From IMG/VR virus record IMGVR_UViG_3300045988_132725: 64,000 nucleotides of DNA; one strand, given 5' to 3'. Numbering within the stretch: position 1 is the first letter of the stretch; each line of letters starts with the position of its first letter. The notes beneath the pieces are model-generated. The model made no database searches. It saw nothing but the letters and a program-made list of their open reading frames with translations, and was not told the DNA's origin. Source of the stretch: a virus. Position numbers and translations under genes: made by a program. This document shows, piece after piece, positions 1 through 64,000 of the stretch.

Positions 1-9
1 CGAAAGGCC

Positions 10-108
10 ATGGGAGCAAAGAAGAATTTTGTGTTGGACACGAATGTCATATTACATGACTATAAGTGCATCGAGAACTTTCAGGAAAATGATATCTATA
101 TTGCTTAA
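10..108 (+). pseudogene. 5' stump (32 codons) of a PhoH-like ATPase gene (PIN-domain N-terminus), truncated at the prophage junction
   Basis: ATG at 10. Translation is [32 protein letters not shown]. KxFVLDTNV(I/L)LHD is the first strand plus acidic residue of PIN domains as found at the N-terminus of PhoH/YlaK-type proteins. The frame stops at 106-108 where conservation should continue. Confidence 0.55.
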
Positions 109-241
109 AATCAACTATTTATAATTTTAATTTCTCTCTATATAAACCTTGTTTTTGTGTAAAAATATTCAAGTTTTAGTTACCGTATATTAATTTTACC
201 TCTGTTTTTCATCATATTTTAGCCCATTTATTGATGGTTGT

Positions 242-286
242 TTGCCGAAAAATAACCGAAAAGGCTTCAAAAAGGACTTTCGGCAA
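242..286. repeat. 9-bp perfect inverted repeat TTGCCGAAA / TTTCGGCAA just upstream of the integrase gene (possible recombination or operator site)
   Basis: TTGCCGAAA at 242-250 and its reverse complement TTTCGGCAA at 278-286. CCGAAAA is also repeated in between. Confidence 0.5.
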
Positions 287-312
287 GCAGCTGATAACTA
301 ATAGTTTATAAT

Positions 313-1548
313 ATGATTTACTTGAATCCTTGCGTTCAGAAGAGTAAAAAAAGATCTGATGGATCTTACGTGGGTTATATCTGCTTCACTAGAGAGCGGC
401 AGATGTATATGTATAATACCGGTATTATACTGAAATCCAACGAGGTAACTAAGAATTTGTCTATTAGGAGTTGCCGATCTCTTAATCTTATTAATGAGAT
501 CATGGTTAAGTTCCAAGCTAGGATCAATGATCTTGAGGCTAGGAACTTGATTGGTTGCAAAAGTTTGAGACAAATCGTGGACTTATGCAATGCGGAACAA
601 AAGCATGTCATCGATGTTATAGCCGAGATACTGGATATTGCCAATGAAATAAGCAATGAGAATACTAAGTTCAATTATTTGACCACCAGATCTTCTTTGA
701 TGAAATTCATGGGGACAGATTCTTTAAATATCAACGAGGTGACGTTGAAGTTCCTCAATGATTATACCTTATATCTGCAACATAAAAGAATGTCCCCAGC
801 CTCGATCCGTAATTATATATCCAACCTTAAGGCATCCATTAACCGGATAAGGGCAAAGTACAATAATCCAGAGATTGGAGAGATAGTGATTCCTTACAAC
901 CCTTTCGAGAGATATAAGATGCCTTCCATGCCAATCTCGAACAAGAAAGCATTACCTCCGGAGATTATAAGGATGATCGCAAATATTCCGGATGATACTT
1001 ATTACAATAATCCATCCAGAAGTCTTTTGAATTTTATAAGAGATATGTTTATGCTGTCGTTTTATACAAGGGGGACAAATACCATTGATTTCATGATGAT
1101 GAAAAAATCCAATATGAAAAAAGGTCGGTTGGAATTTGAGCGGACCAAAACCATGAACCGAAGAATGGATAGAGCTTTTACCTCGATAAAGCTAGAGCCA
1201 GAAGCTCTTGAGATTATCTACAAATATCCCGGAGATGGGGATCGGCTCCTGTGTATAGGAGATCGTTTTAGCTCAGAAAGATCTTTTAGAACCGCTATAC
1301 GACAAGGTATGATCGCTCTTCGTGATTATATCGATTATCAAGAGATGTCCTTCTATTCAGCCCGCCATTCATGGGCTACTATAGCAAGGAATGATATTGG
1401 TGCGGATATCGATGATGTAGCTAAAGGTTTGAATCATGCTTCTGCTTTGCCTATAACGGATATCTATATTAAGCCTGATTTGAGTAGGATAGACGAGCTT
1501 AATAGGAAGGTAATAGATTTTGTTCTTTATGAAAGGCTTAATAAATAA
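313..1548 (+). CDS. int: Tyrosine recombinase / phage integrase (Bacteroidota type with N-terminal arm-binding domain)
   Basis: C-terminal ARHSWATIARNDIG...GLNHASALPITDIYI gives the R..HxxR..Y catalytic pattern. N-terminal KKRSDGSYVGYICFTRERQ...NTGI is typical of the arm DNA-binding domain. The gene sits at the element end. Confidence 0.85.
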   Translation: MIYLNPCVQKSKKRSDGSYVGYICFTRERQMYMYNTGIILKSNEVTKNLSIRSCRSLNLINEIMVKFQARINDLEARNLIGCKSLRQIVDLCNAEQKHVIDVIAEILDIANEISNENTKFNYLTTRSSLMKFMGTDSLNINEVTLKFLNDYTLYLQHKRMSPASIRNYISNLKASINRIRAKYNNPEIGEIVIPYNPFERYKMPSMPISNKKALPPEIIRMIANIPDDTYYNNPSRSLLNFIRDMFMLSFYTRGTNTIDFMMMKKSNMKKGRLEFERTKTMNRRMDRAFTSIKLEPEALEIIYKYPGDGDRLLCIGDRFSSERSFRTAIRQGMIALRDYIDYQEMSFYSARHSWATIARNDIGADIDDVAKGLNHASALPITDIYIKPDLSRIDELNRKVIDFVLYERLNK

Positions 1549-1598
1549 GCGATATTGACAAAATCATCTAGTTTTAATAAGTCGTAGTCTTAACGTGT

Positions 1599-1631
1599 GC
1601 CGCCCTGCCTGTGAAAGTGGGGCGGTTTTTG
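1599..1631 (+). terminator. Rho-independent terminator after int
   Basis: CCGCCC (1600-1605) pairs with GGGCGG (1620-1625) and is followed by TTTTT. Confidence 0.6.
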
Positions 1632-1699
1632 TGTTTAACAATATATTGTTATTGATTGAATTTTATCGTGTTAAATTAGTTTATTGATGATTTATTTGT

Positions 1700-1707
1700 T
1701 AATTTTG
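1700..1707 (+). promoter_or_regulatory. Candidate Bacteroides-type -7 promoter element (TAATTTTG matches TAnnTTTG) for the cargo genes
   Basis: Exact match to the TAnnTTTG consensus, ~59 nt upstream of the ATG at 1766. No clear -33 TTTG was seen. Confidence 0.3.
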
Positions 1708-1765
1708 AAAAATCAGTATCAGCAAAGAAAGAAATAACTTGTAAGTTAATCTAAATTGTATAGTT

Positions 1766-2116
1766 ATGGGAAGGTATGAAGATAGGCTATATATTAGGTC
1801 GAATATCGATTATTATAAGGGCGAGTTAGATCGATGTTATAGTGAAATGAACAGTTTAAAAAGTGACATGGAGAGAGTCAGATCAAATATTACTTATTTC
1901 TCAGATGAGATAGAAAGCTTTTATTCAAGGTGGAGTCCTTGGGAATATTGTGATCAGGCTCACATGGATAGCCTTAAAAGTAGTAGGAGATCATATATTG
2001 AGGAAAAAAATCAGATAAAAGAACGTCTTTCTGATTTATTTGCGAAGAAAAATGATATAAAGAACAGATTAGACGATTTATATCGTCAGTTGAAAGATAC
2101 ATATCCAAACCGATGA
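1766..2116 (+). CDS. Hypothetical coiled-coil protein (116 aa), cargo island
   Basis: ORF with heptad-like charged sequence (ELDRCYSEMNSLKSDMERVRSN...KERLSDLFAKKNDIKNRLDDLYRQLK). No recognisable catalytic motif. Confidence 0.5.
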   Translation: MGRYEDRLYIRSNIDYYKGELDRCYSEMNSLKSDMERVRSNITYFSDEIESFYSRWSPWEYCDQAHMDSLKSSRRSYIEEKNQIKERLSDLFAKKNDIKNRLDDLYRQLKDTYPNR

Positions 2117-2323
2117 AAATTGAACTATCTGTTGGATAATATACGATCCAGTAGGTAACGGATCGATATTTCTCATGCGATTACATCTGGAAACGGAAAT
2201 TTTCAAGATTACATGATTAAGATTTATGAACGTCTGGATAGTGTTATTCTGATGCTTTTGTAAGATGTTTTGTCAATATCACTAGATTTTATTTGCTATA
2301 TATGTACTATTAATCTAATTGCT

Positions 2324-2746
2324 ATGATACCAGATAGACAATTTAAAAAATTAGAACACCAGTATAGGAATTATACTGTAGTAATGAATGGCGGAGAACT
2401 AGAAAAGGGATACAAGCCTGATTGTGTGTTACAGAAAGGGCATGATTATGTTATTCTTGAATCAGAATGTTCGACCAATCGTAAGATGTTTATAGGATGT
2501 ATGATAAAGGCGGCTCATTTCTTGCATGGAAATAATACAGGGATTTTAGTTATAGTATTGTCTGAACATTATAATACAAAAGTGGACCAAATAGCAAATC
2601 ATTTAAAGCCATATTATGAATGGATAAAGGATAAAACAAACTTGAGAAAGGTATATATAATAAAAGATGGTGCTTATAGAAAAAATGATACTCTGGTAGA
2701 AATAGAATCAGAAAAGTTTATGGCAGAGGCTATATCTGTTCTATAA
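2324..2746 (+). CDS. Hypothetical protein, possible PD-(D/E)xK-like nuclease fold (weak)
   Basis: Start moved to the ATG at 2324 (MIPDRQF...). KPDCVLQKGHDYVILESECSTNRK loosely fits D...E-x-(K) of restriction-endonuclease-like folds. Not confirmed. Confidence 0.45.
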   Translation: MIPDRQFKKLEHQYRNYTVVMNGGELEKGYKPDCVLQKGHDYVILESECSTNRKMFIGCMIKAAHFLHGNNTGILVIVLSEHYNTKVDQIANHLKPYYEWIKDKTNLRKVYIIKDGAYRKNDTLVEIESEKFMAEAISVL

Positions 2747-2871
2747 ACTTACGATGTATAGGATATATATTTAGCTAGATATTTATGGATATCTTTATAT
2801 CTTTCTCCTCAAAAAACTCATAACATCTCAAATAATTACCTATATTTGGGAAATCCTTAAAAGTAATCACT

Positions 2872-3057
2872 ATGGCGAAAGATCCTGCTCCCTCACAGGT
2901 TACGACCAATGCGTTGCAATCACTTCCTTTCGATAATATTATCGGAGGCCTCTTGGAAGCATGTATAGAGATTCAATCGGAACAAGCGAAAGCTGCTGCC
3001 AAGTTCATGAAAGAGGCTGGGCTTGATCCAGATAAAGAGGCGAAAGAGAAAGAATAG
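2872..3057 (+). CDS. 61-aa protein resembling only the N-terminal part of DUF2589-family proteins
   Basis: SLPFDNIIGGLLEACIEIQSEQAKAAAKFMKEAGL resembles the remembered (G)LP..LIGGPL.A...AQ..LA..T..FI...GF signature. The ORF ends far short of the usual family length. Confidence 0.35.
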   Translation: MAKDPAPSQVTTNALQSLPFDNIIGGLLEACIEIQSEQAKAAAKFMKEAGLDPDKEAKEKE

Positions 3058-3081
3058 TTTAAATCCTTAAATTGATTGATC

Positions 3082-4242
3082 ATGAAAGCGGAGAGACAAC
3101 AGAAAGAGGTTACTTCCCGGGTAATACAGTCACCAAAAGGTGGTGGGTGTATTGTTGATAATAGGTGTATAACTGCAAATCAAGCTAATGCGATATATTC
3201 CATCCAAAAGAAAGATGATAAGTCTAGTTCTACCAATAATATAAGAACGGGAATAGAGTTTTTTTCTGATAATTTATTAGCGAATAGAATAAAAAATAAT
3301 GTAACCCATTTACCTATTCAGAGAGTTGCGCAAGAAGACCTTCCAGTAATATATAATTTGTTACCGTTAGAATATCAATGTCATTATAAGAAAGAAGTGA
3401 CTAACTTTATAGGTGAAACTTCTCGAACGGAAAACCGTACATTACAACAAGTGTGGAATGTTTTAGAGAGAGAAGCTATGCAAAAGGGTAGAACATTACA
3501 TCCAAAACAAACAAAGGAGCAGGTATTAAACACTTTGTCGAATATTGAAGCAGTTGAATACCTAAAGAAGAACGCTAATAAAGTAGTGTCTGAATTTAAA
3601 TCGGACAGACTATTTTTAAGAGGGGAAGGTGAACCATCTCCTTTTATAGCAGGAGGTAAACTAGTTGACTTAAATGTGTCATTTAATGGATTTTCTATTG
3701 GAAAGGGAAAACTTGAGACTATTTTAACAAAAAAGAATGTTTTGCTATTCGCTGCTCATGGTTTTACACATAGTGAAGGTTTGTCACATGTGTTTGATAA
3801 TACCACAAAAGATTATGGCTTTATGTCTGGGCGACGTGCATCTGTAGAAAGGAGTACAGCAACACCTGAATCGTATAAAAAAATGGCCGAGCAGTTAAAT
3901 GCAGATAATGTTAATTTTAGAGTAACAGGAGTCCCAGACCTAGTTGTATATCCTCATTATCCAGATGATGCAATAAGCAAAGAGGGACATTTTTTAATGA
4001 ATGTTGCAGGAGAAATGGATATTGCGATTTTACGGGATTGGGAATATGATGAAAGCACACCAATTGGGAGAGCATTATCAATAGCATTTGTCAATACAAT
4101 ACCGCTGCCATTTATATTAGGCTCTAAACCATTAAATGTTTACAACAAATATTTAATGCAAGTTTGCCGTGCAGATTGGAGTCGGGACGTTCCTGTTTCG
4201 GGGGGTAGTATCAGAGTCTCTCCCTCATTAAATCCATGGTGA
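3082..4242 (+). CDS. Hypothetical 386-aa protein, largest cargo gene
   Basis: Long ORF. The ATG at 3082 is preferred over the TTG at 3076. The N-terminal ~90 aa are low-complexity with IVDNR..IQKK..IQRV elements. The C-terminal ~200 aa are globular with no motif I can name. Confidence 0.55.
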   Translation: MKAERQQKEVTSRVIQSPKGGGCIVDNRCITANQANAIYSIQKKDDKSSSTNNIRTGIEFFSDNLLANRIKNNVTHLPIQRVAQEDLPVIYNLLPLEYQCHYKKEVTNFIGETSRTENRTLQQVWNVLEREAMQKGRTLHPKQTKEQVLNTLSNIEAVEYLKKNANKVVSEFKSDRLFLRGEGEPSPFIAGGKLVDLNVSFNGFSIGKGKLETILTKKNVLLFAAHGFTHSEGLSHVFDNTTKDYGFMSGRRASVERSTATPESYKKMAEQLNADNVNFRVTGVPDLVVYPHYPDDAISKEGHFLMNVAGEMDIAILRDWEYDESTPIGRALSIAFVNTIPLPFILGSKPLNVYNKYLMQVCRADWSRDVPVSGGSIRVSPSLNPW

Positions 4243-4416
4243 TTAATATAATCACGTGTGAGATTTTCGGTCCTTTTTTACCAGTCCCACAAGCCTCCAC
4301 CCCCTCAACCGGAAAAGGCCGTAGCAACCCTGCGATATCGGGGTGTAAAGTGGGCTATATCATGAGCTGTTCTCTCTCAAGTTTGTCGGTTAAGTATCGG
4401 CAATATAGTTAAGGTT

Positions 4417-4451
4417 GAACGTCCACCATTCTAGATATTCGGTGGACGTTC
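4417..4451. terminator. Bidirectional hairpin terminator between convergent genes
   Basis: Perfect 11-bp stem GAACGTCCACC / GGTGGACGTTC with a 13-nt loop and T-rich flanks. It lies between the stop at 4242 (+) and the stop at 4459 (-). Confidence 0.7.
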
Positions 4452-4458
4452 TTTCTTA

Positions 4459-5484
4459 TTATACTTGCCAAGGATTCAAGTAGGGATCGTATGACTTCTG
4501 GAAAGTGGCTACTCCCCAATCCGTAGCTGGTTGGCCGGTATTATCTGTTTTTCTTGGAATCATAGGGTTGATCTTCAACCTATTTGCGTCCTTTAACCAA
4601 GCCATAGAGATCTCGTAATCGTTTGACCTAGTAATGGATACATTATTGGGAGAAATGTTCTTGGTCAGCTCGTAAAGGGCTAATCTGACCATGTGCTTTT
4701 TAATATTCTTATGTCTGGGGTCTTCCAGTACTAAGTTCTTTCCTATCTCTGGAATATCGCTATTTACGTTCAACGTAGGATAGAATACCTTTCCATCGTA
4801 GACCACGAATTCATGTGGCGATAACTCATACCCATTATAGTTTGCGTCATACGGCAATATCTCTCCCCAGCATTGAGGTAACGAGTCTGGCGATATTGTC
4901 TCATCGTAATCGGCCAGCTCATACAGTTGATAGAACTTTCCGTTATAGCTTACCGGATCGTATAGCTGGAATGGGGTAGGAGTCCATTCCGATGGTTCTA
5001 TCCTTTCCCAGCACCTAGATAATGGAATCCTGATATTGCCAAACTCATAGCCATTCTCCTCCAAACATTCGAAAACTATCCCATTGTAACAAACCAAATC
5101 TCCCGGTCGATAGGTCATTAGTTGGGAATAAGGATCAGCGTTGATAAGTTCTTGGATCTCGATTGACTCTTCCCAATAAATTTTGTCGGTGGGAACCTTA
5201 TAGCCACTGATAGAACGGATCACCTTGTAGATATTGTCCTCGTACTGGATATATGCGCCTACAGGATAGTTAATCCTTCTATCGTACTTCCTGATAGCCT
5301 TGCCTTTCATTAACTCGTTCTCTATCTCATAATTCTCCACTAGATTCTCCAATATAGACATCTCTGCGGATTCCTCAGCTTTGATGAATTTATGCTCGTT
5401 TCCCGGTTGAATCATTTGATCTAGGGCCTCCTTGGTGATTATCTCTAAATAATCATTATCCAATAAAAATCTGTTGTTTTCCAT
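4459..5484 (-). CDS. Virion-associated protein with four CBM5/12-like (chitin-binding type 3-like) repeats between connector-like N- and C-terminal segments
   Basis: Four repeats fit the Y..G..V.Y.G..Y........P....W pattern: YPVGAYIQYEDNIYKV...KIYWEE, YRPGDLVCYNGIVFEC...RCWERI, YDPVSYNGKFYQL...QCWGEI and FVVYDGKVFYP. The gene lies directly downstream of terL. Confidence 0.5.
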   Translation of the reverse strand: MENNRFLLDNDYLEIITKEALDQMIQPGNEHKFIKAEESAEMSILENLVENYEIENELMKGKAIRKYDRRINYPVGAYIQYEDNIYKVIRSISGYKVPTDKIYWEESIEIQELINADPYSQLMTYRPGDLVCYNGIVFECLEENGYEFGNIRIPLSRCWERIEPSEWTPTPFQLYDPVSYNGKFYQLYELADYDETISPDSLPQCWGEILPYDANYNGYELSPHEFVVYDGKVFYPTLNVNSDIPEIGKNLVLEDPRHKNIKKHMVRLALYELTKNISPNNVSITRSNDYEISMAWLKDANRLKINPMIPRKTDNTGQPATDWGVATFQKSYDPYLNPWQV

Positions 5485-8400
5485 TTAATAACTGAATTGC
5501 GGTTTAATTGTTGATGTTGTTAATACGGTTCCGGATTGTCCTCCCCGTTGGTATTTTAGCCAGCTTTTTGATAGGAAGGTGCAGAGGACATAGTCAGCGA
5601 CATCTGTGCAATTATGAACCAATATACCATTCGCAAAAAATTCATGCAGATCTTCTACCGTAATGTCATAGACTTTATCTATAATCCTTTCATTTGATTT
5701 CCTTACAAAGAGTTTCTTTTTTTCTTTGATATAATATTCTTGCGTTGATTCTGTTCTTACATCTTCTTGAACAATATTTGACTTTAATCTTACATCTTGT
5801 AGTAAACTCCTTTCCACACCCTTCACATATAATTGTTCTTTCTTCTCCGAATAATGCTTTTTGAGCATGTTCTCTATGCCATTTTCTTCCTTCTTCCGAT
5901 TTGTGCCATTCTGATGCCTTATAGCTGTTTTCAAGAAGGGTTTTAATAGCGATTTCTTTAAGCCTTTCCGATTTATGAATTTGATGATCTGATAGATGAG
6001 TTGATCTTTCTTTGCATTCAAGGTTCGATATGTCATTATTGGAAAAATTCCCATCAATATGGTGGATATGGAACCCCTTTGGGATACTTCCATTATATTT
6101 TTCCCAAACATATCTATGAAGGTATGTTTTTGTGATTTTCTCATTGATATCGACCCACCCTCTATAATATCTTCTGTCAGACTCTTGTTTGGCTTGTTTG
6201 TATCTATGAAATTTGTATCCATCATATATGATGGTTTCTCTGCCTTCTCGCATACTATAAATGTTTTTTGTGTTATCTTATCTATTTCTGTAAAGCCATC
6301 CTCTATTGTATAGAAAGGATGGTCTGGAGTGCAAGTAATATTTGTATCCCCTATGGAGTAATCCTTAACCATTACGTTCTTCCCTGTTACCCCTGAGAAA
6401 GTTACTTTCTTGTATCCTTCTCTTGTCAATACGTAATCGCCAACATTTACATTTTCTATAGGTATTTTTCCCTTCTTAGTGGTTATCATCGTTCCAGCGG
6501 CGAAACAGTGACCATATTTCTCATATCTGACCTTTGTCTTTGGATCAGTGACCTTCTGCTTGTTCTTTGTTCCATCCTCATTTCTGATCTGATAGACCAA
6601 ATCCTCGGTCAATTTCCTGCATCTTAGGTCAATATAAATATTCCACCCATCCAGACCATCGAATAACTCATTGATCCAATCAACACGGTTCTTCTGAGGT
6701 GGTTGCTTGGCTAGTATGTTCTGTTTTGGTCTTAATATGGTGTTATTCATGCAAGACTGGATAATGGTGAAATTGTTTACGCCATCCTCGGTTTGTGTGT
6801 TTCTGGCCAATCCAGCTGGGTCTCCCGTCAATACCACTCCTCCGATATGTTTTGATTCCAATAACTTATCCTTTACGTACTGGGCAAACTTAGGGGTATT
6901 GTTAAGTTTCTCCTCTGGCCTCCCAAGAAATTCCTCCAAAAAATACACGTTCTTATTCTCCCAATCGATTTGTACGGCCTCGCATGTCATGTGCGGAAAT
7001 ACGTTGAAGTCGAATCCTAGGATCAATGGTTTCATCGGATCATATATATTCTCTTTCAAGCTCTGGATCAAATGCTTGTCACCCGAGAAGCTTTTGTATA
7101 GCGCCATTTCATTGGCCTCAACGAAATCCCAGTTTCCATACAGAAGACGTTCCCTTGTTGCGTTATCCTTGATCTTATTCAGCGAAGACTCGTATATCTG
7201 TCGGAAACTCTCATCCGGATTATCGAATATAGAGAACCTAATAAATACCTCGCCATCCCTGCACTTCACAGGATTACCATCATTGTCCTGTACGAACCTA
7301 TCTCGCAACCAACATGCCGCCGGGTTACAAGACAAGAACATCTTGGGAGTCTTGAATGTCTCCGATGTTTTCCAACGAATACGGGAGAACATAACGTCTG
7401 CCGCCCTTTCTGAAATCTCGGATGCCTCGTCAACGAAAACCAAGGTAGCCTCCATAGAACCAAAACGGGAAAAATCCAAGTCCGCTGGAAGATCGGCCAT
7501 CTCCTTCATCATGATAACAGACTCGTTCCAGAAAGTTATCGTTCCCTCTATATTGTTTATGCAGAAATTCTCATCCTCTTTCAATCCCCATTCCTTCATT
7601 ACTTTCTTAATGGTAACAAACGTTGATTCCTTCAGAGACTTGATAGTCTTACGTGCTACCACGGCTCGTATATTGGGGAACCTCATGCAACTGCTCACCA
7701 GCCATGCGCTACCAATATATGAGTTATGGGTGACAAGAAAATCATCGGTGATATATAATTGGTCATCGCTGTCAAGCGTTATGCACCTGCATTCCTTATG
7801 CTCGTCCAACTCGATCACGCTTCGTATATATCTCCTATGAGCTGGCGTGGTTGTCGGTTTTGTCATTTTATTTATCCTTGGATCGAATGAGAAGCGGACG
7901 AAATATTTTATAATTCTACCTTTCCCCTTACTCTTGACTACGGTAGCTATGGCTCCAATACTTCTAAGGATATCCTGTAACTGATTGGCGAATTTCTCCG
8001 ATCGGCTCATGAACTCATATTTGCCGGTACTCCTTATAATTACTTCCTTAAGCAATCCTCTCAAGAAATTTTTTCTGTCCTCAAGGCTGGAGATGACCAG
8101 TTCTTGCGGGATCTCGGTGCGATTTGATCTTTTGAAATTATTAGGATCAGGCATGATGTTTCTGATGTAATACCCCCAAGAGTAAGCGGTCATATAGTTA
8201 TCGAACTTATCACCGAACTCTTGCTCGGTTACAACAGGGAGAAAAGCCAAGTTCCCATTTCTTAATCTCTTTCTGATGGTAGCCGTATCCATTATTCTCT
8301 CGTCAAATCCACCTCGAACCCATGCCCTGTCTCTTTTTTTGTAATACACCTTCCATAAGTGATCATCACAGCATTCGGTGGAGCACCCATCACTGGTAAT

Positions 8401-8793
8401 GACCTTGTTTACCTTTTTCATTCCTTGCTCATGAATGGCTATCACCTTGGCGGTCTTTCCATCTGGGGTTGACACTACTGTTCCTATCTTAACGTCACCC
8501 ATCGTTATCCATCCTTCCGGCGTAAGTATCTTGGCTGAATAAGGTTGTGCCTTGCCTCCTCCAGCCGCTCCTCCTCCGAGAATCATCTGGGGGATGTTCC
8601 TATTACCACATGATGAGCATTCAGGAACATACTGTTTATTCCCATGATCGTCTGTTCCTATATATACGTTCTTTATTTCTCCACCGCATATATGACATTC
8701 TGGCTGTAACGCTTTCCATAGCTCGAATTGTTTTGGCGAAGGGGAGAAATTGATTTTTAAGTCCTTGGGAGGGACTAAAGTTTTGTATCCCAT
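5485..8793 (-). CDS. terL: Terminase large subunit precursor with two inteins (mature about 527 aa)
   Basis: Walker A GGGAAGGGK|...|SYIGSAW is interrupted. Walker B is LVFVDEASE. Nuclease motif EKYGH|...|CTDVADY is interrupted. An N-terminal CxxC...CxxC zinc ribbon is present. Confidence 0.9.
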   Translation of the reverse strand: MGYKTLVPPKDLKINFSPSPKQFELWKALQPECHICGGEIKNVYIGTDDHGNKQYVPECSSCGNRNIPQMILGGGAAGGGKAQPYSAKILTPEGWITMGDVKIGTVVSTPDGKTAKVIAIHEQGMKKVNKVITSDGCSTECCDDHLWKVYYKKRDRAWVRGGFDERIMDTATIRKRLRNGNLAFLPVVTEQEFGDKFDNYMTAYSWGYYIRNIMPDPNNFKRSNRTEIPQELVISSLEDRKNFLRGLLKEVIIRSTGKYEFMSRSEKFANQLQDILRSIGAIATVVKSKGKGRIIKYFVRFSFDPRINKMTKPTTTPAHRRYIRSVIELDEHKECRCITLDSDDQLYITDDFLVTHNSYIGSAWLVSSCMRFPNIRAVVARKTIKSLKESTFVTIKKVMKEWGLKEDENFCINNIEGTITFWNESVIMMKEMADLPADLDFSRFGSMEATLVFVDEASEISERAADVMFSRIRWKTSETFKTPKMFLSCNPAACWLRDRFVQDNDGNPVKCRDGEVFIRFSIFDNPDESFRQIYESSLNKIKDNATRERLLYGNWDFVEANEMALYKSFSGDKHLIQSLKENIYDPMKPLILGFDFNVFPHMTCEAVQIDWENKNVYFLEEFLGRPEEKLNNTPKFAQYVKDKLLESKHIGGVVLTGDPAGLARNTQTEDGVNNFTIIQSCMNNTILRPKQNILAKQPPQKNRVDWINELFDGLDGWNIYIDLRCRKLTEDLVYQIRNEDGTKNKQKVTDPKTKVRYEKYGHCFAAGTMITTKKGKIPIENVNVGDYVLTREGYKKVTFSGVTGKNVMVKDYSIGDTNITCTPDHPFYTIEDGFTEIDKITQKTFIVCEKAEKPSYMMDTNFIDTNKPNKSLTEDIIEGGSISMRKSQKHTFIDMFGKNIMEVSQRGSISTILMGIFPIMTYRTLNAKKDQLIYQIIKFINRKGLKKSLLKPFLKTAIRHQNGTNRKKEENGIENMLKKHYSEKKEQLYVKGVERSLLQDVRLKSNIVQEDVRTESTQEYYIKEKKKLFVRKSNERIIDKVYDITVEDLHEFFANGILVHNCTDVADYVLCTFLSKSWLKYQRGGQSGTVLTTSTIKPQFSY
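5611..6507 (-). mobile_element. Intein 2 of TerL (class 1; Cys1 ... HN / +1 Cys), 299 codons
   Basis: CFAAGTMITTKKGKIPIENVNVGDYVL (block A), TPDHPF (block B), VYDITVEDLHEFFANGILVHN|C (blocks F/G). Codon positions were checked against the nucleotides (TGT at 6505-6507, AAT at 5611-5613). Confidence 0.85.
5690..6253 (-). CDS. HNH homing endonuclease (187 aa) encoded inside intein 2 in a different reading frame
   Basis: LHRYVWEKYNGSIPKGFHIHHIDGNFSNNDISNLE...HLSDH is an HNH motif. C-terminal CEGCGKEF...YCSRRC is a zinc ribbon. The ORF has its own ATG and is offset by 2 nt from the terL frame. Confidence 0.85.
   Translation of the reverse strand: MREGRETIIYDGYKFHRYKQAKQESDRRYYRGWVDINEKITKTYLHRYVWEKYNGSIPKGFHIHHIDGNFSNNDISNLECKERSTHLSDHQIHKSERLKEIAIKTLLENSYKASEWHKSEEGRKWHREHAQKALFGEERTIICEGCGKEFTTRCKIKVKYCSRRCKNRINARILYQRKKETLCKEIK
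7723..8550 (-). mobile_element. Intein 1 of TerL in the Walker A P-loop, 276 codons, class-3-like (Ala1, W-C-T) with a degenerate LAGLIDADG-like centre
   Basis: GGGK|AQPYSAKILTPEGWITMGDV..., block B CDDHLW, block F ECRCITLDSDDQLYITDDFLVTHN|S. NFLRGLLKEVIIRSTGKYEF...ANQLQDILRSIG resembles a decayed dodecapeptide endonuclease. Confidence 0.75.
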
Positions 8794-8837
8794 TTGTATC
8801 GTGTTTTGGTTTTTATTAAGAATAGTCTATTAACGAC

Positions 8838-8858
8838 AAAGGGGCTTAACGCCCCTTT
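8838..8858. terminator. Hairpin between the 80-aa gene and terL (possible terminator or attenuator)
   Basis: AAAGGGGC / GCCCCTTT 8-bp stem with a 5-nt loop. Confidence 0.4.
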
Positions 8859-8862
8859 AACT

Positions 8863-9105
8863 CTATACTATCATCCCTTCGTATTTCTCGATTTGAGTTT
8901 GAATATCACGATCGATCACGGATAACTTGTCTCTCTCGATCTGGAGTTTGGTAATTTGTTGTTGGTTTTTCTCCGAGGCAACTGAAAGACGCTTTCGGAT
9001 CTTTTCTAGTTTGGTTATCAACTTGATGAATACGTTGTTTACCGAATTAAGGTCGGAGGTCAGAGTTGTTGAGTTTACCCTCCAAAACAATACTTTTTCT
9101 AACAT
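8863..9105 (-). CDS. Small coiled-coil protein (80 aa)
   Basis: ORF adjacent to the lysis genes with charged heptad-like sequence. Confidence 0.45.
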   Translation of the reverse strand: MLEKVLFWRVNSTTLTSDLNSVNNVFIKLITKLEKIRKRLSVASEKNQQQITKLQIERDKLSVIDRDIQTQIEKYEGMIV

Positions 9106-9111
9106 ACTTCT

Positions 9112-9705
9112 TTATTTTTTACTGATTTCTATAAATTCTGAATAATTGATTTTTACATATGGGTTATCTGAGATGATTACTTGATTGATCCCTTTAATCC
9201 CCCACCTAAACCAAAGGAACTTGTGTTTTGGCTCTATGTATACAAACTGCTTCAGCCATACATTCAGTGACATATATCCTTTCAACGTGTTATTTTCGAT
9301 TGTAGCATCTATGCTTACGTATTTATTGGATAACTTGATCGATGGAACCTTGATAAGCGAGTCTCTGTAAATGATGCTATCTCTTACGGGCACATCGATA
9401 GGTACATCTATCGACACTTGATGTTGGAGGGAAGCCTTCAGCCTTTTTATGTTTATTCCTAGATCTCTTATGATTTTCGTGTCTTCCTCCCTGTACTTCT
9501 TGTATTCCTCTATGGTCAACTGTAATCTTGAGGTCTCTGTTGCGCTTCTTGTTGAGTCTAGTTTGTATTGGCGTATATCAGCCAAGAGAGTCTCGGTGTT
9601 TTGCTGGTATTTATCCCTAGACTCGATTAATTTGCCTCGATCGGTAAAAAGCCAAATATTTAGTATGGTGCTGATAAATATTCCTAGCACTAAAAGTCTA
9701 TTCAT
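9112..9705 (-). CDS. Membrane-anchored coiled-coil protein, spanin-like lysis accessory candidate
   Basis: N-terminal transmembrane segment LLVLGIFISTILNIWLF is followed by a coiled coil. The gene lies in the lysis cluster. Confidence 0.45.
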   Translation of the reverse strand: MNRLLVLGIFISTILNIWLFTDRGKLIESRDKYQQNTETLLADIRQYKLDSTRSATETSRLQLTIEEYKKYREEDTKIIRDLGINIKRLKASLQHQVSIDVPIDVPVRDSIIYRDSLIKVPSIKLSNKYVSIDATIENNTLKGYMSLNVWLKQFVYIEPKHKFLWFRWGIKGINQVIISDNPYVKINYSEFIEISKK

Positions 9706-10201
9706 GATCTTTGGTTAAGACTAACATCCAGTCATTGCTTAACATGTCGGTCTGTGACGCTAACCAACCGTTGCATATAGAACCATCCGCGCATTTCATG
9801 CAAATATAGGCTCCAAACTTTACTGATTCCGTATTTGGGTTTTCGAGAACCTTATCCTTGAATGCGTCTGGTAATGACTTGGCCTTTACGATTGTTTCCA
9901 GTGGAAGAGTATCCTCTGGTCTAATAAATAGGTACATGCCTTTGCCATTCCATCCTTTTCTTGTAACCAAGCATCCCTTCTTCAGATACTCTATCGCATC
10001 CCCGAAAGTCATTTGCCCCATGATACCCCTATATCTCTTTTTAAACTCATACTCACAGATCCATTCCATTACCCCATCATCATCGGTTATTTTGTATCCG
10101 TTAATATTCTCAAGATCCTCACATCCTTCATATCCTTGGGATATTTGGTATTCATACGCTGTCATTGGAACAGCTTTTACAATTTGTGTTGTTATATACA
10201 T
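9698..10201 (-). CDS. DUF2829-domain protein (Tad2-like candidate anti-Thoeris sponge) with an N-terminal phage-typical extension
   Basis: MTFGDAIEYLKKGCLVTRKGWNGKGMYLFI....GWLASQTDMLSNDWMLV matches the remembered DUF2829 signature (FGEAL.ALK.GK.V.R.GWNGKG...W..SQTD(L/M)LA.DW). Confidence 0.7.
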   Translation of the reverse strand: MYITTQIVKAVPMTAYEYQISQGYEGCEDLENINGYKITDDDGVMEWICEYEFKKRYRGIMGQMTFGDAIEYLKKGCLVTRKGWNGKGMYLFIRPEDTLPLETIVKAKSLPDAFKDKVLENPNTESVKFGAYICMKCADGSICNGWLASQTDMLSNDWMLVLTKDHE

Positions 10202-10204
10202 ATT

Positions 10205-10417
10205 CTATTGATTATTTGGTTTAACGTACTGAATATCGATGAACCACTCTTGCTCGAACTCTTCCCCTAAGCCGACAACTCTCACGATATAACCCCTAGA
10301 CTTGCGTGCCGGGCTGTTTAATACTTGGGTTATAATCCCCAATCTTCCAGACAGAAAATTCAAATCCTTATCCGGGATCTCATCGATGATTACCACATCA
10401 TTTACTTTTAAATCCAT
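10205..10417 (-). CDS. Hypothetical 70-aa protein
   Basis: ORF tightly packed between neighbouring genes. Confidence 0.45.
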   Translation of the reverse strand: MDLKVNDVVIIDEIPDKDLNFLSGRLGIITQVLNSPARKSRGYIVRVVGLGEEFEQEWFIDIQYVKPNNQ

Positions 10418-10997
10418 TCCTTGTTATTTTTGTTTTATTGAAAAATTGTTTGTACTCTTTTATCCTTCTATTTCTGATTGAGGGAACTATCTTACCATTG
10501 ACCTTGCAAAAGCTGACATAGTTCTCATAGATCGATCTGTTACCGGATCTTATCTTTTTGATCATTTCCGATCTTCTGACATTCCCTTCTCCCACGTTAT
10601 AAGCCAGTATCCCTAGAAGCAAGGAGTCCTTTCCGAATTCCTTGAATACCGAGCATTTTTGTTTGAGATCTTTTATCACAAGTTCCCTTGCGAAAGAGTG
10701 GGAAATATTATGATTGAATCTATCCTCCTTGGTTAGTTTGTGGCCATATCCCACAAAAGGGTGATGATCCTTACCATGCCATCCCTCATGATTGATGATG
10801 AACTCTACGGCATGGTTGAATAGATCATTCTCAGTATAATAATGTATATGATTGTATTCGCTTTTTGAACTTGATATGGATAATGATAATAATAATACAG
10901 CGAATAAAAAACGGTGTATTATGCTATTAAGTATTAATATTATTGATAATATATAAATAGGGTGAGCGTAGATTTTGCTCTCATTAGAATAATGCAA
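10398..10997 (-). CDS. Endolysin (lysozyme-like, GH24-type motif) with an N-terminal hydrophobic signal/anchor
   Basis: FIINHEGWHGKDHHPFVGYGHKL fits the EG...(T/V)GYGH lysozyme motif. The hydrophobic stretch is IYILSIILILNSII..FAVLLLSLSISS. There is no in-frame ATG before the catalytic domain and the ORF opens with TTG at 10997, so the start is uncertain. Confidence 0.65.
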   Translation of the reverse strand: MHYSNESKIYAHPIYILSIILILNSIIHRFLFAVLLLSLSISSSKSEYNHIHYYTENDLFNHAVEFIINHEGWHGKDHHPFVGYGHKLTKEDRFNHNISHSFARELVIKDLKQKCSVFKEFGKDSLLLGILAYNVGEGNVRRSEMIKKIRSGNRSIYENYVSFCKVNGKIVPSIRNRRIKEYKQFFNKTKITRNGFKSK

Positions 10998-11048
10998 AAG
11001 TATAAAATAAAAAAAGAACTACCAAATATTGATAGCTCTTTTTATGAA

Positions 11049-11420
11049 TTAATTTTCCCTTAATATGGATTTAATATCTGATCTTATTTCTTTGATATCG
11101 TCTCGTATCGCTGTTACTTGGATCATGGTCGCCTCGAAGACTGATTTATCCAGTTTAATGGCATCTATCTTTTTATATTGATCATCCACTTTTATCTCCA
11201 ATGTCTTATACCTATGATCTAATTCTTGAAGCTTATTCATGTTCTCAATATGCTGGATATATAGCGTTATAAGAAAACATATGATAGTTATAACCAGACG
11301 AAGGTTATTCATGATTAAATTTTTCATGTAGACATAATAATTGTAGGAGTTGTTGATATAATGATTTGCATGGCTTCTGAAAAAGCTTTTACTAGGGGGA
11401 TCGCTATCTCTGAGTTCCAT
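11049..11420 (-). CDS. Membrane-anchored coiled-coil protein (holin/lysis-regulator candidate); the likely start is the internal ATG at 11327
   Basis: From MKNLIMNNLRLVITIICFLITLYI there is one transmembrane segment followed by a coiled coil. The gene is next to the endolysin. Confidence 0.4.
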   Translation of the reverse strand: MELRDSDPPSKSFFRSHANHYINNSYNYYVYMKNLIMNNLRLVITIICFLITLYIQHIENMNKLQELDHRYKTLEIKVDDQYKKIDAIKLDKSVFEATMIQVTAIRDDIKEIRSDIKSILREN

Positions 11421-11489
11421 ATGCCATAGATTATTAAAAGTACGACTATTAATATATATAGACCTCGTTCGGTTTGCTTAGGGGTTGGT

Positions 11490-12038
11490 TTATACATTCT
11501 TGTTTGGTACTATTACGTTAAAGGTTACGTTATTCTCTCCATTAATTGTCACGCCAGTCTCGCCTCCAGCCTTGAATCCATATATATCCGCTATAGCTTT
11601 AGCTGCGTTAACTGACACCGCCCGTAATGGGGCAGGGGATAGGGATACGCCCCATTTGTCTTTATATTTCGCTTCCCTAGTCTCATCCATGATAGCGAAC
11701 AATGTCTCAAGCACCCTTACTTTTGCGTAGGACTCATTCTCCATCTTGTTTGTCATGATATCCTTGATTCTGGACGTTACGGTTGGGGAGGTCAACAATT
11801 TATTGGATTCGATCATCAACTTGTTATTCTCTTTGTCTCCAAATACTTGCTTGTATGTCTCTACTTGGTTTCCTGCGAATCTTTTCCCTCCGTTACAGAA
11901 TAGTTGACAGAACAACTCCTCTTTCTCTGTTAACATGGCTTGCGGGGGCATAGGAGCGAACTCAGATTTTATTTGTTGTTGCAATACCTTATTGCCTTGA
12001 ATGGTAGGTATTCGTATCGTTTCTCTATTATTGCTCAT
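11490..12038 (-). CDS. terS: Terminase small subunit
   Basis: LTEKEELFCQLFCNGGKRFAGNQVETYKQVF matches the LT.ke..Fc..Y...g.na..A motif of Terminase_2-type small subunits. Confidence 0.7.
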   Translation of the reverse strand: MSNNRETIRIPTIQGNKVLQQQIKSEFAPMPPQAMLTEKEELFCQLFCNGGKRFAGNQVETYKQVFGDKENNKLMIESNKLLTSPTVTSRIKDIMTNKMENESYAKVRVLETLFAIMDETREAKYKDKWGVSLSPAPLRAVSVNAAKAIADIYGFKAGGETGVTINGENNVTFNVIVPNKNV

Positions 12039-12119
12039 TCTTTTAAGTTTTGGTTTTATTAATATAAAAAGGGAGATAGCTGCTATGTTACCTCCCTTTA
12101 AAAAGAATAGAAATATATA

Positions 12120-12362
12120 CTATTTATTGTTTTTGTTCTTCTGGCTCTCTATAAGCAATTGCTCGCATAAAGCCTTGAAAAACACGTTTGATAGAGCCGC
12201 ACAAGCGTTCTCAGCGTCCTCCAGAGAATTGATCTTGTCCAGATTGAACCTCGTATTGAGGTCGTACCCTGATATCTCCACCAGCATCTCTTCATTATCA
12301 CCCGATACCCCATAGCACATCTTGTCCGAATGCGCTTTAAATGTCACTTGTTCTTCTATCAT
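12120..12362 (-). CDS. Hypothetical 80-aa protein
   Basis: ORF overlaps the upstream gene end by 4 nt. Confidence 0.45.
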   Translation of the reverse strand: MIEEQVTFKAHSDKMCYGVSGDNEEMLVEISGYDLNTRFNLDKINSLEDAENACAALSNVFFKALCEQLLIESQKNKNNK

Positions 12363-13132
12363 ATCTTAAAATGTACCCTTGTTTTTTCCGCTTGCTTAAT
12401 CAATCCTGAATCATCTCCCACTGACCCACATCTCATCCTGTTAGAGAATATAGTAAACAATCCATTGGTAGCCTCGACATCAGCCATGGAGGAATGAGCG
12501 TCAACCAATTCGATCCCCATTATCTCTGTCAAGCTTCCCAGTTTATAGGTCGTAACCTCCGGATCATCGGCAAATGCCATCCTGCTAAGAGTCATGGTGT
12601 CTATCATCTGAGGGTGGAAGTTACCAAAAATATCCTCAGTACCATTGAATACGTCAGAAAACTCTTTCATCTTTCCGGTATAGATAAAAAAATGAAAGAG
12701 GAAATTCAAGTCAAACGGTATATTATGACCTACTAGGATAGGCTTGTAAACCTTTGATGTTCCTAACGTGCATTTCTTGATAAAACTAATGAAGCTATCA
12801 GCTACCTCATTTATATCCTTCCCATTCTTATTTAAAAAATCGACTGACAACCCGGTTACTTTCAATGCTTGTGGGTTATACTCGAAATAGGCGCTTTCCT
12901 CTTTCTCGATCTCTCTTTTCTTTCTAAGAGTTTTGTTGGTATTGATATGGAAGTCTCCTTTAGGGTATGGTTTTATATACTCATCGAACACGCCGATTAT
13001 CTCATAGGTATCCAATCTCACCATCTGGCAGGAGAGTTGGGTAATGGCGCATTTACTTGCGTCTAACCCGCCTGTTTCCGTATCTAGTACACATGCGGTG
13101 TATATCTGCTGTTTGTTCTTCGCTGTTGCCAT
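12359..13132 (-). CDS. DnaQ-like DEDDh 3'-5' exonuclease
   Basis: Exo I is VLDTETGGL, Exo II is ILVGHNIPFDLNFL and Exo III is HSSMADVEAT. Confidence 0.8.
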   Translation of the reverse strand: MATAKNKQQIYTACVLDTETGGLDASKCAITQLSCQMVRLDTYEIIGVFDEYIKPYPKGDFHINTNKTLRKKREIEKEESAYFEYNPQALKVTGLSVDFLNKNGKDINEVADSFISFIKKCTLGTSKVYKPILVGHNIPFDLNFLFHFFIYTGKMKEFSDVFNGTEDIFGNFHPQMIDTMTLSRMAFADDPEVTTYKLGSLTEIMGIELVDAHSSMADVEATNGLFTIFSNRMRCGSVGDDSGLIKQAEKTRVHFKI

Positions 13133-13676
13133 CTATCTCGTAATATTTTTGGTTGTTTTTGTTTGACATAACCTTGATGATATTCTCCTCGAAATCACCA
13201 AGGGTTCCATTATTATCTATAATCACATCGTAATATTCCGGTGGAAGAGTATATCTTTTCTTGTCCCTATGCAGACGCTCTATGCTAACGCCACTTAGCT
13301 TTCTGTTCTCCAGACTTCTTTCCACATAGATAGCGATAATGGTGTACAAATGTGAGAAGTGAAGGGTTATATATTCTAACCCGACTTCATCTATCACATA
13401 AGAACAGATCGGTTTATCTTTGATATCGCTGTGAAGGGCGCAATACTCATGATCTCCATATTTGGTGTACGCCAATATATTATCCGCTTTTTTTTCTTTC
13501 TCTAGAACTTGTTTTGATACGAATTTGTGGTCTATGCCGTCTACTTCGTTTCGTCTCTTGGGTCTCGTTGTCATTGATACTACCATGGGTATTCCGAAAC
13601 CCTCATATAAAAATTTACTCATATGTGTCTTGCCGCTTCCGGACGCTCCGACAATACAGATGACAATTGGTTTCAT
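13053..13676 (-). CDS. Guanylate-kinase-like deoxynucleoside monophosphate kinase
   Basis: P-loop IVGASGSGKTH and TTRPKRRNEVDGIDHKFVS (TTR..R..E.dG.dY.F). The last ~27 codons overlap the exonuclease gene. Confidence 0.75.
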   Translation of the reverse strand: MKPIVICIVGASGSGKTHMSKFLYEGFGIPMVVSMTTRPKRRNEVDGIDHKFVSKQVLEKEKKADNILAYTKYGDHEYCALHSDIKDKPICSYVIDEVGLEYITLHFSHLYTIIAIYVERSLENRKLSGVSIERLHRDKKRYTLPPEYYDVIIDNNGTLGDFEENIIKVMSNKNNQKYYEIDGNSEEQTADIHRMCTRYGNRRVRRK

Positions 13677-13990
13677 TCGTTAAGCACTGAAAAGCTTACT
13701 GTATCACCCGATATCTTGTTTTTCAACGTAACCATTACCGTGTAATCTTGATAGATATGCTGGAGGCTTGCGTTCACGATTTTTGCAGCGTCCTCACTTT
13801 GGTTAAAGGCTCTTCTTACTCGGTCTTTAGCTACAACGTCCTCTTCTTCACGACTTAAGGTTAATCTGTACGTTGACTGAGAATCAACGCTGTACTTGTA
13901 GGGGTTATTATATAAATCATACCCCCTCATGCTTAACACGACTAATAGATCATCCTCGGACAATCTCATTCTTCTCTTGTTTTTCGACAT
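13673..13990 (-). CDS. Hypothetical 105-aa protein
   Basis: ORF with 4-nt overlaps typical of an operon. Confidence 0.45.
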   Translation of the reverse strand: MSKNKRRMRLSEDDLLVVLSMRGYDLYNNPYKYSVDSQSTYRLTLSREEEDVVAKDRVRRAFNQSEDAAKIVNASLQHIYQDYTVMVTLKNKISGDTVSFSVLNE

Positions 13991-13993
13991 ACT

Positions 13994-16030
13994 TTAAATA
14001 ATTTCTAAAATTGAACCTTTGTAATCTTGTAATCCGTTTTGATTGGAGAAATTACTCCATTTTACCATACAACTCATAAGAAGGATGTGGTCCTTTGCGT
14101 TTATAAGTTGTGACTTCATTGTCTCATAGTTTTCTGGCCATACTATCAGCTCTATTGTCTCCGTGTTCTGTTGGAGCGTCAGTACACCGAAGTTCTTTTT
14201 CTTCTTTTCTTTATCCTCGAAACTCTTTTCCTTGAATTCTACTACCGTTGCGCAAATAGCCGCTTTCTTACCGTCCATATCGGGCTGGAAGCAACGTCCG
14301 ATATCCTTATAACTCGCTCCCCTTAGCTTTGTCTTGAACTCAGAGTTATCGAATACCCTTCTATAGTCAACACTACCTATACCACTGATAGAGATTTGTA
14401 ACATTGACCAGAAATAATGTTGCGATATCTTTTCTGGTGGAAAATCTGTCTCCGAGACCTCGAATCCTAGTATACCAGCCGCTTTCTCCAAGGCAGCGTA
14501 TCGTTCCAGCACCGATAAAATCCCCTCTACCTTGTCAAAGCAACCCGCTAGGATCAAGTTCTTGATTTGTCGTGAGTTTACCGGGCACCTCTCTTCTCCG
14601 GGTAGCTTCAATAGTTTTTTCCGGAAAATACGTTTGCAGAAATCCTCGATGGAAGAGTACGGACCGTTCTTCTCTCTCTCATTGACTATCAAGTTTACGC
14701 TTTCTGTCCCGACAAACTTGATCCTTGATAATGACCAATAGATCTCGTTTTTCTTGTAATCGGTCTCAAATTCCACCCCGGAAACGTTGATATCTGGATG
14801 AACGATCTTACAGGATGAAGCTTGCTCCATCTCGGCCATCAATGAGGAAATGTTCTCATCTTTGGCGTATTCCAGAGCTACAGTATAAAATGCTGTTGGG
14901 TAATTGGCTTTATACCATGCTCCTAGATAGGCTGTAAGAGCGTATGCTGTAGAATGCGATTTATTGAATAGATAGCTTCCTCCAGATTCTATCATGTGCC
15001 ATAAAGCCTCAATATCCTCTTTGGGGCAACCCTTATTTTTTGCTCCTTCGATAAACTTACCTTTCATGGCTAAAATCTTATCTACTTTTTTCTTGCTAAT
15101 AAATTTGACAAGATGTACACCTTCTGCTAATGAAAAACCTCCAATATCTTGAGCTATTTGACACAATTGCTCTTGATATACAAGTAAAGAGAATGTTTCT
15201 TTCATAATTTCGTAAGTTCCCCATAAATAAGCAGGTTCCTTTTCTCTGTTTTTATAGGCTACATAATTCTCGGTTGACTTTGATTCGATGGTTGCTGGAC
15301 GGAACAAAGCATTAGCTGCTATAAGATCATGAATACAGGTTGGCTTCATCTCCATCACGAACTTGGTCATTCCAGCCGATCCGAACTGGAAGATGTTCTG
15401 CGTAAAACCATTGGTGAATAACTTGTAAGCTTTCTCATCCTCCAGCTTGTTTGTGATAATATCCAGAAATGTCGTAGGATCACCATATTCCTTAACAACC
15501 AAATCTCGTGTCTTCTGAAACTTGGTTAACTCCTTGATACCAAGACAGTCATTTTTAAGAAGCCCGATGTCATCAATCGAATACCCATCGATCTCGGATA
15601 CCAGTATGTCATCGATCTTCTTGATCGGGAGATAATCGAAGCATTCCATCTTCTTGCCATCCTTTGTCTCTGGCGTGATGATGATAGCTGAGGCGTGAAT
15701 GGAAGAGGAGCGAGGTTGTCCCATCAATGTCCTGATATCCTCTATGACTTGCGGATAATTCATGATAAATTCCTTGACCCTCTTGTTCGTATAGGCTAGC
15801 TGGAACAACCCGGTGTAGTCCATGGAATCATCATCAATGATCTTGTTGATGTAATTCACCTCGTACACGGGTACGTTATGAATCCTCGCCACATCTTTCA
15901 ACACGGCTTTCAATTTCATTGTCGTGAAGGTTCCAGCGCTGAATACACGCTGGAGACCGTTCTTATTATATCTGCGTTCAAGGTATTCCTTCACTTCCTG
16001 CCTACGGTCGGACTGGTAATCGATGTCCAC
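13994..16030 (-). CDS. dnaE: DNA polymerase III alpha (DnaE-type, C-family) C-terminal half: catalytic Asp motif, fingers, thumb, OB region
   Basis: Starts at GTG with (M)DIDYQSDRRQEVKEYLERRY...SAGTFTTMKLKAVLKDVARI, matching PDIDIDF..RR.EVI.Y....YG......I.TFGT...K.A.RDV.R. Further motifs are LLKNDCLGIKELT and FNKSHS.AYA. Confidence 0.85.
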   Translation of the reverse strand: MDIDYQSDRRQEVKEYLERRYNKNGLQRVFSAGTFTTMKLKAVLKDVARIHNVPVYEVNYINKIIDDDSMDYTGLFQLAYTNKRVKEFIMNYPQVIEDIRTLMGQPRSSSIHASAIIITPETKDGKKMECFDYLPIKKIDDILVSEIDGYSIDDIGLLKNDCLGIKELTKFQKTRDLVVKEYGDPTTFLDIITNKLEDEKAYKLFTNGFTQNIFQFGSAGMTKFVMEMKPTCIHDLIAANALFRPATIESKSTENYVAYKNREKEPAYLWGTYEIMKETFSLLVYQEQLCQIAQDIGGFSLAEGVHLVKFISKKKVDKILAMKGKFIEGAKNKGCPKEDIEALWHMIESGGSYLFNKSHSTAYALTAYLGAWYKANYPTAFYTVALEYAKDENISSLMAEMEQASSCKIVHPDINVSGVEFETDYKKNEIYWSLSRIKFVGTESVNLIVNEREKNGPYSSIEDFCKRIFRKKLLKLPGEERCPVNSRQIKNLILAGCFDKVEGILSVLERYAALEKAAGILGFEVSETDFPPEKISQHYFWSMLQISISGIGSVDYRRVFDNSEFKTKLRGASYKDIGRCFQPDMDGKKAAICATVVEFKEKSFEDKEKKKKNFGVLTLQQNTETIELIVWPENYETMKSQLINAKDHILLMSCMVKWSNFSNQNGLQDYKGSILEII

Positions 16031-16161
16031 CGTCAGACATCGGGGAGTGAACCTGACTCCCCTTGCCGATAACCTCTGCCAATGTTACAATCGATAACTG
16101 ATCTTGCCGTGGATATTTTCTTAATTACTATATTATTAATTCTCATTTTAGCTGTAATTTA

Positions 16162-16407
16162 TTATGGTAAAACCTCTTCTAGATTAAACTTCCAAAATAC
16201 TGATCTGACCTTGTGTGCAGGAGATACATATGACGTATTGTTTGTTAGGTTATAGATAGTTATCTGGCTGGTTTTTTCGATCACTCCCATTTCTAACTCA
16301 AATCGAACTTTTGTTCCAACTTTTAGATTTCTATAAAACTTGGAAGAGGAACTGCATTTAATGTCTTTAATTCTATAAACCCCACTTGTTAATTTAATTG
16401 GTTTCAT
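16162..16407 (-). CDS. Hypothetical 81-aa protein inside the dnaE-splitting cassette
   Basis: ORF overlapping the helicase 3' end by 14 nt. Confidence 0.45.
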   Translation of the reverse strand: MKPIKLTSGVYRIKDIKCSSSSKFYRNLKVGTKVRFELEMGVIEKTSQITIYNLTNNTSYVSPAHKVRSVFWKFNLEEVLP

Positions 16408-17755
16408 TCTTTTCTGTTTTTGTTTGTTGTTCGTTTCTTTTTGTTCTCATGAATTTGACGATCTTCCTGTCACATCTGATCTGATCTTGACTGAACATGG
16501 AGATAAGGTGCATATTCTCAAGAGATCGACATCTGGATAAGGCCACATAAATCTGTCCGTCAGCGAATGATCTTCCAGCGTCAACGATCACCTTGTCAAA
16601 TGTCAATCCTTGTGACTTGTGGATCGTGATACCCCAAGCTAACCGTAATGGGATCTGGGTACATTTGCCTATGGACTCACGCTTGATCTTGCCTGAATCT
16701 GCGTCATGGGTAAATTTATTATTGTCCCATGTGTGTGGTTTAACCTCTATGCTGTGTCCATCCTCCAGTTTTACCACTATATCAAACTCCTTGGTGTCTG
16801 GATTGGGTTTTAGATATTCTATCGTACCAATCGTACCATTGCAATATCTACCTTCTGGATCATTAACTAAGAACATCACTTGTGCTCCTTCCTTCAATCT
16901 TAGGATCATATCGCAAGGGATGGAATTTTTTCCAAACTCTCCTTCTACGTTGCAGTTAAAGACATATTCCTTGGTTTTCAATTTTTCCAGTTCCTTTGAG
17001 TTGATCTTGTCTGCCTTTGAGTTATGCGAGCAAACCGTAATCATGTTCTCTTCCGACTTGAATCGTGGTTGGCATTTCTTCTTGAGGATATCGTAATTAT
17101 CCTTGGAGATAACTCCAGACCTTACCTCGTTCAAAATATTAATGAATACGGGATCTTTTTGCCGGTAGATTTTATCCAGTTCAATCATCTTGAATCCACT
17201 AAGCTTTAACGCCCAAGAATCAAAGAAATAGTATGATTGATATAGATCTTTCAGTATCTCTTCTTCCTCTTTGTTGATAATTGGGCTTAACTGGTAAAGA
17301 TCACCGAACATGACCACTTGCACGCCTCCGAACATCTTATTGTTGCAATGACGATGGACACATAAGATATCATTGATAGCGTCCAACAAATCTGCCCTAA
17401 CCATACTGATCTCATCAATAATCAAGGTATCCATATTTTTCAATACGTCGATCTTGTCTGGTCGTAATGCGTAGCTATCTAACCCCGGATAAACGTTCTT
17501 TCCTACGATATTGGGCCTAAACGGACCAAACGGGATACCGAACTGTGAATGTATGGTCGTTCCTCCCGCATTGATTGCGGCTATACCGGTAGGAGCTACC
17601 ACCGTGATATTCTTGTCACAATTCTCTTGTAAATAATGAAGCAACGTGGTTTTTCCTGTTCCTGCCTTGCCCGTGATAAATACATTCTCATTCGTGTTGC
17701 ATACCAAGTCGTATGCCTCTTTCATTTTCTGGTTATCGTCTAAATTTATATTCAT
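16394..17755 (-). CDS. Pif1/RecD-like SF1B helicase
   Basis: Walker A is GKAGTGKTT and Walker B is LIIDEISMV. Also GDLYQLSPI, TIHKSQGLTFDKVIVD and YVALSRCRSLENMHL. Confidence 0.85.
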   Translation of the reverse strand: MNINLDDNQKMKEAYDLVCNTNENVFITGKAGTGKTTLLHYLQENCDKNITVVAPTGIAAINAGGTTIHSQFGIPFGPFRPNIVGKNVYPGLDSYALRPDKIDVLKNMDTLIIDEISMVRADLLDAINDILCVHRHCNNKMFGGVQVVMFGDLYQLSPIINKEEEEILKDLYQSYYFFDSWALKLSGFKMIELDKIYRQKDPVFINILNEVRSGVISKDNYDILKKKCQPRFKSEENMITVCSHNSKADKINSKELEKLKTKEYVFNCNVEGEFGKNSIPCDMILRLKEGAQVMFLVNDPEGRYCNGTIGTIEYLKPNPDTKEFDIVVKLEDGHSIEVKPHTWDNNKFTHDADSGKIKRESIGKCTQIPLRLAWGITIHKSQGLTFDKVIVDAGRSFADGQIYVALSRCRSLENMHLISMFSQDQIRCDRKIVKFMRTKRNEQQTKTEKNETN

Positions 17756-19437
17756 AACTCGTTAATAGTCCATATTAAATCCCTGTTGTCAAATATTATA
17801 TCATCGTTCGTCATTAGCTCATCGGCGTAGACCTCTATCTCTTCATCTCCTCGCTTGACCAAGAATTTTGCGTCTCGATCAAACGAGTAAGTTTTTCCAT
17901 TCATTGATATTTCTACGTATTCTTTCGACTCTATCTTGCCTTGTATAACGGTCGTGTTGGCCTCGTATAAACCTGAGCGGTCTGGAAGCAAGAATCTCTC
18001 AAAGATCAAGTTATACTTCAATGGGTCAAGCTTGGTGATACCCATTAAATAGAGCAGGAGACACCCGCCTCCGGAACCACGGGAGATACCTGTCATGATC
18101 CCTTGTTCGTTGGCCCAGTTCACCGTATCATATTGTACGAGAAAATAATCGATATTATTGGTTGATTCAATGACATATTTCTCATATTCAACCCTTTTGC
18201 GATATTCCTCTTCCTTCCCTTTAGGAACGAGCTTTTTAAAACCTTCCTCTATGATCTGGTTGAACATGTTGTGCCTGTCTCCATATTTCTCTCGTTCCTC
18301 TGGGGTCATATCATATTGAGGCATAAAGTTTCTGGTGGTCTCGTAAGCCGCTTTCGCTCCTTCGGTTATTTTGATCGTATTGTTACACATCTCAGTGAAT
18401 ATTTCCCATTTATCCCATTCGTCACTGAATAGTTGGTCTATCACCTTATAGTGCTCATCCAGATCTTTGAAATATTGCTCATCACTTTGCATATGAGCGG
18501 CACCATCCGAGATCTTGTTCAATATGATCTTGTTCTTTGCGTCATCCTTGTCCAGATAGTAGTTGTCGCAAATAAGGACAGGAGGAACAAATGTCTCTTT
18601 ATCATAGAAGAACTTTAACGCCTCCAGATATGCCTTATCGAACCTGTCAGCCTTGAATTCGGTAAGGTCAACTTGATAATAGACCTTAGAGACCTTGTTT
18701 AAGGCTTTTATCAAGTTGATATTGTCGAACATCCAGTACACGGCCAATGTCCCCAATACGATCACGTTCCCCTTACAATATCTTTGTAGGTTGGAGAAAG
18801 AAAGGGTCTTGTTCTCGCTATCCACGTTGATCTCTTTCTGGATACGTAGGAGGTTGGACAACCCCTCGTTTGTTTGGCAATATACCTTTATAGGGATGAT
18901 GTCTTCCTTGTATCGCATGTCCAAGGTGTATCCGATCACAAAGCCAAGACCTTCCTTTTGGCATTCCTTCTGGAGTACCAACGTTCCAGCCATCGTATTC
19001 TTATCGCAGATACCGATAGCGTTTTGCCCCAGATACTTGGCTTTCCTAATCCAGTCTGAAATCTGGAAAGAACCATTCAATAGCTCGAATGGCGTGTGGA
19101 TACCTAGGTTGACAAATCCTGTGCTATGTATGGTCGGGAGCCTCTTACCTATGTATTTCAGTATATTCAACCTGAACTCTCCCCTCATGTCAAAGTAGTA
19201 CCAATTATCCCCGAACTGGAAGCATGTATAGAATACTTCTTGCTCTATCAATTCGGTCTTGGTTGACATGATATTAAATATGGTCTCTCCATTATTGTCT
19301 TTTCTGAAAATGGATTCAACCTCAGTTAAATCATTGATAAATAGCTTGCCGAAGCCTTCTATCTCGAAGACCTCATTGTCTATTTCACGGTAAGATATTT
19401 GGTTAGTCGCAAGCCATTCTTGAAGGCTTTCGGTCAT
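17752..19437 (-). CDS. dnaE: DNA polymerase III alpha (DnaE-type) N-terminal half: PHP domain and first palm segment, plus a ~70-aa unrelated tail
   Basis: VNLGIHTPFELLNGS (PHP), GISRGSGGGCLLLYLMGITKLDPLKYNLIFERFLLPDR (palm). It then diverges and stops. The stop overlaps the helicase ATG (ATGA). Confidence 0.85.
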   Translation of the reverse strand: MTESLQEWLATNQISYREIDNEVFEIEGFGKLFINDLTEVESIFRKDNNGETIFNIMSTKTELIEQEVFYTCFQFGDNWYYFDMRGEFRLNILKYIGKRLPTIHSTGFVNLGIHTPFELLNGSFQISDWIRKAKYLGQNAIGICDKNTMAGTLVLQKECQKEGLGFVIGYTLDMRYKEDIIPIKVYCQTNEGLSNLLRIQKEINVDSENKTLSFSNLQRYCKGNVIVLGTLAVYWMFDNINLIKALNKVSKVYYQVDLTEFKADRFDKAYLEALKFFYDKETFVPPVLICDNYYLDKDDAKNKIILNKISDGAAHMQSDEQYFKDLDEHYKVIDQLFSDEWDKWEIFTEMCNNTIKITEGAKAAYETTRNFMPQYDMTPEEREKYGDRHNMFNQIIEEGFKKLVPKGKEEEYRKRVEYEKYVIESTNNIDYFLVQYDTVNWANEQGIMTGISRGSGGGCLLLYLMGITKLDPLKYNLIFERFLLPDRSGLYEANTTVIQGKIESKEYVEISMNGKTYSFDRDAKFLVKRGDEEIEVYADELMTNDDIIFDNRDLIWTINEL

Positions 19438-19649
19438 ATCTTGTAATTATGGAAGAACCTCTTGATCTCCATTATTAAAGCATATGTGTGTTGTATAAAC
19501 CCATAACCCCCTGCTATAATAGGGAACATTATAACCGTTAACCAGAACACTGGATTCCACCACCTAGGAAACCCTAATTTCCAATATTTTAGATCCTTTC
19601 CTTCCCAGTTTGGATCTTGATCCGCATAGATTTTCTTTTCTCTCGACAT
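19434..19649 (-). CDS. Small membrane protein (71 aa)
   Basis: Hydrophobic segment WWNPVFWLTVIMFPIIAGGYGFI. Confidence 0.45.
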   Translation of the reverse strand: MSREKKIYADQDPNWEGKDLKYWKLGFPRWWNPVFWLTVIMFPIIAGGYGFIQHTYALIMEIKRFFHNYKI

Positions 19650-19653
19650 TTTC

Positions 19654-20688
19654 TTAGATTTTATTTAATGAATACTCAATAGGTGTCTTTATCCTGTAAG
19701 CGAACGTATCGTAAATCTGGTCACGACCCATCTCATCGAAATCAAGTGATCCTTCGATGTCCGCAATATAGGTGTCAAAATATGGCTTTAATTGCTGGGC
19801 TGTGTTCTTGTTTGCTTCTACAGCGTCACCATCATAAGCAAGAACAACGGTTCTCACCCTTTTTGTTTGCAACTTGTAGATCTGCACGTTGGAGATTTTC
19901 TTGCCAAAGGTAGCCACTACAGCTATCCGTTGACAGTCGTATAACTCCAGTTTTCTGGTCAATGCGATCACATCAAAGATGCCTTCGACAATAATCACCG
20001 TGTCCGTTTCTCCCTCGATTACAGCGTCAAAGTTATAAAGGAGCTTCACGAAATCATTCTCTGTGGAGTTACGATATCTCATGATCTGATATCCATCGTT
20101 CCTCTTGGCCTTTCGATTGTGTTCATCGATCTCTTGTTTAGGCCATATATGTCTCGCTACCCACCCAACGATATCCCCTGCGTCTATGATGAGGAAAATA
20201 ACATAATTGTCAAGCTTAAAATTGCAGCCTCTCGTGGTTCCTACTGGAAAGTACTCATAATCATCAGCGTTAAATCCACGATTCTTTAAGTAGTTATTCT
20301 TATAACTCCTTTTAAACCCTTTCGGAGGATCAATGATATCGACACTATCATCGACAACATCTCCATTCTCATTCGTTATAAAAGAAAGATTATCCAGTTC
20401 AGCACTAATCGAGCTTGTAGCCTCGAAAACTAAGTCTGTCCTACCTATATGTTCTAACAATGGGGTTAGTTCCCTGTTGGATTTTCCGCAAGAAAAGCAA
20501 TGAGAGGCGAACAATGTTTTCTTTGCGGTTGGTTTCCCTATATAGATAGCAAACTTGTGCTTTTTATGGCAATATGGACAGTATTCTACTATCAGATTCT
20601 TTTCTGCTCCATCCAAGTAGCCATTCAGTTCAATTTTGAGTTCTTGGATCAAAAACTCTACCTCATTCTGGGTATAATTCATTGACAT
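19654..20688 (-). CDS. dnaG: DnaG-like primase (zinc finger + TOPRIM)
   Basis: Zinc finger CPYCHKKHKF...HCFSCGKS. TOPRIM motifs VIIVEGIFDVIAL and LAYDGDAVEA. Confidence 0.8.
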   Translation of the reverse strand: MSMNYTQNEVEFLIQELKIELNGYLDGAEKNLIVEYCPYCHKKHKFAIYIGKPTAKKTLFASHCFSCGKSNRELTPLLEHIGRTDLVFEATSSISAELDNLSFITNENGDVVDDSVDIIDPPKGFKRSYKNNYLKNRGFNADDYEYFPVGTTRGCNFKLDNYVIFLIIDAGDIVGWVARHIWPKQEIDEHNRKAKRNDGYQIMRYRNSTENDFVKLLYNFDAVIEGETDTVIIVEGIFDVIALTRKLELYDCQRIAVVATFGKKISNVQIYKLQTKRVRTVVLAYDGDAVEANKNTAQQLKPYFDTYIADIEGSLDFDEMGRDQIYDTFAYRIKTPIEYSLNKI

Positions 20689-20711
20689 TGCAAAGGTAAT
20701 AATAAGTTTTA

Positions 20712-20747
20712 ATTAAACAATAAAAGCTCATAGAAAAACTATGAGCT
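20712..20747 (-). terminator. Rho-independent terminator after dnaB
   Basis: 9-bp stem AAGCTCATA / TATGAGCTT followed by a T-rich tract on the minus strand. Confidence 0.6.
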
Positions 20748-20757
20748 TCGTTATTTT

Positions 20758-22122
20758 CTATGCCACTTTACTTATATTTAATGTCCTTTGCTTGTCGTAG
20801 AATACCTCATCCTCATACCTAGTGGCTATCTTAATCGTTTTTCCTTTTTTAAAGAACCTTGATTTAGCGATATGAAGGCGAATAATGTTCTCTTTTCTTT
20901 CGTTGTCAGATTGATTTAACGATATTAAATGGGTCATTGGTCTCGCTAATCCTTTTGCCTCTGAGCAGTTGTATTCTGTCAATACGTTTTTCTCGTCATT
21001 TAACCAATCCCTATTCTCTACGGTAGCTTGATAAGTTACGACAATCCATACATCCTCGTCACCGGCTATATCCTTTAAATCGTTAGCTACGGCTATTCGT
21101 TTGTGCCTCTCATGATCGCTGTCCCATTGCTTTCCGGATGCGTCACTTAACAAATCCATGCTATCTATTATTATCACGTCTGGGGGTTTGCCGTATATCT
21201 TCTTGTACTCGTCAATCCCGGATTTTATATCGATGGTCGATACCTTGCTATTGAAGCGTGGGAAAGACTTGACATCGATGTTTCCGGCGTACTCGTTAAT
21301 CTGGGCCATGTATCGATCTATCTCGTTATCTGTCAATTTCCCCTTCTCGTACAGGTATGAACTTTTCTCTATCAACGCTCCACTATATGCGTCAACCACT
21401 TCTTTCTGAGATCCCTCAAGCTGGAAGTGCAATACGTCTAGGCCGTCATCAATAGCAGCGTGAAGACCTATATGACGTGCTATATGGGACTTACCGACAC
21501 CGGTGGGAGCCAAGAAACATGTTAATTGCGTGCGCAAGTTCCTTCCTCCGTTCATCTCGTCCAGATCATCGATATAGAAACGGGATACTATAGGCTTGTT
21601 CTGTCTTTTTGTCTCTTCTACCTCTTTCACGTTATCATCATATCTTTCCTTGAACGTACCTAAGACATCGATAAAACTAGAGGCGTGCAATGAGAACGAG
21701 TTTAACCATTCAGCATACTTCTTGATCTCATCTTGCGCCTTTTCCGCTTGCCCCTTATTGTAATATTGGGGAATCTTTTGATAGACTTGCTTTAGTTTGA
21801 CATCCTTGATGTACTCTTCCAAGGTATCGATTATTATATCGTCAGTCTCATTATAGCTGACCTCATTGATGGTTTGTACCAATTCCACCGAATCCAAGTT
21901 ATCTCTTACCTTTTCCATCAATATACCTACAGATGGAGGACACTTATTGGCCTTGAAATAAACGCCTATTATTTTATTGATGGTTTGAAACTGCTTGTCC
22001 GGAAGGTATTCCGGTCTCATATTCTCAACGATGATACCACATATATTACTACGTTTTAGAGCTGCGTTATATAAGATGTATAGGAATTCCTCGCTAAGTT
22101 GTTTTATTTCTTCTTTTGCCAT
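20758..22122 (-). CDS. dnaB: DnaB-like replicative helicase
   Basis: Walker A is APTGVGKSH and Walker B is VIIIDSMDLL. N-terminal DnaB-like helical domain. Confidence 0.8.
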   Translation of the reverse strand: MAKEEIKQLSEEFLYILYNAALKRSNICGIIVENMRPEYLPDKQFQTINKIIGVYFKANKCPPSVGILMEKVRDNLDSVELVQTINEVSYNETDDIIIDTLEEYIKDVKLKQVYQKIPQYYNKGQAEKAQDEIKKYAEWLNSFSLHASSFIDVLGTFKERYDDNVKEVEETKRQNKPIVSRFYIDDLDEMNGGRNLRTQLTCFLAPTGVGKSHIARHIGLHAAIDDGLDVLHFQLEGSQKEVVDAYSGALIEKSSYLYEKGKLTDNEIDRYMAQINEYAGNIDVKSFPRFNSKVSTIDIKSGIDEYKKIYGKPPDVIIIDSMDLLSDASGKQWDSDHERHKRIAVANDLKDIAGDEDVWIVVTYQATVENRDWLNDEKNVLTEYNCSEAKGLARPMTHLISLNQSDNERKENIIRLHIAKSRFFKKGKTIKIATRYEDEVFYDKQRTLNISKVA

Positions 22123-22700
22123 TTCTCTAATCTGATTCTATATAATTCCGGATAAACATTATTGGTGTATTGCTTGCACTTGTCCGATTGATCGCATTTT
22201 TGACAGGAGGGAGAGAAAGGGGACCATAACAACGTGCTTTTGAAACATAGCGCAATATAGGCCCCTATTCGTTGCGATCTGGCTTTCGTTGTTTCCTCAG
22301 CTTCCATGTAAACGTATTTTGTCAATGGGTGATTAGACGTATCCATGATAAGACTCTCCAGATATGATCTGGATAATCCATGATCCTTTAGCCATCCATC
22401 CTCATAGTACCTTTTGCCATTCTTGAAATCTATGTAACGTTGGATTGCCTTTGGACCGAATGAGAAGCTAGGTCTCCATTGTCTTTTTAGATCCCTCCAA
22501 TAATGAGCGATACATACGCAATAATCCACCACACGGCTGTCACTTACCTCACCGAATCTATCATTGAGTTGTTTCGTGAATGTCTCCATCTCACGGGTTA
22601 CCTTTCCTCCTCCGGGAAAAGAGAACTGGGGATGGAGACATTTTCTTTCTATCTCAACGTAGATCTTGATGAACTTCTTAATCAATCCTTCGTTTTCCAT
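22104..22700 (-). CDS. Hypothetical protein (198 aa) with a C-terminal Cys cluster
   Basis: ORF with Cys cluster SCQKCDQSDKCKQY. No family recognised. Confidence 0.45.
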   Translation of the reverse strand: MENEGLIKKFIKIYVEIERKCLHPQFSFPGGGKVTREMETFTKQLNDRFGEVSDSRVVDYCVCIAHYWRDLKRQWRPSFSFGPKAIQRYIDFKNGKRYYEDGWLKDHGLSRSYLESLIMDTSNHPLTKYVYMEAEETTKARSQRIGAYIALCFKSTLLWSPFSPSCQKCDQSDKCKQYTNNVYPELYRIRLEKWQKKK

Positions 22701-23295
22701 CTCTGGTCAATAAGGCTTGTAATTGCATTCTGGCAAGGAATAGGCGACTTTTAACTGTATCGATACTTTTTGATGCGAGATTACCATTTTGATATGAGAT
22801 CTCGACTATCTCGTGCAATTTGTAACCTGCTTGCTGAAGAATGAACGCCTCACGATATATCGGCTTTAATGTCTCCAAGGCACTCAATATATCATCATCG
22901 TAAAGATCTCTCCAATTATCCACGCCTAATATATTCTCGCTAACCTCCAGAGGATCATAGGAGAATTCAGGAGAGTTATCTATCTTGACATCATCCGTAG
23001 ACTTGGTCTCCTTGGTTCTTCTCATCTCAAGGTTATGTACGAACCTCTTACAAACAATATGAAGCCACGTGGCCAAAGGTCTAGTTGGATCATAGGTGTC
23101 GATGTAATTATAATAGTTGACCAAAGCCTCTACGTAATTATCATCAATATAACTTTTATCCATCGAGTACTGGATGACACATTTATAAACCAAGTTGAGG
23201 TTGGGAGTGACATACTTGTTGAATAAATCATGTCTTTCTCTTACCTCTTCGCTTGTCAACTTGTCTAATGGCTTTCGCTCATTTTGTGTTTCCAT
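22678..23295 (-). CDS. ECF-type sigma-70 family sigma factor
   Basis: Region 2-like is TWLHIVCKRFVHNLEMRR. Region 4 HTH is YREAFILQQAGYKLHEIVEIS...IDTVKSRLFLARMQLQ. Confidence 0.75.
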   Translation of the reverse strand: METQNERKPLDKLTSEEVRERHDLFNKYVTPNLNLVYKCVIQYSMDKSYIDDNYVEALVNYYNYIDTYDPTRPLATWLHIVCKRFVHNLEMRRTKETKSTDDVKIDNSPEFSYDPLEVSENILGVDNWRDLYDDDILSALETLKPIYREAFILQQAGYKLHEIVEISYQNGNLASKSIDTVKSRLFLARMQLQALLTRDGKRRID

Positions 23296-23519
23296 GCTTC
23301 CGACACTTGACGTTTAAACTCATCCATCATCATCTCCGACAACCCCTTGGTCACACAGTACTTCTTCCATCTCTTATGGCAATGCGTGAAAGTTTGTCTT
23401 ACCTCTTCGTCAGATGGTCTTGGTGACTTTTCAAGAAATTGATAGAAATCTGACAGCAATACCCCTAGAACATTCATATGAAGATTTAACTTTCTTCTCT
23501 TTCTTCTAATCTCGCTCAT
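23265..23519 (-). CDS. Hypothetical 84-aa basic protein
   Basis: ORF in operon context. Confidence 0.4.
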   Translation of the reverse strand: MSEIRRKRRKLNLHMNVLGVLLSDFYQFLEKSPRPSDEEVRQTFTHCHKRWKKYCVTKGLSEMMMDEFKRQVSEAWKHKMSESH

Positions 23520-23998
23520 AATCTATATCTTTTACATATTAAATGGAAAATGTGACAAGCGTCTGCCTCGTTATCGTCTACGGGAGTCTGTCCATATTTG
23601 TCTTTCATGGCTAGGATCATCTCCTCCTTGCTAGCGTTTCCGTTATTGGTAGCGAACTTCTTGATGGCTGATACATTGGCGAAGATTGGCTCTGGGAGAC
23701 CAAGAGTATCGCATATCTCCATCAAGATACCCCTAAACTCACTTAGTTTTCTCATACCGGAGAATCGACCACCTACGTTTACATCCTCTGCGGCTATGAG
23801 CCTAATGTTGTTTTTTTGGATAAAATTTAATAATGTGGTTCTGAAATCAAGGTGTTGTTTCCAATCGTTAGATTTCTTTTCAGTGAAATCCCACGTGCCC
23901 GATCCGTGGGTTGAGTAGTATCCCGTATGCGTGGCTATATCAAGCGCCAATATATCTTCTTTCTTTAAATCTACGGGAACTTTGATATGATTATCCAA
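23516..23998 (-). CDS. ruvC: RuvC-like Holliday junction resolvase
   Basis: Acidic residues at the expected strand ends: ILALDIATHTGY, RLIAAEDVNVG and DDNEADACHIF. Confidence 0.7.
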   Translation of the reverse strand: MDNHIKVPVDLKKEDILALDIATHTGYYSTHGSGTWDFTEKKSNDWKQHLDFRTTLLNFIQKNNIRLIAAEDVNVGGRFSGMRKLSEFRGILMEICDTLGLPEPIFANVSAIKKFATNNGNASKEEMILAMKDKYGQTPVDDNEADACHIFHLICKRYRL

Positions 23999-26324
23999 TA
24001 GTTGATATTCCGTTTTGTTTGGTTATTACTAATTTATATGGGTATGACTCCGCTGTCTTGCCATGAGACACAACCAGAGAAGTGATCTTGAGTTTATTTA
24101 ATGACTCAAGAATGAATGTCAATCCTTCCTCGTCAACAGCTGCAAGTATCTCATCAAGCACCAGAATATCCAATCCTTTGTTCAAGTCTGCGTTATTGTT
24201 TGTAAGGGTATTCATTGCTAGGATCGTGGCTAGTTGTATCCTAGCTTTCTCGCCTTCAGAGAATTTAGAGAAACTACCAGCGTCAATACCATCTCGTAAC
24301 AGGGATACCGAGATCTTGTCACGTATCTTTCCGGACTTTAGCATGGTGTAACCGTCAAACCTAACTCTCAAGTCGCTACCTATTTGCTCTAGGAAGCCAT
24401 TGGTTATCTCATTTAAAGCCTCGACTTTACTGTTAGCCAAATAGGTCTTGAATGCTATGAATCTAGCTTCTTGGGTGTTTAAGGTCTTAATCCGATCTTC
24501 CAGCTCGTTATGTTTCTTGTAAATCAAGGCTCTCTTCTTCTTGTACTCTTTCAATGAGGTTTGAAGTGACACGATAACAGACTCATCTGTCTCGCTCTCC
24601 AGCTTGCTTATCAATTCCTCATTAACCTTGATGGCACCTTCTAGCGATGATATGGATTCGGAGGCGACTTTGATGGCGCTGGACAATCTCTTGAAAGAGA
24701 TCTCTACCTTGTCGAATAAATCATTGAACAAGTCATTGACAATATGATTGATCCTTTCCTCTAAATCTCTGATCAGTCGTTTCGCCTTGTTTATGTTACT
24801 GTTGATGACCTGTATCTCGTTCACTTTTGAGAACACGACCATGTTAGCGTCCTTGATCTCTCTTTCCATATCATTCAAAAGACCTTTTTGCTTAAGCTTG
24901 AGCTTGTTCATCTCATCAATCTTTTCCTCGATGCGATCTAATTCCTTCTCGTTCAGACTTATCTTATCCTTGCAGGACTGGGTTGATTTCTTGTATTGTT
25001 GGATATCCTCCTTTGCTTTTTCGATGTCAAAATCCTTATCACCCAAGATAAAATGCTTGCCACAATGGGGACATTCTATAGCCCCGCTGATCTTCGCTTC
25101 CAGATCTGCAATGGTGGAGGCATTTGAGCGGACCGTGTTGCGCATAACTAGTATTTGATCCCCAAATTCCTTTCGTTCGCTTTCGCACTTACCTATGCGT
25201 GATTCAATTTCCTTACAGAATTTATCATATTCGGACTGTCCGTTACGATAATTTTCCAAGCATTTATTCTCAATTTCCTTGGCCGTATTAAGCTCGGTCT
25301 CCCTTTCATTCAAGTCTGCGGATAGCCTGTCCAATAGATCCTTCTGTTGATTGATGCGGGTCATTAAATCCTCCCTTGATTTGGAGATGTCGCTAATGTC
25401 ATATTGGATGACCCCTAGATTTAGAAACCTATTGTTGATCTCGTCCAAGATTTGATCGATGGATTTATTGTCACTCTCTTGATCGATCTCATTCAAGACT
25501 TCGTTCGCTTGCTTCATTTTATCCAATCGCTCCTCATTTTGCTCCTTTTCGATCTTTGATTCATCGATGGAACGTAGATACTTGGATATTTGCTCTCGTG
25601 TGTTCTTTATGCGTTGGATCTTTGATAATCTTCTGGTTTCCGAGTTATCCATCTCAGTCTCGATCTGTTCCTCAATAGCCGAGATACGACCGTCATTGTT
25701 GGATAACTCAAGCTTGGACTTATTGAGTTCATCCTCTAATGGTCTCTTGTCATTCTGTACGGCTGCGATGGATTGATCCACCAGATTTCCGTTAGAGAAT
25801 CTATTGATGATCTCCTTCTTGTCTTTGTCTGAAGCAGAGAGGAAATCTTGGTATTTATGCTTGGATAGGACATAGCTATTATAAATATCCTCTTTCGTCA
25901 GTCCTAGCAACTCAAGGATATACTTATTATACTCATCAACACCAGATTTGAAGGTCGATCCATCATCAATAATCTCTCCATTTCGATACATGGTAATAAC
26001 TATCTCCGGAGATCCTTTTTTGTAGATGGTGCGATCGATCTCTAGCTCTGTGTTATCACTGGTATTATCCAGACATATTTTGATGTATGCACTTTTTTCC
26101 TCATTATTTATAAGCTCATCATTCTTGACTTGACGTAATGGAGATCCTGTCAGTCCAAAAACAATAGCTTCCGTCAAGGCAGATTTCCCAGAGCCATTAT
26201 TCTTTTGCCCCTCGTTGTCTAAATTGTGACCGAAAACCAAAGTGGTCACTCCCTGATTGAACGAGTATTCGACATCCTTCAGGGTACAGATGTTTTTTAT
26301 TTGAATTTTATTTATTCTCCACAT
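23991..26324 (-). CDS. sbcC: SbcC/Rad50-like ATPase
   Basis: Walker A is NNGSGKSALTEAI, followed by a long coiled coil with a CPHCGKHF hook. The signature is FSEGEKARIQLA and Walker B is ILVLDEILAAVDEEG. Confidence 0.85.
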   Translation of the reverse strand: MWRINKIQIKNICTLKDVEYSFNQGVTTLVFGHNLDNEGQKNNGSGKSALTEAIVFGLTGSPLRQVKNDELINNEEKSAYIKICLDNTSDNTELEIDRTIYKKGSPEIVITMYRNGEIIDDGSTFKSGVDEYNKYILELLGLTKEDIYNSYVLSKHKYQDFLSASDKDKKEIINRFSNGNLVDQSIAAVQNDKRPLEDELNKSKLELSNNDGRISAIEEQIETEMDNSETRRLSKIQRIKNTREQISKYLRSIDESKIEKEQNEERLDKMKQANEVLNEIDQESDNKSIDQILDEINNRFLNLGVIQYDISDISKSREDLMTRINQQKDLLDRLSADLNERETELNTAKEIENKCLENYRNGQSEYDKFCKEIESRIGKCESERKEFGDQILVMRNTVRSNASTIADLEAKISGAIECPHCGKHFILGDKDFDIEKAKEDIQQYKKSTQSCKDKISLNEKELDRIEEKIDEMNKLKLKQKGLLNDMEREIKDANMVVFSKVNEIQVINSNINKAKRLIRDLEERINHIVNDLFNDLFDKVEISFKRLSSAIKVASESISSLEGAIKVNEELISKLESETDESVIVSLQTSLKEYKKKRALIYKKHNELEDRIKTLNTQEARFIAFKTYLANSKVEALNEITNGFLEQIGSDLRVRFDGYTMLKSGKIRDKISVSLLRDGIDAGSFSKFSEGEKARIQLATILAMNTLTNNNADLNKGLDILVLDEILAAVDEEGLTFILESLNKLKITSLVVSHGKTAESYPYKLVITKQNGISTIG

Positions 26325-26327
26325 GAT

Positions 26328-27368
26328 CTATTGGATTACATTAAGATATCTTATTCCTACCTCGACTTCCTCATTATCGATATTGTTGTTCTCGCAAAAC
26401 GCTGAGTACATATCCTTTAGACCAGACTTGTCAAAACGTTTTTCAAAGCTATTCTGGGAGACTTTCGCCCGTTCTGTGACAGATTGTGCCACCTCGACCT
26501 TGCTTGCTCCAGAATCGATTAAAAACTGCTTATCTAAGCTCTTGACTTGCTCTGGATCGCAAAGGATCTTTACACGTACACGATACCCGTCTTGGGTAAG
26601 ATCCTCTATCGTCTCCTTGATATGCGAGTTGATCTCATCGAACGATAATTCAAGTGTCTTGTATCTGATATTTACCTTGTTTTGTACGAACTCCGTGTCA
26701 CCATCCGAAAATAGGATAGTGTATCCCTTTTCCTCGTCCTCGCCAAAATTGTGCTGGCGTGAACTACCGATATATTCAATGTTACCAAACTTACACCTAT
26801 TATGATAGTGTCCGACTAATACCTTATCCCATTTCTTAAACATATCCGCTGGCAACTCGTCATCGGTAGGCTGGGAGAGCGCTCCTCTGATACCTTGGTG
26901 AATATACAAGATTCGTTTTTGATAATCGGTTCCGTCAAGATAATCCATTAACTCACCATGTTTCTGGATGAAGGAACCATTCTCTGGGAAATAGGAAATC
27001 AATCCCACTGTTAGATCACCGAATCCAACCTCTCCCCAAGTATCTATCACACGCACGTTATCGAAAGAGTCGAATACATGGCAATATCCTCTGGCCGCTT
27101 CTTGGTCTACCAGATCATGATTGCCTTCTATAAGGGTAACACTAATATTGTTATCAAGACATTCTTGGAAAGCGTCATGTACGGCTAACAAAATATCTAG
27201 ATTCTGGGAGGATCTGCTTAGGAATAAGTCTCCTCCTACCAATATGTGATTAATCTGATAATCAATGGCTAGATCGATAGCTTCCTTCCAGTTCAGTTTA
27301 AAGTCATTGATGGTATCCTTGCCAACGTGTATGTCATTCAAGAGCAAGGCTACGGCTTTTCTATCCAT
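26328..27368 (-). CDS. sbcD: SbcD/Mre11-like nuclease
   Basis: Phosphoesterase motifs LLNDIHVG, GGDLF, GNHD, IHQG and LVGHYH. Confidence 0.85.
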   Translation of the reverse strand: MDRKAVALLLNDIHVGKDTINDFKLNWKEAIDLAIDYQINHILVGGDLFLSRSSQNLDILLAVHDAFQECLDNNISVTLIEGNHDLVDQEAARGYCHVFDSFDNVRVIDTWGEVGFGDLTVGLISYFPENGSFIQKHGELMDYLDGTDYQKRILYIHQGIRGALSQPTDDELPADMFKKWDKVLVGHYHNRCKFGNIEYIGSSRQHNFGEDEEKGYTILFSDGDTEFVQNKVNIRYKTLELSFDEINSHIKETIEDLTQDGYRVRVKILCDPEQVKSLDKQFLIDSGASKVEVAQSVTERAKVSQNSFEKRFDKSGLKDMYSAFCENNNIDNEEVEVGIRYLNVIQ

Positions 27369-27792
27369 ATATACCTGTAATTTTGAGCAATTCTAGAAAT
27401 TTATCACGATAATACATTGGGCGTGTAGTATTGTGAATATTTGATTTTGTAGGAATGTTCTCTCCAAAAGTTAGACCTTTGTTTATTAATATTTTTGTTT
27501 TAACTTTACCATTTACTTCCTTCATCATATTGATATCCATCATTATTTTATTAAACTCAGCAGTAGAGATATTAACATGATAATATTTTAGAAGATCTGT
27601 TGCACAATATAATGTATTTTCTGTTAGTGGAGGAATATTATCTTTACAAATACTTAATATTGGTAATGATGCCTTTGTTGTTAATAATTCAGCTATTGCT
27701 ATCTTATATTCATTCGTACAACGAATATTTTTTATAATCCAATCAGAAGCTTTAATAATAGCACTGATCTCTTCTAAGATACTTGTTTCCAT
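27361..27792 (-). CDS. AT-rich 143-aa gene, KilAC/antirepressor-like C-terminal region (weak)
   Basis: YCATDLLKYYHVNISTAEFNKIMMDINMMKE..GK...INKGLTFGE......TTRPMYYRDKFLELL resembles the KilA-C/Ant DNA-binding pattern. The DNA is visibly more AT-rich than its neighbours and sits right behind a terminator. Confidence 0.4.
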   Translation of the reverse strand: METSILEEISAIIKASDWIIKNIRCTNEYKIAIAELLTTKASLPILSICKDNIPPLTENTLYCATDLLKYYHVNISTAEFNKIMMDINMMKEVNGKVKTKILINKGLTFGENIPTKSNIHNTTRPMYYRDKFLELLKITGIYG

Positions 27793-27811
27793 TATACTAC
27801 TTTTATATTTT

Positions 27812-27850
27812 AAAAAAAAGGGTATACCAAATAAACTTCGATATACCCTT
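27812..27850 (-). terminator. Rho-independent terminator after the SSB gene
   Basis: 9-bp stem AAGGGTATA / TATACCCTT followed on the minus strand by T8. Confidence 0.7.
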
Positions 27851-27872
27851 GAAAAATTATAAACGGAACTGA

Positions 27873-29159
27873 TTATTTTCTTTTTCTGCGACCGACTGCG
27901 GGTTCAGCGGTTGCGTCTTGGTTGGGACAATCTTCTTCGTTGCTCTCATTGTCTTCCTCTTGAAGATCTTCCTTTTCTTCCTTGGAATTTACGGATGTCG
28001 ATTGACTGGTTTTTGCGGATGGTTCCTCGCCTAAAGCTTCCAGTTCTGCCTCGATCTCATCCAATAAAGTCATATTGGTCTTCTTTCGCTCAACCTTTAC
28101 CGATAGATTTCTGGACTTTATATACTCTGCAATCAAGCTTCTCAAGTTCTGTCCCTCGTCAGACTTGTCAGTAATACCCTTTCCTGTGAGATCGTCATAC
28201 ATGGCTGATAGCTTGTCGTAAGTAATGGCATCATCCGGCTCATCGTTACCGTTATCTCCTTTCTTGAAAGAGAAACTGGAAGTATCATCAGCTGGAAGCT
28301 CGCCCTTTAAGATCTCGATGGCGTTTACCATCTCCTCATTAGACATGATGTTCTGACCGATCGTCTCATCGTATTGTTTCAAGAACTCGATAGTTGCTCC
28401 CAAATGATATTTCGTATACCGTTTGACGATATCTGTTAGGAGAGGTGCCTTGACAAGATCGCTGAGTTGTTTCTCGTCTAATGGCAGGGAGTCACCAAGA
28501 ATATCGATCGAGAAAACATATTCTGTCTTTGGGCCTTTCTTTTTTTGGATCTCAACCGGGTATCCCTTGTCAAAGGATGAGATAGGGCATGGGTACTTCG
28601 GATTCTTATTTTTCTCCACTAATTTCTTCCATACAGGATCTTTTTGGTCCTCCAAACCTTTCCACTGGCCATTTGAGGCTTCCCAGATCATCATGCCTTC
28701 TTCCATGTTATCCAAGTCGTAGATATACATGGCGTGATTATAGTCATATTTCAAACCGCCACCGAAAGAGCCATTCTTAATCTTATCCTCAAGATCCTTA
28801 TCGCCCTTGACTGCGTCCAAGGCTAGTTTTTTGTAGGTATCGATCAAATCCACGGAATATCCAGCGTCAATAGCTCTACATACCTTGATATTGATATCCT
28901 TACCTGTATCTGGATTGTTTATTTTCAACCATTTTTGACGTACTGGATGCTCATATCCTCTACGCTCGTCCTTCGGGGATAACGGTAAGATACGAATGCG
29001 ATAGGTCTTGGCCTTATCCATGATGAAATTCTTAAACCTCGTGAAGGTTAACTCTTCTGCCGATTTTCTTGCTTGCGCTTCTTCTAATGTCTCTTGTGAA
29101 TCTGCGAATAACTGTTGTAATGATTTTTGTTCTAGATCTTTTTCTTCTACTTCTGACAT
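27873..29159 (-). CDS. gp32-like single-stranded DNA-binding protein (acidic C-terminus)
   Basis: KTYRIRILPLSPKDE resembles T4 gp32 AVIRFLPSKNDEQ. The tail is very acidic (EEKEDLQEEDNESNEED). Start set at the internal ATG (MSEVEEKD), which removes the overlap with the upstream gene. Confidence 0.5.
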   Translation of the reverse strand: MSEVEEKDLEQKSLQQLFADSQETLEEAQARKSAEELTFTRFKNFIMDKAKTYRIRILPLSPKDERRGYEHPVRQKWLKINNPDTGKDINIKVCRAIDAGYSVDLIDTYKKLALDAVKGDKDLEDKIKNGSFGGGLKYDYNHAMYIYDLDNMEEGMMIWEASNGQWKGLEDQKDPVWKKLVEKNKNPKYPCPISSFDKGYPVEIQKKKGPKTEYVFSIDILGDSLPLDEKQLSDLVKAPLLTDIVKRYTKYHLGATIEFLKQYDETIGQNIMSNEEMVNAIEILKGELPADDTSSFSFKKGDNGNDEPDDAITYDKLSAMYDDLTGKGITDKSDEGQNLRSLIAEYIKSRNLSVKVERKKTNMTLLDEIEAELEALGEEPSAKTSQSTSVNSKEEKEDLQEEDNESNEEDCPNQDATAEPAVGRRKRK

Positions 29160-29184
29160 GATTTGCTTGTTTAAATTGTGGTAC

Positions 29185-29727
29185 TTAAATTTTTCTGTTA
29201 TAATCCGTCCATTGGTCATTATAAGCGCCTATATAGACTTCGGAAACCTCCCATTTCTTGTAATCGAGTCTTTCTTTTAGCTCAATCCCTAGATTCTCGG
29301 AGGAGAACAATATTATTTTCTCGATAACATCGTCTAGTTCCTGTGGACTACAATTCTTTAAATCTTGGTATCGAAAATAATTACGGAATATTCTTGTCTC
29401 TCTTACGGGAGCGAACATCTTTTCGAATTTTCGATATAATACCTCTGTTGAAGGATGATCGGGTAGTTCTTCTGATATTATTTTTAGTACTACGCCGAAG
29501 AGGTATTTCATTCTAGGAAGGGTGTTGTTTGGTTTTTTGTCGCAAATATAAAACGCATATTCTCCATCTGGTAGCTTGCGAATTTCTCTTTGCAATTCTG
29601 CTAAATCTGGTCTCTTACCCCTAATGTGAACCAGTCCTTTTTTAAAAATTGACACTACTTCATTTGTTCCATTTATTTGTTGTTTTAATATTACGGTACA
29701 AATGTATATAGTATATTTTAAATACAC
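29185..29727 (-). CDS. Hypothetical 180-aa protein
   Basis: ORF between nrdJ and the SSB gene. Start uncertain. Confidence 0.4.
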   Translation of the reverse strand: MYLKYTIYICTVILKQQINGTNEVVSIFKKGLVHIRGKRPDLAELQREIRKLPDGEYAFYICDKKPNNTLPRMKYLFGVVLKIISEELPDHPSTEVLYRKFEKMFAPVRETRIFRNYFRYQDLKNCSPQELDDVIEKIILFSSENLGIELKERLDYKKWEVSEVYIGAYNDQWTDYNRKI

Positions 29728-29764
29728 AAATATTTGTACCGTAAAATATTTATAATTTATTTTT

Positions 29765-32287
29765 TTATCCGCACTTAGATGATCCGCAAGAAGTACAAAT
29801 TAAACATCCTTCTTGAAAGATTAATGTCTCTTGTCCACAATTAGGACATTTCTGTCCTTTTGCTTTTGTGCCGTCTTGGATGTATCCTTTTAACGCACGA
29901 ATAACACCGTTTCTCCAGTTATTAATAGATTCACTATTCCATTCAAGACTTTGGATAAGTGATACCACTTTATGTATCGGCATCTCGTATCTTAACGTGG
30001 CCGAAATCAGTTTGGCATAATTCCAAAACTCTGGCGAGAAGCGGTTCTCTAAATTGTCGATCGATCCACCAATACCGGCTTTATTGACGAAACTGAATCT
30101 GTAATGTTTGTTCCCGTCCTCATCCTTGTATTTCTCAATCTCTCCATTCTTGATACTTTTAGGCAATAAAATACCATTGTCCTCATCAGCTATGCCAGTG
30201 AATATCTCGTATGGTCTGTTATTTAAGATGCCGACAAAAGCGATCCAATTTTGGGAGTTATGCTTGAAACGGACAACCTCGGCTTTCAGTCTCTTTGGCC
30301 GCTTGGTGTTCTCTTGGCTTTTCTTCTGCTCATCCTTAGTATTTGTGGAGACCAAAACACCAGAGCGAGAACCATCCCTGTAAACAGTACAACCCTTACA
30401 ACCTGATCTCCATGCCTCAATATATAACTCGTTAACCAATTCCTCGGATACATCTTTTGGTAAATTAATTGTTACGCTTATTGAATGGTCCACCCATTTC
30501 TGGATTCGTCCTTGCATCTTAACCTTTTGGAGCCAATCAATATCGTTTGATGTTGATTTATAATAAGGAGATAATTTAACTAATGAGTCGATCTCCTCTT
30601 GGCTGGCGTTAGATTCCATATGGATATCGTTCATTTCCATCCAGACCTTGAACTTGGGATGAATGACCAAAAACTCCTCGAACGAATCGCCGTTCTCATC
30701 CACAAAATCAACTTTGGAACAAGTATCTGTTGGATTGATCTTTCTCCTTCGTTTATATATAGCTAAGAACACGGGTTCTATTCCGGATGATGTCTGGGTC
30801 ATTAAGCTAACCGTACCGGTTGGGGCGATGGTCAAACAAGCGATATTTCTACGGCCATATTTTTCTAGCGCTTCCCCAAATTCCGGATCCGCTTCCTTCA
30901 ATCTATTAATAAAAGGATTGTTTTTCTCTAGCTCTGAATCATACACAGGGAACACTCCTCTCTCTCTCGCTAGGTTGACACTTGATTTATACACGTTCAA
31001 GGCTATGATCTTGTGTATGTTCTCAGAAAAATCAATAGATGCTTCCGTTCCATAACGATACCCTAAAGCCGCCAACATATCTCCCTCAGCGGTAATGCCC
31101 ACTCCGGTACGTCTTCCCATTAGACACTTCTCTCGAATTTTCTCCCATAATCTTAGCTCGGTATGTTTAACCTCCTCGCTTTCTGGATCGGATTTGACTT
31201 TCTCTATGATTTGGTCGATCTTCTCAATCTCCAAGTCAATGATATCGTCCATGATACGTAATGCCAACCGAGTATGCTTCTCTAGCAAATCAATATCGAA
31301 TCCCGCATGATCCGTAAAGGGATTCGTTACGTAAGAATACAGATTCAATGCGATCAATCTGCATGAGTCGTAAGGACATAAAGGAATCTCTCCGCAAGGA
31401 TTAGTTGATACGGTTTTGAACCCGAACTCCGAATAACAATCCGGAACAGATTCCCTAATGATGGTATCCCAGAACAGTATTCCCGGTTCAGCTGATTTCC
31501 ATGCGTTGTGGATAATCTTTTTCCAAAGCTCCTTAGCCTTGATCTCCTTGGTAATCGATGGGTTAGGGGAGTAGATCGGGAAATTCTGGATATAAACCTC
31601 ATCCTCTAATACAGCGTTCATGAAGTTATCATCGATCTTCACGGAAATATTGGCTCCAGTGACCTTTCCTTCTTCCATCTTAGCGTCAATGAATTTATCC
31701 GCATCTGGATGGTTGATTGATAGTGAAAGCATTAATGCGCCACGTCTAGAGTTCTGAGACACCTCTCTTGTCGAGTTGGAATATCTTTCCATAAAAGAAG
31801 AAACACCACTCGAACTCATGGCGGCGTTACTAACTGGAGCCATAGCTGGGCGTAAATGAGATAAGTCATGTCCAACACCTCCACGTCTCTTTTCAAGTTG
31901 GATCAATTCCTCATCCACTTTCATAATTGATCCATAGGAATCAGCGTTAGATTCTTCTAGTTGACACACAAAACAATTCGAAAGTGAGGAAATTTGATAC
32001 GGATTTCCGATACCTGTCATTGGGCCTCCTTGTGGAACGATGTACTTGAAACGATCGAACAGCTCGAACAATTCCTCCTCGCTCATCGGGTTCGGGTAAT
32101 TTTTTTCGATTCTAGCTATTTCTCTCGCCAACCTCCAGTGCATATCAGTAGGGGTTTTCTCATAGATGTTACCATTGGAATCCTTTAAGGCATATTTGTT
32201 TACCCACACCTTTGCGGCCAATTCATCACCATCAAAATAAATTTTTGAAGCCTCTAACGCTTCGTTAAAAGTAAAAACTTGATTCAT
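29765..32287 (-). CDS. nrdJ: Class II (adenosylcobalamin-dependent) ribonucleotide reductase
   Basis: Active-site loop VSTNPCGEIPL and C-terminal Cys cluster CPNCGQETLIFQEGCLICTSCGSSKCG. Start set to MNQVFTF (ATG at 32287), 1 nt after the ATP-cone stop. Confidence 0.8.
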   Translation of the reverse strand: MNQVFTFNEALEASKIYFDGDELAAKVWVNKYALKDSNGNIYEKTPTDMHWRLAREIARIEKNYPNPMSEEELFELFDRFKYIVPQGGPMTGIGNPYQISSLSNCFVCQLEESNADSYGSIMKVDEELIQLEKRRGGVGHDLSHLRPAMAPVSNAAMSSSGVSSFMERYSNSTREVSQNSRRGALMLSLSINHPDADKFIDAKMEEGKVTGANISVKIDDNFMNAVLEDEVYIQNFPIYSPNPSITKEIKAKELWKKIIHNAWKSAEPGILFWDTIIRESVPDCYSEFGFKTVSTNPCGEIPLCPYDSCRLIALNLYSYVTNPFTDHAGFDIDLLEKHTRLALRIMDDIIDLEIEKIDQIIEKVKSDPESEEVKHTELRLWEKIREKCLMGRRTGVGITAEGDMLAALGYRYGTEASIDFSENIHKIIALNVYKSSVNLARERGVFPVYDSELEKNNPFINRLKEADPEFGEALEKYGRRNIACLTIAPTGTVSLMTQTSSGIEPVFLAIYKRRRKINPTDTCSKVDFVDENGDSFEEFLVIHPKFKVWMEMNDIHMESNASQEEIDSLVKLSPYYKSTSNDIDWLQKVKMQGRIQKWVDHSISVTINLPKDVSEELVNELYIEAWRSGCKGCTVYRDGSRSGVLVSTNTKDEQKKSQENTKRPKRLKAEVVRFKHNSQNWIAFVGILNNRPYEIFTGIADEDNGILLPKSIKNGEIEKYKDEDGNKHYRFSFVNKAGIGGSIDNLENRFSPEFWNYAKLISATLRYEMPIHKVVSLIQSLEWNSESINNWRNGVIRALKGYIQDGTKAKGQKCPNCGQETLIFQEGCLICTSCGSSKCG

Positions 32288-32288
32288 C

Positions 32289-32576
32289 TTAGTTATTATG
32301 TAAGTATTGATTAAAATAGTCTGCGATCTCGTTGAAATAATGTTTTGAGGAAACATATATTATACACTCCAAGATAAGGATCGTTGGCAGATCATCTTGG
32401 TTCGGGAGCTTTTGTATTACTTGTCTGGTTATGAATCTGGCGATCATCTCTCCGGGGCGATCAAACCCTTGCGTGATACGAACAGCCTTGCAAACGCTCC
32501 TGTATAATTCTTCAATTGAAAATCCTACCTTGCTTCCATCTTGCTTAATTACGATCTGATTTTGGTTCAATTGCAT
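32289..32576 (-). CDS. Stand-alone ATP-cone domain protein (95 aa)
   Basis: IVIKQDGSKVGFSIEELYRSVCKAV....MIARFITRQVIQKL fits the ATP-cone pattern V.KRDG....F...K......A. Confidence 0.6.
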   Translation of the reverse strand: MQLNQNQIVIKQDGSKVGFSIEELYRSVCKAVRITQGFDRPGEMIARFITRQVIQKLPNQDDLPTILILECIIYVSSKHYFNEIADYFNQYLHNN

Positions 32577-33255
32577 TATTCCCTTGTTGTGTTTTGGTGA
32601 AGTTTTTTAAATAGTCTCTTAGTTCCTCCCTAAAGGTTGGGGTGTTATTAAAACCACAACATTTAGGTTCTCCGCAGATTCCTCCTCGATAGACACATTT
32701 TCGAACCATCATAGAGGCCAGCTCTGGATCTTCCCTGCTTATCACATCCTTGATAGCCAAAAAGATTTGGCGTGTCTCCGTGGAAGCTATCAAGCATAAC
32801 CGTACTTTTGACATATCGATCAGTGATTGTGCGTTTACCAAAATCGACAGATTGGTTAGTGCGTTTCTTCCAGCCCTATATTTCAACTCATCCAAAAGGT
32901 CGTACATCTCTTTGACCTCTTCTTCCGCTCTGTGTTCCTCTGGGATGGCTATGATCTCCACTAATCTGTCAGCTATATACGGACATTGGTCTTTTGCTCC
33001 ATGACGATCGTTTCTCATGGTCAGCTGGAATTTCTCAATCCCTATATGATGACGTACCATGTGGGAAACGGCGAATAGTGGTGCGTTTTTGATCGTTATC
33101 CAAAATAGTTGTGTTCTGGCTGGTGAGTGTTCTGATTTATAGATACTCAATAAGCTTTGGTTGCTTTTACCGATGAAAGTGGACTCACACGCCTCAAGCA
33201 TCAAGTCTCGATCAGTTAATTTTCTAACGGTAACACTAAAATTTTTGTCTAGCAT
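32545..33255 (-). CDS. ThyX-like (flavin-dependent thymidylate synthase fold) protein with a divergent signature motif
   Basis: SEHSPARTQLFWITIKNAPLFAVSHMVRHHIG parallels ThyX (H.SplEH..ftF.i.gvSR....qlvRHR), but the RHRxxSxxxxSxR serine motif is not conserved (RHHIGIEKFQLTMR). Confidence 0.4.
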   Translation of the reverse strand: MLDKNFSVTVRKLTDRDLMLEACESTFIGKSNQSLLSIYKSEHSPARTQLFWITIKNAPLFAVSHMVRHHIGIEKFQLTMRNDRHGAKDQCPYIADRLVEIIAIPEEHRAEEEVKEMYDLLDELKYRAGRNALTNLSILVNAQSLIDMSKVRLCLIASTETRQIFLAIKDVISREDPELASMMVRKCVYRGGICGEPKCCGFNNTPTFREELRDYLKNFTKTQQGNNAIEPKSDRN

Positions 33256-34133
33256 TCTTGTAAATTATAGATTTTCCATTCTCTTTTGATTAGTTTTTTG
33301 ACATCGGTTTCAAATATCTTACAAGCGATCTCGTATAATTCTGGGATCATGTTCAGAACTCGATCGATGTAATCAATTTTGTTTTTGATCTCAGGTTTGA
33401 TGGCCTGTACTTTTTCACTATTGATTCTTCGATTAAGGCTCATATGGTATTTAAGCTCGAACTCTTTATAGAGCAATCGATATCTCTTTTGGAAATCAGT
33501 AGAGTTGTATCGAACAATTTGCGTGATCCTTTGGCGCTTTTCTGCCAATTCGATATCTTCAGTCAAACCCTCAATCACGTCTGATTTATGAGAGATAACT
33601 TCTTTCTGTTTTATATTCTCCGCTTGAAGAGCTTGTTTTTGTTTCTCTGACACAATAAGTGCTTCAAGCGCCTCTATGTAATTTTGAGGTAAGACAACAG
33701 CTGCTTTTTGCTTTTCTAACTCTAGCTCTTCCCATCGATCTATTATTTTTGCTCTTAGTTGGATATTATATCCACTAGCAAGAAGAAGACACGCTTTCTT
33801 ATTTAATTCATATTTAGGTCTTGTTTCTCCTTTTTTATCTATATATTCAGATATTTTGAAAATATATTCTGAAATCTTGTTTTGGGAAGTTGCAAAATTA
33901 TAAATAGCATCAATAGTTATATCGGATAGGTATTTATATTGTGTTCTATCAGATCTATGATAATCTTTCTTGATTTCATCAACGGGTACAGATCTGTACC
34001 CGTATGATTTGTTCAGATTATCAATTAGATTGCGTATATCTCGCATTACAATCTTATGTTCTTTGCCAGTTGTTTCCGCAATTTCAAGAGAACTCATCGT
34101 CTCTTTGATTGATAAATAATTCACATCATTCAT
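33249..34133 (-). CDS. Rha-family phage regulatory protein
   Basis: MSSLEIAETTGKEHKIVMRDIRNLI matches the Rha N-terminal motif (sS.eiAe..gk.H..VlrdIr.l). Confidence 0.7.
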   Translation of the reverse strand: MNDVNYLSIKETMSSLEIAETTGKEHKIVMRDIRNLIDNLNKSYGYRSVPVDEIKKDYHRSDRTQYKYLSDITIDAIYNFATSQNKISEYIFKISEYIDKKGETRPKYELNKKACLLLASGYNIQLRAKIIDRWEELELEKQKAAVVLPQNYIEALEALIVSEKQKQALQAENIKQKEVISHKSDVIEGLTEDIELAEKRQRITQIVRYNSTDFQKRYRLLYKEFELKYHMSLNRRINSEKVQAIKPEIKNKIDYIDRVLNMIPELYEIACKIFETDVKKLIKREWKIYNLQEC

Positions 34134-34159
34134 TTGTTTTTTGATTTTTGAAAATAGTT

Positions 34160-34665
34160 AGTTGACACCGTGCATCTAATCTCATGCCGGTACAAACTTT
34201 ATAAAATATCTATGGTGGGGTCGAAAGATGGTAGGGTGCATCTTATCGTCAGTGTATAGGAGGGAATGAAACCGGGAATGCGTGAGTCAAATAGGATAAA
34301 ACGACAACGGAAGTATCTCCGTCAAAATTATTCGTTCCCGGTATTTTTTAAGCTCTAAGTCATAATCGTTCTCTTTTTTAGTTAACTTAATTTTGTAAAA
34401 AAAACATCCTTCCTCGAAAGAAAGTCTTGCAAAAGTATACGGAAGTTTTTTAATATACAAGCTTTATTTGAAAAATATTTCAATCATCAAAAAATCATTA
34501 TCTTAGATTTTAAAATGTCACTCCTCCTTCCATCCCTCTTCGGAGAGGGATTATAGGGAGAGGTTTTTATATTCTTTTATTTACTTTACTTTACTTTGTG
34601 TACTTCGGACGGAATTAATCGAGTTTCCTGAGGTAATAATCGAGTTATTGACGGAATTAATTATT
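34160..34665. promoter_or_regulatory. 583-nt intergenic control region with direct repeats and hairpins (candidate ori, operator or small RNA region)
   Basis: GTGCATCT(A/T)ATC occurs twice (~34169 and ~34236). GACGGAATTAAT occurs twice and AATCGAGTT twice (34608-34661). Also (CTTTA)3, a UUCG-capped hairpin TCCCTCTTCGGAGAGGGA (~34532-34549), and ACCGGGAA...TTCCCGGT followed by T6 (~34271-34347). Confidence 0.4.
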
Positions 34666-34680
34666 TGACCCTAGAAGACG

Positions 34681-34710
34681 AAAAAAGGAGCACCTATAAA
34701 AAGATGCTCC
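34681..34710 (-). terminator. Rho-independent terminator after the 140-aa gene
   Basis: GGAGCA / TGCTCC stem followed by T6 on the minus strand, 7 nt after the stop. Confidence 0.55.
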
Positions 34711-34716
34711 TTGTTG

Positions 34717-35139
34717 TCATGAAAAAAATGTATCTGTCTTTTTTCTTTGTTCGATATAGCGTTTCATTTGGTTGCTCTGAAGACGTTCGTAATATTCTTT
34801 CTTTACTGGTGTCATTCGTTTTGGTTTGGAAGTACATAGCTTGTTCGTTTTGTACTCGTCCATATACCGATAGAATTTATTTTTTTGGAAGACTGGGTTA
34901 GGGGAAGCGAGCGTGATAGCTTCTATGATTTTCATCGTAGGTTCCGGAAAAACCCCTTTTGGGGTGGATGCCATGATCAGCTCATATTCGATCGGAGCCT
35001 CGTATTTCAAGAAGAAACCCAATTTAGTCTCATCAAAGTGCCTTTTTTTTCTGGTTCCCTTTGGCCTTCCTTGTTTTCCCGTGGGTTTCCCTTTCGTTGT
35101 TATTCTGATTCCGTTCTTCAGTAATGGTTTTGTTGCCAT
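34717..35139 (-). CDS. Basic protein with an AT-hook-like motif (140 aa)
   Basis: KPTGKQGRPKGTRKKR contains a GRP core flanked by basic residues. Confidence 0.45.
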   Translation of the reverse strand: MATKPLLKNGIRITTKGKPTGKQGRPKGTRKKRHFDETKLGFFLKYEAPIEYELIMASTPKGVFPEPTMKIIEAITLASPNPVFQKNKFYRYMDEYKTNKLCTSKPKRMTPVKKEYYERLQSNQMKRYIEQRKKTDTFFS

Positions 35140-35187
35140 GATTGCTTAAATGGTTCAAGTCGTTATTTATGTTGTATTTTCTCATGA

Positions 35188-37152
35188 TTATAAATATTCG
35201 TTAGCATTCGCTGGTTTTTGTTTGGTTACGTATGTACAGTGAAACCTAACCGCTCTTCCTTGTTTATCTGGCCAGTAATGTATTGGACAGGTAACAGTCC
35301 TATCATTAGCTTGACATTCCCACACAAGCCCGTAATTTATATCTTCCTTTCCAATTCCCGTGTTTATTGTACCGCATATATAAGTGGCTGGAGCACCAAT
35401 ACTGTTAGGGATCACAAACCAATTCCCCGCATTTCCTTTTGGCTCTATCATACCTCCAACCGATACTACACCTCCAACTTGTACGAATGTCAAACCATTA
35501 CCGGGTTGAGCCGTACAGATTCCAGTGGTTGATTTTAAAGCGTATTTTGTATCAAGCCCCTTCATTTCTTCTTGGACTATCTTACGAACCCCTTGATCCG
35601 CAGGAGAATCTCCTATCTTGGCTGCATCAATCAAGTTCCTTATCGCTGCCTTCTCCGTATCGGTTAATGTAGGTAAATCTTTAAGTTTCTCATTCTTCCT
35701 AAGATAAGCGGAATCGCATTCATTTTTGGAATACACGTTAAGGTTATTTCGTCCAACGGCCTTGTCTTGTACATCGCTAAGGTTATTGGCTGCTTTTAAG
35801 GCTCCACTTACAGCTTGGTTTATATCATCACCATTTGCGTAATCATCTGGGTTGATCCTATCGAGCTTGGCTTTGTACGTTGATGTGAAATTTTCGTCAG
35901 ACAATACCTTTCCGGATACAGCATTCACTTTCTTGTCCAATCCCTCATCGACATAGTTTTTAGAGGCATATTTAGATGAAAGTGTTTCTCCATTGTTTTG
36001 TAATTCTCCGACAACATTTACTTTAGTGCCTTGTAATGTGATATTTCCGCTTAAATGATGTTTGATTCTTAGATCATTCTGAGAGGTCTCAGAGAAACCT
36101 ACGGTTCCCATAATGACACCGTCCTTATCTTTCCACGCTATTGATTTTATATATGATGACTCTCCGTATTTATGGGCCGTATCACGGAAGACCAAGCCGA
36201 ACTCGTTTGTAGATTCCTCATTGATCGTGCAATACGAGTAGTTCATGTTCAACGCTCCGTCTGACCGGAACAATAATTTTCCCTTACCATTGTAGATATT
36301 GAGATGTCTTGGCTTGGTCGCTCCAGCATTATAACCGCTTCTATTGATATTTAAGGAACCATTTTCACTATTGTCAAAATAATTATAAATATCTGTCCCC
36401 GATATAAGTAATTCGCTAGTCCTTATCTCATTGGTCATTAATTCATTGATGGCCACGTTGCTTGGAGTAATCACCAGTTTCTCTATACCATCAGACATAA
36501 AACGTGTCACACCATCGAAACCGAACAACAGCTTACTTAACTCCTTGCCATTTTTCAAGAATGTGAATTGAGCGTTTCCTTCAGATGTTATTTTTTCTTC
36601 GATCTCAACTTGCTTATTTGGATTCTTGATCGAGAAGCTGGAATCATTGACAATATTCCCCTTTACATACAAGTCTTTCTCCATCACGATGTTTTTAGAG
36701 ATGGTTTGTTGTTCAAAGGAACTGTCGAGCGTTACGGCATACTTTCCAAAGAATTCATCCTTTAATCGAGGGATATAAGTACTTGTGATCTTGATATATT
36801 GTCGCCCATCTAATGGCATTTCACCAACCCCTTCGCATCCATACTCTATATATCCTAACTGTGTTGGGTTTTGAGCGTATGAAACATCATATGGCTCATT
36901 TTTTTCCACTATATAGAATGGAGTTGAAAGATCTATTGTCTTTCCTTCAAAGTGACGGATTTTTCCATTAATATATACATATCCTGCCGATATGCTTAAA
37001 TTCGTATTAGTCCCCGAAGTCTTGCAACCAGATACTATGAAATTCTTACATCCATCAAAAATAGATGCTAAGGACAGTGATAATTCTTGGAGACCGATAA
37101 AATCTTCTATATAGGTATACCGACCTCCTGTTTTTGCTACGTATTCTCTCAT
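35188..37152 (-). CDS. Tail fibre protein
   Basis: Carries the KKVNAVSGKVLSDENFTSTYKAKLDRI fibre repeat motif. It lies downstream of the baseplate wedge genes. Confidence 0.65.
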   Translation of the reverse strand: MREYVAKTGGRYTYIEDFIGLQELSLSLASIFDGCKNFIVSGCKTSGTNTNLSISAGYVYINGKIRHFEGKTIDLSTPFYIVEKNEPYDVSYAQNPTQLGYIEYGCEGVGEMPLDGRQYIKITSTYIPRLKDEFFGKYAVTLDSSFEQQTISKNIVMEKDLYVKGNIVNDSSFSIKNPNKQVEIEEKITSEGNAQFTFLKNGKELSKLLFGFDGVTRFMSDGIEKLVITPSNVAINELMTNEIRTSELLISGTDIYNYFDNSENGSLNINRSGYNAGATKPRHLNIYNGKGKLLFRSDGALNMNYSYCTINEESTNEFGLVFRDTAHKYGESSYIKSIAWKDKDGVIMGTVGFSETSQNDLRIKHHLSGNITLQGTKVNVVGELQNNGETLSSKYASKNYVDEGLDKKVNAVSGKVLSDENFTSTYKAKLDRINPDDYANGDDINQAVSGALKAANNLSDVQDKAVGRNNLNVYSKNECDSAYLRKNEKLKDLPTLTDTEKAAIRNLIDAAKIGDSPADQGVRKIVQEEMKGLDTKYALKSTTGICTAQPGNGLTFVQVGGVVSVGGMIEPKGNAGNWFVIPNSIGAPATYICGTINTGIGKEDINYGLVWECQANDRTVTCPIHYWPDKQGRAVRFHCTYVTKQKPANANEYL

Positions 37153-37694
37153 TTTGGTTCTGATATTTTAATTTGAAATGTTTTGCCAGCGATCCTGTAC
37201 TCTTTGATCGTATTGGCTATCATGGGCACGAACTCCTCTTGTGGGATATTTATCTCTGGAACAGATATACTAAAGCTTGCCTTGTTGATGGTAAGATTCT
37301 CTTGCCGGTAATAAAACAGTTTGGGTTCCTCATCCGTTCCTATGACTGAATCCCAATCATCATCAATACTCCATACCGTACAAGGTGTAAGGTTTGGGTC
37401 TTTTTCTCTGTATATAGGAACGCCAATATCGATAGCGTCCTCGATTTCTATAGAATTATCCTTATCCACGAAATATTTTCTATATTTCTGATTCAAGTAC
37501 CATCTAAATAGGATCACTTGACTCGTCATGGATGCCTCGATCTTTTTCTCCCTTGCGAAATCAAGAAACTTGGAGTTGGTTTTTTGCAAGGGAGATACCA
37601 ACGACTGAAGGAATAGCACGTATTTTCTGTTCCTGAGAAAGTATGGAACAAGCATATTGACCAGCCTGTCAAAATTTATGGAATACCTGCTCAT
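37149..37694 (-). CDS. Baseplate protein (Mu gp48 / P2 gpI-like by position)
   Basis: Size and position between the J-like protein and the fibre. 4-nt overlaps with neighbours. Confidence 0.4.
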   Translation of the reverse strand: MSRYSINFDRLVNMLVPYFLRNRKYVLFLQSLVSPLQKTNSKFLDFAREKKIEASMTSQVILFRWYLNQKYRKYFVDKDNSIEIEDAIDIGVPIYREKDPNLTPCTVWSIDDDWDSVIGTDEEPKLFYYRQENLTINKASFSISVPEINIPQEEFVPMIANTIKEYRIAGKTFQIKISEPK

Positions 37695-38578
37695 AACGAA
37701 TCAACCTTTAATACGATAGATTCACGGAAGTTAGGAATATCCTTCTCTTCTCCCTCCTTGGATGATTCCCTAAGAAAACCAGAGCTTGCATATGTCATTC
37801 TTCCGACTCTCTTCTCCTCAGATTGGGTTCCATCGCTCTCATATGATACGATATACACCCCTTGTTGAGGTACAGCGTTTACGTCCATATATACGTCAGT
37901 TACATGCTCGACAGCCATCAAACAACTTACGATACTGGATACATAGATCGCCGAGTTGAATTTTGTCTCCATGATGAATTTGTTCAAGGCATCGTCAAGC
38001 GCACTTCTCATTGTCTCTTCCATTACGCTACCATCATAAAAGACAGTAAGTCGTGGAATGATTATATCGCCTTTCCTGCTAACCACCTCTATATAAGTCC
38101 CGGCGAACTTAATCTGATTGATATAAGCGGTAACTTGCGTCAATTGATCTTCAGTGAGAGGGGATAGTTTTCCGTTGGTTCCAGTGGCTACTTTCAAGAT
38201 GAGCTTCGTGTCAAGGCTCTGAGGATTGCTACTCTCTTGGTAAGATGCTTGCGTGATGATTCTTTTTGTCTCGTCTGTCTTTTCATACCCAAATCCCAAT
38301 CCGTCATCCTTAATTTTTAGTTTGTCACCATGTTGATATTTCAACGCTGCATTGACATAGTAGGAAGGAGTTCCATTGATCCTGTCCTTGATGATATCAT
38401 TGATATCAACAATAAACGTGTCCATGATTGTCTCGAAAGAATAGATAGCGGCCGAGACGAACCACGCTATCCCGTTAATGACGGATACTTTGGAATCGCT
38501 CTTGTATTCGGATAATTCAAGGCGCTTGTCCTTTTCCGCTACGATCTCTTTGTATATCTCATTTATGCTTCTTGCCAT
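37691..38578 (-). CDS. Baseplate wedge protein (gpJ/gp47-like by position)
   Basis: Position and size only. Confidence 0.4.
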   Translation of the reverse strand: MARSINEIYKEIVAEKDKRLELSEYKSDSKVSVINGIAWFVSAAIYSFETIMDTFIVDINDIIKDRINGTPSYYVNAALKYQHGDKLKIKDDGLGFGYEKTDETKRIITQASYQESSNPQSLDTKLILKVATGTNGKLSPLTEDQLTQVTAYINQIKFAGTYIEVVSRKGDIIIPRLTVFYDGSVMEETMRSALDDALNKFIMETKFNSAIYVSSIVSCLMAVEHVTDVYMDVNAVPQQGVYIVSYESDGTQSEEKRVGRMTYASSGFLRESSKEGEEKDIPNFRESIVLKVDSL

Positions 38579-38580
38579 TG

Positions 38581-39507
38581 TTAAATCGTATATGTTTTAT
38601 TGTTTAGGATTATTTTCCAAGGACCACTTGATTCCTTATGCTCGTTAACCAATACCCAGATAGCCTCCATCCCGCTTTTTGGATGGAGTAGGACATCCGG
38701 CTTCTTGTACTCTCCGGATGGCAATGTTGAGCCGACAAGATTTATGGTGCAATTCCTCCTTATCCCATAATTTTCGACAAGCCCGATAAGATACTTATCC
38801 ATGACACCAGACCCGATATTGCAATAACCTAAATTTATGGTGTGAGCATTTTTAAAACCGATGAGAGGGGAAAGGTCGTTAAGCCTGCATTTTGTGAATC
38901 CTACCTCTATTAATCCATTTGTGTCTACCATCTGCATGAAATCAATTCCTGACAGTTTCGTGGCCCCGTTGATCTTTATGGTTTCCATATGCAGGGGAGC
39001 GAAAGATAATATCTTGTTAGGATACAAGTCTGATAAGTCCAAATCATATAGTTTGAAATCACCGAACAATCTTATTCTCCTGTCTACGGTTGTATCGCTC
39101 GTAAGTATGTGACTGTAATATTTATAAGAGCTGGAAAGCGTTATTCTCTCGATCTCAGCATTGTCTCCCCAATCAACATATATATCACCCTCTCCAGAAG
39201 CGCTGATTCCTATCATCTTCTTGTCTGAGGAACAATATATTTGCATCCTTATATTGGTATGCTCTTTGAAATATATGTCACCAATCCTATTAGAGGGAAC
39301 GATATTGTTGCTTTTGTAATATTGAAGTACCGTTTGATCCTCGTAATAATATGGCGTATATTGTAACCTGTCGCCGCTTTTAATCTCAGAATCGATCGAT
39401 AGGGTAGGGTTGTTCACCATTAAATCCAGCAAGCCCTCTATCGATCCGTATAGAGATAACGCTACATCAAAAAGGTTCTGTCCTGTTTGTACCGTGTACT
39501 CAGCCAT
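38581..39507 (-). CDS. Baseplate-associated protein with an N-terminal LysM-like domain and an LRR-like C-terminal half
   Basis: YTVQTGQNLFDVALSLYGSIEGLLDLMVNNP...IKSGDRLQY fits LysM. LSDLYPNKILSFAPLHMETIKINGATKLSGIDFMQM...CRLNDLSPLIGFKNAHTINLGYCNI looks leucine-rich-repeat-like. Confidence 0.45.
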   Translation of the reverse strand: MAEYTVQTGQNLFDVALSLYGSIEGLLDLMVNNPTLSIDSEIKSGDRLQYTPYYYEDQTVLQYYKSNNIVPSNRIGDIYFKEHTNIRMQIYCSSDKKMIGISASGEGDIYVDWGDNAEIERITLSSSYKYYSHILTSDTTVDRRIRLFGDFKLYDLDLSDLYPNKILSFAPLHMETIKINGATKLSGIDFMQMVDTNGLIEVGFTKCRLNDLSPLIGFKNAHTINLGYCNIGSGVMDKYLIGLVENYGIRRNCTINLVGSTLPSGEYKKPDVLLHPKSGMEAIWVLVNEHKESSGPWKIILNNKTYTI

Positions 39508-39508
39508 G

Positions 39509-40162
39509 TTATATCTCCTCTCTCGCTTTAATGGCTATCTGTCCAGTTTCGGAGTCTATGTTAACTTCCTCGACAAACATCTTATCTCGGTTAAACTCCT
39601 CCTTGATCTTGATTCCTAAGCTGGAATCGTTAATATTACCGTTAAGGTATTCTTGGAGCGCTATCCCTGTAGTAGGATATTGATAGAGGTTCCCGGCGTA
39701 GCTTTTCAGTAGATAGGACTCGTTTTGCTCAAGCGACTCGCATAAGGATAGATCGTAAGAATACATGTCCGACACATACACTTGATTATCTATTAGATTG
39801 AAACAATAGCAGAATCGATCCGATATGACAGGGAGCGTGGATGCGTATACCTCTTTGTCATTTAAGTCCTTAACCGTATAATACTCGCTGTTGTCGATAG
39901 GGTTAAGGATCGGGTAAGCGTTATTGGACCCATCTATAGCCCAAAATGACATCTTTATCTTTTTATATTTCAAGCAAGCCGGGATATATACGCCAACACC
40001 TTCCTCCAAGTCATTATTCTGGAAGTTACTCTTGAATTGACACTTTCCATACAAATAATAATCATCCTCTTTCTCCCAAGAAAAATCAACCATATACCGA
40101 GGAGTCCTTTCCGATAGGGATAGGTCTCCGGTATCAAAATCTACCGCAATATCTGTTCTCAT
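39509..40162 (-). CDS. Hypothetical tail/baseplate protein (217 aa)
   Basis: ORF in the tail module. Confidence 0.4.
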   Translation of the reverse strand: MRTDIAVDFDTGDLSLSERTPRYMVDFSWEKEDDYYLYGKCQFKSNFQNNDLEEGVGVYIPACLKYKKIKMSFWAIDGSNNAYPILNPIDNSEYYTVKDLNDKEVYASTLPVISDRFCYCFNLIDNQVYVSDMYSYDLSLCESLEQNESYLLKSYAGNLYQYPTTGIALQEYLNGNINDSSLGIKIKEEFNRDKMFVEEVNIDSETGQIAIKAREEI

Positions 40163-40216
40163 ATTCTTTATCGTTGTTTATTAAGATTAGGTTATATATT
40201 GTTGTTTTGTTGATAC

Positions 40217-40252
40217 AAAAAAGGGGAGAAAAGCTTGTTCGCTAATCTCCCC
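40217..40252 (-). terminator. Rho-independent terminator ~220 nt downstream of the 127-aa gene
   Basis: GGGGAGA / TCTCCCC 7-bp stem followed by T6 on the minus strand. Confidence 0.55.
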
Positions 40253-40474
40253 ATGCCATAGTGGTCTTGGTTTTTTGATTAATCTACCCTTGCCTCCCCT
40301 GTTAAAGATGAATAAGTTAGTGGTGTTCGTTCACGCATATTACAGAACTCGTTTCGGTAGAACTGAGTATGTGAGACAACACTATCGTTCATTGCCTCGT
40401 AGATAGAAGTTGTAATTTACCTTAATAGTGAATGGGAAAAGAAGGTTGGATTTACACCAGTCGGTCTTTTAAAG

Positions 40475-40858
40475 TTAAGGTTGTGGTTTTTGGAGTGGTG
40501 CTTTAGGGATCGCCTTGCTGTTATCCACCAATTGGGCGCATTCATTGAACACACGTTCGACAAATTCCCATACGTCATCCGTGAACTCTTTCTCTGAGGC
40601 TCCCTCACAAGCCTCGTTAAGGTATTTGGCTAGGTCCTTGGTGATCTCCAACTCGATCGGGTTCTCTTGGTCTATCTGAGGATTCCAAGAGATAGATCCC
40701 GTTTCCTCGTCTTGCTTGATCTGGTACTTATCATTATCTTCCTCCGATAACTGTACTTGTTTCACCAGTTCTTTTTTCAAGTTATACGTCTTATAGTCCA
40801 CCGGTTTTTGTGGTAAAAGGTTCAAGAGATAGAACCTGTCTTTAACGAATAGTTTCAT
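40475..40858 (-). CDS. Hypothetical acidic 127-aa protein
   Basis: ORF immediately downstream of the ORF-free region. Confidence 0.45.
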   Translation of the reverse strand: MKLFVKDRFYLLNLLPQKPVDYKTYNLKKELVKQVQLSEEDNDKYQIKQDEETGSISWNPQIDQENPIELEITKDLAKYLNEACEGASEKEFTDDVWEFVERVFNECAQLVDNSKAIPKAPLQKPQP

Positions 40859-40889
40859 TTCGGTATTAATTTATTGATTATCAGTATTT

Positions 40890-41575
40890 TGTTTTCTTTT
40901 CTCCCTTACGTTAAAACGCAGCATCCCCTTTATACCCTAGAGAAGAATGTCTCATTCAACCTTTAAGCACCTTAAGTACCAAAAAGACGTACTATCCCCC
41001 GGCATGGCTCGCATACCCCCAATAGTACCTTGAATGAATCCTCAAACTTCTCTCGACCCCATACAACACTTCCGTACCCCAAGCCTTGAACGTAATTAAT
41101 GTTTTCTTCCTGATTACTAACGACTCCTTCTACCAACCGACTCTACTGCTTCTTCCTCGCCATATCAAAGCTGGTAATTATCATAATCGCTTTCTGTCAG
41201 TTATAATCTACATCCGCTCCTTTGTCGCTCATTTACCTCATGGTGCTTAGATTGCGCAGAACGCTTTATTCTTCTCTAGGTTCCTGTTGTCAGGGTAGAC
41301 ATTGCAGGATTTTTTACTTCCCATGTGCAAATGGTTATATGGATGCCACTTTCCTTTGTTCCCACCTTACGGCGTGGACTGAGGGATATAGATCGCCTAT
41401 CTATTATTCGTAGATTCAGCGATCGCACAGGACTCAGTGTTACGGGTAGCGTCTCATTACTCATTCTACCCGCCTCCTATCGGTTTGTTTACCGCCAGTT
41501 TTCCGACCATTTTTAGGTTTGCCACGATGTCAATTCCGAGGCTCTCACCTCTCAACCCCTCCGCTGAAGGATTAT
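40890..41575 (-). ncRNA. Candidate large structured non-coding RNA (class unknown) or very long structured leader
   Basis: About 700 nt with no ORF over 89 codons in any frame, in an otherwise tightly packed genome. The transcribed strand is G-rich. There are several nested complementary segments, two of which are G-U wobble on the minus strand but A-C mismatches on the plus strand. Confidence 0.4.
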
Positions 41576-41785
41576 TGTTTATATAAGAATAGGTTTTTTT
41601 TTGGAAAAGGTTTGAAAAAGAGAATGATTTTTTCAGATAAATGTTTAATGTGTTGATTATTAGTGATTTTTTGCTGCATATTAAGCATGGAATACCAAAT
41701 TTGGTAGATAAGCTTTGGAATATAAAAATATTCAAATAGGACTAAGAAGACTTTTTACTTCCTCGTTCTAAGATGAAATCCTCTC

Positions 41786-41810
41786 AAAAAAGCAATATGT
41801 CTAATTTGCT
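41786..41810 (-). terminator. Weak terminator after the giant fibre gene
   Basis: AGCAA / TTGCT 5-bp stem followed by T6 on the minus strand. Confidence 0.3.
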
Positions 41811-41831
41811 AGAAAATGTCCTTATGATTAT

Positions 41832-44800
41832 TTATAAATCGGTATCAATAAATCCTGTATTTCCTAATGAGTAAGTTTGTCCGTTAAAATCACGGATGTA
41901 AATTCCTCCGGCGGTAATAATTGTTTTTCTTATTATTTTTTGACTTGGGTTTGAATTCTCATATGCGATACCTTTGAGAACTATATATGGGGAATATTTT
42001 TCAAATATGTAACTTAAATCATTGTTACTTATATTGTTAATATTCATATAGTCTCTTGGCATTTTTATTTCCCATGTTGATTCAAATGTGTATTTACTGC
42101 TGTCATATATTGCTTCATTTTTGTAATATCCAGAAACCATTCCTGAATCAAGCCTATTATAATGGTTAGGGTCAAATTGTGATTCGATCTTTTGTCCTTC
42201 GTACATCGTCAATCCATTGCTCTGCGATAACTCCCATTTATTCGTAGATTTTATGGTTCCAGCACTATTGATAGATAAAATCCCATTATTTATGTTATTG
42301 GAGGATATTGCCCATCCACCGATCTTACCGCTTGTCGCTGTTACCTCTCCAGAGAAAGATCCACTGGCAGCTTCCAGCTTGCCTTTAAAATGTGCGTTAC
42401 CATCCATATCTATATAGAATTGCGGTGATCTTATGGCTGCTTGACTCCCATTACTATATAGCGTTATTCCAGAAGTAGAGAAACCTTCAGATGTTCTCTC
42501 GGTACCTGTATAGATACTGTTTCCGGTTATATTCCATTTACCGATCGTTCCTGTTACGGCGTTTATCTTTGATGTATCGACTGTTGCGTTCACCGTTACA
42601 TCTTTTCCGAATGTCACCTTACCTTCCTTATCCCATTTTATGTTTCCTTTCGCTAAGCATCCTGAGCCATCGTTACCAAGTCTCCAAAAGGTGTTTGTGT
42701 CTCCTGTAGAAGGATAAGTCTCTCCATCGACTATGGTCATTTTAGCGTGTGCGATAGTTCCATTTGAATCGATATAAATAACGGAATCAACCACTGAGCC
42801 TGTTACGCATTCATGTTTAAGACCTTTGTTTGTAATTTTCCAGCCTCCAATTAAACCACTGGTCGCTTCAATATTACCTTTAAAATAAGCGTTCCCATTA
42901 GTATCTATCCGAAAGTTCTTTGCTCTTATTGCTGCTAAGTTGGCTCCATCGCTATAGAATGTTATTCCAGACGTAGAAAATCCGTCAGATGTTTGTTTAG
43001 TTCCGGTGTAAAGATAATTCTCTTCTATCTTCCAGTTCGCCAACGTTCCTTTCTTTGTCGTGAGTTCAAGAGTGTTTATTATATCGGCTGTTATAAACTT
43101 GGCTTGCAAATCTTCTGTCTGTATACTGTCCGCTTTTAACGCTGCCGTTATGACTTGTTTAGCTTCAAGCGTTCCTGTATAGATGCCGGTTGAGGTTATC
43201 TTGGTCAATCGAGACTGGAGGTCTGCTTGTGACAATCTCCATTCCATAACGGTTTCTGAGTTTGTCAATATCATCGAGTTGTTTGTTATATAAAAAGTAC
43301 CCGCTGTCCCGAAACCAATGTAGATATACGAGGAGTCCATGCCTGTGAAGTTCTCTATCTCTACATTCGTCCATGTGTTTTTGGTAAGTGGTTTGGTGAC
43401 AATATTGTTATTGCTTGCCCCAAACTTGATGTACATGTTTGTATTTACATTTGAAAATATCCTGAACGCTAAACTAGCGGGATCGCAAATCTTATTGGTT
43501 GAGAATCTGACGCAATTTTGTGATACTGTTGAGTCTGTAGCTGAAGTAGAAGTGATACTTAACCATGTATTGACATATAAAGACAGGGTTATCCCATAAG
43601 TTGTTATTCCGGGAAACGTGTAAATGTTGGTTGTTTCGTCTTTTGTATACTCTTTGAAATCCGTATGTTTTATCTGGTTATCCATGATATCCTTGTATCC
43701 ATTATAGTCCATGTTTCCCCAACTTAGCACCACGTCCTCCCCGAACTCAATCTTTCCGGTGGATGAGTTGTATTTGATATATTGTTTGTCTGCGCCTAAT
43801 TGAGCGTTTCCCACGGAGTCAAGAAACCAAGTGTTCTTGCCTTTATTGAATCCATAGATACCATTGATTGTTCGTGTCACGTATCCTCCGGAAGGATTGG
43901 CTACCTTTAATGGAAGATTTCCTAACGCCAACCCTGTCAATGTTCCATCTGAGTTCTTTGTTCCAGCGAATATCTTAGGGGTTATAACTTGATTTCCATT
44001 GATCTCCGTCTTGTTGGTATTCCAATCATTGACCCAATCTAATAAGTTTGCATCTTTTCCGGGTTGGCCTATCTCTCCATCTTTTCCGAAATGACCTATT
44101 ACATGCGGGACGGAGGTCTTGCTGGTATTGTCCGTATATTTGATTACCTCATAGCCCCATAGATATGGTTTATCTTTGCTTATAACTTGTGAGTTGACGT
44201 TCGTGCTCCATCCAGAGGTACTGGTAGTGACTCCGGATGACGCTGTTGTTGCCAAATAATAGTTGGTTATGGAAGATATACCGTTACCAGTTGCTCCGGT
44301 ATCCCCATATACGCCTATGATTTGTACGCTCTCTTTTTTTGTGCCGTCCGAAAAGTTAATCCTCTCCTTGTTCCATAGGTATTTGTTCGTTGGTGTCATC
44401 TCTGGTATATTCCCATCCCATCCGGAAGGTGGGGTAGTTTTACTGGATGATACGGCGTACAGTTCTTCTATGGATAGAATCCCGATCCCGTCTTCTCCCC
44501 GTATGCCGTCAACCCCATTGTATACCTTATATACGCTAATCAGGTCGTAGTATTCTTTATTGTTGACGATAGCCGTATATTTGATAGATAGGTTGTTCTT
44601 CTGGCTCCAGATACTAGATGTATCGCTCAACAATAGAGAGGTAGAGGCGCTTCCTGCGCTAATCCAAAATCCATTGGGAGATAGGTATTCCCATTTCCTG
44701 CTCGTAGGAACGATATTTATCTCCTCGGCCTCTAAGGCTGTTATGTTGCTATCTACCGTACCATCCTTATCATAATAGAATACGTTTCTACCAGTGATTC

Positions 44801-46499
44801 TCACGCCCTTGCTTGAAAGATTATTTTGGGCCTCTTGGGTAAGATCTTCCCACCTAATCGTTACATCTTGTAATGTTATGGTGTCTTTTGTCCATGCGAA
44901 ACGACCATCTGCAAACTGTCCTGTTCCATCGCTTTTTATTATGAATGAATCGTTTCTGGAGCGTATAGAACCATCATCACAAAATCTCAGTAAGGGGTTC
45001 TGGATCGTACCACCTATACCTCCCTTGCATGCCCAAAAGCCATAGGATTCGCTGTCTTCAGATAATGTGTCATCTGTTGGTTGGTACTGGGTGGCATATT
45101 CTCCAAACTCAAGCTGAGGTGAGCAAACTATCAATTGCTCCGTAGTCTCGAATCTCATGGTAAGTTCGTTTGCAGTGGAATATACAGGGAATGTGGTCGT
45201 ATATCTACGCCATCCAGCCTCTATTTCGAAAGAGTCTATCAAGTTCGTGTTTTGATAGATCTTTACGGTTAAATCTTTTGTTCCCTTGATCCATATAGAG
45301 AAAGTGACAATCTTGTCTTTGTTCGCTGATGCCCAGCCCGCTTCCCTGCAAACCAACGTGTGCATATTTACGGTGGTAAACTTGTATGCGTTACCAATGC
45401 GTGCCGGTAGATTCTCATTGGTTAGTAGTGTTGCTGTGCCTTGAAAATCGCATTCAAGACTGTTTCGCATCAAGTTCTTCTGTATTCTTCCTGCATAGAA
45501 AGTACTGGAGAATCCATTCTCATCGCCAGCGGTTAACGTACCGGCTATACCAACGTTCTGGGTTGCGTAGAGGTTTTGGGAGTAGACACCATAACCCTTG
45601 AGCGTACCAAACACGGGATCTACTATTTGCCCGATTTTTCCGATGGTAGCCTTGTTTGCGTTCGTGAAATTGGCTATGTCGGATAACTTGATGATATTTA
45701 GCTCGGCGATATATACGGTCGTATAGGCTGGAACACCATCAAGAATGATTGAGAAACTTCTTGTGTCTCTTTGCGCTTGATCAATGTTCACCAGATGAAA
45801 CCTGTATTCCCATTCAGTCGATGCGCTAATGGTTCCCTCAGCCTCGTATTTGCTATCGTCCGTATATCCGAACTTGAATGGGAGAGATGCTATTGTCCAA
45901 CTTGCCTTGATCTTGTATGATATAACAACAACATTCTGGGTGTTCAATGTATCCTCGAAGGTTGTCTTTATCCTTGCGTTTCCAGATGATGCCTTGCTGA
46001 TGGAGAATACACGATAAGCGCCATCAAGGTATTTCTCATAAGAGCATGAGCTTCCGGTATTAAGGATTGCGTTATATTTATCCTTGGATGCTGTATTAGG
46101 GGTGTTTCCCGGCAAGAAAGGGATACACAACGATTTCTCGGTTCCAAGTTTGTCAAGAACACTCATATAAGGCGCTTCAGAATCACTTGCCGTTAAGTAT
46201 AAGGCTCCGCTTCTGTCTGCGTTGAAAAGATTGGTCATCCTTGCGAAATCCAACACTTGATCGCTGGAGGGAATATCTCCGTCTAGCAATGCTCCCACGA
46301 AATAAGGCGAATCCTCCAGTACCCCGTTCTCGTTGGCGATCTTATCTATTCCTGTATCGAGAACAGCCATCAAGCTGTATATAGTATTCTTTCCGTCAAA
46401 ATATTGTCTTCTGACGATATCCCCGGCTTGTAATCCTTGTATTTTCTTTGATTTAGGATCGATAGAGATCTTGTACTTCGTATAATTGATTAATGACAT
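41832..46499 (-). CDS. Giant tail fibre / receptor-binding protein (1555 aa) with an internal ~75-aa duplication
   Basis: Size, position and Gly/Ser/Thr/Asn-rich beta-type sequence. Duplicated block is W(K/N)I..N.(L/I)YTGT..TS.GFSTSGIT.YS.G..AAIR...F.ID..GNA.FKG..EA.SG. Confidence 0.7.
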   Translation of the reverse strand: MSLINYTKYKISIDPKSKKIQGLQAGDIVRRQYFDGKNTIYSLMAVLDTGIDKIANENGVLEDSPYFVGALLDGDIPSSDQVLDFARMTNLFNADRSGALYLTASDSEAPYMSVLDKLGTEKSLCIPFLPGNTPNTASKDKYNAILNTGSSCSYEKYLDGAYRVFSISKASSGNARIKTTFEDTLNTQNVVVISYKIKASWTIASLPFKFGYTDDSKYEAEGTISASTEWEYRFHLVNIDQAQRDTRSFSIILDGVPAYTTVYIAELNIIKLSDIANFTNANKATIGKIGQIVDPVFGTLKGYGVYSQNLYATQNVGIAGTLTAGDENGFSSTFYAGRIQKNLMRNSLECDFQGTATLLTNENLPARIGNAYKFTTVNMHTLVCREAGWASANKDKIVTFSIWIKGTKDLTVKIYQNTNLIDSFEIEAGWRRYTTTFPVYSTANELTMRFETTEQLIVCSPQLEFGEYATQYQPTDDTLSEDSESYGFWACKGGIGGTIQNPLLRFCDDGSIRSRNDSFIIKSDGTGQFADGRFAWTKDTITLQDVTIRWEDLTQEAQNNLSSKGVRITGRNVFYYDKDGTVDSNITALEAEEINIVPTSRKWEYLSPNGFWISAGSASTSLLLSDTSSIWSQKNNLSIKYTAIVNNKEYYDLISVYKVYNGVDGIRGEDGIGILSIEELYAVSSSKTTPPSGWDGNIPEMTPTNKYLWNKERINFSDGTKKESVQIIGVYGDTGATGNGISSITNYYLATTASSGVTTSTSGWSTNVNSQVISKDKPYLWGYEVIKYTDNTSKTSVPHVIGHFGKDGEIGQPGKDANLLDWVNDWNTNKTEINGNQVITPKIFAGTKNSDGTLTGLALGNLPLKVANPSGGYVTRTINGIYGFNKGKNTWFLDSVGNAQLGADKQYIKYNSSTGKIEFGEDVVLSWGNMDYNGYKDIMDNQIKHTDFKEYTKDETTNIYTFPGITTYGITLSLYVNTWLSITSTSATDSTVSQNCVRFSTNKICDPASLAFRIFSNVNTNMYIKFGASNNNIVTKPLTKNTWTNVEIENFTGMDSSYIYIGFGTAGTFYITNNSMILTNSETVMEWRLSQADLQSRLTKITSTGIYTGTLEAKQVITAALKADSIQTEDLQAKFITADIINTLELTTKKGTLANWKIEENYLYTGTKQTSDGFSTSGITFYSDGANLAAIRAKNFRIDTNGNAYFKGNIEATSGLIGGWKITNKGLKHECVTGSVVDSVIYIDSNGTIAHAKMTIVDGETYPSTGDTNTFWRLGNDGSGCLAKGNIKWDKEGKVTFGKDVTVNATVDTSKINAVTGTIGKWNITGNSIYTGTERTSEGFSTSGITLYSNGSQAAIRSPQFYIDMDGNAHFKGKLEAASGSFSGEVTATSGKIGGWAISSNNINNGILSINSAGTIKSTNKWELSQSNGLTMYEGQKIESQFDPNHYNRLDSGMVSGYYKNEAIYDSSKYTFESTWEIKMPRDYMNINNISNNDLSYIFEKYSPYIVLKGIAYENSNPSQKIIRKTIITAGGIYIRDFNGQTYSLGNTGFIDTDL

Positions 46500-46503
46500 A
46501 AGT

Positions 46504-48189
46504 TTATGGTATTGTTGTTACTTTATCTGCGCTACATGAGTCACTTACCCAGAGAGAGCCGTTGACTACGCTTATTTTTTGGATCTCAAGCTCGTAAACT
46601 CTCATTTTCTTACGGATCACGGCCTCATCTACGGTTAACTCTACATTTCCTGTATCTAGCTTTTTCCTGATCGCCCATCCCTCTCCAGCGAAACCGGTAG
46701 AGAATCTTTCGGATGATAAATTGTCCATAAAATAGGAATCTCCGTAATGTCTAATCCCAATTCCGGTTGTTCCATCAACATCTACGACATTGACTAGGTG
46801 AGTGTTGTCGGTAAAGAATAGCGTATTATCGGAAAGTCTGGTTGTCGATTCAGTTATACCGATAAAGTCTTTTGCCTCTATAGGGTTGTTGAACGTGAAA
46901 AAATCAGCGGTTGAGCCTATAAATACGCTCTCGCTGTTTCGGGATTGATCTTGGTAAATAGATGTTGATTGCCCGATATTGATAGTAGTTCTATGCGTGG
47001 CATTGTATTCTCCTCTCATGTACTTGGCTTCCAATCCGATTCCGTATGTGTCAGCTGATATGAATGGGCCAGTATCATCCCCGAATCGTAATTTTTCGTG
47101 GATAACGACAGAACTTTCAGCGGTACTGAGAAGCTTATTACCGAATCCATACCCAGCCTCAAACGTGTTCATGAAAGAGGCGTTGCCAAACTTATCGATT
47201 AGATTGTGGTCTCCAGCATAGGTAGTAAGGGTATTCCATAGCCGTATATTGGTGGTACTATCATCTCCACTTCCTAGTATCAATGAGCCGCCTATAGATG
47301 ATAGCTGGATATTATTTTCTGAAGGACATCCAAGAACATCTTTTTTGTCGATCTTGATCTTATATGTCTTACCTAGCTCAATATCTCCGTTAACCTCCAT
47401 GTTTTCATCATCATTGATATATAGGATGACATTGTTATTGGATCCAAGCTCAACTTTTTGTAAGGAGGTTAGAAGTCCTTTTAGCGTACTGTTGCCTTCC
47501 ACAAGCAAACTGCCTTTCACGTTCGAGTTCTTCATCGTCCAATCGATATCTTCCTTATTGGAATTACCGGCGTGATAGACGGTATTGCTGGAATAGGTAA
47601 AGGAATCGTTGGATACACTGAGGCTATTGGCGTTCAGTGTTCCGGTTATTTGTATGCTCGATTCCTTGAAATCAACAATATTTCCTCCATCTATCTCTAG
47701 TATTTCTTTTTTGTCACTGTCTCTGGAAAAATGATTGAATAATATCTTATTGTCGATAAATAGGTTATGGCTATCTATTTTAAGTTTTTCTTCAATCGAT
47801 ATGTACTGATCTTTTATGATAGCTCCTTCCTTTTCTTGCTTGGTTTGGAAGAATATTTTACCATCTTCTCCAGTTTGAAACCCGAATAACGTACCTAGCC
47901 TTCCAGACATGTTATCTCCTGTCTTTTTGACGAAAGTACCTAGTTGAGGCTCGGAAGGCTCGCTGGTTCCTATGCAGTTCGCTATGGGAGAGGCGAGGTT
48001 ATAGGCGGCATTCTTTATCTTGTTATTGATCACTATTTGATCCTGTTCTGGTAAACCTTCGAGAGCATCGCCTTGACTACTTTTGATACTAGCATAAAAA
48101 CTTTCATACAAGTTTTTACAAACCTCTGATCCTGCCAAATCTGGCATATCAATAAGCCCTTTGTTAGGGTCTATTATCTCTTCTGCCAT
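46504..48189 (-). CDS. Tail fibre / baseplate-attached fibre protein (561 aa)
   Basis: Position, plus the fibre-like motif VYHAGNSNKEDIDW. Confidence 0.5.
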   Translation of the reverse strand: MAEEIIDPNKGLIDMPDLAGSEVCKNLYESFYASIKSSQGDALEGLPEQDQIVINNKIKNAAYNLASPIANCIGTSEPSEPQLGTFVKKTGDNMSGRLGTLFGFQTGEDGKIFFQTKQEKEGAIIKDQYISIEEKLKIDSHNLFIDNKILFNHFSRDSDKKEILEIDGGNIVDFKESSIQITGTLNANSLSVSNDSFTYSSNTVYHAGNSNKEDIDWTMKNSNVKGSLLVEGNSTLKGLLTSLQKVELGSNNNVILYINDDENMEVNGDIELGKTYKIKIDKKDVLGCPSENNIQLSSIGGSLILGSGDDSTTNIRLWNTLTTYAGDHNLIDKFGNASFMNTFEAGYGFGNKLLSTAESSVVIHEKLRFGDDTGPFISADTYGIGLEAKYMRGEYNATHRTTINIGQSTSIYQDQSRNSESVFIGSTADFFTFNNPIEAKDFIGITESTTRLSDNTLFFTDNTHLVNVVDVDGTTGIGIRHYGDSYFMDNLSSERFSTGFAGEGWAIRKKLDTGNVELTVDEAVIRKKMRVYELEIQKISVVNGSLWVSDSCSADKVTTIP

Positions 48190-48992
48190 TATTTTACTTT
48201 TACGGTTTGTGATAGAAATGAATTACACTCGGAGAGGAACGATGTGAAATTAGCGAGATTGATGATTGGCATCGTCCCTAGCATGGTAGGGGTGGTTATC
48301 TTTGAGCATTCGGTTATGAATTTCATCATGAGGGTCACAAGCTGCGTACCCAATACCGCTGGCTCTGTCGCTCCCTCTCCGATATTTATTGTTTTCCCCT
48401 CCAGTGTTACCCCAGATGGATCGATCTTTTCATACGAGCCTTCTACGGTATCCTTTATTTGGGCCTTATCGATCTCTCTTTTGGACGATCCTATCTCTGA
48501 TGTTATCTTGTCGGGAGCGATGGTTTGAGTGGCTGAGTCGGTCTTGTTCGAGACCATAGAGGTTATTGATGAGTTGGTATATGTGGTTTTGCTCTTGTTC
48601 CCGTCATCTTCCAATTCGTTATAGTCAACCTCATCGTTAGGAGTTTCGCTGGTGACTCCTATATTTACTTCTTTGGTTGAGATGATATTGTAGGTATCGA
48701 TATGGGAGAAGGATAAGATAGAGGCGTTACCGGTTCCTACCGCCCATAATACTGTCACGTCAGACTTGATGGTAGGAATAGTCATCTGGCCCTTGCTTAA
48801 TCCGGGAATGGCATTCAATGGAATTTCTGGTATCCTTACCGTCCCATCCATGGAAATGAAATCTATGGTTCCTATGACTCCATTATCTCCCGGCGTATAT
48901 TTGGCTACAAAGCCGTGCAATATCATCAAGTTATTCTCCGGGGCCTGTACGATCCGTCTCAGCGCTTCTGATAGTTTGTTCTGGTCTGCCAT
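48189..48992 (-). CDS. Baseplate central spike (gpV/gp45-like by position)
   Basis: Follows the hub gene. ATGA-type overlaps with neighbours. Confidence 0.4.
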   Translation of the reverse strand: MADQNKLSEALRRIVQAPENNLMILHGFVAKYTPGDNGVIGTIDFISMDGTVRIPEIPLNAIPGLSKGQMTIPTIKSDVTVLWAVGTGNASILSFSHIDTYNIISTKEVNIGVTSETPNDEVDYNELEDDGNKSKTTYTNSSITSMVSNKTDSATQTIAPDKITSEIGSSKREIDKAQIKDTVEGSYEKIDPSGVTLEGKTINIGEGATEPAVLGTQLVTLMMKFITECSKITTPTMLGTMPIINLANFTSFLSECNSFLSQTVKVK

Positions 48993-50245
48993 TATTTATC
49001 GCTTAATTTATATGGTATCTTTAATTTTTGCCTATACCCCTTTACCCCGAAAGTCGTTATTACCTCGCTTACCACGTAAGTTCCGTTTCGCTCGGGATTG
49101 AGGTTATCCGTCAGCCGTATCTTGCATCCAGCTTGTAATCCAAAATCACCGAAGATCGTAAGGTCTCCATCGATTCCGGTCTGGGATATCTCTCCGAATT
49201 TCGCTTCAGCATTCTTGATAAGAGTGTCACGGTTGACGTTATATTCATGAAAAGTACGAATATTATAAGCAGAAAGATCGATTTTGGTGTTCTTGCCGCC
49301 GTATTGGTTCGTGAGATTGTTGTTTTTGTCATATTCTGATAATAAAGTGTTCTTTAACTGGTTCTTACTTATCTTTGTCTCATTTACTACTTGAAATTTA
49401 GAGAGATCTTTAGGATCTCTTCTTATTGTAGCCTTGAACATTGAGTTGTTGGGGTACAAGGCTATCGCTTCCAAGGCGATGAGTGCTGGATCTAATTTGT
49501 GGATGGATAAATTATCCTCTGCCACGTTCTCATCAAACTCTATATCATAAGGAGTATCCGGCATGTCTTTCAGTAACGATTCAGAGGTATTGACAGAAAA
49601 GAATGTTCTGCCTATAGCTAGATGAGGAATACCGTTATAATTTCTCATATAACACATGATACCCCATTTCTTGAACCTGTTCAATATATCCGCTGCCGTA
49701 CAGCTTTGTGGATAGATAATCTGGCCTATCTCCATGTTCATCTCTTTCGTGCTGGGGTGAAGCTCTATTCCAGTGCCTTTCAGTATCGTTGGTACAAATT
49801 CATTTATCTTGGTACCTTTTGCGCTGGTTTTTATCGGATCTAGCGCTGTCTGCTTTAATATATATCCCATATCCTCACATTCAAGGGTGAAAGGATTTCC
49901 TGAAACGATAGAGGTTATGTATCCATCGAACATCGTTTTGAGATTCTCGTCTATTCCGTAGCAAAGTTTTATATTGATACGCTTGCCTCTTTTGAACAAG
50001 CTATCCTTGTCGCCCATAAGCTTGACCTCTCTGGTTCCGAACTCGTCTTTCAAAGAGGACTTGACCGTGATCTGTCTCGTGAACTCTACGGTGGCCGAAT
50101 TTATGAGTGTCTGATAGGAGTCTTTGATCTGGAGATTGACAACCTCGTTGACAGTGACCTTATTTAAGATGTTCAGTTTATCGTTAGGATCTTCGTCCCC
50201 TATTGTGATGAGACAATTCAGTATGCTTAAGCCATGTATTTCCAT
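48992..50245 (-). CDS. Baseplate hub protein (gpD / Mu gp44-like by position)
   Basis: Start set to MEIHGLSILN (ATG at 50245), which overlaps the upstream stop by 1 nt. Size and order after the tape measure fit. Confidence 0.45.
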   Translation of the reverse strand: MEIHGLSILNCLITIGDEDPNDKLNILNKVTVNEVVNLQIKDSYQTLINSATVEFTRQITVKSSLKDEFGTREVKLMGDKDSLFKRGKRINIKLCYGIDENLKTMFDGYITSIVSGNPFTLECEDMGYILKQTALDPIKTSAKGTKINEFVPTILKGTGIELHPSTKEMNMEIGQIIYPQSCTAADILNRFKKWGIMCYMRNYNGIPHLAIGRTFFSVNTSESLLKDMPDTPYDIEFDENVAEDNLSIHKLDPALIALEAIALYPNNSMFKATIRRDPKDLSKFQVVNETKISKNQLKNTLLSEYDKNNNLTNQYGGKNTKIDLSAYNIRTFHEYNVNRDTLIKNAEAKFGEISQTGIDGDLTIFGDFGLQAGCKIRLTDNLNPERNGTYVVSEVITTFGVKGYRQKLKIPYKLSDK

Positions 50246-51288
50246 TATATCCAGTTTTGTAATTGAATGAATTGTTTGGGGTTGAACTTGCGTAGATAAT
50301 CCTTTAAGCTGGCCTTGGAAACAACTTGCTCTGGGTTGGCGGCTAACCAAGCCTCACGTTTGGCGATCTCCTCTTGCATCATTTGTTTTGCGGATAAAAT
50401 CTTTTGTTTCTCTCCCTCCTCATATTTCAATGCCTCCGTATTTCTCTCGAACACTGCGTTAATCGTGTAATTCTGGACATTTGAGAATCCTATGGCTTGT
50501 GGTAAATCATAGGATAGTATTAGGATGGTATTGACCTCAAACATATCGAGGTATGGGGATTGACATGTTACCACGTCCTTATGCTTCAATATCTTTATCA
50601 AGTCCATGACCTCTTTTGTCGGATATACGTCTTGGTAGGGACTGACTATCTTCCCGGTGATGGTGATATTATAGTCCCCTCCAGAGATATATTCCTTACG
50701 TGTGAGATCCCGACCTTGTACCTTGGTCAACAGGATATTCTTTTGCTCGGAGAGCTTGATAACCGCATGTCCATCGAAGAATTGATAATTTTCGCTTCCG
50801 TCCTTTATTTGAAGCTGTATGTAATGCCTGATAGGAGTTCCATCCAATCCTTTCTCTTGCAGTAAATTGACTGGGGTATTAGCTTCGACCAGTTTCTTGA
50901 TATTGCTATCCCTGTCAAATAGATTGTATCTGGTTTGAAGTTTGTAGTCTGGGGAACCGTTAACGATCTCATCAGCCATTCTTAATGCCGCTTGTTTTGT
51001 CCTCCAAGTAACAATACGCTCTATGATCCTTGCTTTTTTCTGAAGGTAGGCTTTTGGGTTTCTAGCTAGATCAATGATATTGATTCGAGGGATATAGGTA
51101 AGAACCGATGATGGGTCTTTGCCTTTATATAATTCCCCCAATACCCTTTTTATGGCATGATTCTCGTAGTCCTTGGGTTTAAGTGGGGGGAGTGTTTTTT
51201 TCGATAACTCGTTGGCTACGCTTGCGAATATCCTTGGTGTTGGATTTTCAGGTTTAATCGTAGATTCTATGATACTTAGTTTTTCCAT
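50245..51288 (-). CDS. Tail protein following the tape measure (DNA-circulation-like position)
   Basis: Position only. Confidence 0.35.
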   Translation of the reverse strand: MEKLSIIESTIKPENPTPRIFASVANELSKKTLPPLKPKDYENHAIKRVLGELYKGKDPSSVLTYIPRINIIDLARNPKAYLQKKARIIERIVTWRTKQAALRMADEIVNGSPDYKLQTRYNLFDRDSNIKKLVEANTPVNLLQEKGLDGTPIRHYIQLQIKDGSENYQFFDGHAVIKLSEQKNILLTKVQGRDLTRKEYISGGDYNITITGKIVSPYQDVYPTKEVMDLIKILKHKDVVTCQSPYLDMFEVNTILILSYDLPQAIGFSNVQNYTINAVFERNTEALKYEEGEKQKILSAKQMMQEEIAKREAWLAANPEQVVSKASLKDYLRKFNPKQFIQLQNWI

Positions 51289-54182
51289 TAGCTGTATGAT
51301 ATTTCAAAATCCTTTACTGCGTCTATCATTACTTGCGTTACTTTTTCTTTGAAGGTCTCCATATCCTCTTCGTTGGTTGAGTTTACATTGATACTTCCAA
51401 TGAGGGATTGGATATTGATAGTGATTATCTTGGGTTGTGTTCCGGAAGTCTTGCCTACTCCGCTATAGGCGCTATTTCCACCATTACCATTACCTCCATT
51501 TTCTGCTCCACTTGCATCTCCTTCTATTCTTATATCTTTCGTGGAGCGAAGCTCGGACATGTCAAATAAATCCTTGATATCACCTAGCGCTGAGATCAAT
51601 GGATTCAAGAACCATGATTTTACCCCAGAGTTTCTAAGTGCGGTCATTGCGGATTTGGACGTGTTCGTTGCTGCTTCCTTGTCGTTATATACGATATCGC
51701 CAGATGGCGCTATTATATGATACCCTAGCGATTTTTGGCTTAGATCGTAACCCGTGAAATTCTTGATGAAGTCAATGGCCTCGTTGCTGCTTACAGGTAA
51801 CCCACTTGCTATCTTTAGCTGAAGGTCCATGATCTCTTTTAATGAGCCAAGCCCTATATCGATGGATTTATTTACGGCCTCCGTGAATTGCTTTGTCTTG
51901 CTTTCCGTATCTGCGTTAAGTTGGTTGACGCTGTCTAATATAGTTACTCCCCTTGACCTTTCCTCATCGGTGAGATTGATATATGGACCGAAATTGTATT
52001 TGTAGGATTTCTTCTGGTTTTCCATGTCATCGATAAGATCAATATAAACCGACTTGATCTTGTCTTTCCCTAAATCCTCCATTCCAATGGATGCCATGAG
52101 ATATTGGTTGGCTATTTTCGATCCTTCCAAGTCTCCCCGTTCGGACATAGCTCTTATGTATTGCGGATAGACGCTACTTTCCCCATTGAACATCATGTTC
52201 TTTGTTCCAAGATCATATCCTAGAAAATCATAGTATTTTGTTCCAGAAAGGGCTTTCTTTGCGTTATTGTTTCCATTATCGGAGCTGTCATCGTCCTTAT
52301 CCTTGAATACGGGCAGCAGATTTTCATATTCTTTCTTTATTGACTCGCTTACCGCTTGCGTTGTCTTCCCTGCCCCATATACACCTATTCCCAAAGAGGC
52401 TAAAGCGGTAACGGCTGCGGTTACTATTGCTGGTATTCCTCCTATGGCCGCTAGCAATCCTCCTCCAATAGCAGATCCAACCCCACCGGCTCCTCCTATG
52501 GCGGTTGTCAATGCGCTAGCCCCTCTAGCGGTATTAAAAAGACCTTTTGCCATAGGAGTTATGGCCGCTACGATTTTTGATATCTTCTTGAATAGTACCC
52601 CTCCAATTACAAGATATTCTAACCAATTCCAATTTTCGGATACCCATGTAGATACTCCAACCAATGCTTTTGTTAATGCGACCAATCCTGTGGCTACATC
52701 TTTGAACATCTGAGCTGTTCCCGGTTGCTTCAATAATAAGACCAGATCGTCCAGTCCTTCCTTGATGACAGGGTTATAAGCCTCGAACACGGTCATACCT
52801 GTTTCCGTGAACTGAGACGTGACCTTGTCCCATTTCCCCTTGATGGTATCTTGTTTTTTGGAAGCTATGTTATCAGCCAGACCTCCGGAGTAGATTGAAT
52901 TTTGTATTAATTCCGGAAGTTTCATCAACTCGGCGAATACGTTGTTAGCAGCGTTTCCACCGATTTTATCAAATAGTTTGGTCAGGTCTTGTACGCTGGC
53001 ATCGTTAGACTTGAGCTGGGAGAATATGTCAAATAACGATCTTAATTTGGTCTTTCCTGTTGCCTTGTCTAGCTCATATAGCTGGATGTTGTATTTTTTC
53101 AAGACCTCAGTTCCCTTTTTTGTAGGATTCAATAATCTTGTCATCATCGCTCGTAAGGCTGTACCCGCAACCGTACCTTTCAATCCGGCGTTTCCTAGCG
53201 CCCCGATAGCGGCAGTCGCTTCATTGAAAGAGATCTTGGCCATACTCATCATGGGAGCTGCGAATTTCATGGCTTCACCCATTTCCAATACATTGGTATT
53301 TGTGCTGGTGGTAACGCTCGTAAGGATGTCCGCTATCTGTGGCATTTTGGAGCTATCCAACCCATAAGCGGTCTGGATGTTCGTTACTATATCTGCCATC
53401 CTATCAAGTGGAGCGTCACCAATGATAGCGAGATTGGCGATAGGTTTTATGGAATTATTGATATCCTCGATATTTAAGCCTGCCATACCTAGGTATTTGG
53501 CTGCTCCCGCAACCTCGGTCGTAGTGAACTTTGTATCGACACCAACCTTACGGATATTCTTTGACATATCAGAGAATCGCTGATCGAACGTGGTGATGTC
53601 CTTGTCCGTGGCTTTAAGGATACTCTGCACCGTTGTCATGATATTCTCATATTCAGCTGCATCCTTTACAATACTCATGGTTCCCATACCGATAGCGGCG
53701 GCACCAATCATGTTCGGGAAAGGGAATCCTGCTGCGTACATGACATCCGCAGCCCCAAATAACCCTTTCGCCCCGCTGCCAAAGCCACGTGCAGCTCTGT
53801 TGTTGCCATTTTTAGGGACATAGTTTCTATTTTTCCTACCCGGAATAGAGGTTGTTGATCCGGTCGTGGTATTGGTCGTTTGGTTAACCTTGGTATTGAT
53901 AGTGACCGTTTTTCCCTTGATCGTGTTGATGTGAGATTGAAGGTCTTTTAACTCTTTCTTTATGCCATTATCAATACTGAATTTAATCTTCTTAGGTCTT
54001 GTGCCAGTGATTCTATTGAGACTTACAAAAGCAGCGTTGACTTTTCCAATCTCTTTTCTCAATGTTTCTAGGGAGGTTATGATGGGAGGGATAGTCCTTT
54101 GAATCGTGCTTTGAAAATCACTGATATTTTTAGAAGCTTGCGCCCCGTTGATGTCTATATTGTACCTGACGTTGTAATCCAT
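51288..54182 (-). CDS. Tail tape measure protein
   Basis: TTEVAGAAKYLGMAGLNIEDINNSIKPIANLAIIGDAPLDRMADIVTNIQTAYGL is the conserved TMP core. Gly/Ala-rich transmembrane-like stretch. 964 aa. Confidence 0.85.
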   Translation of the reverse strand: MDYNVRYNIDINGAQASKNISDFQSTIQRTIPPIITSLETLRKEIGKVNAAFVSLNRITGTRPKKIKFSIDNGIKKELKDLQSHINTIKGKTVTINTKVNQTTNTTTGSTTSIPGRKNRNYVPKNGNNRAARGFGSGAKGLFGAADVMYAAGFPFPNMIGAAAIGMGTMSIVKDAAEYENIMTTVQSILKATDKDITTFDQRFSDMSKNIRKVGVDTKFTTTEVAGAAKYLGMAGLNIEDINNSIKPIANLAIIGDAPLDRMADIVTNIQTAYGLDSSKMPQIADILTSVTTSTNTNVLEMGEAMKFAAPMMSMAKISFNEATAAIGALGNAGLKGTVAGTALRAMMTRLLNPTKKGTEVLKKYNIQLYELDKATGKTKLRSLFDIFSQLKSNDASVQDLTKLFDKIGGNAANNVFAELMKLPELIQNSIYSGGLADNIASKKQDTIKGKWDKVTSQFTETGMTVFEAYNPVIKEGLDDLVLLLKQPGTAQMFKDVATGLVALTKALVGVSTWVSENWNWLEYLVIGGVLFKKISKIVAAITPMAKGLFNTARGASALTTAIGGAGGVGSAIGGGLLAAIGGIPAIVTAAVTALASLGIGVYGAGKTTQAVSESIKKEYENLLPVFKDKDDDSSDNGNNNAKKALSGTKYYDFLGYDLGTKNMMFNGESSVYPQYIRAMSERGDLEGSKIANQYLMASIGMEDLGKDKIKSVYIDLIDDMENQKKSYKYNFGPYINLTDEERSRGVTILDSVNQLNADTESKTKQFTEAVNKSIDIGLGSLKEIMDLQLKIASGLPVSSNEAIDFIKNFTGYDLSQKSLGYHIIAPSGDIVYNDKEAATNTSKSAMTALRNSGVKSWFLNPLISALGDIKDLFDMSELRSTKDIRIEGDASGAENGGNGNGGNSAYSGVGKTSGTQPKIITINIQSLIGSINVNSTNEEDMETFKEKVTQVMIDAVKDFEISYS

Positions 54183-54305
54183 GTTATAGGCTTTGGTTAT
54201 TGTTTGCTTAATAAAGAATAGCTTGAAGCGTAAAGACTTGATTAAAAAAGAAAACCCCCACCGACATCACGTCGATAGGGGCCTAGAGAGGAATATATAA
54301 AGTAG

Positions 54306-54494
54306 TTAAGAAAAAAGCCTAACTGATGATGTGGCTATGACTTGGTTATGTAACCACAAAGCATCGTTGGCGATCAATGCGAAATCTTCGTCTGATATCG
54401 TGGATAGATCTACGCTGGGAAAGTAATGACGGACGAGGGCTATATATTGTCTTAGCCACTCATCACCCCTTACTTGCCAGCGATCGAGAAATTT
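54306..54494 (-). CDS. -1 frame extension of the tail assembly chaperone (gpGT-like frameshift product)
   Basis: From the slippery site the -1 frame is open for 62 codons (KFLDRWQVRGDEWLRQYIALVRHYFPSVDLSTISDEDFALIANDALWLHNQVIATSSVRLFS*), ending at 54306-54308. Confidence 0.6.
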   Translation of the reverse strand, partial: KFLDRWQVRGDEWLRQYIALVRHYFPSVDLSTISDEDFALIANDALWLHNQVIATSSVRLFS

Positions 54495-54853
54495 GCGACC
54501 TTGGCTTGGCGAGAGCCAATGATATTAACCAGTTTTGCGGACAAGCCATATAAGAACAATGAATCATCGTCCACTAGTTCCTTATCTCCTTGGATAAACG
54601 TGTCACGTGCCAATGATCGGACGGCTGCGATCTCATCCTTCTTCTGTAATTGTGCGAACTTACTGAACGCAACGAAATCCGGTTCTCTGAAATAAGCGAT
54701 ATACACTTCCTTGTCATCGTACTCGTCACCAAATACTACGATAGGATAGACTCTTTTGTTTTTCTTGGGGTCTTGTTTTCTGATTTCCTCTAAGGTTTTC
54801 TTGATAGTTTCTTCTTGTGCTAATGTAAGCTCTTTGCTTTCTTCCATTTCCAT
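54470..54853 (-). CDS. Tail assembly chaperone (gpG-like)
   Basis: Acidic 127-aa protein immediately upstream of the tape measure, with a frameshift site near its end. Confidence 0.65.
   Translation of the reverse strand: MEMEESKELTLAQEETIKKTLEEIRKQDPKKNKRVYPIVVFGDEYDDKEVYIAYFREPDFVAFSKFAQLQKKDEIAAVRSLARDTFIQGDKELVDDDSLFLYGLSAKLVNIIGSRQAKVANFSIAGK
54488..54494 (-). promoter_or_regulatory. Programmed -1 ribosomal frameshift slippery heptamer A AAT TTC
   Basis: GCA AAT TTC is in the zero frame (X XXY YYZ phase is correct), 6 codons before the chaperone stop. Confidence 0.6.
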
Positions 54854-54900
54854 AATATATACTTTGTTTGGTTGTTTATGAAAGAATAGAGGGGATTTTA

Positions 54901-54965
54901 GAAAAAAGTTTGATTAAAATATATCTCTTGACTAGTCATGCTGTATTCCTAATCAAGAGATATAT
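54901..54965 (-). terminator. Terminator of the AT-rich moron
   Basis: Perfect 13-bp stem ATATATCTCTTGA / TCAAGAGATATAT (54919-54931 / 54953-54965) followed by a T-rich tract on the minus strand. It begins 5 nt after the stop at 54971. Confidence 0.65.
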
Positions 54966-54970
54966 GTAGG

Positions 54971-55426
54971 TTATTTTATTTCCTTAGATATACTTAAACG
55001 ATATTGAAATTCATCTACCAATCTTTTAATGGCTTGCTCCATAGGATCTTCTATATCTAAAATATCTTTCTCGTAAATGATTTTATCAGAGATATCAGAT
55101 AACATCCAAGTTCCATATGGTGCTACACATGCTGAATGGGAGAAATAGCCCGTTAACATTGTGTTATCAATAAGAACAAATGGATGGAATAAAATGGTAT
55201 TACATTCAAATAGCTTGAATCTGTTTTGATCTTCAGCTTTTAAAGAATTTTTTATTGACTTAAACGCTTTGATATTAGTTCGTAATTCTATAAGTAAATC
55301 TTCTTCACTATATTCCCCTTTACGAAGAATACCCGCATAACCATTAAAATGATCATTATGAAACTTTACTAATTCTTCAGTAGGAAAAATTACATTAACT
55401 TCTGACTTGTCGTTCTTTTGAATCAT
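54971..55426 (-). CDS. Hypothetical 151-aa protein, second gene of the moron
   Basis: ORF overlapping the glycosyltransferase 3' end by 32 nt. AT-rich. No recognisable motif. Confidence 0.5.
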   Translation of the reverse strand: MIQKNDKSEVNVIFPTEELVKFHNDHFNGYAGILRKGEYSEEDLLIELRTNIKAFKSIKNSLKAEDQNRFKLFECNTILFHPFVLIDNTMLTGYFSHSACVAPYGTWMLSDISDKIIYEKDILDIEDPMEQAIKRLVDEFQYRLSISKEIK

Positions 55427-56822
55427 TCTCTTGCAAGTAATCTCCTGTTTTAGAATAATAAGGATAGATTATTGCGTCTAACCATATCCGTTTACAAGCT
55501 TTTTTCAATAAATGTGTTGAACCATAGTTCTCATGCGGTGTAACTACTTTTATCATATATCTAGAATTTAAAGGTTTTACAATTTCTTTTTCTCCAATAT
55601 CACAGAGGAAACTTATGCAGATTTTTTTCCAGCTATATTTTTTTGTTAGCATTTTTTTTAGGGATGTAGCATATTCTTTCCATTTTGATTGTTGATTATT
55701 GATAGTTTTAATGGCTTCACTGACATTTTCCAAGTCTTGTTGCGAAAATATTGTTTTTCCATCTCCTTTTATTTCTATTGGGTATACATATTTAGCGGCT
55801 TGGTTGGCAAAACTATCATCTAAAAATTCATATAAACCAGAATTTTTGGAAACAACCAAAGGAATACCAGCAGCAATAGCTTCCCAGCCAGCTAAACCAA
55901 AACCTTCATGGATAGAAAGCATAAGTGCGACAGTACTTCGTTTTAGCAAAGTAAAAATTTCTTCTCGATCCTCCTTATATGGGACTATATTATACAACGA
56001 TTGACCTTCTCCAAGATTAAAAATGTTTAATTGACTTGAAATATGATTTTTAATATCTTGAATCTTTGATTTATCAAGATCTTTTTCTAATCCTACTAGT
56101 TCTACTTTAGAGTCGTGATAGAAAGCTCCTTCTCCACATTCTAGAATAGCTTTCTTTAAAGCGCAAACCGTTAGGCTAAATAATTTAATATAGTCTGTGT
56201 TATATTCTAGTCTGCCTGTACATACCCCTATAAATTTATTAGGTAATTTTTGATTGCTTTTAATTTCAGGCAATCCCGGTATGAACATCTTACATTTGCT
56301 TTTCTGTTCATCATCTACAAGATCCATTGCTGATTTATACAATTTAGGACCTACACCAAAAATAATATCGGCATTACTAAATATTATTTCTTGCCTTGAT
56401 TTTTTATAAGATGATTTGTAAGGGTCAAAATTAATTTTAAACGGTTCATAGCTTTCATATGACATATGATGGAAAGCTATGAATTTACTGTTATACTCTG
56501 ATTGAAACTTACATTCATAGGCAATTTTTCCTGAAATTACATCATGCCCAATAAAGTAGTTCTTAGCATCTTCTCCATTAATAGATTTTAGAATGAATGG
56601 AACAAAGGCATCACTAAACTCTTGTGACTTTAGGTTTATAATTTTAATACCTTTGCCTTCTGCGTCTTCTAATCCTGCTTTGTCTATATTTAATACTACA
56701 CAATAAAGAGATAGATCTTCCAAATCCAATTTTGCTAGCGAACACAGTAAATCATAATTGAAAGAATTTATGCCTCCTTTTTGAGTACCCCATGAGTCTG
56801 TCAAAGAAATAATGTTAACCAT
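55395..56822 (-). CDS. GT-B fold glycosyltransferase (GT4/GT1-like) with an extra ~80-aa C-terminal region
   Basis: N-terminal GGINSFNYDLLCSLAKL (GG....La..L) and C-terminal HEGFGLAGWEAIAAGIPLVVS (E-x7-E sugar-donor motif). Start set at MVNIISL (ATG at 56822) behind a promoter motif. Confidence 0.75.
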   Translation of the reverse strand: MVNIISLTDSWGTQKGGINSFNYDLLCSLAKLDLEDLSLYCVVLNIDKAGLEDAEGKGIKIINLKSQEFSDAFVPFILKSINGEDAKNYFIGHDVISGKIAYECKFQSEYNSKFIAFHHMSYESYEPFKINFDPYKSSYKKSRQEIIFSNADIIFGVGPKLYKSAMDLVDDEQKSKCKMFIPGLPEIKSNQKLPNKFIGVCTGRLEYNTDYIKLFSLTVCALKKAILECGEGAFYHDSKVELVGLEKDLDKSKIQDIKNHISSQLNIFNLGEGQSLYNIVPYKEDREEIFTLLKRSTVALMLSIHEGFGLAGWEAIAAGIPLVVSKNSGLYEFLDDSFANQAAKYVYPIEIKGDGKTIFSQQDLENVSEAIKTINNQQSKWKEYATSLKKMLTKKYSWKKICISFLCDIGEKEIVKPLNSRYMIKVVTPHENYGSTHLLKKACKRIWLDAIIYPYYSKTGDYLQENDSKERQVRS

Positions 56823-56844
56823 GATACTTAGATTTAAGAATAAA

Positions 56845-56852
56845 CAAATATA
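56845..56852 (-). promoter_or_regulatory. Bacteroides-type -7 promoter element TATATTTG (TAnnTTTG) for the moron
   Basis: Exact consensus match 22 nt upstream of the ATG at 56822, on the minus strand. Confidence 0.45.
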
Positions 56853-56963
56853 GTGAATAGATGATAGATTATCCATGAATTTTCATTTATTCGACATGGT
56901 TATGTTTTATAACATGGAAATTTGTTTTGTTTATAGATTTGTAGTCTATCAGAGGGTTATAAA

Positions 56964-57000
56964 TAAAAAAAGGGGAAACAAAGTATATCTGTTTCCCCTT
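56964..57000 (-). terminator. Rho-independent terminator after the tail tube gene
   Basis: AGGGGAAAC / GTTTCCCCT 9-bp stem followed by T7-8 on the minus strand. Confidence 0.7.
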
Positions 57001-57015
57001 AATCTACTATTATAA

Positions 57016-57462
57016 TTATGTCCTAGGATCGATTCCTCCCGGATTAAGATCGAATTCCTTAGAAAGATCCGTGTCATCTTGTTTTGCTTCCATACCATCC
57101 TCAGAGAAGATACACTTCTGTAAGGTGGTTGTCACTGTTCGTCCGTCATCTGGATGTGCGAAATGAACGATCAAATCAAACTCTCCAAGTCCCATCAACG
57201 TACCATCCGGAGAAGCTTCTTGGAACATTACCTGCGTGGCGTAATCAAGCTCGATGGAGGCTGTGTATGTCCAATTGCCGTAACCTCGTGAGATTGGTTG
57301 GGAACCGATACCATAGTTGCTTTCTACTTTTCTTTTCCTTTCCCATTTTACGGCCTTGATTCCATAGATCGCCTCGGACGATGAGGCGAACCCGAAATTG
57401 ACCTCGATCATGGACCAATCATAAGCACGGCCATTAATAAGTGTCGTAGTACTATCTGCCAT
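57016..57462 (-). CDS. Tail tube protein
   Basis: 148 aa directly after the sheath gene. Beta-rich sequence typical of contractile-tail tube proteins. Confidence 0.6.
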   Translation of the reverse strand: MADSTTTLINGRAYDWSMIEVNFGFASSSEAIYGIKAVKWERKRKVESNYGIGSQPISRGYGNWTYTASIELDYATQVMFQEASPDGTLMGLGEFDLIVHFAHPDDGRTVTTTLQKCIFSEDGMEAKQDDTDLSKEFDLNPGGIDPRT

Positions 57463-57473
57463 ATGTGTTGTTT

Positions 57474-58757
57474 TTAAGCGTTAGTTAAAGCGAATCCTTC
57501 CTCTACGATGATCTTTGATGTCACGCCTACTGGAACGATTGCGTATGTTATCTTTAATGTATCGGTCAATAGAATGTTTTGGTTTGAAGAGACCAATACG
57601 CTATATCCGGAGATCTCGCTATTACCTTCCATCGTGCTTAGGATGTTCTTGACAACATTTTGGTATTTCTTGATCTCGATCTCAGCCAGATATCCGGTTT
57701 TAGGATTAACCAGTACAGGTGAGTTCAAATAGGGAAGGAGGGCGTTTCTAATCGCACGCCTTGATTTATCGATGGCTCTGTTTCTGGCGATGGTCCTATA
57801 ATCACCATTGGAGCAAGTCCTGTCTTTTGAGAAATAAGTACCATTTGCTCTTCCTGCGTATTTGATAGGGAAGACATATCCTTTTTCCTCAATCTCGTCA
57901 ATTTGTGCTGGAGCCAATGCCTCGAATTGCAACATGCTGACAAAATCCTCTCCAGTGTCGTTAAGTTCTATATTACCGAACCCGAACTCGATCTCGCTCA
58001 TATGTTTGGAAGTCAGGTTGAATTGGTTTACCCAAGCGATAGACTCACACACCTTTGCTTCCGCTACACAACCCAAGGCCACGCCTACGCAACCGATAGA
58101 AGAGTGCTTTGGGTTCTCGATTTGCATTTGTCTTAATAGCTCGGATTTACCTTGCCCTAACAATGCTGTCACACGTGGAAAATCTCCTATGCAAGATGGG
58201 ATCTTTACCAAATCAATGGTCTTGATAGATCCCGTGGAATCTGCGGATGTGGAGTTAGCTGTTAATAATACTGATAACGGACGGTGCTCGTTAGCTAGCT
58301 CTTCGGCGATCGTATTGATATCGGCCACTAGATTTAGCGAATAATCATCTTCTGAGCTGGATGCTACAGACCAAATGTTTTGTGATGTCCAGATTCCTAG
58401 CTGCTTAATATCTCCTTTAGCTACAGACTGGATGGTCTTGATTGCGTTCCAGTTCTTTGAGCAATCGGCGAACATTACATATAATGACCCATCCGGTTTC
58501 ATGCGGAAAAACTCTGAGATATGAAAATAAGGGATACCATAGAGAAAGTTTGATTTATCTTTTTCAAATTCAGTAATACCTAATGTCACAGCCTCGTTAA
58601 CGGAGAACAACTGGATAACGTCCCCGATTTTTACGTTAGAGGGCATCTGCGTATCGGTTGGGATGTCAAAGATCAATCCGCTGATATGATCGTTACCAAC
58701 AGAGGTTGGTGTGAGATTGCCGTCTTTTCTGATGAAAGATACTGTTCCTATTGCCAT
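57474..58757 (-). CDS. Tail sheath protein
   Basis: 427 aa, positioned between the head genes and the tube. Confidence 0.55.
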   Translation of the reverse strand: MAIGTVSFIRKDGNLTPTSVGNDHISGLIFDIPTDTQMPSNVKIGDVIQLFSVNEAVTLGITEFEKDKSNFLYGIPYFHISEFFRMKPDGSLYVMFADCSKNWNAIKTIQSVAKGDIKQLGIWTSQNIWSVASSSEDDYSLNLVADINTIAEELANEHRPLSVLLTANSTSADSTGSIKTIDLVKIPSCIGDFPRVTALLGQGKSELLRQMQIENPKHSSIGCVGVALGCVAEAKVCESIAWVNQFNLTSKHMSEIEFGFGNIELNDTGEDFVSMLQFEALAPAQIDEIEEKGYVFPIKYAGRANGTYFSKDRTCSNGDYRTIARNRAIDKSRRAIRNALLPYLNSPVLVNPKTGYLAEIEIKKYQNVVKNILSTMEGNSEISGYSVLVSSNQNILLTDTLKITYAIVPVGVTSKIIVEEGFALTNA

Positions 58758-58760
58758 GTT

Positions 58761-59054
58761 TTATTTTTTATGATAGGGATTTTGATATAAATGAGCGTTC
58801 GGGTACTGGATCGTATAAGCTCCACCCTTATTATCAATATAAAGTTCCTCGTATCCAGTGTACATTTTCAATATCTTGTTGATATTATCTGGAATGATCT
58901 GGGGAGTTGGTTCTTGAAGGGTCTTTAGGGGAGCGCTCTCTTCCATGCCTTCAATCTTATCGCCAGTCAGTTCAATGATTGGCGCTTCTTCTGTAATTGT
59001 GGTTTGCAGAGACTTTTCGGTAATCTCTTCCGCTTCTTTCTTGATTCTTGCCAT
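58761..59054 (-). CDS. Hypothetical 97-aa protein (head or neck accessory by position)
   Basis: ORF between the capsid terminator and the sheath gene. Confidence 0.4.
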   Translation of the reverse strand: MARIKKEAEEITEKSLQTTITEEAPIIELTGDKIEGMEESAPLKTLQEPTPQIIPDNINKILKMYTGYEELYIDNKGGAYTIQYPNAHLYQNPYHKK

Positions 59055-59071
59055 TTTAATATTATGTATAT

Positions 59072-59101
59072 AAAAAAAGGAGCGAGACTTGGCCTCGCCC
59101 C
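59072..59101 (-). terminator. Rho-independent terminator after the major capsid gene
   Basis: GGGGCGAG / CTCGCTCC stem (one G-U) followed by T7 on the minus strand. Confidence 0.65.
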
Positions 59102-59127
59102 TTATCGGTTTTGGTTATTGTTTGGTC

Positions 59128-60156
59128 TTATGCTTTGGCGGTCAGTTTATACGCTGTCCAAACTACGATCTCTGCCGGACGTACGATATTAACATCCATC
59201 TTCATTCTCATCTGGAAGAAGTATAGCTCAGAGTTGGCTTGTAAACGATCGATCTTCAATACCTCCGTATCATTGGCATAATCAACGCCCATCCATAAGT
59301 TAGAGTCCATTCCGGTACTGAAATTACCAAGAACGATAGTGCTCTCCGGAATGCCTACGATAGGAACGATTCTCTTACCCTTGAACATATATTTGTTGAC
59401 TTGGGTATTGTCGTTGTACTTGTATTGTTTGGATGTTACGTATTGATCATACAAGTCCCAAGAGGCCCAGTCCATGATGTAAACCAGATTGTTCTTTCTG
59501 ATCTGGTAAGGACATTTCTGCCACATCGTGTACATGGCAGATTCGATCTTCTCGCCAGTATCCAATTCTGTATTACCAGCCAATACCGCAGTTTCTCCAT
59601 TGATACTTTCCTTTAGGTTGGCCAAGATACGATAGATAGCTCCATCGAAATACTTATAGGAACCCGCTCCCAGATCAACGCCGTTTGTCGGTTTTGTCAA
59701 CGTATCCGTGATAGCCGCAGTTCCACCCTTTACGGATTGCCAAATAGCGTCCCCGATAAAGGCGTTCTTCTTGTCCATCAACAATCGTAACATCGTTGCC
59801 TGTACTTTCGGGTCAAGCTCACGGAATACTAAATTACCATCCGGTTGAGCGAACATCCAGTATTTCTCGAAGTCACGAGGATTGAACTCTAGATAAACCA
59901 TGAAATCCTTCGGTTCCAAATAACGTTCACGGAACGTGTATGTTCCTTTGGAATCTGTCGGGCTTGTTGGGGTTGGTTTGTTATCTTGGATGATCTCACC
60001 TAAACTTACGGAAGGAAGGGTGTATTTGTATTGGATACCACTCTTGATATGGATCAAACCCTCCTTATAGGTATCATTGCCTTGGGCGGTATAGGTCAGC
60101 AGGTCCTCTAGGACTTCACCTGCGTATGAGTTTTGTGCAAAAGTTACACTTGCCAT
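59128..60156 (-). CDS. Major capsid protein
   Basis: 342 aa immediately after the protease/scaffold gene and followed by a strong terminator. Confidence 0.7.
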   Translation of the reverse strand: MASVTFAQNSYAGEVLEDLLTYTAQGNDTYKEGLIHIKSGIQYKYTLPSVSLGEIIQDNKPTPTSPTDSKGTYTFRERYLEPKDFMVYLEFNPRDFEKYWMFAQPDGNLVFRELDPKVQATMLRLLMDKKNAFIGDAIWQSVKGGTAAITDTLTKPTNGVDLGAGSYKYFDGAIYRILANLKESINGETAVLAGNTELDTGEKIESAMYTMWQKCPYQIRKNNLVYIMDWASWDLYDQYVTSKQYKYNDNTQVNKYMFKGKRIVPIVGIPESTIVLGNFSTGMDSNLWMGVDYANDTEVLKIDRLQANSELYFFQMRMKMDVNIVRPAEIVVWTAYKLTAKA

Positions 60157-60187
60157 AAATTAATTATTAAGGTTTTAGTTATTGTTT

Positions 60188-61540
60188 TTACTTAAGTGAC
60201 CCAAAAGTGAAGTCCTTGCCAACGACAGCCTCTACCTGTTCGGCCATTTTAGCCTCTACCGTATGGACACTATCTTTCACTTTTTCCACATTATCCTTGT
60301 CGTTTTCAATCTCTGTGGAGATCTTATCTCTGGCTGGGATAGAATCCAACGTTGCCTTAGCCAAATCAAAATTCTTCATCGCCATGTCCATCCAGTTCTG
60401 TTTAGCTGAATCCTCGATCTTACCGGCTTGAATAGCGTCTTGGACCATAGATGCGATTTTCTGGTTCATAACCTCTTTCTCAGCATCCTTGTAAGTTTTC
60501 AATTCTGCTTTAACATTTTCTAGCTCTTTAGTCAGGTTCTGGTTCTTGGTGATCTCTCCCTCTTTCTCGATTTTCAAGGAATCGATAGTCTTGTTAGCCT
60601 CCGTTAATTTATTCTCGACACCAACCAATTCCGTGATTCGTGCCATGACTTGTGAGACCTCTGTTTTTTCCTTGAAACCAAGAGAAGCGACAACAGCACC
60701 AAAATTGAAATCAATAGTCTTGTTTTCTTCCATGTTATTTGTCTTGGTTTTATTTTCTACTTCCGTAGGTTCTTGTTTGTTTTTATTAAGATTAGAGATA
60801 CTATCATCTAAAGGTTTATTTACCTTATTTAGAGTGTCATTAAGCGATAGCTCATTGCAAACAGAGGTGATTGTGTTCTGGAGGATATGGCTGTCTGTAA
60901 TGCCCTCTATTGCGTTCTTGACTTTCTCTATTTTCTGTTTTGAGGTCTTTATCACGTTCTCCGCTGGGATGATGCCCGCCTTAACCGCATCTTCAGCCGT
61001 GAAGAACGTACCATCGGAATCTTCCTTGCCAGACATGATCTCCTTTACCTTGGTCTTGTTGAACCCCCATCTCTTCATGTAGATCATCTCGATCTGTTGC
61101 CGGAAGGCTTTCACGTAATCAGGTTCCTCGGTTTTGGCCTTTGTCTTGCATCCGTCTTCGGTGTTGCACTTATCGTCTTGATCGGAAGCAGTATTGAAAG
61201 GGTTGTGGACCATTAGGATCGCATAATCCCTCATTAGAGATTTGTCTCCTGCGGCCCAGATAATAGAACCCATAGAGGCGGCTAGACCCTCGTTTATACA
61301 TTCCGTGGGAATCGATGAGTTTCTGATCACTGAGAACATACTCATACCATACAAAACAGAACCACCTTCACTATTAATGAGGATCCTGATCTTGCTTGGT
61401 TTTATGTAGCTCTCTATCCATAAGAACTCTGAGTTGAATGCGTTGGCACTATACTCGTTTACGGCATCAAAGAATCGAATGTCGCAAACTTCATTGGTTT
61501 TGGCTTCTCCAACGACATATTTGAATTTTGTCGTATCCAT
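60188..61540 (-). CDS. ClpP-like prohead protease fused to a coiled-coil scaffold domain
   Basis: ILINSEGGSVLYGMSMFSVI...GLAASMGSIIWAAGDKSLMRDYAILMVHNP carries the S14 Ser and His motifs. The C-terminal 200 aa are a charged coiled coil. Confidence 0.8.
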   Translation of the reverse strand: MDTTKFKYVVGEAKTNEVCDIRFFDAVNEYSANAFNSEFLWIESYIKPSKIRILINSEGGSVLYGMSMFSVIRNSSIPTECINEGLAASMGSIIWAAGDKSLMRDYAILMVHNPFNTASDQDDKCNTEDGCKTKAKTEEPDYVKAFRQQIEMIYMKRWGFNKTKVKEIMSGKEDSDGTFFTAEDAVKAGIIPAENVIKTSKQKIEKVKNAIEGITDSHILQNTITSVCNELSLNDTLNKVNKPLDDSISNLNKNKQEPTEVENKTKTNNMEENKTIDFNFGAVVASLGFKEKTEVSQVMARITELVGVENKLTEANKTIDSLKIEKEGEITKNQNLTKELENVKAELKTYKDAEKEVMNQKIASMVQDAIQAGKIEDSAKQNWMDMAMKNFDLAKATLDSIPARDKISTEIENDKDNVEKVKDSVHTVEAKMAEQVEAVVGKDFTFGSLK

Positions 61541-61633
61541 CGTAAGTTGTTTTGGTTTAGTTTATTAAGATTAGCTGAAACTACGCTTGTTAGTTTTATG
61601 TCTCTTTAAACGTGGACTTTTGGATTTCAAAGA

Positions 61634-64000
61634 TCATGAAAGTACACGATTATAATTCCTATAGGTTACTTTAGAACTTGTATTTACAGGAAGCTCTATC
61701 ACTAGTTCAATTGTGTATATATCAATTTGAGTATTATTATTACCTGCTAATGAAGTATGGGTGGTGGTAAATATAAATGTTTCTCCAAAATTTATACCAC
61801 TGGTAAACCTATAGAACCCCAGTCCTTCAAACACATATAAAATAATGTTTCGTTTGTTTTCAAAGGCCGTTTTGATTTCATTATATCTAGCTTCTGTTAT
61901 AGTAAATGTTTGTTCTCCGGTTCCTCCAGAGATATCCAAATAATCAATAATATAATCAGAGCTGACAGGCTTATAGCTTCCGTTATCCATCAATGCTTTA
62001 GATCCATCACCGTTGGTTTTTAAAGTTAAGCCGCATGAGGTTGGATTATTTCCATCCGACACTACAGAAGAGATCGATAACCCATTACTGCCTCCGGCTA
62101 TCGTGCTTGCGTATGCGATCATGCTACATGCTTTTGTAGTCGCATCCACGGACATACCTACTAAATATTGAGGATATTGAGGTAATATACCGTTGATGAG
62201 CATATCAACGCTACTTGTTGTTCTTGTTATGACACCTTTGTCATAGCACATTCCTATACCTTCATTTATAAATTCTTCGGTTACGGAAAAGAAATAAGTT
62301 TTATCTATCTCTGGGGTAGCCGCAACCAATATATCCCATTCCGCTTGCGTGACCGTTCCCCCTTCACCTGCGTCTCCAATTCTTTTAAATATATCGCTAA
62401 CCCCCGGTTTTAACATCGTATTCACCGTGCTCCAATTACCTTTTCCATCAAGGAATTTCGTAGCGTCATCTGGTAGGACATTAACAATACCATTTTGCGT
62501 TGTTGAGACTTTTGGTAAAAAGCGATAGGTTCCGTCATTCGCTAAAAACATATCACTAGATCCATCTGTGGAAATAACACCGTTATCAGCGCTGCAAGCG
62601 AGCGTATATTTTGTATCTTGTTTTTGAATTTCTATAATAATATCTTTGGCATCTGAGTGTAATGAACCAAATATACATTGGGCAAATTCTGGGCCGTAAC
62701 ACAGCCCGTATACGCAATCTGCGGTTATATATACTCCGATATCCGCTTGGCTGTATTTTACCTTTATGCTTTCATTGTTTTTTATGGCATTCCAAATATC
62801 ATTGAATTGAGTTTCTGTTATGGTTTCTGGAGTTGTGCCCCCTACCATGTCGATATATTCTATCAATAAGCATTCTTTCTCCGGTGTATATCCCAAGGCT
62901 GATGTGATATTGCTTTTAGTTATGGAGATGGTGCCAGAGCTATTCGTTATGTTAGCACCTGTCTTAACACCACCCAGTATTGACCCTGTGGCTGTTGGTA
63001 GCGTATAAGTCGTATCCTTATAATAAGGGACACCTCCAATAATAGGACAAGTAGTATAACCTGAAACGTTGGTGACAGAAGAACCATTTTTTACCAAACC
63101 AGTGCTTCCATTAGCGCCAACCACGCTATATGTGGTGTTGTTATCCGCTCCCCATACAGCCGTACCATCTGAACCCCATCGAAGGATCTGACCGGATGCT
63201 CCACCTGCTGGGATATGTTTGTTTCCTGATGTTGTGGGATGAATGTAATTGTTCGCCCCTGTCGCTATGCCATCTAATTTATTCTTATCTGAGGCTGTCA
63301 TTAGTCCAGACTTAGAACCATTTGCTCCATTAATATAAAATGAGCTGTTGCTGGTTGCCCCACTACTGGAATTTATTTGATGTATGAGAAATTTAATCTT
63401 ATCCTCTTCATATTCTATTGATGGAGTTTGATCTATAACCCAACCGATTCTTGATAGTTTGTCTTTTTCGATTGTAGTATAATCATTAGCGCTTAACCCT
63501 TTTCCGGATACCTTATCAACTTTGTTTCCTAACGCTGTGTTTATAACCTTACTTTGCACAGGATTCGTACTTGTCGAGCTTAATGAGCTATCAACGGTTA
63601 TTGGGGACGGGATTTCGGGCAGCTGGGATAACGGAATCTTGCCGCTAACAAGATCTGCCTTTGTAGCTAACGCACCATCAACATAAGCCTTGTTGACATC
63701 GACAGTAGGGATAGTAGGTTTATTGGATAAGTCATTATAACTACCTGTTTTTGCGACATTGGATAATCCTGTTATCTCTGACGCTGAATAAGATGGCTTT
63801 GTGGCATTTTTTGCCCATGCGCTAACATCCGATGCTGGACGTGAGTCGCTTAATCTAGGATCATCTTTTTTGACATATGTTCCATCATGAGTATGAGATA
63901 CTATTTCGCCAGTAAGAACATTCTCAATGGTTTCTTTTGTTATCTCATTGCTTGATAATATTTTAATTTGCGTATTACTGATTACTTTATTCCCTTGTTT
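61634..64000 (-). CDS. Fibre-like structural protein, 5'-partial (frame open to the window edge)
   Basis: My translation upstream of the GTG at 63559 stays open to 64000. It reads ...LTGEIVSHTHDGTYVKKDDPRLSDSRPASDVSAWAKNATKPSYSASEITGLSNVAKTGSYNDLSNKPTIPTVDVNKAYVDGALATKADLVSGKIPLSQLP..., followed by KVDKVSGKGLSANDYT. All are classic phage fibre repeats. Confidence 0.7.
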   Translation of the reverse strand, partial: KQGNKVISNTQIKILSSNEITKETIENVLTGEIVSHTHDGTYVKKDDPRLSDSRPASDVSAWAKNATKPSYSASEITGLSNVAKTGSYNDLSNKPTIPTVDVNKAYVDGALATKADLVSGKIPLSQLPEIPSPITVDSSLSSTSTNPVQSKVINTALGNKVDKVSGKGLSANDYTTIEKDKLSRIGWVIDQTPSIEYEEDKIKFLIHQINSSSGATSNSSFYINGANGSKSGLMTASDKNKLDGIATGANNYIHPTTSGNKHIPAGGASGQILRWGSDGTAVWGADNNTTYSVVGANGSTGLVKNGSSVTNVSGYTTCPIIGGVPYYKDTTYTLPTATGSILGGVKTGANITNSSGTISITKSNITSALGYTPEKECLLIEYIDMVGGTTPETITETQFNDIWNAIKNNESIKVKYSQADIGVYITADCVYGLCYGPEFAQCIFGSLHSDAKDIIIEIQKQDTKYTLACSADNGVISTDGSSDMFLANDGTYRFLPKVSTTQNGIVNVLPDDATKFLDGKGNWSTVNTMLKPGVSDIFKRIGDAGEGGTVTQAEWDILVAATPEIDKTYFFSVTEEFINEGIGMCYDKGVITRTTSSVDMLINGILPQYPQYLVGMSVDATTKACSMIAYASTIAGGSNGLSISSVVSDGNNPTSCGLTLKTNGDGSKALMDNGSYKPVSSDYIIDYLDISGGTGEQTFTITEARYNEIKTAFENKRNIILYVFEGLGFYRFTSGINFGETFIFTTTHTSLAGNNNTQIDIYTIELVIELPVNTSSKVTYRNYNRVLS

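What the first reader, a model, noticed from the sequence alone, without database searches (positions are those of the whole stretch)
5611..6507. TerL intein with a complete HNH homing-endonuclease gene overprinted in a different reading frame
In the terL frame, residues 763-1061 form a canonical class 1 intein. It reads CFAAGTMITT..., TPDHPF (block B) and VYDITVEDLHEFFANGILVHN, followed by a +1 Cys. It splits the nuclease-domain motif EKYGH|CTDVADY. Between blocks B and F, where intein endonuclease domains normally sit, the intein frame reads motif-free Lys/Glu/Ile-rich sequence. A frame offset by 2 nt holds a 187-codon ORF (5690-6253) with its own ATG. That ORF has a clean HNH motif (LHRYVWEKYNGSIPKGFHIHHIDGNFSNNDISNLE...HLSDH) and a CxxC...CSRRC zinc ribbon. 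Both frames stay open over ~560 nt of AT-rich DNA, which is very unlikely by chance. The intein frame therefore seems to be kept open by selection, because it must be translated through for TerL to splice. The endonuclease would then be made as a free-standing, overlapping gene. I know of in-frame endonuclease inteins, and of fractured genes with split inteins flanking a free-standing endonuclease. I do not know of an out-of-frame nested arrangement, which could be an evolutionary intermediate between the two.
Basis: partly seen in the sequence, partly recalled or inferred. Interest (0 to 1): 0.85.

Follow-up and report, generated by a model that had tools for sequence, protein, structure and literature searches.

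The report
Terminase intein with overprinted HNH gene
A self-splicing insert (intein) in a Bacteroides-type phage's DNA-packaging enzyme carries, in a second overlapping reading frame, an intact gene for the DNA-cutting enzyme that probably spreads it; the arrangement is real, was first described in 2025 for other enzymes and hosts, and proves common in phage terminase genes.

Summary
terL (minus strand, 5485-8793, 1102 codons) stays open through a class-1 intein (aa 763-1061). A 187-codon HNH_3 ORF (5690-6253) lies inside that intein, offset +2 nt. Resampling synonymous codons gives P about 1e-4 for both frames staying open.

The HNH frame is the one under amino-acid selection. It has its own ATG, folds confidently (pLDDT 93.5) and best matches the homing endonuclease I-HmuI. 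The intein-frame linker is only kept free of stops and is predicted with low confidence.

Phages with 96-100% identical terL extein protein show every homing-cycle state: empty site, full intein, HNH nonsense allele, and a mini-intein with the HNH region deleted.

The arrangement is not unique. Of 135 homologous loci, 92 are nested: 88 in this frame relation and 4 in the other. None is in frame. They include five deposited records (four named phages, one unverified gut contig) from phages of distant bacterial groups.

The architecture is already published: Gosselin, Arsenault and Gogarten 2025 (bioRxiv), plus related papers from 2025-26. Those cover other nuclease families and hosts. This is therefore a new member of a recently described kind, and it looks stable rather than a transient intermediate.

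The parts
5485..8793 (-). terL (large terminase) precursor, 1102 codons, with two inteins. The predicted spliced product is 527 aa.
   Evidence: Single open frame. Matches Pfam Terminase_3 and PHROG terminase families. The spliced length equals that of the intein-less Bacteroides phage BS-TP1 TerL (527 aa, 56% identical).
5611..6507 (-). Intein 2 (aa 763-1061, 299 aa), class 1, inserted in the terL nuclease motif EKYGH|C-TDVADY.
   Evidence: Has Cys1, TPDH (block B), VYDITVED...ILVHN and Cys+1. Boundaries are confirmed by empty-site alleles: BS-TP1 (EKYGH|FSDTLDY), L141 (EKFGH|NSDVFDY) and L149 (EKYGH|CSDVFDY).
6241..6507 (-). N-terminal splicing subdomain of intein 2 (intein residues 1-89).
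   Evidence: AF2 pLDDT is 80-89. Substitutions in close relatives here are mostly synonymous in the terL frame.
5707..6240 (-). Intein-frame linker (intein residues 90-267). It is the translated shadow of the HNH gene, kept free of stop codons but not conserved as a protein.
   Evidence: AF2 pLDDT is 26-62. Only 2 of 19 substitutions are synonymous in the terL frame, and changes include L>P and F>S. The region is deleted in mini-intein alleles L138-140 and L143-147 and in proteins P0123 and P0124.
5611..5706 (-). C-terminal splicing subdomain of intein 2 (blocks F and G, ending HN).
   Evidence: AF2 pLDDT is 74-88. The motif (Y/F)FANG(I/V)LVHN|C is conserved in nearly all nested homologues.
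5608..5610 (-). Cys+1 codon (TGC), the first C-extein residue and the splicing nucleophile.
   Evidence: Read directly from the sequence. Empty alleles carry F, N or C at this position.
5690..6253 (-). Nested HNH_3 homing-endonuclease gene: 187 codons plus stop, offset +2 nt (-1 frame) from terL, with its own ATG at 6251-6253.
   Evidence: Pfam HNH_3 E = 1.2e-16. AF2 pLDDT is 93.5. The top Foldseek PDB hit is I-HmuI 1u3e, probability 0.99. 12 of 19 substitutions are HNH-synonymous, P = 4e-4.
6254..6275 (-). A-rich leader without a Shine-Dalgarno motif, directly upstream of the HNH ATG (...ACACAAAAAACATTTATAGT ATG). The in-frame stop lies 8 codons upstream.
   Evidence: The same type of leader occurs in other low-GC relatives, including L120 and L122 from Bacteroides MAG contigs. 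30 of 72 unique nested copies carry a GGAGG-like motif instead.
7723..8550 (-). Intein 1 (aa 82-357, 276 aa) in the P-loop GGAAGGGK|...THN|SYIGS. It is a separate intein and not part of the overprinting.
   Evidence: Boundaries are confirmed by BS-TP1 and L150, which read GGGK|SYLGS. No nested ORF was listed inside it.

Best explanation
Intein 2 of terL is a mobile class-1 intein whose homing endonuclease is a separate, overprinted gene rather than a domain of the intein protein.

1. **Read-through (inferred).** Ribosomes translating terL pass through the whole 299-codon intein. The N-terminal (about 89 aa) and C-terminal (about 32 aa) splicing subdomains fold into a HINT domain. The roughly 178 aa between them is a low-confidence linker whose only requirement is to contain no stop codon.
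2. **Splicing (inferred).** Protein splicing removes the intein and rejoins EKYGH-CTDVADY. This restores the nuclease-domain motif of a 527-aa TerL.
3. **Independent translation (inferred).** On the same mRNA, ribosomes initiate at the internal ATG (6253) in the -1 frame. They make a 187-aa I-HmuI-like HNH enzyme with a zinc ribbon.
4. **Homing (inferred).** During co-infection this enzyme nicks or cuts intein-less terL alleles near the insertion site. Repair from the intein-bearing allele copies the intein and HNH gene, together with some flanking extein sequence.
5. **Decay (shown as population states).** Once there are no empty targets, the HNH gene decays by nonsense mutation. It is then deleted to leave a mini-intein, or the intein is lost.

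**Shown computationally here:** the dual open frames, frame-specific selection, the own start codon and Shine-Dalgarno enrichment, the predicted folds, all allele states in near-identical phages, and the breadth of the family.

**Not shown:** splicing, expression of the 187-aa product, and its cleavage target.
For: - **Dual open frames:** P about 1e-4 in the window. Nested homologues carry no stops in the host frame; free-standing homologues carry a mean of 6.8.
- **Selection, close relatives:** against L012 and L013, 12 of 19 substitutions in the overlap are HNH-synonymous, P = 4e-4. Only 2 of 19 are terL-synonymous. Outside the overlap, in L012, 7 of 11 are terL-synonymous.
- **Selection, diverged pairs:** HNH amino-acid identity is 66-74% against 43-54% for the host frame. 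Substitutions at HNH codon position 3 are the most frequent, about 1.3-3 times those at positions 1 or 2.
- **Own translation start:** 66 of 72 unique nested ORFs begin with ATG, a median of 4 codons after the upstream stop. A Shine-Dalgarno-like motif occurs in 42% against an 11.5% background, P = 8e-11.
- **Fold:** the HNH ORF has pLDDT 93.5 and its top PDB match is I-HmuI. In the intein frame the splicing domain has pLDDT 80-89 and the linker 26-62.
- **Homing-cycle states:** phages with 96-100% identical terL extein protein show the full intein, an HNH nonsense allele that is silent in terL (L011/L137), a 125-aa mini-intein lacking the HNH region, and empty sites.
- **Junction divergence:** 23 of 51 extein mismatches between the window and empty allele L141 lie within about 120 nt of the junction (60 nt upstream to 120 nt downstream).
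- **Precise boundaries:** confirmed against the intein-less BS-TP1 TerL.
- **Published parallels:** the same architecture is described for other nuclease families.
Against: - There is no experimental evidence here for splicing, for translation of the 187-aa product, or for its target site.
- The window's HNH leader has no Shine-Dalgarno motif. This is expected for a Bacteroidota host, but initiation inside a translated ORF may be inefficient.
- The window's HNH lacks the second C-terminal zinc ribbon that most relatives have, so its activity could be weakened.
- A 99.8%-identical relative already carries a nonsense mutation.
- The Foldseek match to I-HmuI has high probability but a weak E-value (6e-3) and low TM-scores (0.31-0.33), because both proteins are elongated.
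- Free-standing relatives sit next to terminase genes, which could also fit a packaging role.
Confidence: 0.85

Rival explanations
1. Sequencing or assembly frameshift artefact. The HNH domain would really be in frame with the intein, as in a conventional HNH intein.
For: Single Logan contigs encode frame-chimeric proteins (P0002, P0122) that switch frame. P0002 switches at an A7 run. Homopolymer errors therefore do occur at this locus.
Against: - The terL frame would not stay open over 560 nt after a frameshift (P about 1e-4).
- The same +2 offset appears in 88 loci, many of them independent assemblies. They include five deposited records (four named phages: Highwayman, phiCDHM19, TJE1, LS06-2018-MD07).
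- Among the 120 listed HNH homologues (of 490 found), none is a long protein of the kind an in-frame intein-HNH fusion would give. The longest is 320 aa.
Confidence: 0.01
2. The HNH domain is made by programmed -1 ribosomal frameshifting from the terL frame. The product would be a fusion of N-extein, N-terminal intein and HNH, rather than a protein from independent initiation.
For: The offset corresponds to a -1 shift. In the window an A6 run (CAA AAA ACA) lies 5 codons upstream of the HNH ATG, inside the short open stretch of the HNH frame.
Against: - The run is not a canonical X XXY YYZ heptamer, and the upstream sequences listed for homologues mostly do not show it.
- 66 of 72 nested ORFs have an ATG, a median of 4 codons after the upstream stop.
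- Shine-Dalgarno motifs are enriched just upstream (42% against 11.5%).
- Neither feature would be needed for frameshifting.
Confidence: 0.04
3. The nested HNH is a terminase accessory nuclease needed for DNA packaging (like HK97 gp74) that has lodged inside terL. It would not be a homing endonuclease.
For: Free-standing homologues lie directly next to terminase genes. They sit upstream of terS in Acinetobacter phage BP10. They sit between terL and the portal gene in Lactobacillus CL2 and Exiguobacterium vB_EauM-23, and just after terL in Pseudomonas PAE1. HNH genes beside terminases are known packaging factors (abstract of PMC3592412).
Against: - The gene is dispensable. Phages with 96-99% identical terL extein protein have the HNH region deleted (mini-intein) or no intein at all, and one has a nonsense allele.
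- The domain is HNH_3, and the best structural match is the homing enzyme I-HmuI.
- The position is the canonical endonuclease-insertion loop of an intein.
Confidence: 0.05
4. The HNH ORF is a silent relic. The intein splices, but the nested gene is no longer expressed or active in this particular phage.
For: - The window's HNH lacks the second zinc ribbon.
- The window's leader has no Shine-Dalgarno motif.
- A near-identical relative has a nonsense mutation.
- Mini-intein alleles are common (P0124 has 37 member sequences).
Against: - The ORF is intact.
- Catalytic and zinc-binding residues that are invariant across 53 homologues are present.
- There is an excess of HNH-synonymous substitutions within this very clade, P = 4e-4.
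- The predicted fold is confident.
Confidence: 0.05

Closest known systems
Actinobacteriophage inteins with an out-of-frame (frame 3) endonuclease VII-like homing endonuclease (Gosselin, Arsenault and Gogarten, bioRxiv 10.1101/2025.01.02.630785)
   Same: - The nuclease ORF lies in the endonuclease-insertion region of an intein, on the same strand, in frame 3 (+2).
- The intein frame stays open but folds into nothing recognisable there.
- Terminase large subunit is among the four host protein types listed for the non-canonical inteins.
- The proposed origin is invasion by a free-standing endonuclease gene.
   Different: - The nuclease family differs. Here it is HNH_3, I-HmuI-like, with a zinc ribbon. 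Pfam returned only HNH_3 and a weak zf-MYND match at E <= 0.1, and no endonuclease VII family.
- tblastn of the window's HNH and intein against 50,697 phage records listed no Mycobacterium phage, and the only named actinobacteriophage was Tetrasphaera phage TJE1.
- The host here is a Bacteroides-type phage.
- The family found here spans many phage groups and also includes a second frame relation.
Cyanobacterial dnaX intein with a LAGLIDADG endonuclease in the +2 ORF (Phillips, DeSimone and Gogarten, bioRxiv 10.64898/2026.09.14.751524)
   Same: - Overlapping +2 ORF.
- Low-confidence intein-frame linker.
- Purifying selection on the endonuclease frame.
- Coexisting full, mini and empty alleles.
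   Different: The nuclease is LAGLIDADG rather than HNH. The host gene is cellular (dnaX) rather than a phage terminase.
ShiLan-type hidden HNH insertions in phage DNA methylase genes (Arsenault et al., Genes 2025, PMC11855218)
   Same: - An out-of-frame (third frame) HNH endonuclease of about 195 aa with zinc fingers.
- The host frame stays open.
- Distribution is sporadic.
   Different: - ShiLan has no detectable splicing domain, so the insert apparently stays in the methylase. Here a complete class-1 intein surrounds the HNH gene.
- There is no detectable sequence similarity at E <= 1e-5.
Fractured genes: split inteins flanking a free-standing endonuclease gene (Dassa et al. 2009, PMC2677866)
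   Same: The endonuclease is a separate gene located between the intein's two splicing halves.
   Different: Here the host gene is not split. One continuous ORF runs through the intein, so splicing would occur in cis.
I-HmuI (phage SPO1 intron-encoded HNH nicking endonuclease, PDB 1u3e)
   Same: It is the best structural match to the nested ORF. Both share the HNH_3-type catalytic core and an elongated multi-domain shape.
   Different: - I-HmuI is encoded inside a group I intron rather than an intein.
- Sequence identity is 16%.
- The C-terminal DNA-binding module here is a zinc ribbon.

Membership tests
Class 1 intein (HINT splicing domain) | N-terminal Cys/Ser nucleophile, block B TxxH, block F/G ending in HN, and Cys/Ser/Thr at +1 | tested here: met
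   C763, TPDH at intein residues 60-63, VYDITVED...ILVHN, and C1062. The same residues are conserved in 80 of 86 nested homologues.
Class 1 intein (HINT splicing domain) | Profile match above the curated threshold | tested here: met
   Pfam Intein_splicing 43.3 bits (cut-off 35.8). Hint_2 39.6 bits (cut-off 28.4).
Class 1 intein (HINT splicing domain) | A precise in-frame insertion relative to intein-less alleles of the host protein | tested here: met
   BS-TP1 TerL (527 aa) aligns without the insert: EKYGH|FSDTLDY. L141, L148, L149 and L150 are empty-site alleles.
Class 1 intein (HINT splicing domain) | Autocatalytic protein splicing | not testable with these tools
   Inferred from intact catalytic residues and from terL being essential for packaging.
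HNH_3 / I-HmuI-like homing endonuclease | HNH_3 profile match and conserved catalytic His/Asn and zinc-binding Cys residues | tested here: met
   HNH_3 60.5 bits (cut-off 24.8). H46, H64, H65, N73, N77, H86, C143, C146 and C161 are invariant in 53 homologues.
HNH_3 / I-HmuI-like homing endonuclease | Structural similarity to a characterised homing HNH enzyme | tested here: inconclusive
   The top PDB hit is I-HmuI 1u3e at probability 0.99 over 165 columns. However, E = 6e-3 and TM is 0.31-0.33.
HNH_3 / I-HmuI-like homing endonuclease | Sporadic presence or absence among close relatives (homing cycle) | tested here: met
   Full, nonsense, mini and empty alleles occur in phages with 96-100% identical terL extein protein. 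Divergence is clustered at the junction.
HNH_3 / I-HmuI-like homing endonuclease | Site-specific cleavage of the intein-less allele | not testable with these tools
The target site is unknown.
[quoted passage not shown] 2025; Phillips et al. 2026) | [quoted passage not shown] | tested here: met
   The HNH ORF spans intein codons 85-272, offset +2, with no stops in the terL frame.
[quoted passage not shown] 2025; Phillips et al. 2026) | The nuclease frame folds and is under purifying selection, while the intein-frame linker is unstructured | tested here: met
   pLDDT is 93.5 for the HNH ORF against 26-62 for the linker. Selection pattern.
[quoted passage not shown] 2025; Phillips et al. 2026) | Nuclease belongs to one of the published families (EndoVII-like or LAGLIDADG) | tested here: not met
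   Pfam returns only HNH_3 and a weak zf-MYND match at E <= 0.1. This is the same architecture with a different nuclease family.
Fractured gene with split intein (Dassa et al. 2009) | Host gene split into two ORFs, each carrying one intein half | tested here: not met
   terL is one uninterrupted 1102-codon ORF.
Terminase-associated packaging HNH (HK97 gp74 type) | Required partner of the terminase, and therefore invariably present | tested here: not met
   The HNH region is deleted or absent in phages with 96-99% identical terL extein protein. The domain is HNH_3, and Pfam reported no other HNH family at E <= 0.1.

The most novel reading that the evidence does not exclude
The HNH_3-in-terL-intein arrangement may be an old, stable architecture spanning many host phyla, and not a rare accident or a transitional state. 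Among the homologous loci sampled here (selected for similarity to the window's HNH), most copies (92 of 135) are nested and none is in frame with the intein. That would imply a positive advantage to keeping the endonuclease as a separately initiated, overprinted gene. Possible advantages are uncoupling its dosage from TerL, avoiding interference with splicing, and linking its survival to an essential reading frame. It would also give a general rule for the frame used. With the nuclease codons fixed, the frame one nucleotide downstream needs only about 7 stop codons removed, almost all by synonymous changes, against about 20 in the other frame. That is the same 'frame 3' relation reported for all three published cases. 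To my knowledge, within the literature I could search, neither this family nor this rule has been described.
Probability: 0.45. Interest if true: 0.7.

Novelty: new member of a known kind. Interest (0 to 1): 0.55.

Why it matters
**Evolution.** It adds a third nuclease class (HNH_3, I-HmuI-like) to inteins whose homing endonuclease is a separate overlapping gene. It also adds a much wider host range: phages linked to Bacteroidota, Firmicutes, Proteobacteria, Actinobacteria and cyanobacteria, plus contigs binned as archaeal. This supports the 'splicing domain first, endonuclease gene invades later' view of intein evolution. It also gives a natural system with all homing-cycle states present in near-identical human-gut-type phages.

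**Annotation.**
- These nested genes are usually not annotated. In phages Highwayman, phiCDHM19, TJE1 and LS06-2018-MD07 the region is annotated only as terminase large subunit.
- Gene callers that forbid nested ORFs will miss a whole class of endonucleases.
- The intein-frame linker can be mistaken for a novel domain.

**Overlapping genes.** It is a clean example of two overlapping frames with different constraints. One is selected for its protein sequence. The other is selected only for having no stop codons.

Tried and rejected
- **Megablast of terL against 50,697 phage records:** no match. Relatives were found only at the protein level.
- **Programmed -1 frameshift at the A6 run upstream of the HNH ATG:** rejected. 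The run is not a canonical slippery heptamer, and nearly all homologues have their own ATG, many with a Shine-Dalgarno motif.
- **Assembly frameshift artefact:** rejected.
- **Packaging-accessory HNH:** rejected because the gene is dispensable in near-identical phages.
- **Acinetobacter phages BP10 (free-standing HNH) and Highwayman (nested HNH) as a recent free-to-nested transition:** uninformative. Their TerL proteins are only 29% identical and their HNH proteins 51%.
- **Genome-contig scan with the 16-sequence alignment A1:** It was repeated with the 6-sequence alignment A3.
- **Word-seeded protein search with the intein-frame peptide:** only 11 hits. This is expected, because the linker is not conserved.
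- **Origin of nesting:** a neighbour-joining tree with Fitch counting shows the nested state is clustered (13 changes against 32 expected for shuffled labels). Sequences this diverged cannot resolve how many times nesting arose.
- **Co-divergence:** the HNH and splicing-domain identities are only modestly correlated (Mantel r = 0.31).
- **Not done:** no direct comparison with the published EndoVII-like or ShiLan sequences, because I had no accession numbers for them.
Full report
**1.

All features are on the minus strand.
- terL occupies 5485-8793 as one open frame of 1102 codons.
- Residues 763-1061 (window 5611-6507) have every hallmark of a class-1 intein: Cys1 (CFAAGTMITT), block B TPDH, VYDITVEDLHEFFANGILVHN, and Cys+1.
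- Pfam Intein_splicing and Hint_2 both score above their curated cut-offs.
- Inside the intein, offset by +2 nt, lies a 187-codon ORF (5690-6253) with its own ATG. It matches Pfam HNH_3 (E = 1.2e-16) and PHROG HNH-endonuclease families.

Both frames staying open is not chance.
- With the HNH protein held fixed and synonymous codons resampled from the window's codon usage, the terL frame stays open in 0.015% of 20,000 trials (mean 7 stops).
- The converse test gives 0.005%.
- The third frame has 22 stops over the same stretch.

**2. Which frame is selected for what**

IMG/VR holds three contigs whose HNH is 97-99% identical at the protein level. I compared them with the window.
- In L012, outside the overlap, 7 of 11 substitutions are silent in the terL frame.
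- In L012, inside the overlap, 8 of 11 are silent in the HNH frame. These fall on terL codon position 2 and cause radical changes such as L>P, F>S and G>D.
- Pooling L012 and L013 gives 19 substituted sites in the overlap. Twelve are HNH-synonymous (about 25% expected, P = 4e-4) and only 2 are terL-synonymous.
- More diverged nested pairs show the same pattern. HNH identity is 66-74% against 43-54% for the host frame, and substitutions are most frequent at HNH codon position 3.

Structure predictions agree.
- The HNH ORF folds at pLDDT 93.5. Its best PDB match is the homing endonuclease I-HmuI: probability 0.99, but E = 6e-3 and low TM-scores because both proteins are elongated.
- The intein-frame translation gives a confident HINT domain (residues 1-89 and 268-299, pLDDT about 80-89). 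The linker between them scores 26-62.

So the HNH frame encodes a protein, and the intein-frame linker is only required to contain no stop.

**3. The nested gene looks independently translated**

Among 72 non-redundant nested homologues:
- 66 begin with ATG (3 with GTG, 2 with TTG), a median of 4 codons after the upstream in-frame stop.
- A Shine-Dalgarno-like motif lies 4-17 nt upstream in 42%, against 11.5% at control positions (P = 8e-11).

The window and several other low-GC relatives, including two from Bacteroides MAG contigs, instead have an A-rich leader without a Shine-Dalgarno motif. This fits a Bacteroidota host. The nearest isolate is Bacteroides phage BS-TP1, with 57% TerL identity.

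These features argue against expression by -1 frameshifting, even though the window has an A6 run just upstream of the ATG.

**4. Intein boundaries and the homing cycle**

- Intein-less BS-TP1 TerL is 527 aa, exactly the predicted spliced length. It aligns across both junctions: GGGK|SYLGS and EKYGH|FSDTLDY.
- IMG/VR phages with 96-100% identical terL extein protein show four states:
  - the full 299-aa intein (L135-L137);
  - the same intein with a nonsense mutation in the HNH gene that is silent in terL (L011/L137, S>* and R>R);
  - a 125-aa mini-intein in which the HNH region is cleanly deleted (L138-140, L143-147; proteins P0123 and P0124);
  - empty sites (L141, L142; also L148, L149 and L150 at 92%, 79% and 60% identity).
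- Between the window and empty allele L141, 23 of 51 extein mismatches lie within about 120 nt of the insertion point (60 nt upstream to 120 nt downstream). This is the pattern expected from co-conversion or target-site divergence.
- This is the classical homing-cycle picture. It also shows the HNH gene is dispensable, which argues against a role as a packaging nuclease.

**5. The arrangement is widespread**

- tblastn against GenBank phages found the same nesting, with the same +2 offset, in Acinetobacter phage Highwayman, Clostridium phage phiCDHM19, Tetrasphaera phage TJE1, Rhodobacteraceae phage LS06-2018-MD07 and an unverified gut contig. I verified each by reading the ORFs. In the four named phages the region is annotated only as terminase large subunit.
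- Two IMG/VR scans and one scan of GTDB genomes raised the total to 135 loci.
  - 88 have the HNH ORF nested with the host frame one nucleotide downstream of the HNH frame. Over the matched HNH region that host frame has no stops.
  - 4 (L056, L075, L085, L104) are nested in terL inteins in the other frame relation.
  - 43 are free-standing.
  - None is in frame.
- Host ORFs end with the intein motif ...FANG(I/V)LVHN|C, followed by the terL nuclease motif (often DAxRY). Six of ten sampled hosts hit Pfam terminase families above their curated cut-offs, and a seventh just below.
- Free-standing relatives with GC below 0.5 carry a mean of 6.8 stops in the +1 frame. Only about 1 of these is unavoidable at the amino-acid level (Met followed by a residue whose codons all begin with A). 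They carry about 20 in the +2 frame. This offers a simple reason why 'frame 3' nesting predominates.
- Free-standing copies often sit beside terminase genes.
- The nested state is phylogenetically clustered (13 state changes against 32 for shuffled labels). HNH and splicing-domain divergence are modestly correlated (Mantel r = 0.31).
- Median HNH identity among unique nested copies is about 31%.

Together these points describe a long-lived unit that spreads, and not a fleeting intermediate.

**6. Comparison with the literature**

  - Gosselin, Arsenault and Gogarten (bioRxiv, 2025) describe actinobacteriophage inteins with an EndoVII-like endonuclease in 'frame 3'. They list terminase large subunit among the four host protein types of their non-canonical inteins, and they propose invasion by free-standing endonuclease genes.
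  - Phillips et al. (bioRxiv, 2026) describe a +2-frame LAGLIDADG in the cyanobacterial dnaX intein, with frame-specific selection.
  - Arsenault et al. (Genes, 2025) describe out-of-frame HNH insertions in methylases that lack an intein.
- Further full-text searches found no report of an HNH_3-type nested endonuclease in terL inteins, nor of this family's breadth.
- The nuclease here is not EndoVII-like. Pfam returns only HNH_3 and a weak zf-MYND match. Neither the HNH nor the intein query listed a Mycobacterium phage, and Tetrasphaera phage TJE1 was the only named actinobacteriophage.

**7. Verdict**

It is a new member, from a different nuclease family and host range, of a kind described in 2025-26.

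The added value from this analysis is:
- the scale of the family;
- the second frame relation;
- the absence of in-frame forms;
- the start-codon and Shine-Dalgarno evidence;
- the complete set of homing-cycle alleles;
- a simple explanation for the preferred frame.

Splicing, translation of the 187-aa product and its cleavage target remain untested.

Noticed in passing
window 7723-8550 (- strand), terL aa 82-357: terL carries a second, separate intein in its P-loop (GGAAGGGK|AQPYSAKILT...LVTHN|SYIGS). It starts with Ala. It has Trp two residues after the block B His (DDHLW), Cys in block F (RCITLD) and Thr before HN, which is the WCT signature I recall for class 3 inteins. The middle region has LAGLIDADG-like motifs in frame. 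Boundaries are confirmed by intein-less BS-TP1 and L150.
   Followed up: partly
L056, L075, L085, L104 (IMG/VR contigs): Four terL inteins carry a related HNH gene nested in the other frame relation (host frame two nucleotides downstream of the HNH frame). They have no stops where about 20 would be expected. Overprinting in this family therefore exists in both possible frames.
   Followed up: partly
L011 = L137 (IMGVR_UViG_3300029353_000133), intein position 538: A relative 99.8% identical across the intein has a C>A change that turns Ser into a stop in the HNH frame and is silent (Arg>Arg) in terL. This is either an HNH-null allele or a sequencing error.
   Followed up: partly
window 5717-5723 (T7 on the + strand, A7 in the genes): A homopolymer run sits near the 3' end of the HNH ORF. 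The single-contig protein P0002 switches from the HNH frame to the terL frame there, and P0121 and P0122 end differently from terL at about the same point. These are either homopolymer assembly errors or real slippage variants.
   Followed up: no
window 6707-7840 (+ strand): A 377-aa ORF runs antisense to the terL extein. It is probably a shadow ORF of the coding strand. It was not searched against any database.
   Followed up: no
L119 (CAYPRJ010000016.1) and L126 (JAZDEO010000002.1): Nested HNH-in-terL-intein loci lie on contigs binned as a Candidatus Woesearchaeota archaeon and an unclassified archaeon MAG. They could be archaeal viruses or mis-binned phage contigs.
   Followed up: no
L141 versus window, about 120 nt around the intein-2 insertion point (window about 5490-5610 and 6508-6567): The empty-site allele is 96% identical overall, but 23 of its 51 mismatches cluster at the junction. 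It reads EKFGH|NSDVFDY where the window reads EKYGH|CTDVADY. This could be a co-conversion tract or a cleavage-resistant target variant.
   Followed up: partly
L010 (Clostridium phage phiCD119, AY855346): In this 2005-era record terL is annotated as a truncated ter2 (778-1746) plus 'ORF3' (1897-2595). The related phiCDHM19 has one continuous terL with the nested HNH. The phiCD119 record therefore probably contains frameshift errors or a degraded copy.
   Followed up: no
window 1-64000: Nearly all long ORFs are on the minus strand, and no tRNA genes were found. The closest isolate by TerL is the 112-kb Bacteroides phage BS-TP1 (57% identity). The window is probably part of a large Bacteroides-type phage genome.
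   Followed up: partly

Follow-up and report, generated by a model that had tools for sequence, protein, structure and literature searches.

To our knowledge only a few classes of large, intricately folded RNA have been described from bacteria and phages, and those carried by phages, GOLLD and ROOL, have no assigned function. Their hosts are mainly Firmicutes and others. Both RNAs (RF01998 and RF03087 in Rfam) are encoded by phages or prophages and are hundreds of nucleotides long, with many helices and pseudoknots, conserved unpaired blocks and a variable internal region. The Rfam model of GOLLD describes the conserved 3′ half of that RNA, which often lies beside tRNA genes or encloses them. 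GOLLD expression goes up during phage lysis, and in both families tertiary base pairs that had been derived from covariation turned out to be intermolecular (PMC12286853). Other described systems resemble the locus reported here in one respect or another. ORF-less group I and group II introns, the latter of about 600-700 nt, are multi-domain RNAs with long-range tertiary pairings, and riboswitch-type leaders sit in 5′ leaders and use one strand in two exclusive helices. The tandem leader of Clostridioides difficile, which joins a c-di-GMP-II riboswitch to a group I ribozyme, is similar in overall size to the RNA described below. The c4 RNAs of phages P1 and P7 and the CI RNA of P4, finally, are only about 70-80 nt long, come from immunity regions and have flanking targets; P1/P7 and P4/phiR73 differ in their antisense and target sequences. 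In P4, processing of the leader releases the CI RNA, whose pairing with seqA and seqC, on either side of it, terminates transcription (PMC4825925).

The window analysed here, the whole 64,000-nt stretch of IMG/VR record IMGVR_UViG_3300045988_132725, belongs to a temperate phage of Bacteroidales, a host that sets it apart from GOLLD and ROOL, and carries tape measure, terminase and integrase genes. We conclude, at a probability of about 97%, that a stretch of this window encodes a genuine and novel structured RNA on the minus strand, of about 660 nt (40917-41576, the ends being placed by conservation). It lies in the interval 40859-41831, between the stop codon of a 1555-aa fibre gene (41832) and the ATG of a 127-aa gene (40858), where the listing of ORFs on both strands offers no credible candidate: every ORF there is of 89 aa or less, stop codons number 13-25 per frame, and across lineages we found no ORF conserved in position or frame and no protein-like translation. 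In composition the element has a GC content of 0.445-0.465 against 0.275-0.335 in the AT-rich flank (41500-41900), a plus-strand GC skew that falls to -0.46, and 197 G to 124 C over 747 nt of the minus strand. For the minus strand the folding energy is -199 kcal/mol and z is -2.75, as against a z of -1.4 for the plus strand. An earlier note, made from the letters alone, had remarked on about 970 nt with only short ORFs and a GC-richer inner part whose transcribed strand is G-rich, and these observations hold; it had also named frameshifted remnants of a protein gene as the mark of a decayed pseudogene, and no such remnant appeared. The weak terminator that it placed at 41786-41810 does have a 5-bp AGCAA/UUGCU stem and a U6 run, but it falls below the criteria of the terminator scanner and is not kept in relatives. 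A diversity-generating (DGR) template repeat was also considered and rejected, as no repeat is shared with the 3′ end of the fibre gene and no reverse transcriptase lies nearby.

Homologues of the RNA occur in a small group of human-gut prophages of Parabacteroides type. Searches with nhmmer and BLAST recovered them in L001-L003, L005, L009, L010, L026, L029, L035, L111, L112, L114-L116, L121 and L122, which make up about nine lineages with identities from 99% down to about 60%, and one homologue lies within the genome of Parabacteroides sp. AF17-3, assembly GCA_003635445.1, on contig QTMM01000007.1 at about 132-142 kb, where the adjoining gene encodes 113 aa. A further 75 more distant relatives are without it, and a covariance-model search, which met the RNA once in the window, gave no hit in 36 loci that lack it. 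Exact-pattern scans never found the RNA in another genomic context or phage group. Two such scans of IMG/VR returned the near-identical lineage only, a core-motif scan of IMG/VR added nothing beyond the contig of L035, and a scan of GTDB genomes gave chance matches only (L016, L017); L015 was likewise rejected, as a chance match in a small ssDNA virus. DNA similarity searches of GenBank phages, in near and distant modes, matched neither the element nor the surrounding 20 kb.

The scan of Rfam that the earlier note had proposed was run with Rfam 15 at the gathering threshold over the 64-kb window, at E<=10 over 40500-42200, and on six further lineages. No family was matched in any of the seven lineages, including GOLLD, ROOL, OLE, HEARO, the introns, riboswitches and C4, and the sole hits were to unrelated small RNAs at chance level (about 15-25 bits, E 0.2-7). 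The window likewise holds no tRNA or tmRNA gene. A resemblance to RNase P (GGAAAGU / ACAGAA / GGUAAAC) was rejected; it is not conserved in L009, no P4 pairing exists, and Rfam gives no match. Literature searches found no prior description of the RNA, and its sequence strings are absent from the first 200 of the 408 supplement files of PMC8040213. The family is previously uncatalogued, with members of about 610-660 nt and a distant variant of about 1 kb.

The case for an RNA is carried by covariation, the test in homologues to which the earlier note had pointed. In an alignment of 11 sequences, which represent roughly 7 independent lineages, 95.1% of the cells in 106 nested pairs are paired, as against 38-42% with slid partners, and the covariation score is 0.512 as against 0.075-0.121. 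Compensatory changes are found in 58 of these pairs, or in 65 when the pseudoknots are counted. Since pairing and covariation stand so far above those of slid partners, and none of 500 shuffles attained the observed values, chance is excluded, and the earlier reading of a large structured non-coding RNA is well borne out. Its covarying helices number at least 15; three helices are long-range, two pseudoknots are present, and many unpaired blocks are invariant. Its strand follows from G-U pairs present in all 11 sequences (alignment columns 227/267, 237/258 and 329/645) or in 10 of the 11 (182/213 and 326/647): on the plus strand they would be A-C, which places the RNA on the minus strand, as the earlier note had argued on the same grounds from two helices.

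Read from 5′ to 3′ on the minus strand, the RNA begins with two hairpins, AAUCCUUC-AGCG-GAGGGGUU and GAGGU-GAGAG-CCUC (41537-41574), which form a peripheral, lineage-specific extension found in lineages A, B and L114/L115 and missing from L009, L112 and L111. The helices H2 and H3 follow (41442-41494), H2 being a CGG/CCG stem that encloses the invariant loop UAAACAAA, and H3 a stem of GCGGGUAG/CUACCCGU with the conserved loop AGUAAUGAGAC, 98.8% paired and with seven of its eight pairs changed on both sides. The most conserved domain comes next (41363-41438); here H4, a long bent hairpin (ACUGAG / UGU / GAUCGCU / AUCUA, loop CGAAUAA), is succeeded by H5 (CAC/GUG), and the 21 pairs of the domain are 99-100% paired, nine of them compensatory. 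The covariance model R1 scores 161 bits at this domain and has no other copy in the window. Beyond it lie the 5′ strands of the long-range helices H6 (GGCAUCCAUAUAAC) and H7 (CAUUUGCACAUGG) at 41321-41347, assigned by covariation to partners at 41067-41055 and 41243-41230, respectively (25 pairs, about 98% paired, 11 compensatory). The stems of the hairpin H8 (41282-41309) covary as well, and its loop CCCU (41295-41292) pairs with AGGG (40929-40926) to form PK2, a loop-tail pseudoknot whose strands are swapped between lineages: CCCU/AGGG in most lineages is GGGU/ACCC in L116 and GGGGCU/AGCCCC in L035.

Segment A (CCUAGAGAAGAAU, 41268-41280) is the 5′ strand of the other pseudoknot, PK1, in which it pairs with 40948-40936 over 13 bp (10 compensatory, 95.1% paired). 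Within 41110-41243, H7 is completed by its 3′ strand, and two conserved junctions, AUUAUAACUGACAGAA and UAGUAAUCAGGAAGAAAACAUUAAUU, flank the arm H10-H12. Lineages differ in both the sequence and the length of this arm, and its pairs are compensatory in four of five cases in H11 and in all ten in H12. The 3′ strand of H6 (GUUGUAUGGGGUC) then leads directly into segment B (GAGAGAAG, 41054-41047), where the core of A is repeated, strand and segment together occupying 41047-41067. A variable 3′ domain (40958-41046), which is enclosed by the pairing of B with C′ when that is formed, includes a GC-rich hairpin (41028-40989) and differs greatly in length and sequence between lineages, with an AT-rich expansion in L116. 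The putative switch region (40926-40957) consists of the hairpin H15 (GAAUG-AGA-CAUUC), segment C′ (AUUCUUCUCUAGG, 40948-40936), a conserved GUAUAA and the 3′ strand of PK2, AGGG. An A-rich linker and the native translation-start region (…UGAUAAUCAAUAAAUUAAUACCGAA-AUG) make up 40859-40916 ahead of the 127-aa gene, and a …AUAAAUUAA… tract also stands ahead of the ATG in some RNA-less relatives. Every helix that had been read from the single sequence finds support in this architecture: 41442-41449/41466-41473 is H3, 41378-41383/41433-41438 with 41391-41396/41419-41424 is H4, the hairpin at 41360-41378 is H5, 40939-40945/41047-41053 is H13, and the hairpin at 40945-40957 is H15, while L010 and L114 retain, in altered form, the nested hairpin at 40989-41028 that belongs to the variable 3′ domain.

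Within the fold, pairing and covariation link three segments. The purine segments A and B share an identical core, and a single pyrimidine strand, C′, complements both; the 5-9-nt core of A recurs in B in every one of the 11 aligned sequences, and all three segments change together. The cores, lineage by lineage, are AGAGAAG, AAAGAAG, AGGAAGG (in A; AGGAAAG in B), AGGAAAGA, GACAGAAG and AGGAAAGG. With A, C′ can form the 13-bp PK1, which PK2 reinforces, and with B it can form 5-8 bp, accompanied by the local hairpin H15; the five aligned pairs of B:C′, helix H13, are 100% paired, three of them compensatory. Both A:C′ and B:C′ thus covary, with duplex energies of -15 to -25 kcal/mol for the former and -7 to -12 kcal/mol for the latter. 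Because H15 and H13 share nucleotides with PK1, A:C′ with PK2 and B:C′ with H15 can be read as two mutually exclusive folds. C′ is the only complement of A and B inside the RNA in most lineages; L009, L112 and L111 have a second CCUUCCU in the variable arm, and the flanking DNA holds no extra C′-like site, as a target in trans, that is consistent across loci. A purine-motif triple helix of A, B and C′ was rejected because B matches A in the same 5′-3′ direction and the core of L116 contains a C.

A late-gene upstream motif, CTATTCTTnnATAAAC, marks the 5′ edge of the RNA. The upstream motif CAAACCTTTT-N-CTATTCTTATATAAAC (41577-41614, minus strand) is a candidate promoter of late type that would serve both the RNA and the operon downstream; it is conserved in most RNA lineages and weaker or partial in L116 and L035. 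The composite motif recurs 36 nt upstream of the gene that starts at 54853, and CTATTCTT has eight copies on the coding strand as against one on the opposite strand, four of them 32-72 nt upstream of gene starts (terminase at 8793, 12038, tape measure at 54182, and 54853). In the RNA-less relatives L045, L076, L087 and L036 the motif stands 6-27 nt ahead of the ATG of the homologue of the 127-aa gene. A similarity of about 90 nt between 41672-41595 and 40893-40805 was considered as a target-site duplication and rejected, being marginal in the window (1 of 300 shuffles, a 26-nt core) and absent in L009, and is now read as shared leader and upstream-motif sequence.

The 127-aa gene (40475-40858, minus strand) lies outside the RNA and is always linked to it, as the first gene of a tail/baseplate operon whose proteins are of 127, 217, 308, 295, 181 and 654 aa. 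All the RNA homologues lie between an upstream gene of tail-fibre type and a conserved gene for about 112-127 aa, of which 73 of the 76 related loci have a homologue, whether they carry the RNA or not; synteny is conserved, and the adjacency of RNA and gene persists in all lineages, even where the upstream gene has been replaced (L114/L115). Since CTATTCTTnnATAAAC stands directly ahead of the same gene in some RNA-less relatives, the RNA occupies the 5′ leader of the tail/baseplate operon. No terminator or second copy of the motif was recognised between it and the ATG at 40858, and from these sequence features we infer that it is transcribed from the promoter motif of late-gene type as the first ~660 nt of the operon transcript. 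Among the alternatives raised in the earlier note, a giant structured leader for the downstream gene is hence the best anatomical fit, with the motif upstream and no terminator between.

What the RNA does is a question on which we hold graded views. We tentatively favour, at somewhat short of even odds, the reading of a cis-acting switch, in which the RNA would fold in two states and so govern the transcript that carries it. C′, the last segment to emerge, would pair locally with B first; conversion to the much more stable fold of A:C′ and PK2 would be slow, or would be promoted when a ligand or protein recognises the compact core, and would alter the fate of the transcript (its processing, stability or read-through), so timing or gating expression of the tail genes downstream. 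As in a cis-regulatory leader, the RNA sits between an inferred promoter and the first gene, on the same strand and with no intervening terminator, and it holds mutually exclusive helices with a common strand. Unlike riboswitches, it matches no aptamer or ribozyme model, its conserved core is several times the size of any known aptamer, and it has no recognised expression platform: the terminator scan and the alignment gave no conserved terminator or antiterminator and no pairing that hides the start region. A hairpin with a U-run at 41028-40980 was examined as an internal terminator and rejected, as it is not conserved in L114 and L009. Several observations count against a switch. The distance from C′ to the ATG is about 80 poorly conserved nt, 73 related phages run the same operon without the RNA, and its constant location may merely reflect vertical descent within a narrow clade. 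As a cis-regulator, the RNA would also, with its roughly 660 nt and its two pseudoknots, far exceed in size any riboswitch or leader known to us.

The main rival to a cis-acting switch, which by analogy we think possible rather than probable, is a stand-alone ornate phage RNA of the kind of GOLLD and ROOL, made abundantly in late infection from an existing late promoter, cut from the operon transcript and assembled into an RNA particle, possibly a homo-oligomer, in which some of the covarying pairings (A:C′, PK2 and B:C′) would be contacts between molecules. The RNA fits the ornate kind in its size and in how many helices it has, as well as in its pseudoknots and its invariant unpaired blocks, and the variable internal region adds to the likeness. 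The RNA is borne by a phage and apparently tied to late genes, its place behind a late-gene-type motif recalling the lysis-induced GOLLD; relatives manage without it, as they would without an accessory element, and the failure to find an expression platform counts in favour of this reading. Tertiary contacts of ROOL and GOLLD first seen by covariation did prove intermolecular (PMC12286853). Set against this, the 3′ end of the RNA shows no terminator or obvious processing site, and the exact-pattern scans found no other genomic context or phage group for it. No tRNA genes are its neighbours, although a location in phages is shared with GOLLD, and no covariance model matched in the seven lineages. 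A fixed operon-leader position and an internal two-state pairing have not been described for either family. With one C′ per molecule, moreover, oligomerisation alone leaves it unexplained why A and B both track C′. The GOLLD and ROOL precedents of the earlier note therefore serve as analogies and fail as family assignments, for want of an Rfam match and of nearby tRNAs.

A self-processing ribozyme or intron-like element in the 5′ leader appears unlikely to us. C′ would be a guide that brings two identical substrate sites, A and B, into register, either to be cleaved and ligated or for an excision that restores a short leader as in the RNA-less relatives. One guide with two identical targets fits this, as do an insertion point that falls precisely at the boundary of upstream motif and start region and a complex pseudoknotted core typical of large ribozymes. 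For a leader element this large, an allosteric group I ribozyme that sits in a 5′ leader offers a precedent. The RNA also lies, like ORF-less introns, within a terminator-less transcript. Unlike them, it interrupts no coding sequence: the upstream gene ends at a stop codon of its own and is wholly replaced in relatives, there is no homology between flanking exons, and we found neither joinable exons nor an intron-encoded reverse transcriptase, the element holding no ORF. No group I, group II or small-ribozyme model matched at E up to 10 in the seven lineages; Intron_gpII and group-II-D1D4 were not hit, and neither a GUGYG 5′ end, a domain V-like or domain VI hairpin (an AGC-bulge-GNRA hairpin included) nor a G-binding P7 was seen. 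The only GUGAG is missing from L009, L112 and L111, the helix order H6 > H7 > H8 ... PK1/PK2 differs from that of the group I P3/P7 pseudoknot, and cuts at A and B, which lie amid the surroundings of conserved helices, would dismantle the fold. The ORF-less intron suggested earlier finds no support. Less probable again, and drawn by analogy with the P4 CI RNA or P1/P7 c4, is an RNA-RNA specificity device in which C′, on a processed fragment, would act in trans by pairing with A and B on transcripts of its own phage or of a related one that comes in, whose tail operon it would block, lineage-specific A/B/C′ sequences being specificity groups. The core does vary between lineages, and the layout of one segment complementary to two target copies within the same untranslated phage leader has its precedent in P4 CI RNA with seqA and seqC (PMC4825925). 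Yet the order differs, with both targets upstream of C′; the elements lie within a 660-nt fold whose other helices vary equally; the fold heads a late structural operon and not an immunity region; and neither an Rfam C4 match nor a target in trans elsewhere in the loci was found. That there is no RNA here at all, the stretch being what is left of a decayed gene or else an element that works as DNA, such as an origin, a packaging site or a cruciform, could draw on a recombination-prone spot beside the mosaic fibre gene, where homology to relatives begins abruptly at about 41621-41633. This reading is effectively refuted by compensatory changes in 58-65 pairs and by the G-U pairs that would be A-C on the other strand, and neither a conserved reading frame or protein-like translation nor origin-typical repeats speak for it.

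In any case the RNA adds a new and well-supported class, borne by Bacteroidales prophages that are abundant in the human gut and distinguished from the known ones by its fixed place in an operon leader, by the comparison of close relatives with and without it, and by a three-way covarying pairing that can be tested by mutation; the homologue in the cultured isolate Parabacteroides sp. AF17-3 makes such experiments feasible. If it stands alone, it is a new candidate for RNA-only assemblies. If it is a switch with control over expression of the tail genes, we know of no cis-acting RNA regulator in bacteria or phages that comes near it in size. It is conceivable, though we would not bet on it, that it represents a new class of giant two-state phage RNA, pseudoknotted and with a decoy strand built in, which works as a sensor, timer or self-processing ribozyme at the head of the tail-gene operon, or that its lineage-specific A/B/C′ code lets a resident prophage recognise incoming relatives and shut their tail operon; any of these would be without a described counterpart among the RNA devices of phages.

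The stretch lies among genes that are all on the minus strand, between the stop codon (41832) of a 1555-aa tail-fibre gene upstream and the ATG (40858) of a 127-aa gene downstream. The earlier note had described it as ORF-free, and indeed no ORF between these two codons exceeds 89 aa on either strand, with 13-25 stop codons per frame. Its description of a GC-rich interior with a C-biased plus strand is also accurate: GC content is 0.445-0.465 across the inner ~700 nt versus 0.275-0.335 in the AT-rich spacer adjoining the fibre gene, and plus-strand GC skew in the element falls as low as -0.46, so that the transcribed minus strand is purine- and G-rich. The minus strand folds more stably than shuffled sequence does (z = -2.75), the plus strand less clearly so (z = -1.4).

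No catalogued RNA accounts for the element. At gathering scores, Rfam 15 gives zero matches in the entire 64-kb window, and at E up to 10 only chance-level matches in 40500-42200; six other lineages of the element likewise give only chance-level matches, and the GOLLD and ROOL models, named as precedents in the earlier note, match neither the window nor these lineages. The window has no tRNA or tmRNA genes, and the GenBank phages searched contain nothing similar. The element is an RNA absent from the Rfam catalogue.

The window represents a tailed temperate phage encoding a tape measure and tail proteins, together with an integrase, an intein-bearing terminase, DnaE and ribonucleotide reductase. 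The terminase large subunit (5485-8793, minus strand; 1102 aa) contains Hint and intein-splicing domains and therefore hosts an intein; ribonucleotide reductase is likewise intein-bearing in the related locus L010. The DnaE (DNA polymerase III alpha) gene is split (13994-19437, minus strand): a 561-aa part (17752-19437) stops at Pfam DNA_pol3_alpha position 99, and the domain is taken up again at position 104 by a 678-aa part (13994-16030) that starts with GTG. The two are separated by a 364-nt gap and the gene for a PIF1-like helicase (16394-17755). Either a split gene or a mobile insertion could explain this arrangement; Rfam 15 gives no intron match there. Another stretch, 34133-34717, runs 584 nt without an ORF of at least 90 aa between the tail module and Bro/pRha-type genes, has no Rfam 15 match, and is probably a regulatory boundary.

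Homologues were gathered through neighbour-protein searches, contigs with diverged neighbours, a profile search of related loci and a metagenome pattern scan. The 127-aa protein led to five IMG/VR contigs carrying the element at ~98-99% identity; in these, the upstream neighbour is an unrelated fibre gene, and homology starts abruptly near 41621-41633. Distant copies, L010 (82%) and L009 (65-70%), lie on contigs where the 127-aa and 308-aa neighbours are encoded in diverged form, a route that also yielded L111, L112, L114/L115, L116 and L121/L122; one metagenome pattern scan yielded L018, L024-L026 and L028-L031, and L035 was the sole scorer when the element's profile was run against 80 related IMG/VR loci. 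L112 comes from a Parabacteroides sp. AF17-3 genome, and the source names of the neighbour's homologues (Parabacteroides, Dysgonomonas, Bacteroides, Prevotella) point to Bacteroidales hosts. L118/L120 have a gene-free gap of 1104 nt at the equivalent place. This gap escapes a sequence profile of the element; a covariance model built on the domain with the strongest conservation gives a hit there (18 bits; E 0.0006 when the locus is searched alone), in the expected position and on the expected strand, with recognisable H3/H4 helices and junction motifs, and we take this gap to be a distant, larger variant of ~1.1 kb. That variant (L120 2387-3489, L118 1289-2391) ends in a long AT-only, microsatellite-like tract before the downstream gene, and L116 has a comparable AT-rich expansion within its 3' domain. 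Searches for the element in other genomic contexts used exact patterns only.

Covariation, drawn from ~7 independent lineages, shows that the structure is real. From an alignment of 11 sequences (A6), RNAalifold predicts 106 nested pairs. Compensatory changes on both sides occur in 58 of them, and many pairs take three to five base-pair types. Because alignment and structure come from the same sequences, slid-partner and shuffle controls address circularity: standard pairs fill 95.1% of cells versus 38-42% with 3' partners slid by 1-3 columns, the covariation score is 0.512 versus 0.075-0.121, and none of 500 shuffles did as well as the real alignment in paired fraction, in score or in how many pairs covary. 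The homologue covariation proposed as a check in the earlier note is thus present, and all the helices read there map onto supported ones. Its assignment to the minus strand from G-U wobbles also holds, since the 11 sequences, without exception or nearly so, have G-U at several pairs that would be A-C on the plus strand, which likewise disfavours a DNA cruciform. The lineages share no conserved reading frame, contrary to the decayed gene that the same note had weighed, and a pseudogene or DNA element is effectively excluded.

The predicted architecture, on the minus strand throughout, begins with a conserved upstream motif (41614-41577) and two lineage-specific 5' hairpins (41574-41537). A possible closing helix (41526-41515 with 40928-40917) is partly supported when the alignment is read by eye. 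Next come H2 and H3 (41494-41442), the most conserved domain H4 and H5 (41438-41363), the long-range helix H6 (41347-41334 with 41067-41055), H7 (41333-41321 with 41243-41230) with H8 inside it (41309-41282), a variable arm (41200-41110) and a variable 3' domain (41046-40958). Between the helices are invariant unpaired blocks such as GGUAAACAA, AGUAAUGAGAC, CGAAUAA, AUUAUAACUGACAGAA, UAGUAAUCAGGAAGAAAACAUUAAUU, ACGGAAGUGUU and GUAUAAAGGG.

There are two predicted pseudoknots. PK1, which a scan of all column pairs revealed, is a 13-bp helix between purine segment A (41280-41268, CCUAGAGAAGAAU) and pyrimidine segment C' (40948-40936, AUUCUUCUCUAGG) that crosses H6 and H7, with compensatory change in 10 of its 13 pairs and 95% of cells paired. 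Adjoining it, PK2 joins the H8 loop CCCU (41295-41292) to AGGG (40929-40926), with strands swapped to GGGU/ACCC in L116 and GGGGCU/AGCCCC in L035. In every lineage the core of A recurs in segment B (41054-41047, GAGAGAAG), directly 3' of H6, and core and C' change together: the core is AGAGAAG in the window's near-identical group, AAAGAAG in L010, AGGAAAGA in L114/L115, GACAGAAG in L116 and AGGAAAGG in L035, while L009, L112 and L111 have AGGAAGG in A and AGGAAAG in B (common AGGAA). C' is the sole complement within the RNA in most lineages; L009, L112 and L111 have a second CCUUCCU in the variable arm, and no extra copy in flanking DNA is consistent across loci. B pairs with C' as nested helix H13 (100% paired, three of five pairs compensatory), accompanied by hairpin H15, which occupies the 5' part of C', so A:C' and B:C' with H15 are mutually exclusive. 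The A:C' duplex has an energy of -15 to -25 kcal/mol, the B:C' duplex one of -7 to -12. Since selection has kept both pairings, the RNA is predicted to have two alternative folds. A triple helix of A, B and C' was rejected, as A and B match when both are read in the same direction.

The family of the 127-aa gene was found in 73 of 76 related loci, and in 75 RNA-less relatives genes are mostly tightly packed with no gap before it, which makes the RNA an accessory insertion in one sub-clade. At its 5' edge stands CTATTCTTATATAAAC, a sequence that recurs ahead of other late genes. The gene that starts at 54853 has a composite match 36 nt upstream, and weaker copies precede the tape-measure gene, the gene starting at 12038 and the terminase gene, the last directly after a terminator-like hairpin. 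The form CTATTCTT(nnATAAAC) (minus strand; 8810-8825, 12103-12110, 54206-54221, 54872-54913) lies 32-72 nt upstream of late-gene starts, and CTATTCTT has eight copies on the coding strand versus one on the other. Bacteroidetes promoters have the consensus TTTG/TAnnTTTG, which this motif does not resemble; it may be a phage-specific late promoter. In several RNA-less relatives the homologue of the 127-aa gene has the motif 6-27 nt upstream of its ATG, and between the RNA and ATG 40858 there is no second motif and no recognisable terminator. We infer that the motif is a putative late-type promoter and that the RNA, inserted between this promoter and the first gene, forms the first ~660 nt of the transcript of the tail/baseplate operon. 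The linkage persists where the upstream gene has been replaced: in L114/L115 (492-2296) a ClpP/NfeD-type protease gene and a 279-aa gene, and no giant fibre gene, precede the RNA, so the module 5' of it was exchanged with the RNA-operon block intact. A 26-nt near-repeat has one copy (AAAATCACTAATAATCAACACATTAA, 41645-41672) ahead of the RNA's motif and the other (AAAATACTGATAATCAATAAATTAA, 40866-40893) immediately before the start codon of the 127-aa gene; present in this phage only, at a level reached by 1 of 300 shuffles, it may be an insertion leftover or chance. The junction between the 127-aa and 217-aa genes (40162-40475) is a second variable spot, with a 313-nt gap in the window, a 193-aa ORF in L010 (10363-10944), an NlpE/META lipoprotein gene in a Dysgonomonas termitidis prophage, and 0.6-3.4 kb without forward-strand ORFs in several relatives; besides the window and L010, the spot was noted in L065, L077, L078, L094, L097, L108 and L123/L124 (2141-3512).

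The element is, then, a large, previously uncatalogued RNA that has pseudoknots and two predicted folds excluding each other, and it sits in an operon leader. We tentatively favour (probability about 0.4) a cis-acting two-state switch that would gate or time the fate of its own transcript, because the RNA sits in the leader, no recognisable terminator separates it from the gene, its linkage to that gene is fixed and its pairings have the logic of a switch. Of the alternatives in the earlier note, the giant structured leader fits the anatomy best. Against a switch, an expression platform was looked for and not found, a regulator of such size is without known precedent, and related phages manage without the RNA. 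The main rival, a stand-alone ornate RNA like GOLLD or ROOL that would be released from the transcript by processing, is a serious possibility at below even odds: covariation-detected 'tertiary' pairs in those RNAs turned out to be intermolecular (PMC12286853). The element resembles such RNAs in how it works or looks, but it fails their membership test, a covariance-model match, and their tRNA neighbourhood is missing around it.

A self-processing ribozyme seems unlikely, and still less probable is an RNA-RNA specificity device like P4 CI, a single RNA that pairs with two copies of its target in the leader (PMC4825925); the element shares the 2:1 complementary layout of the P4/P1 antisense systems but differs in size, order and location. 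Among the large ornate phage RNAs of unknown function, a kind already known, we count the element as a new class, and the switch may make it more than an ornate phage RNA.
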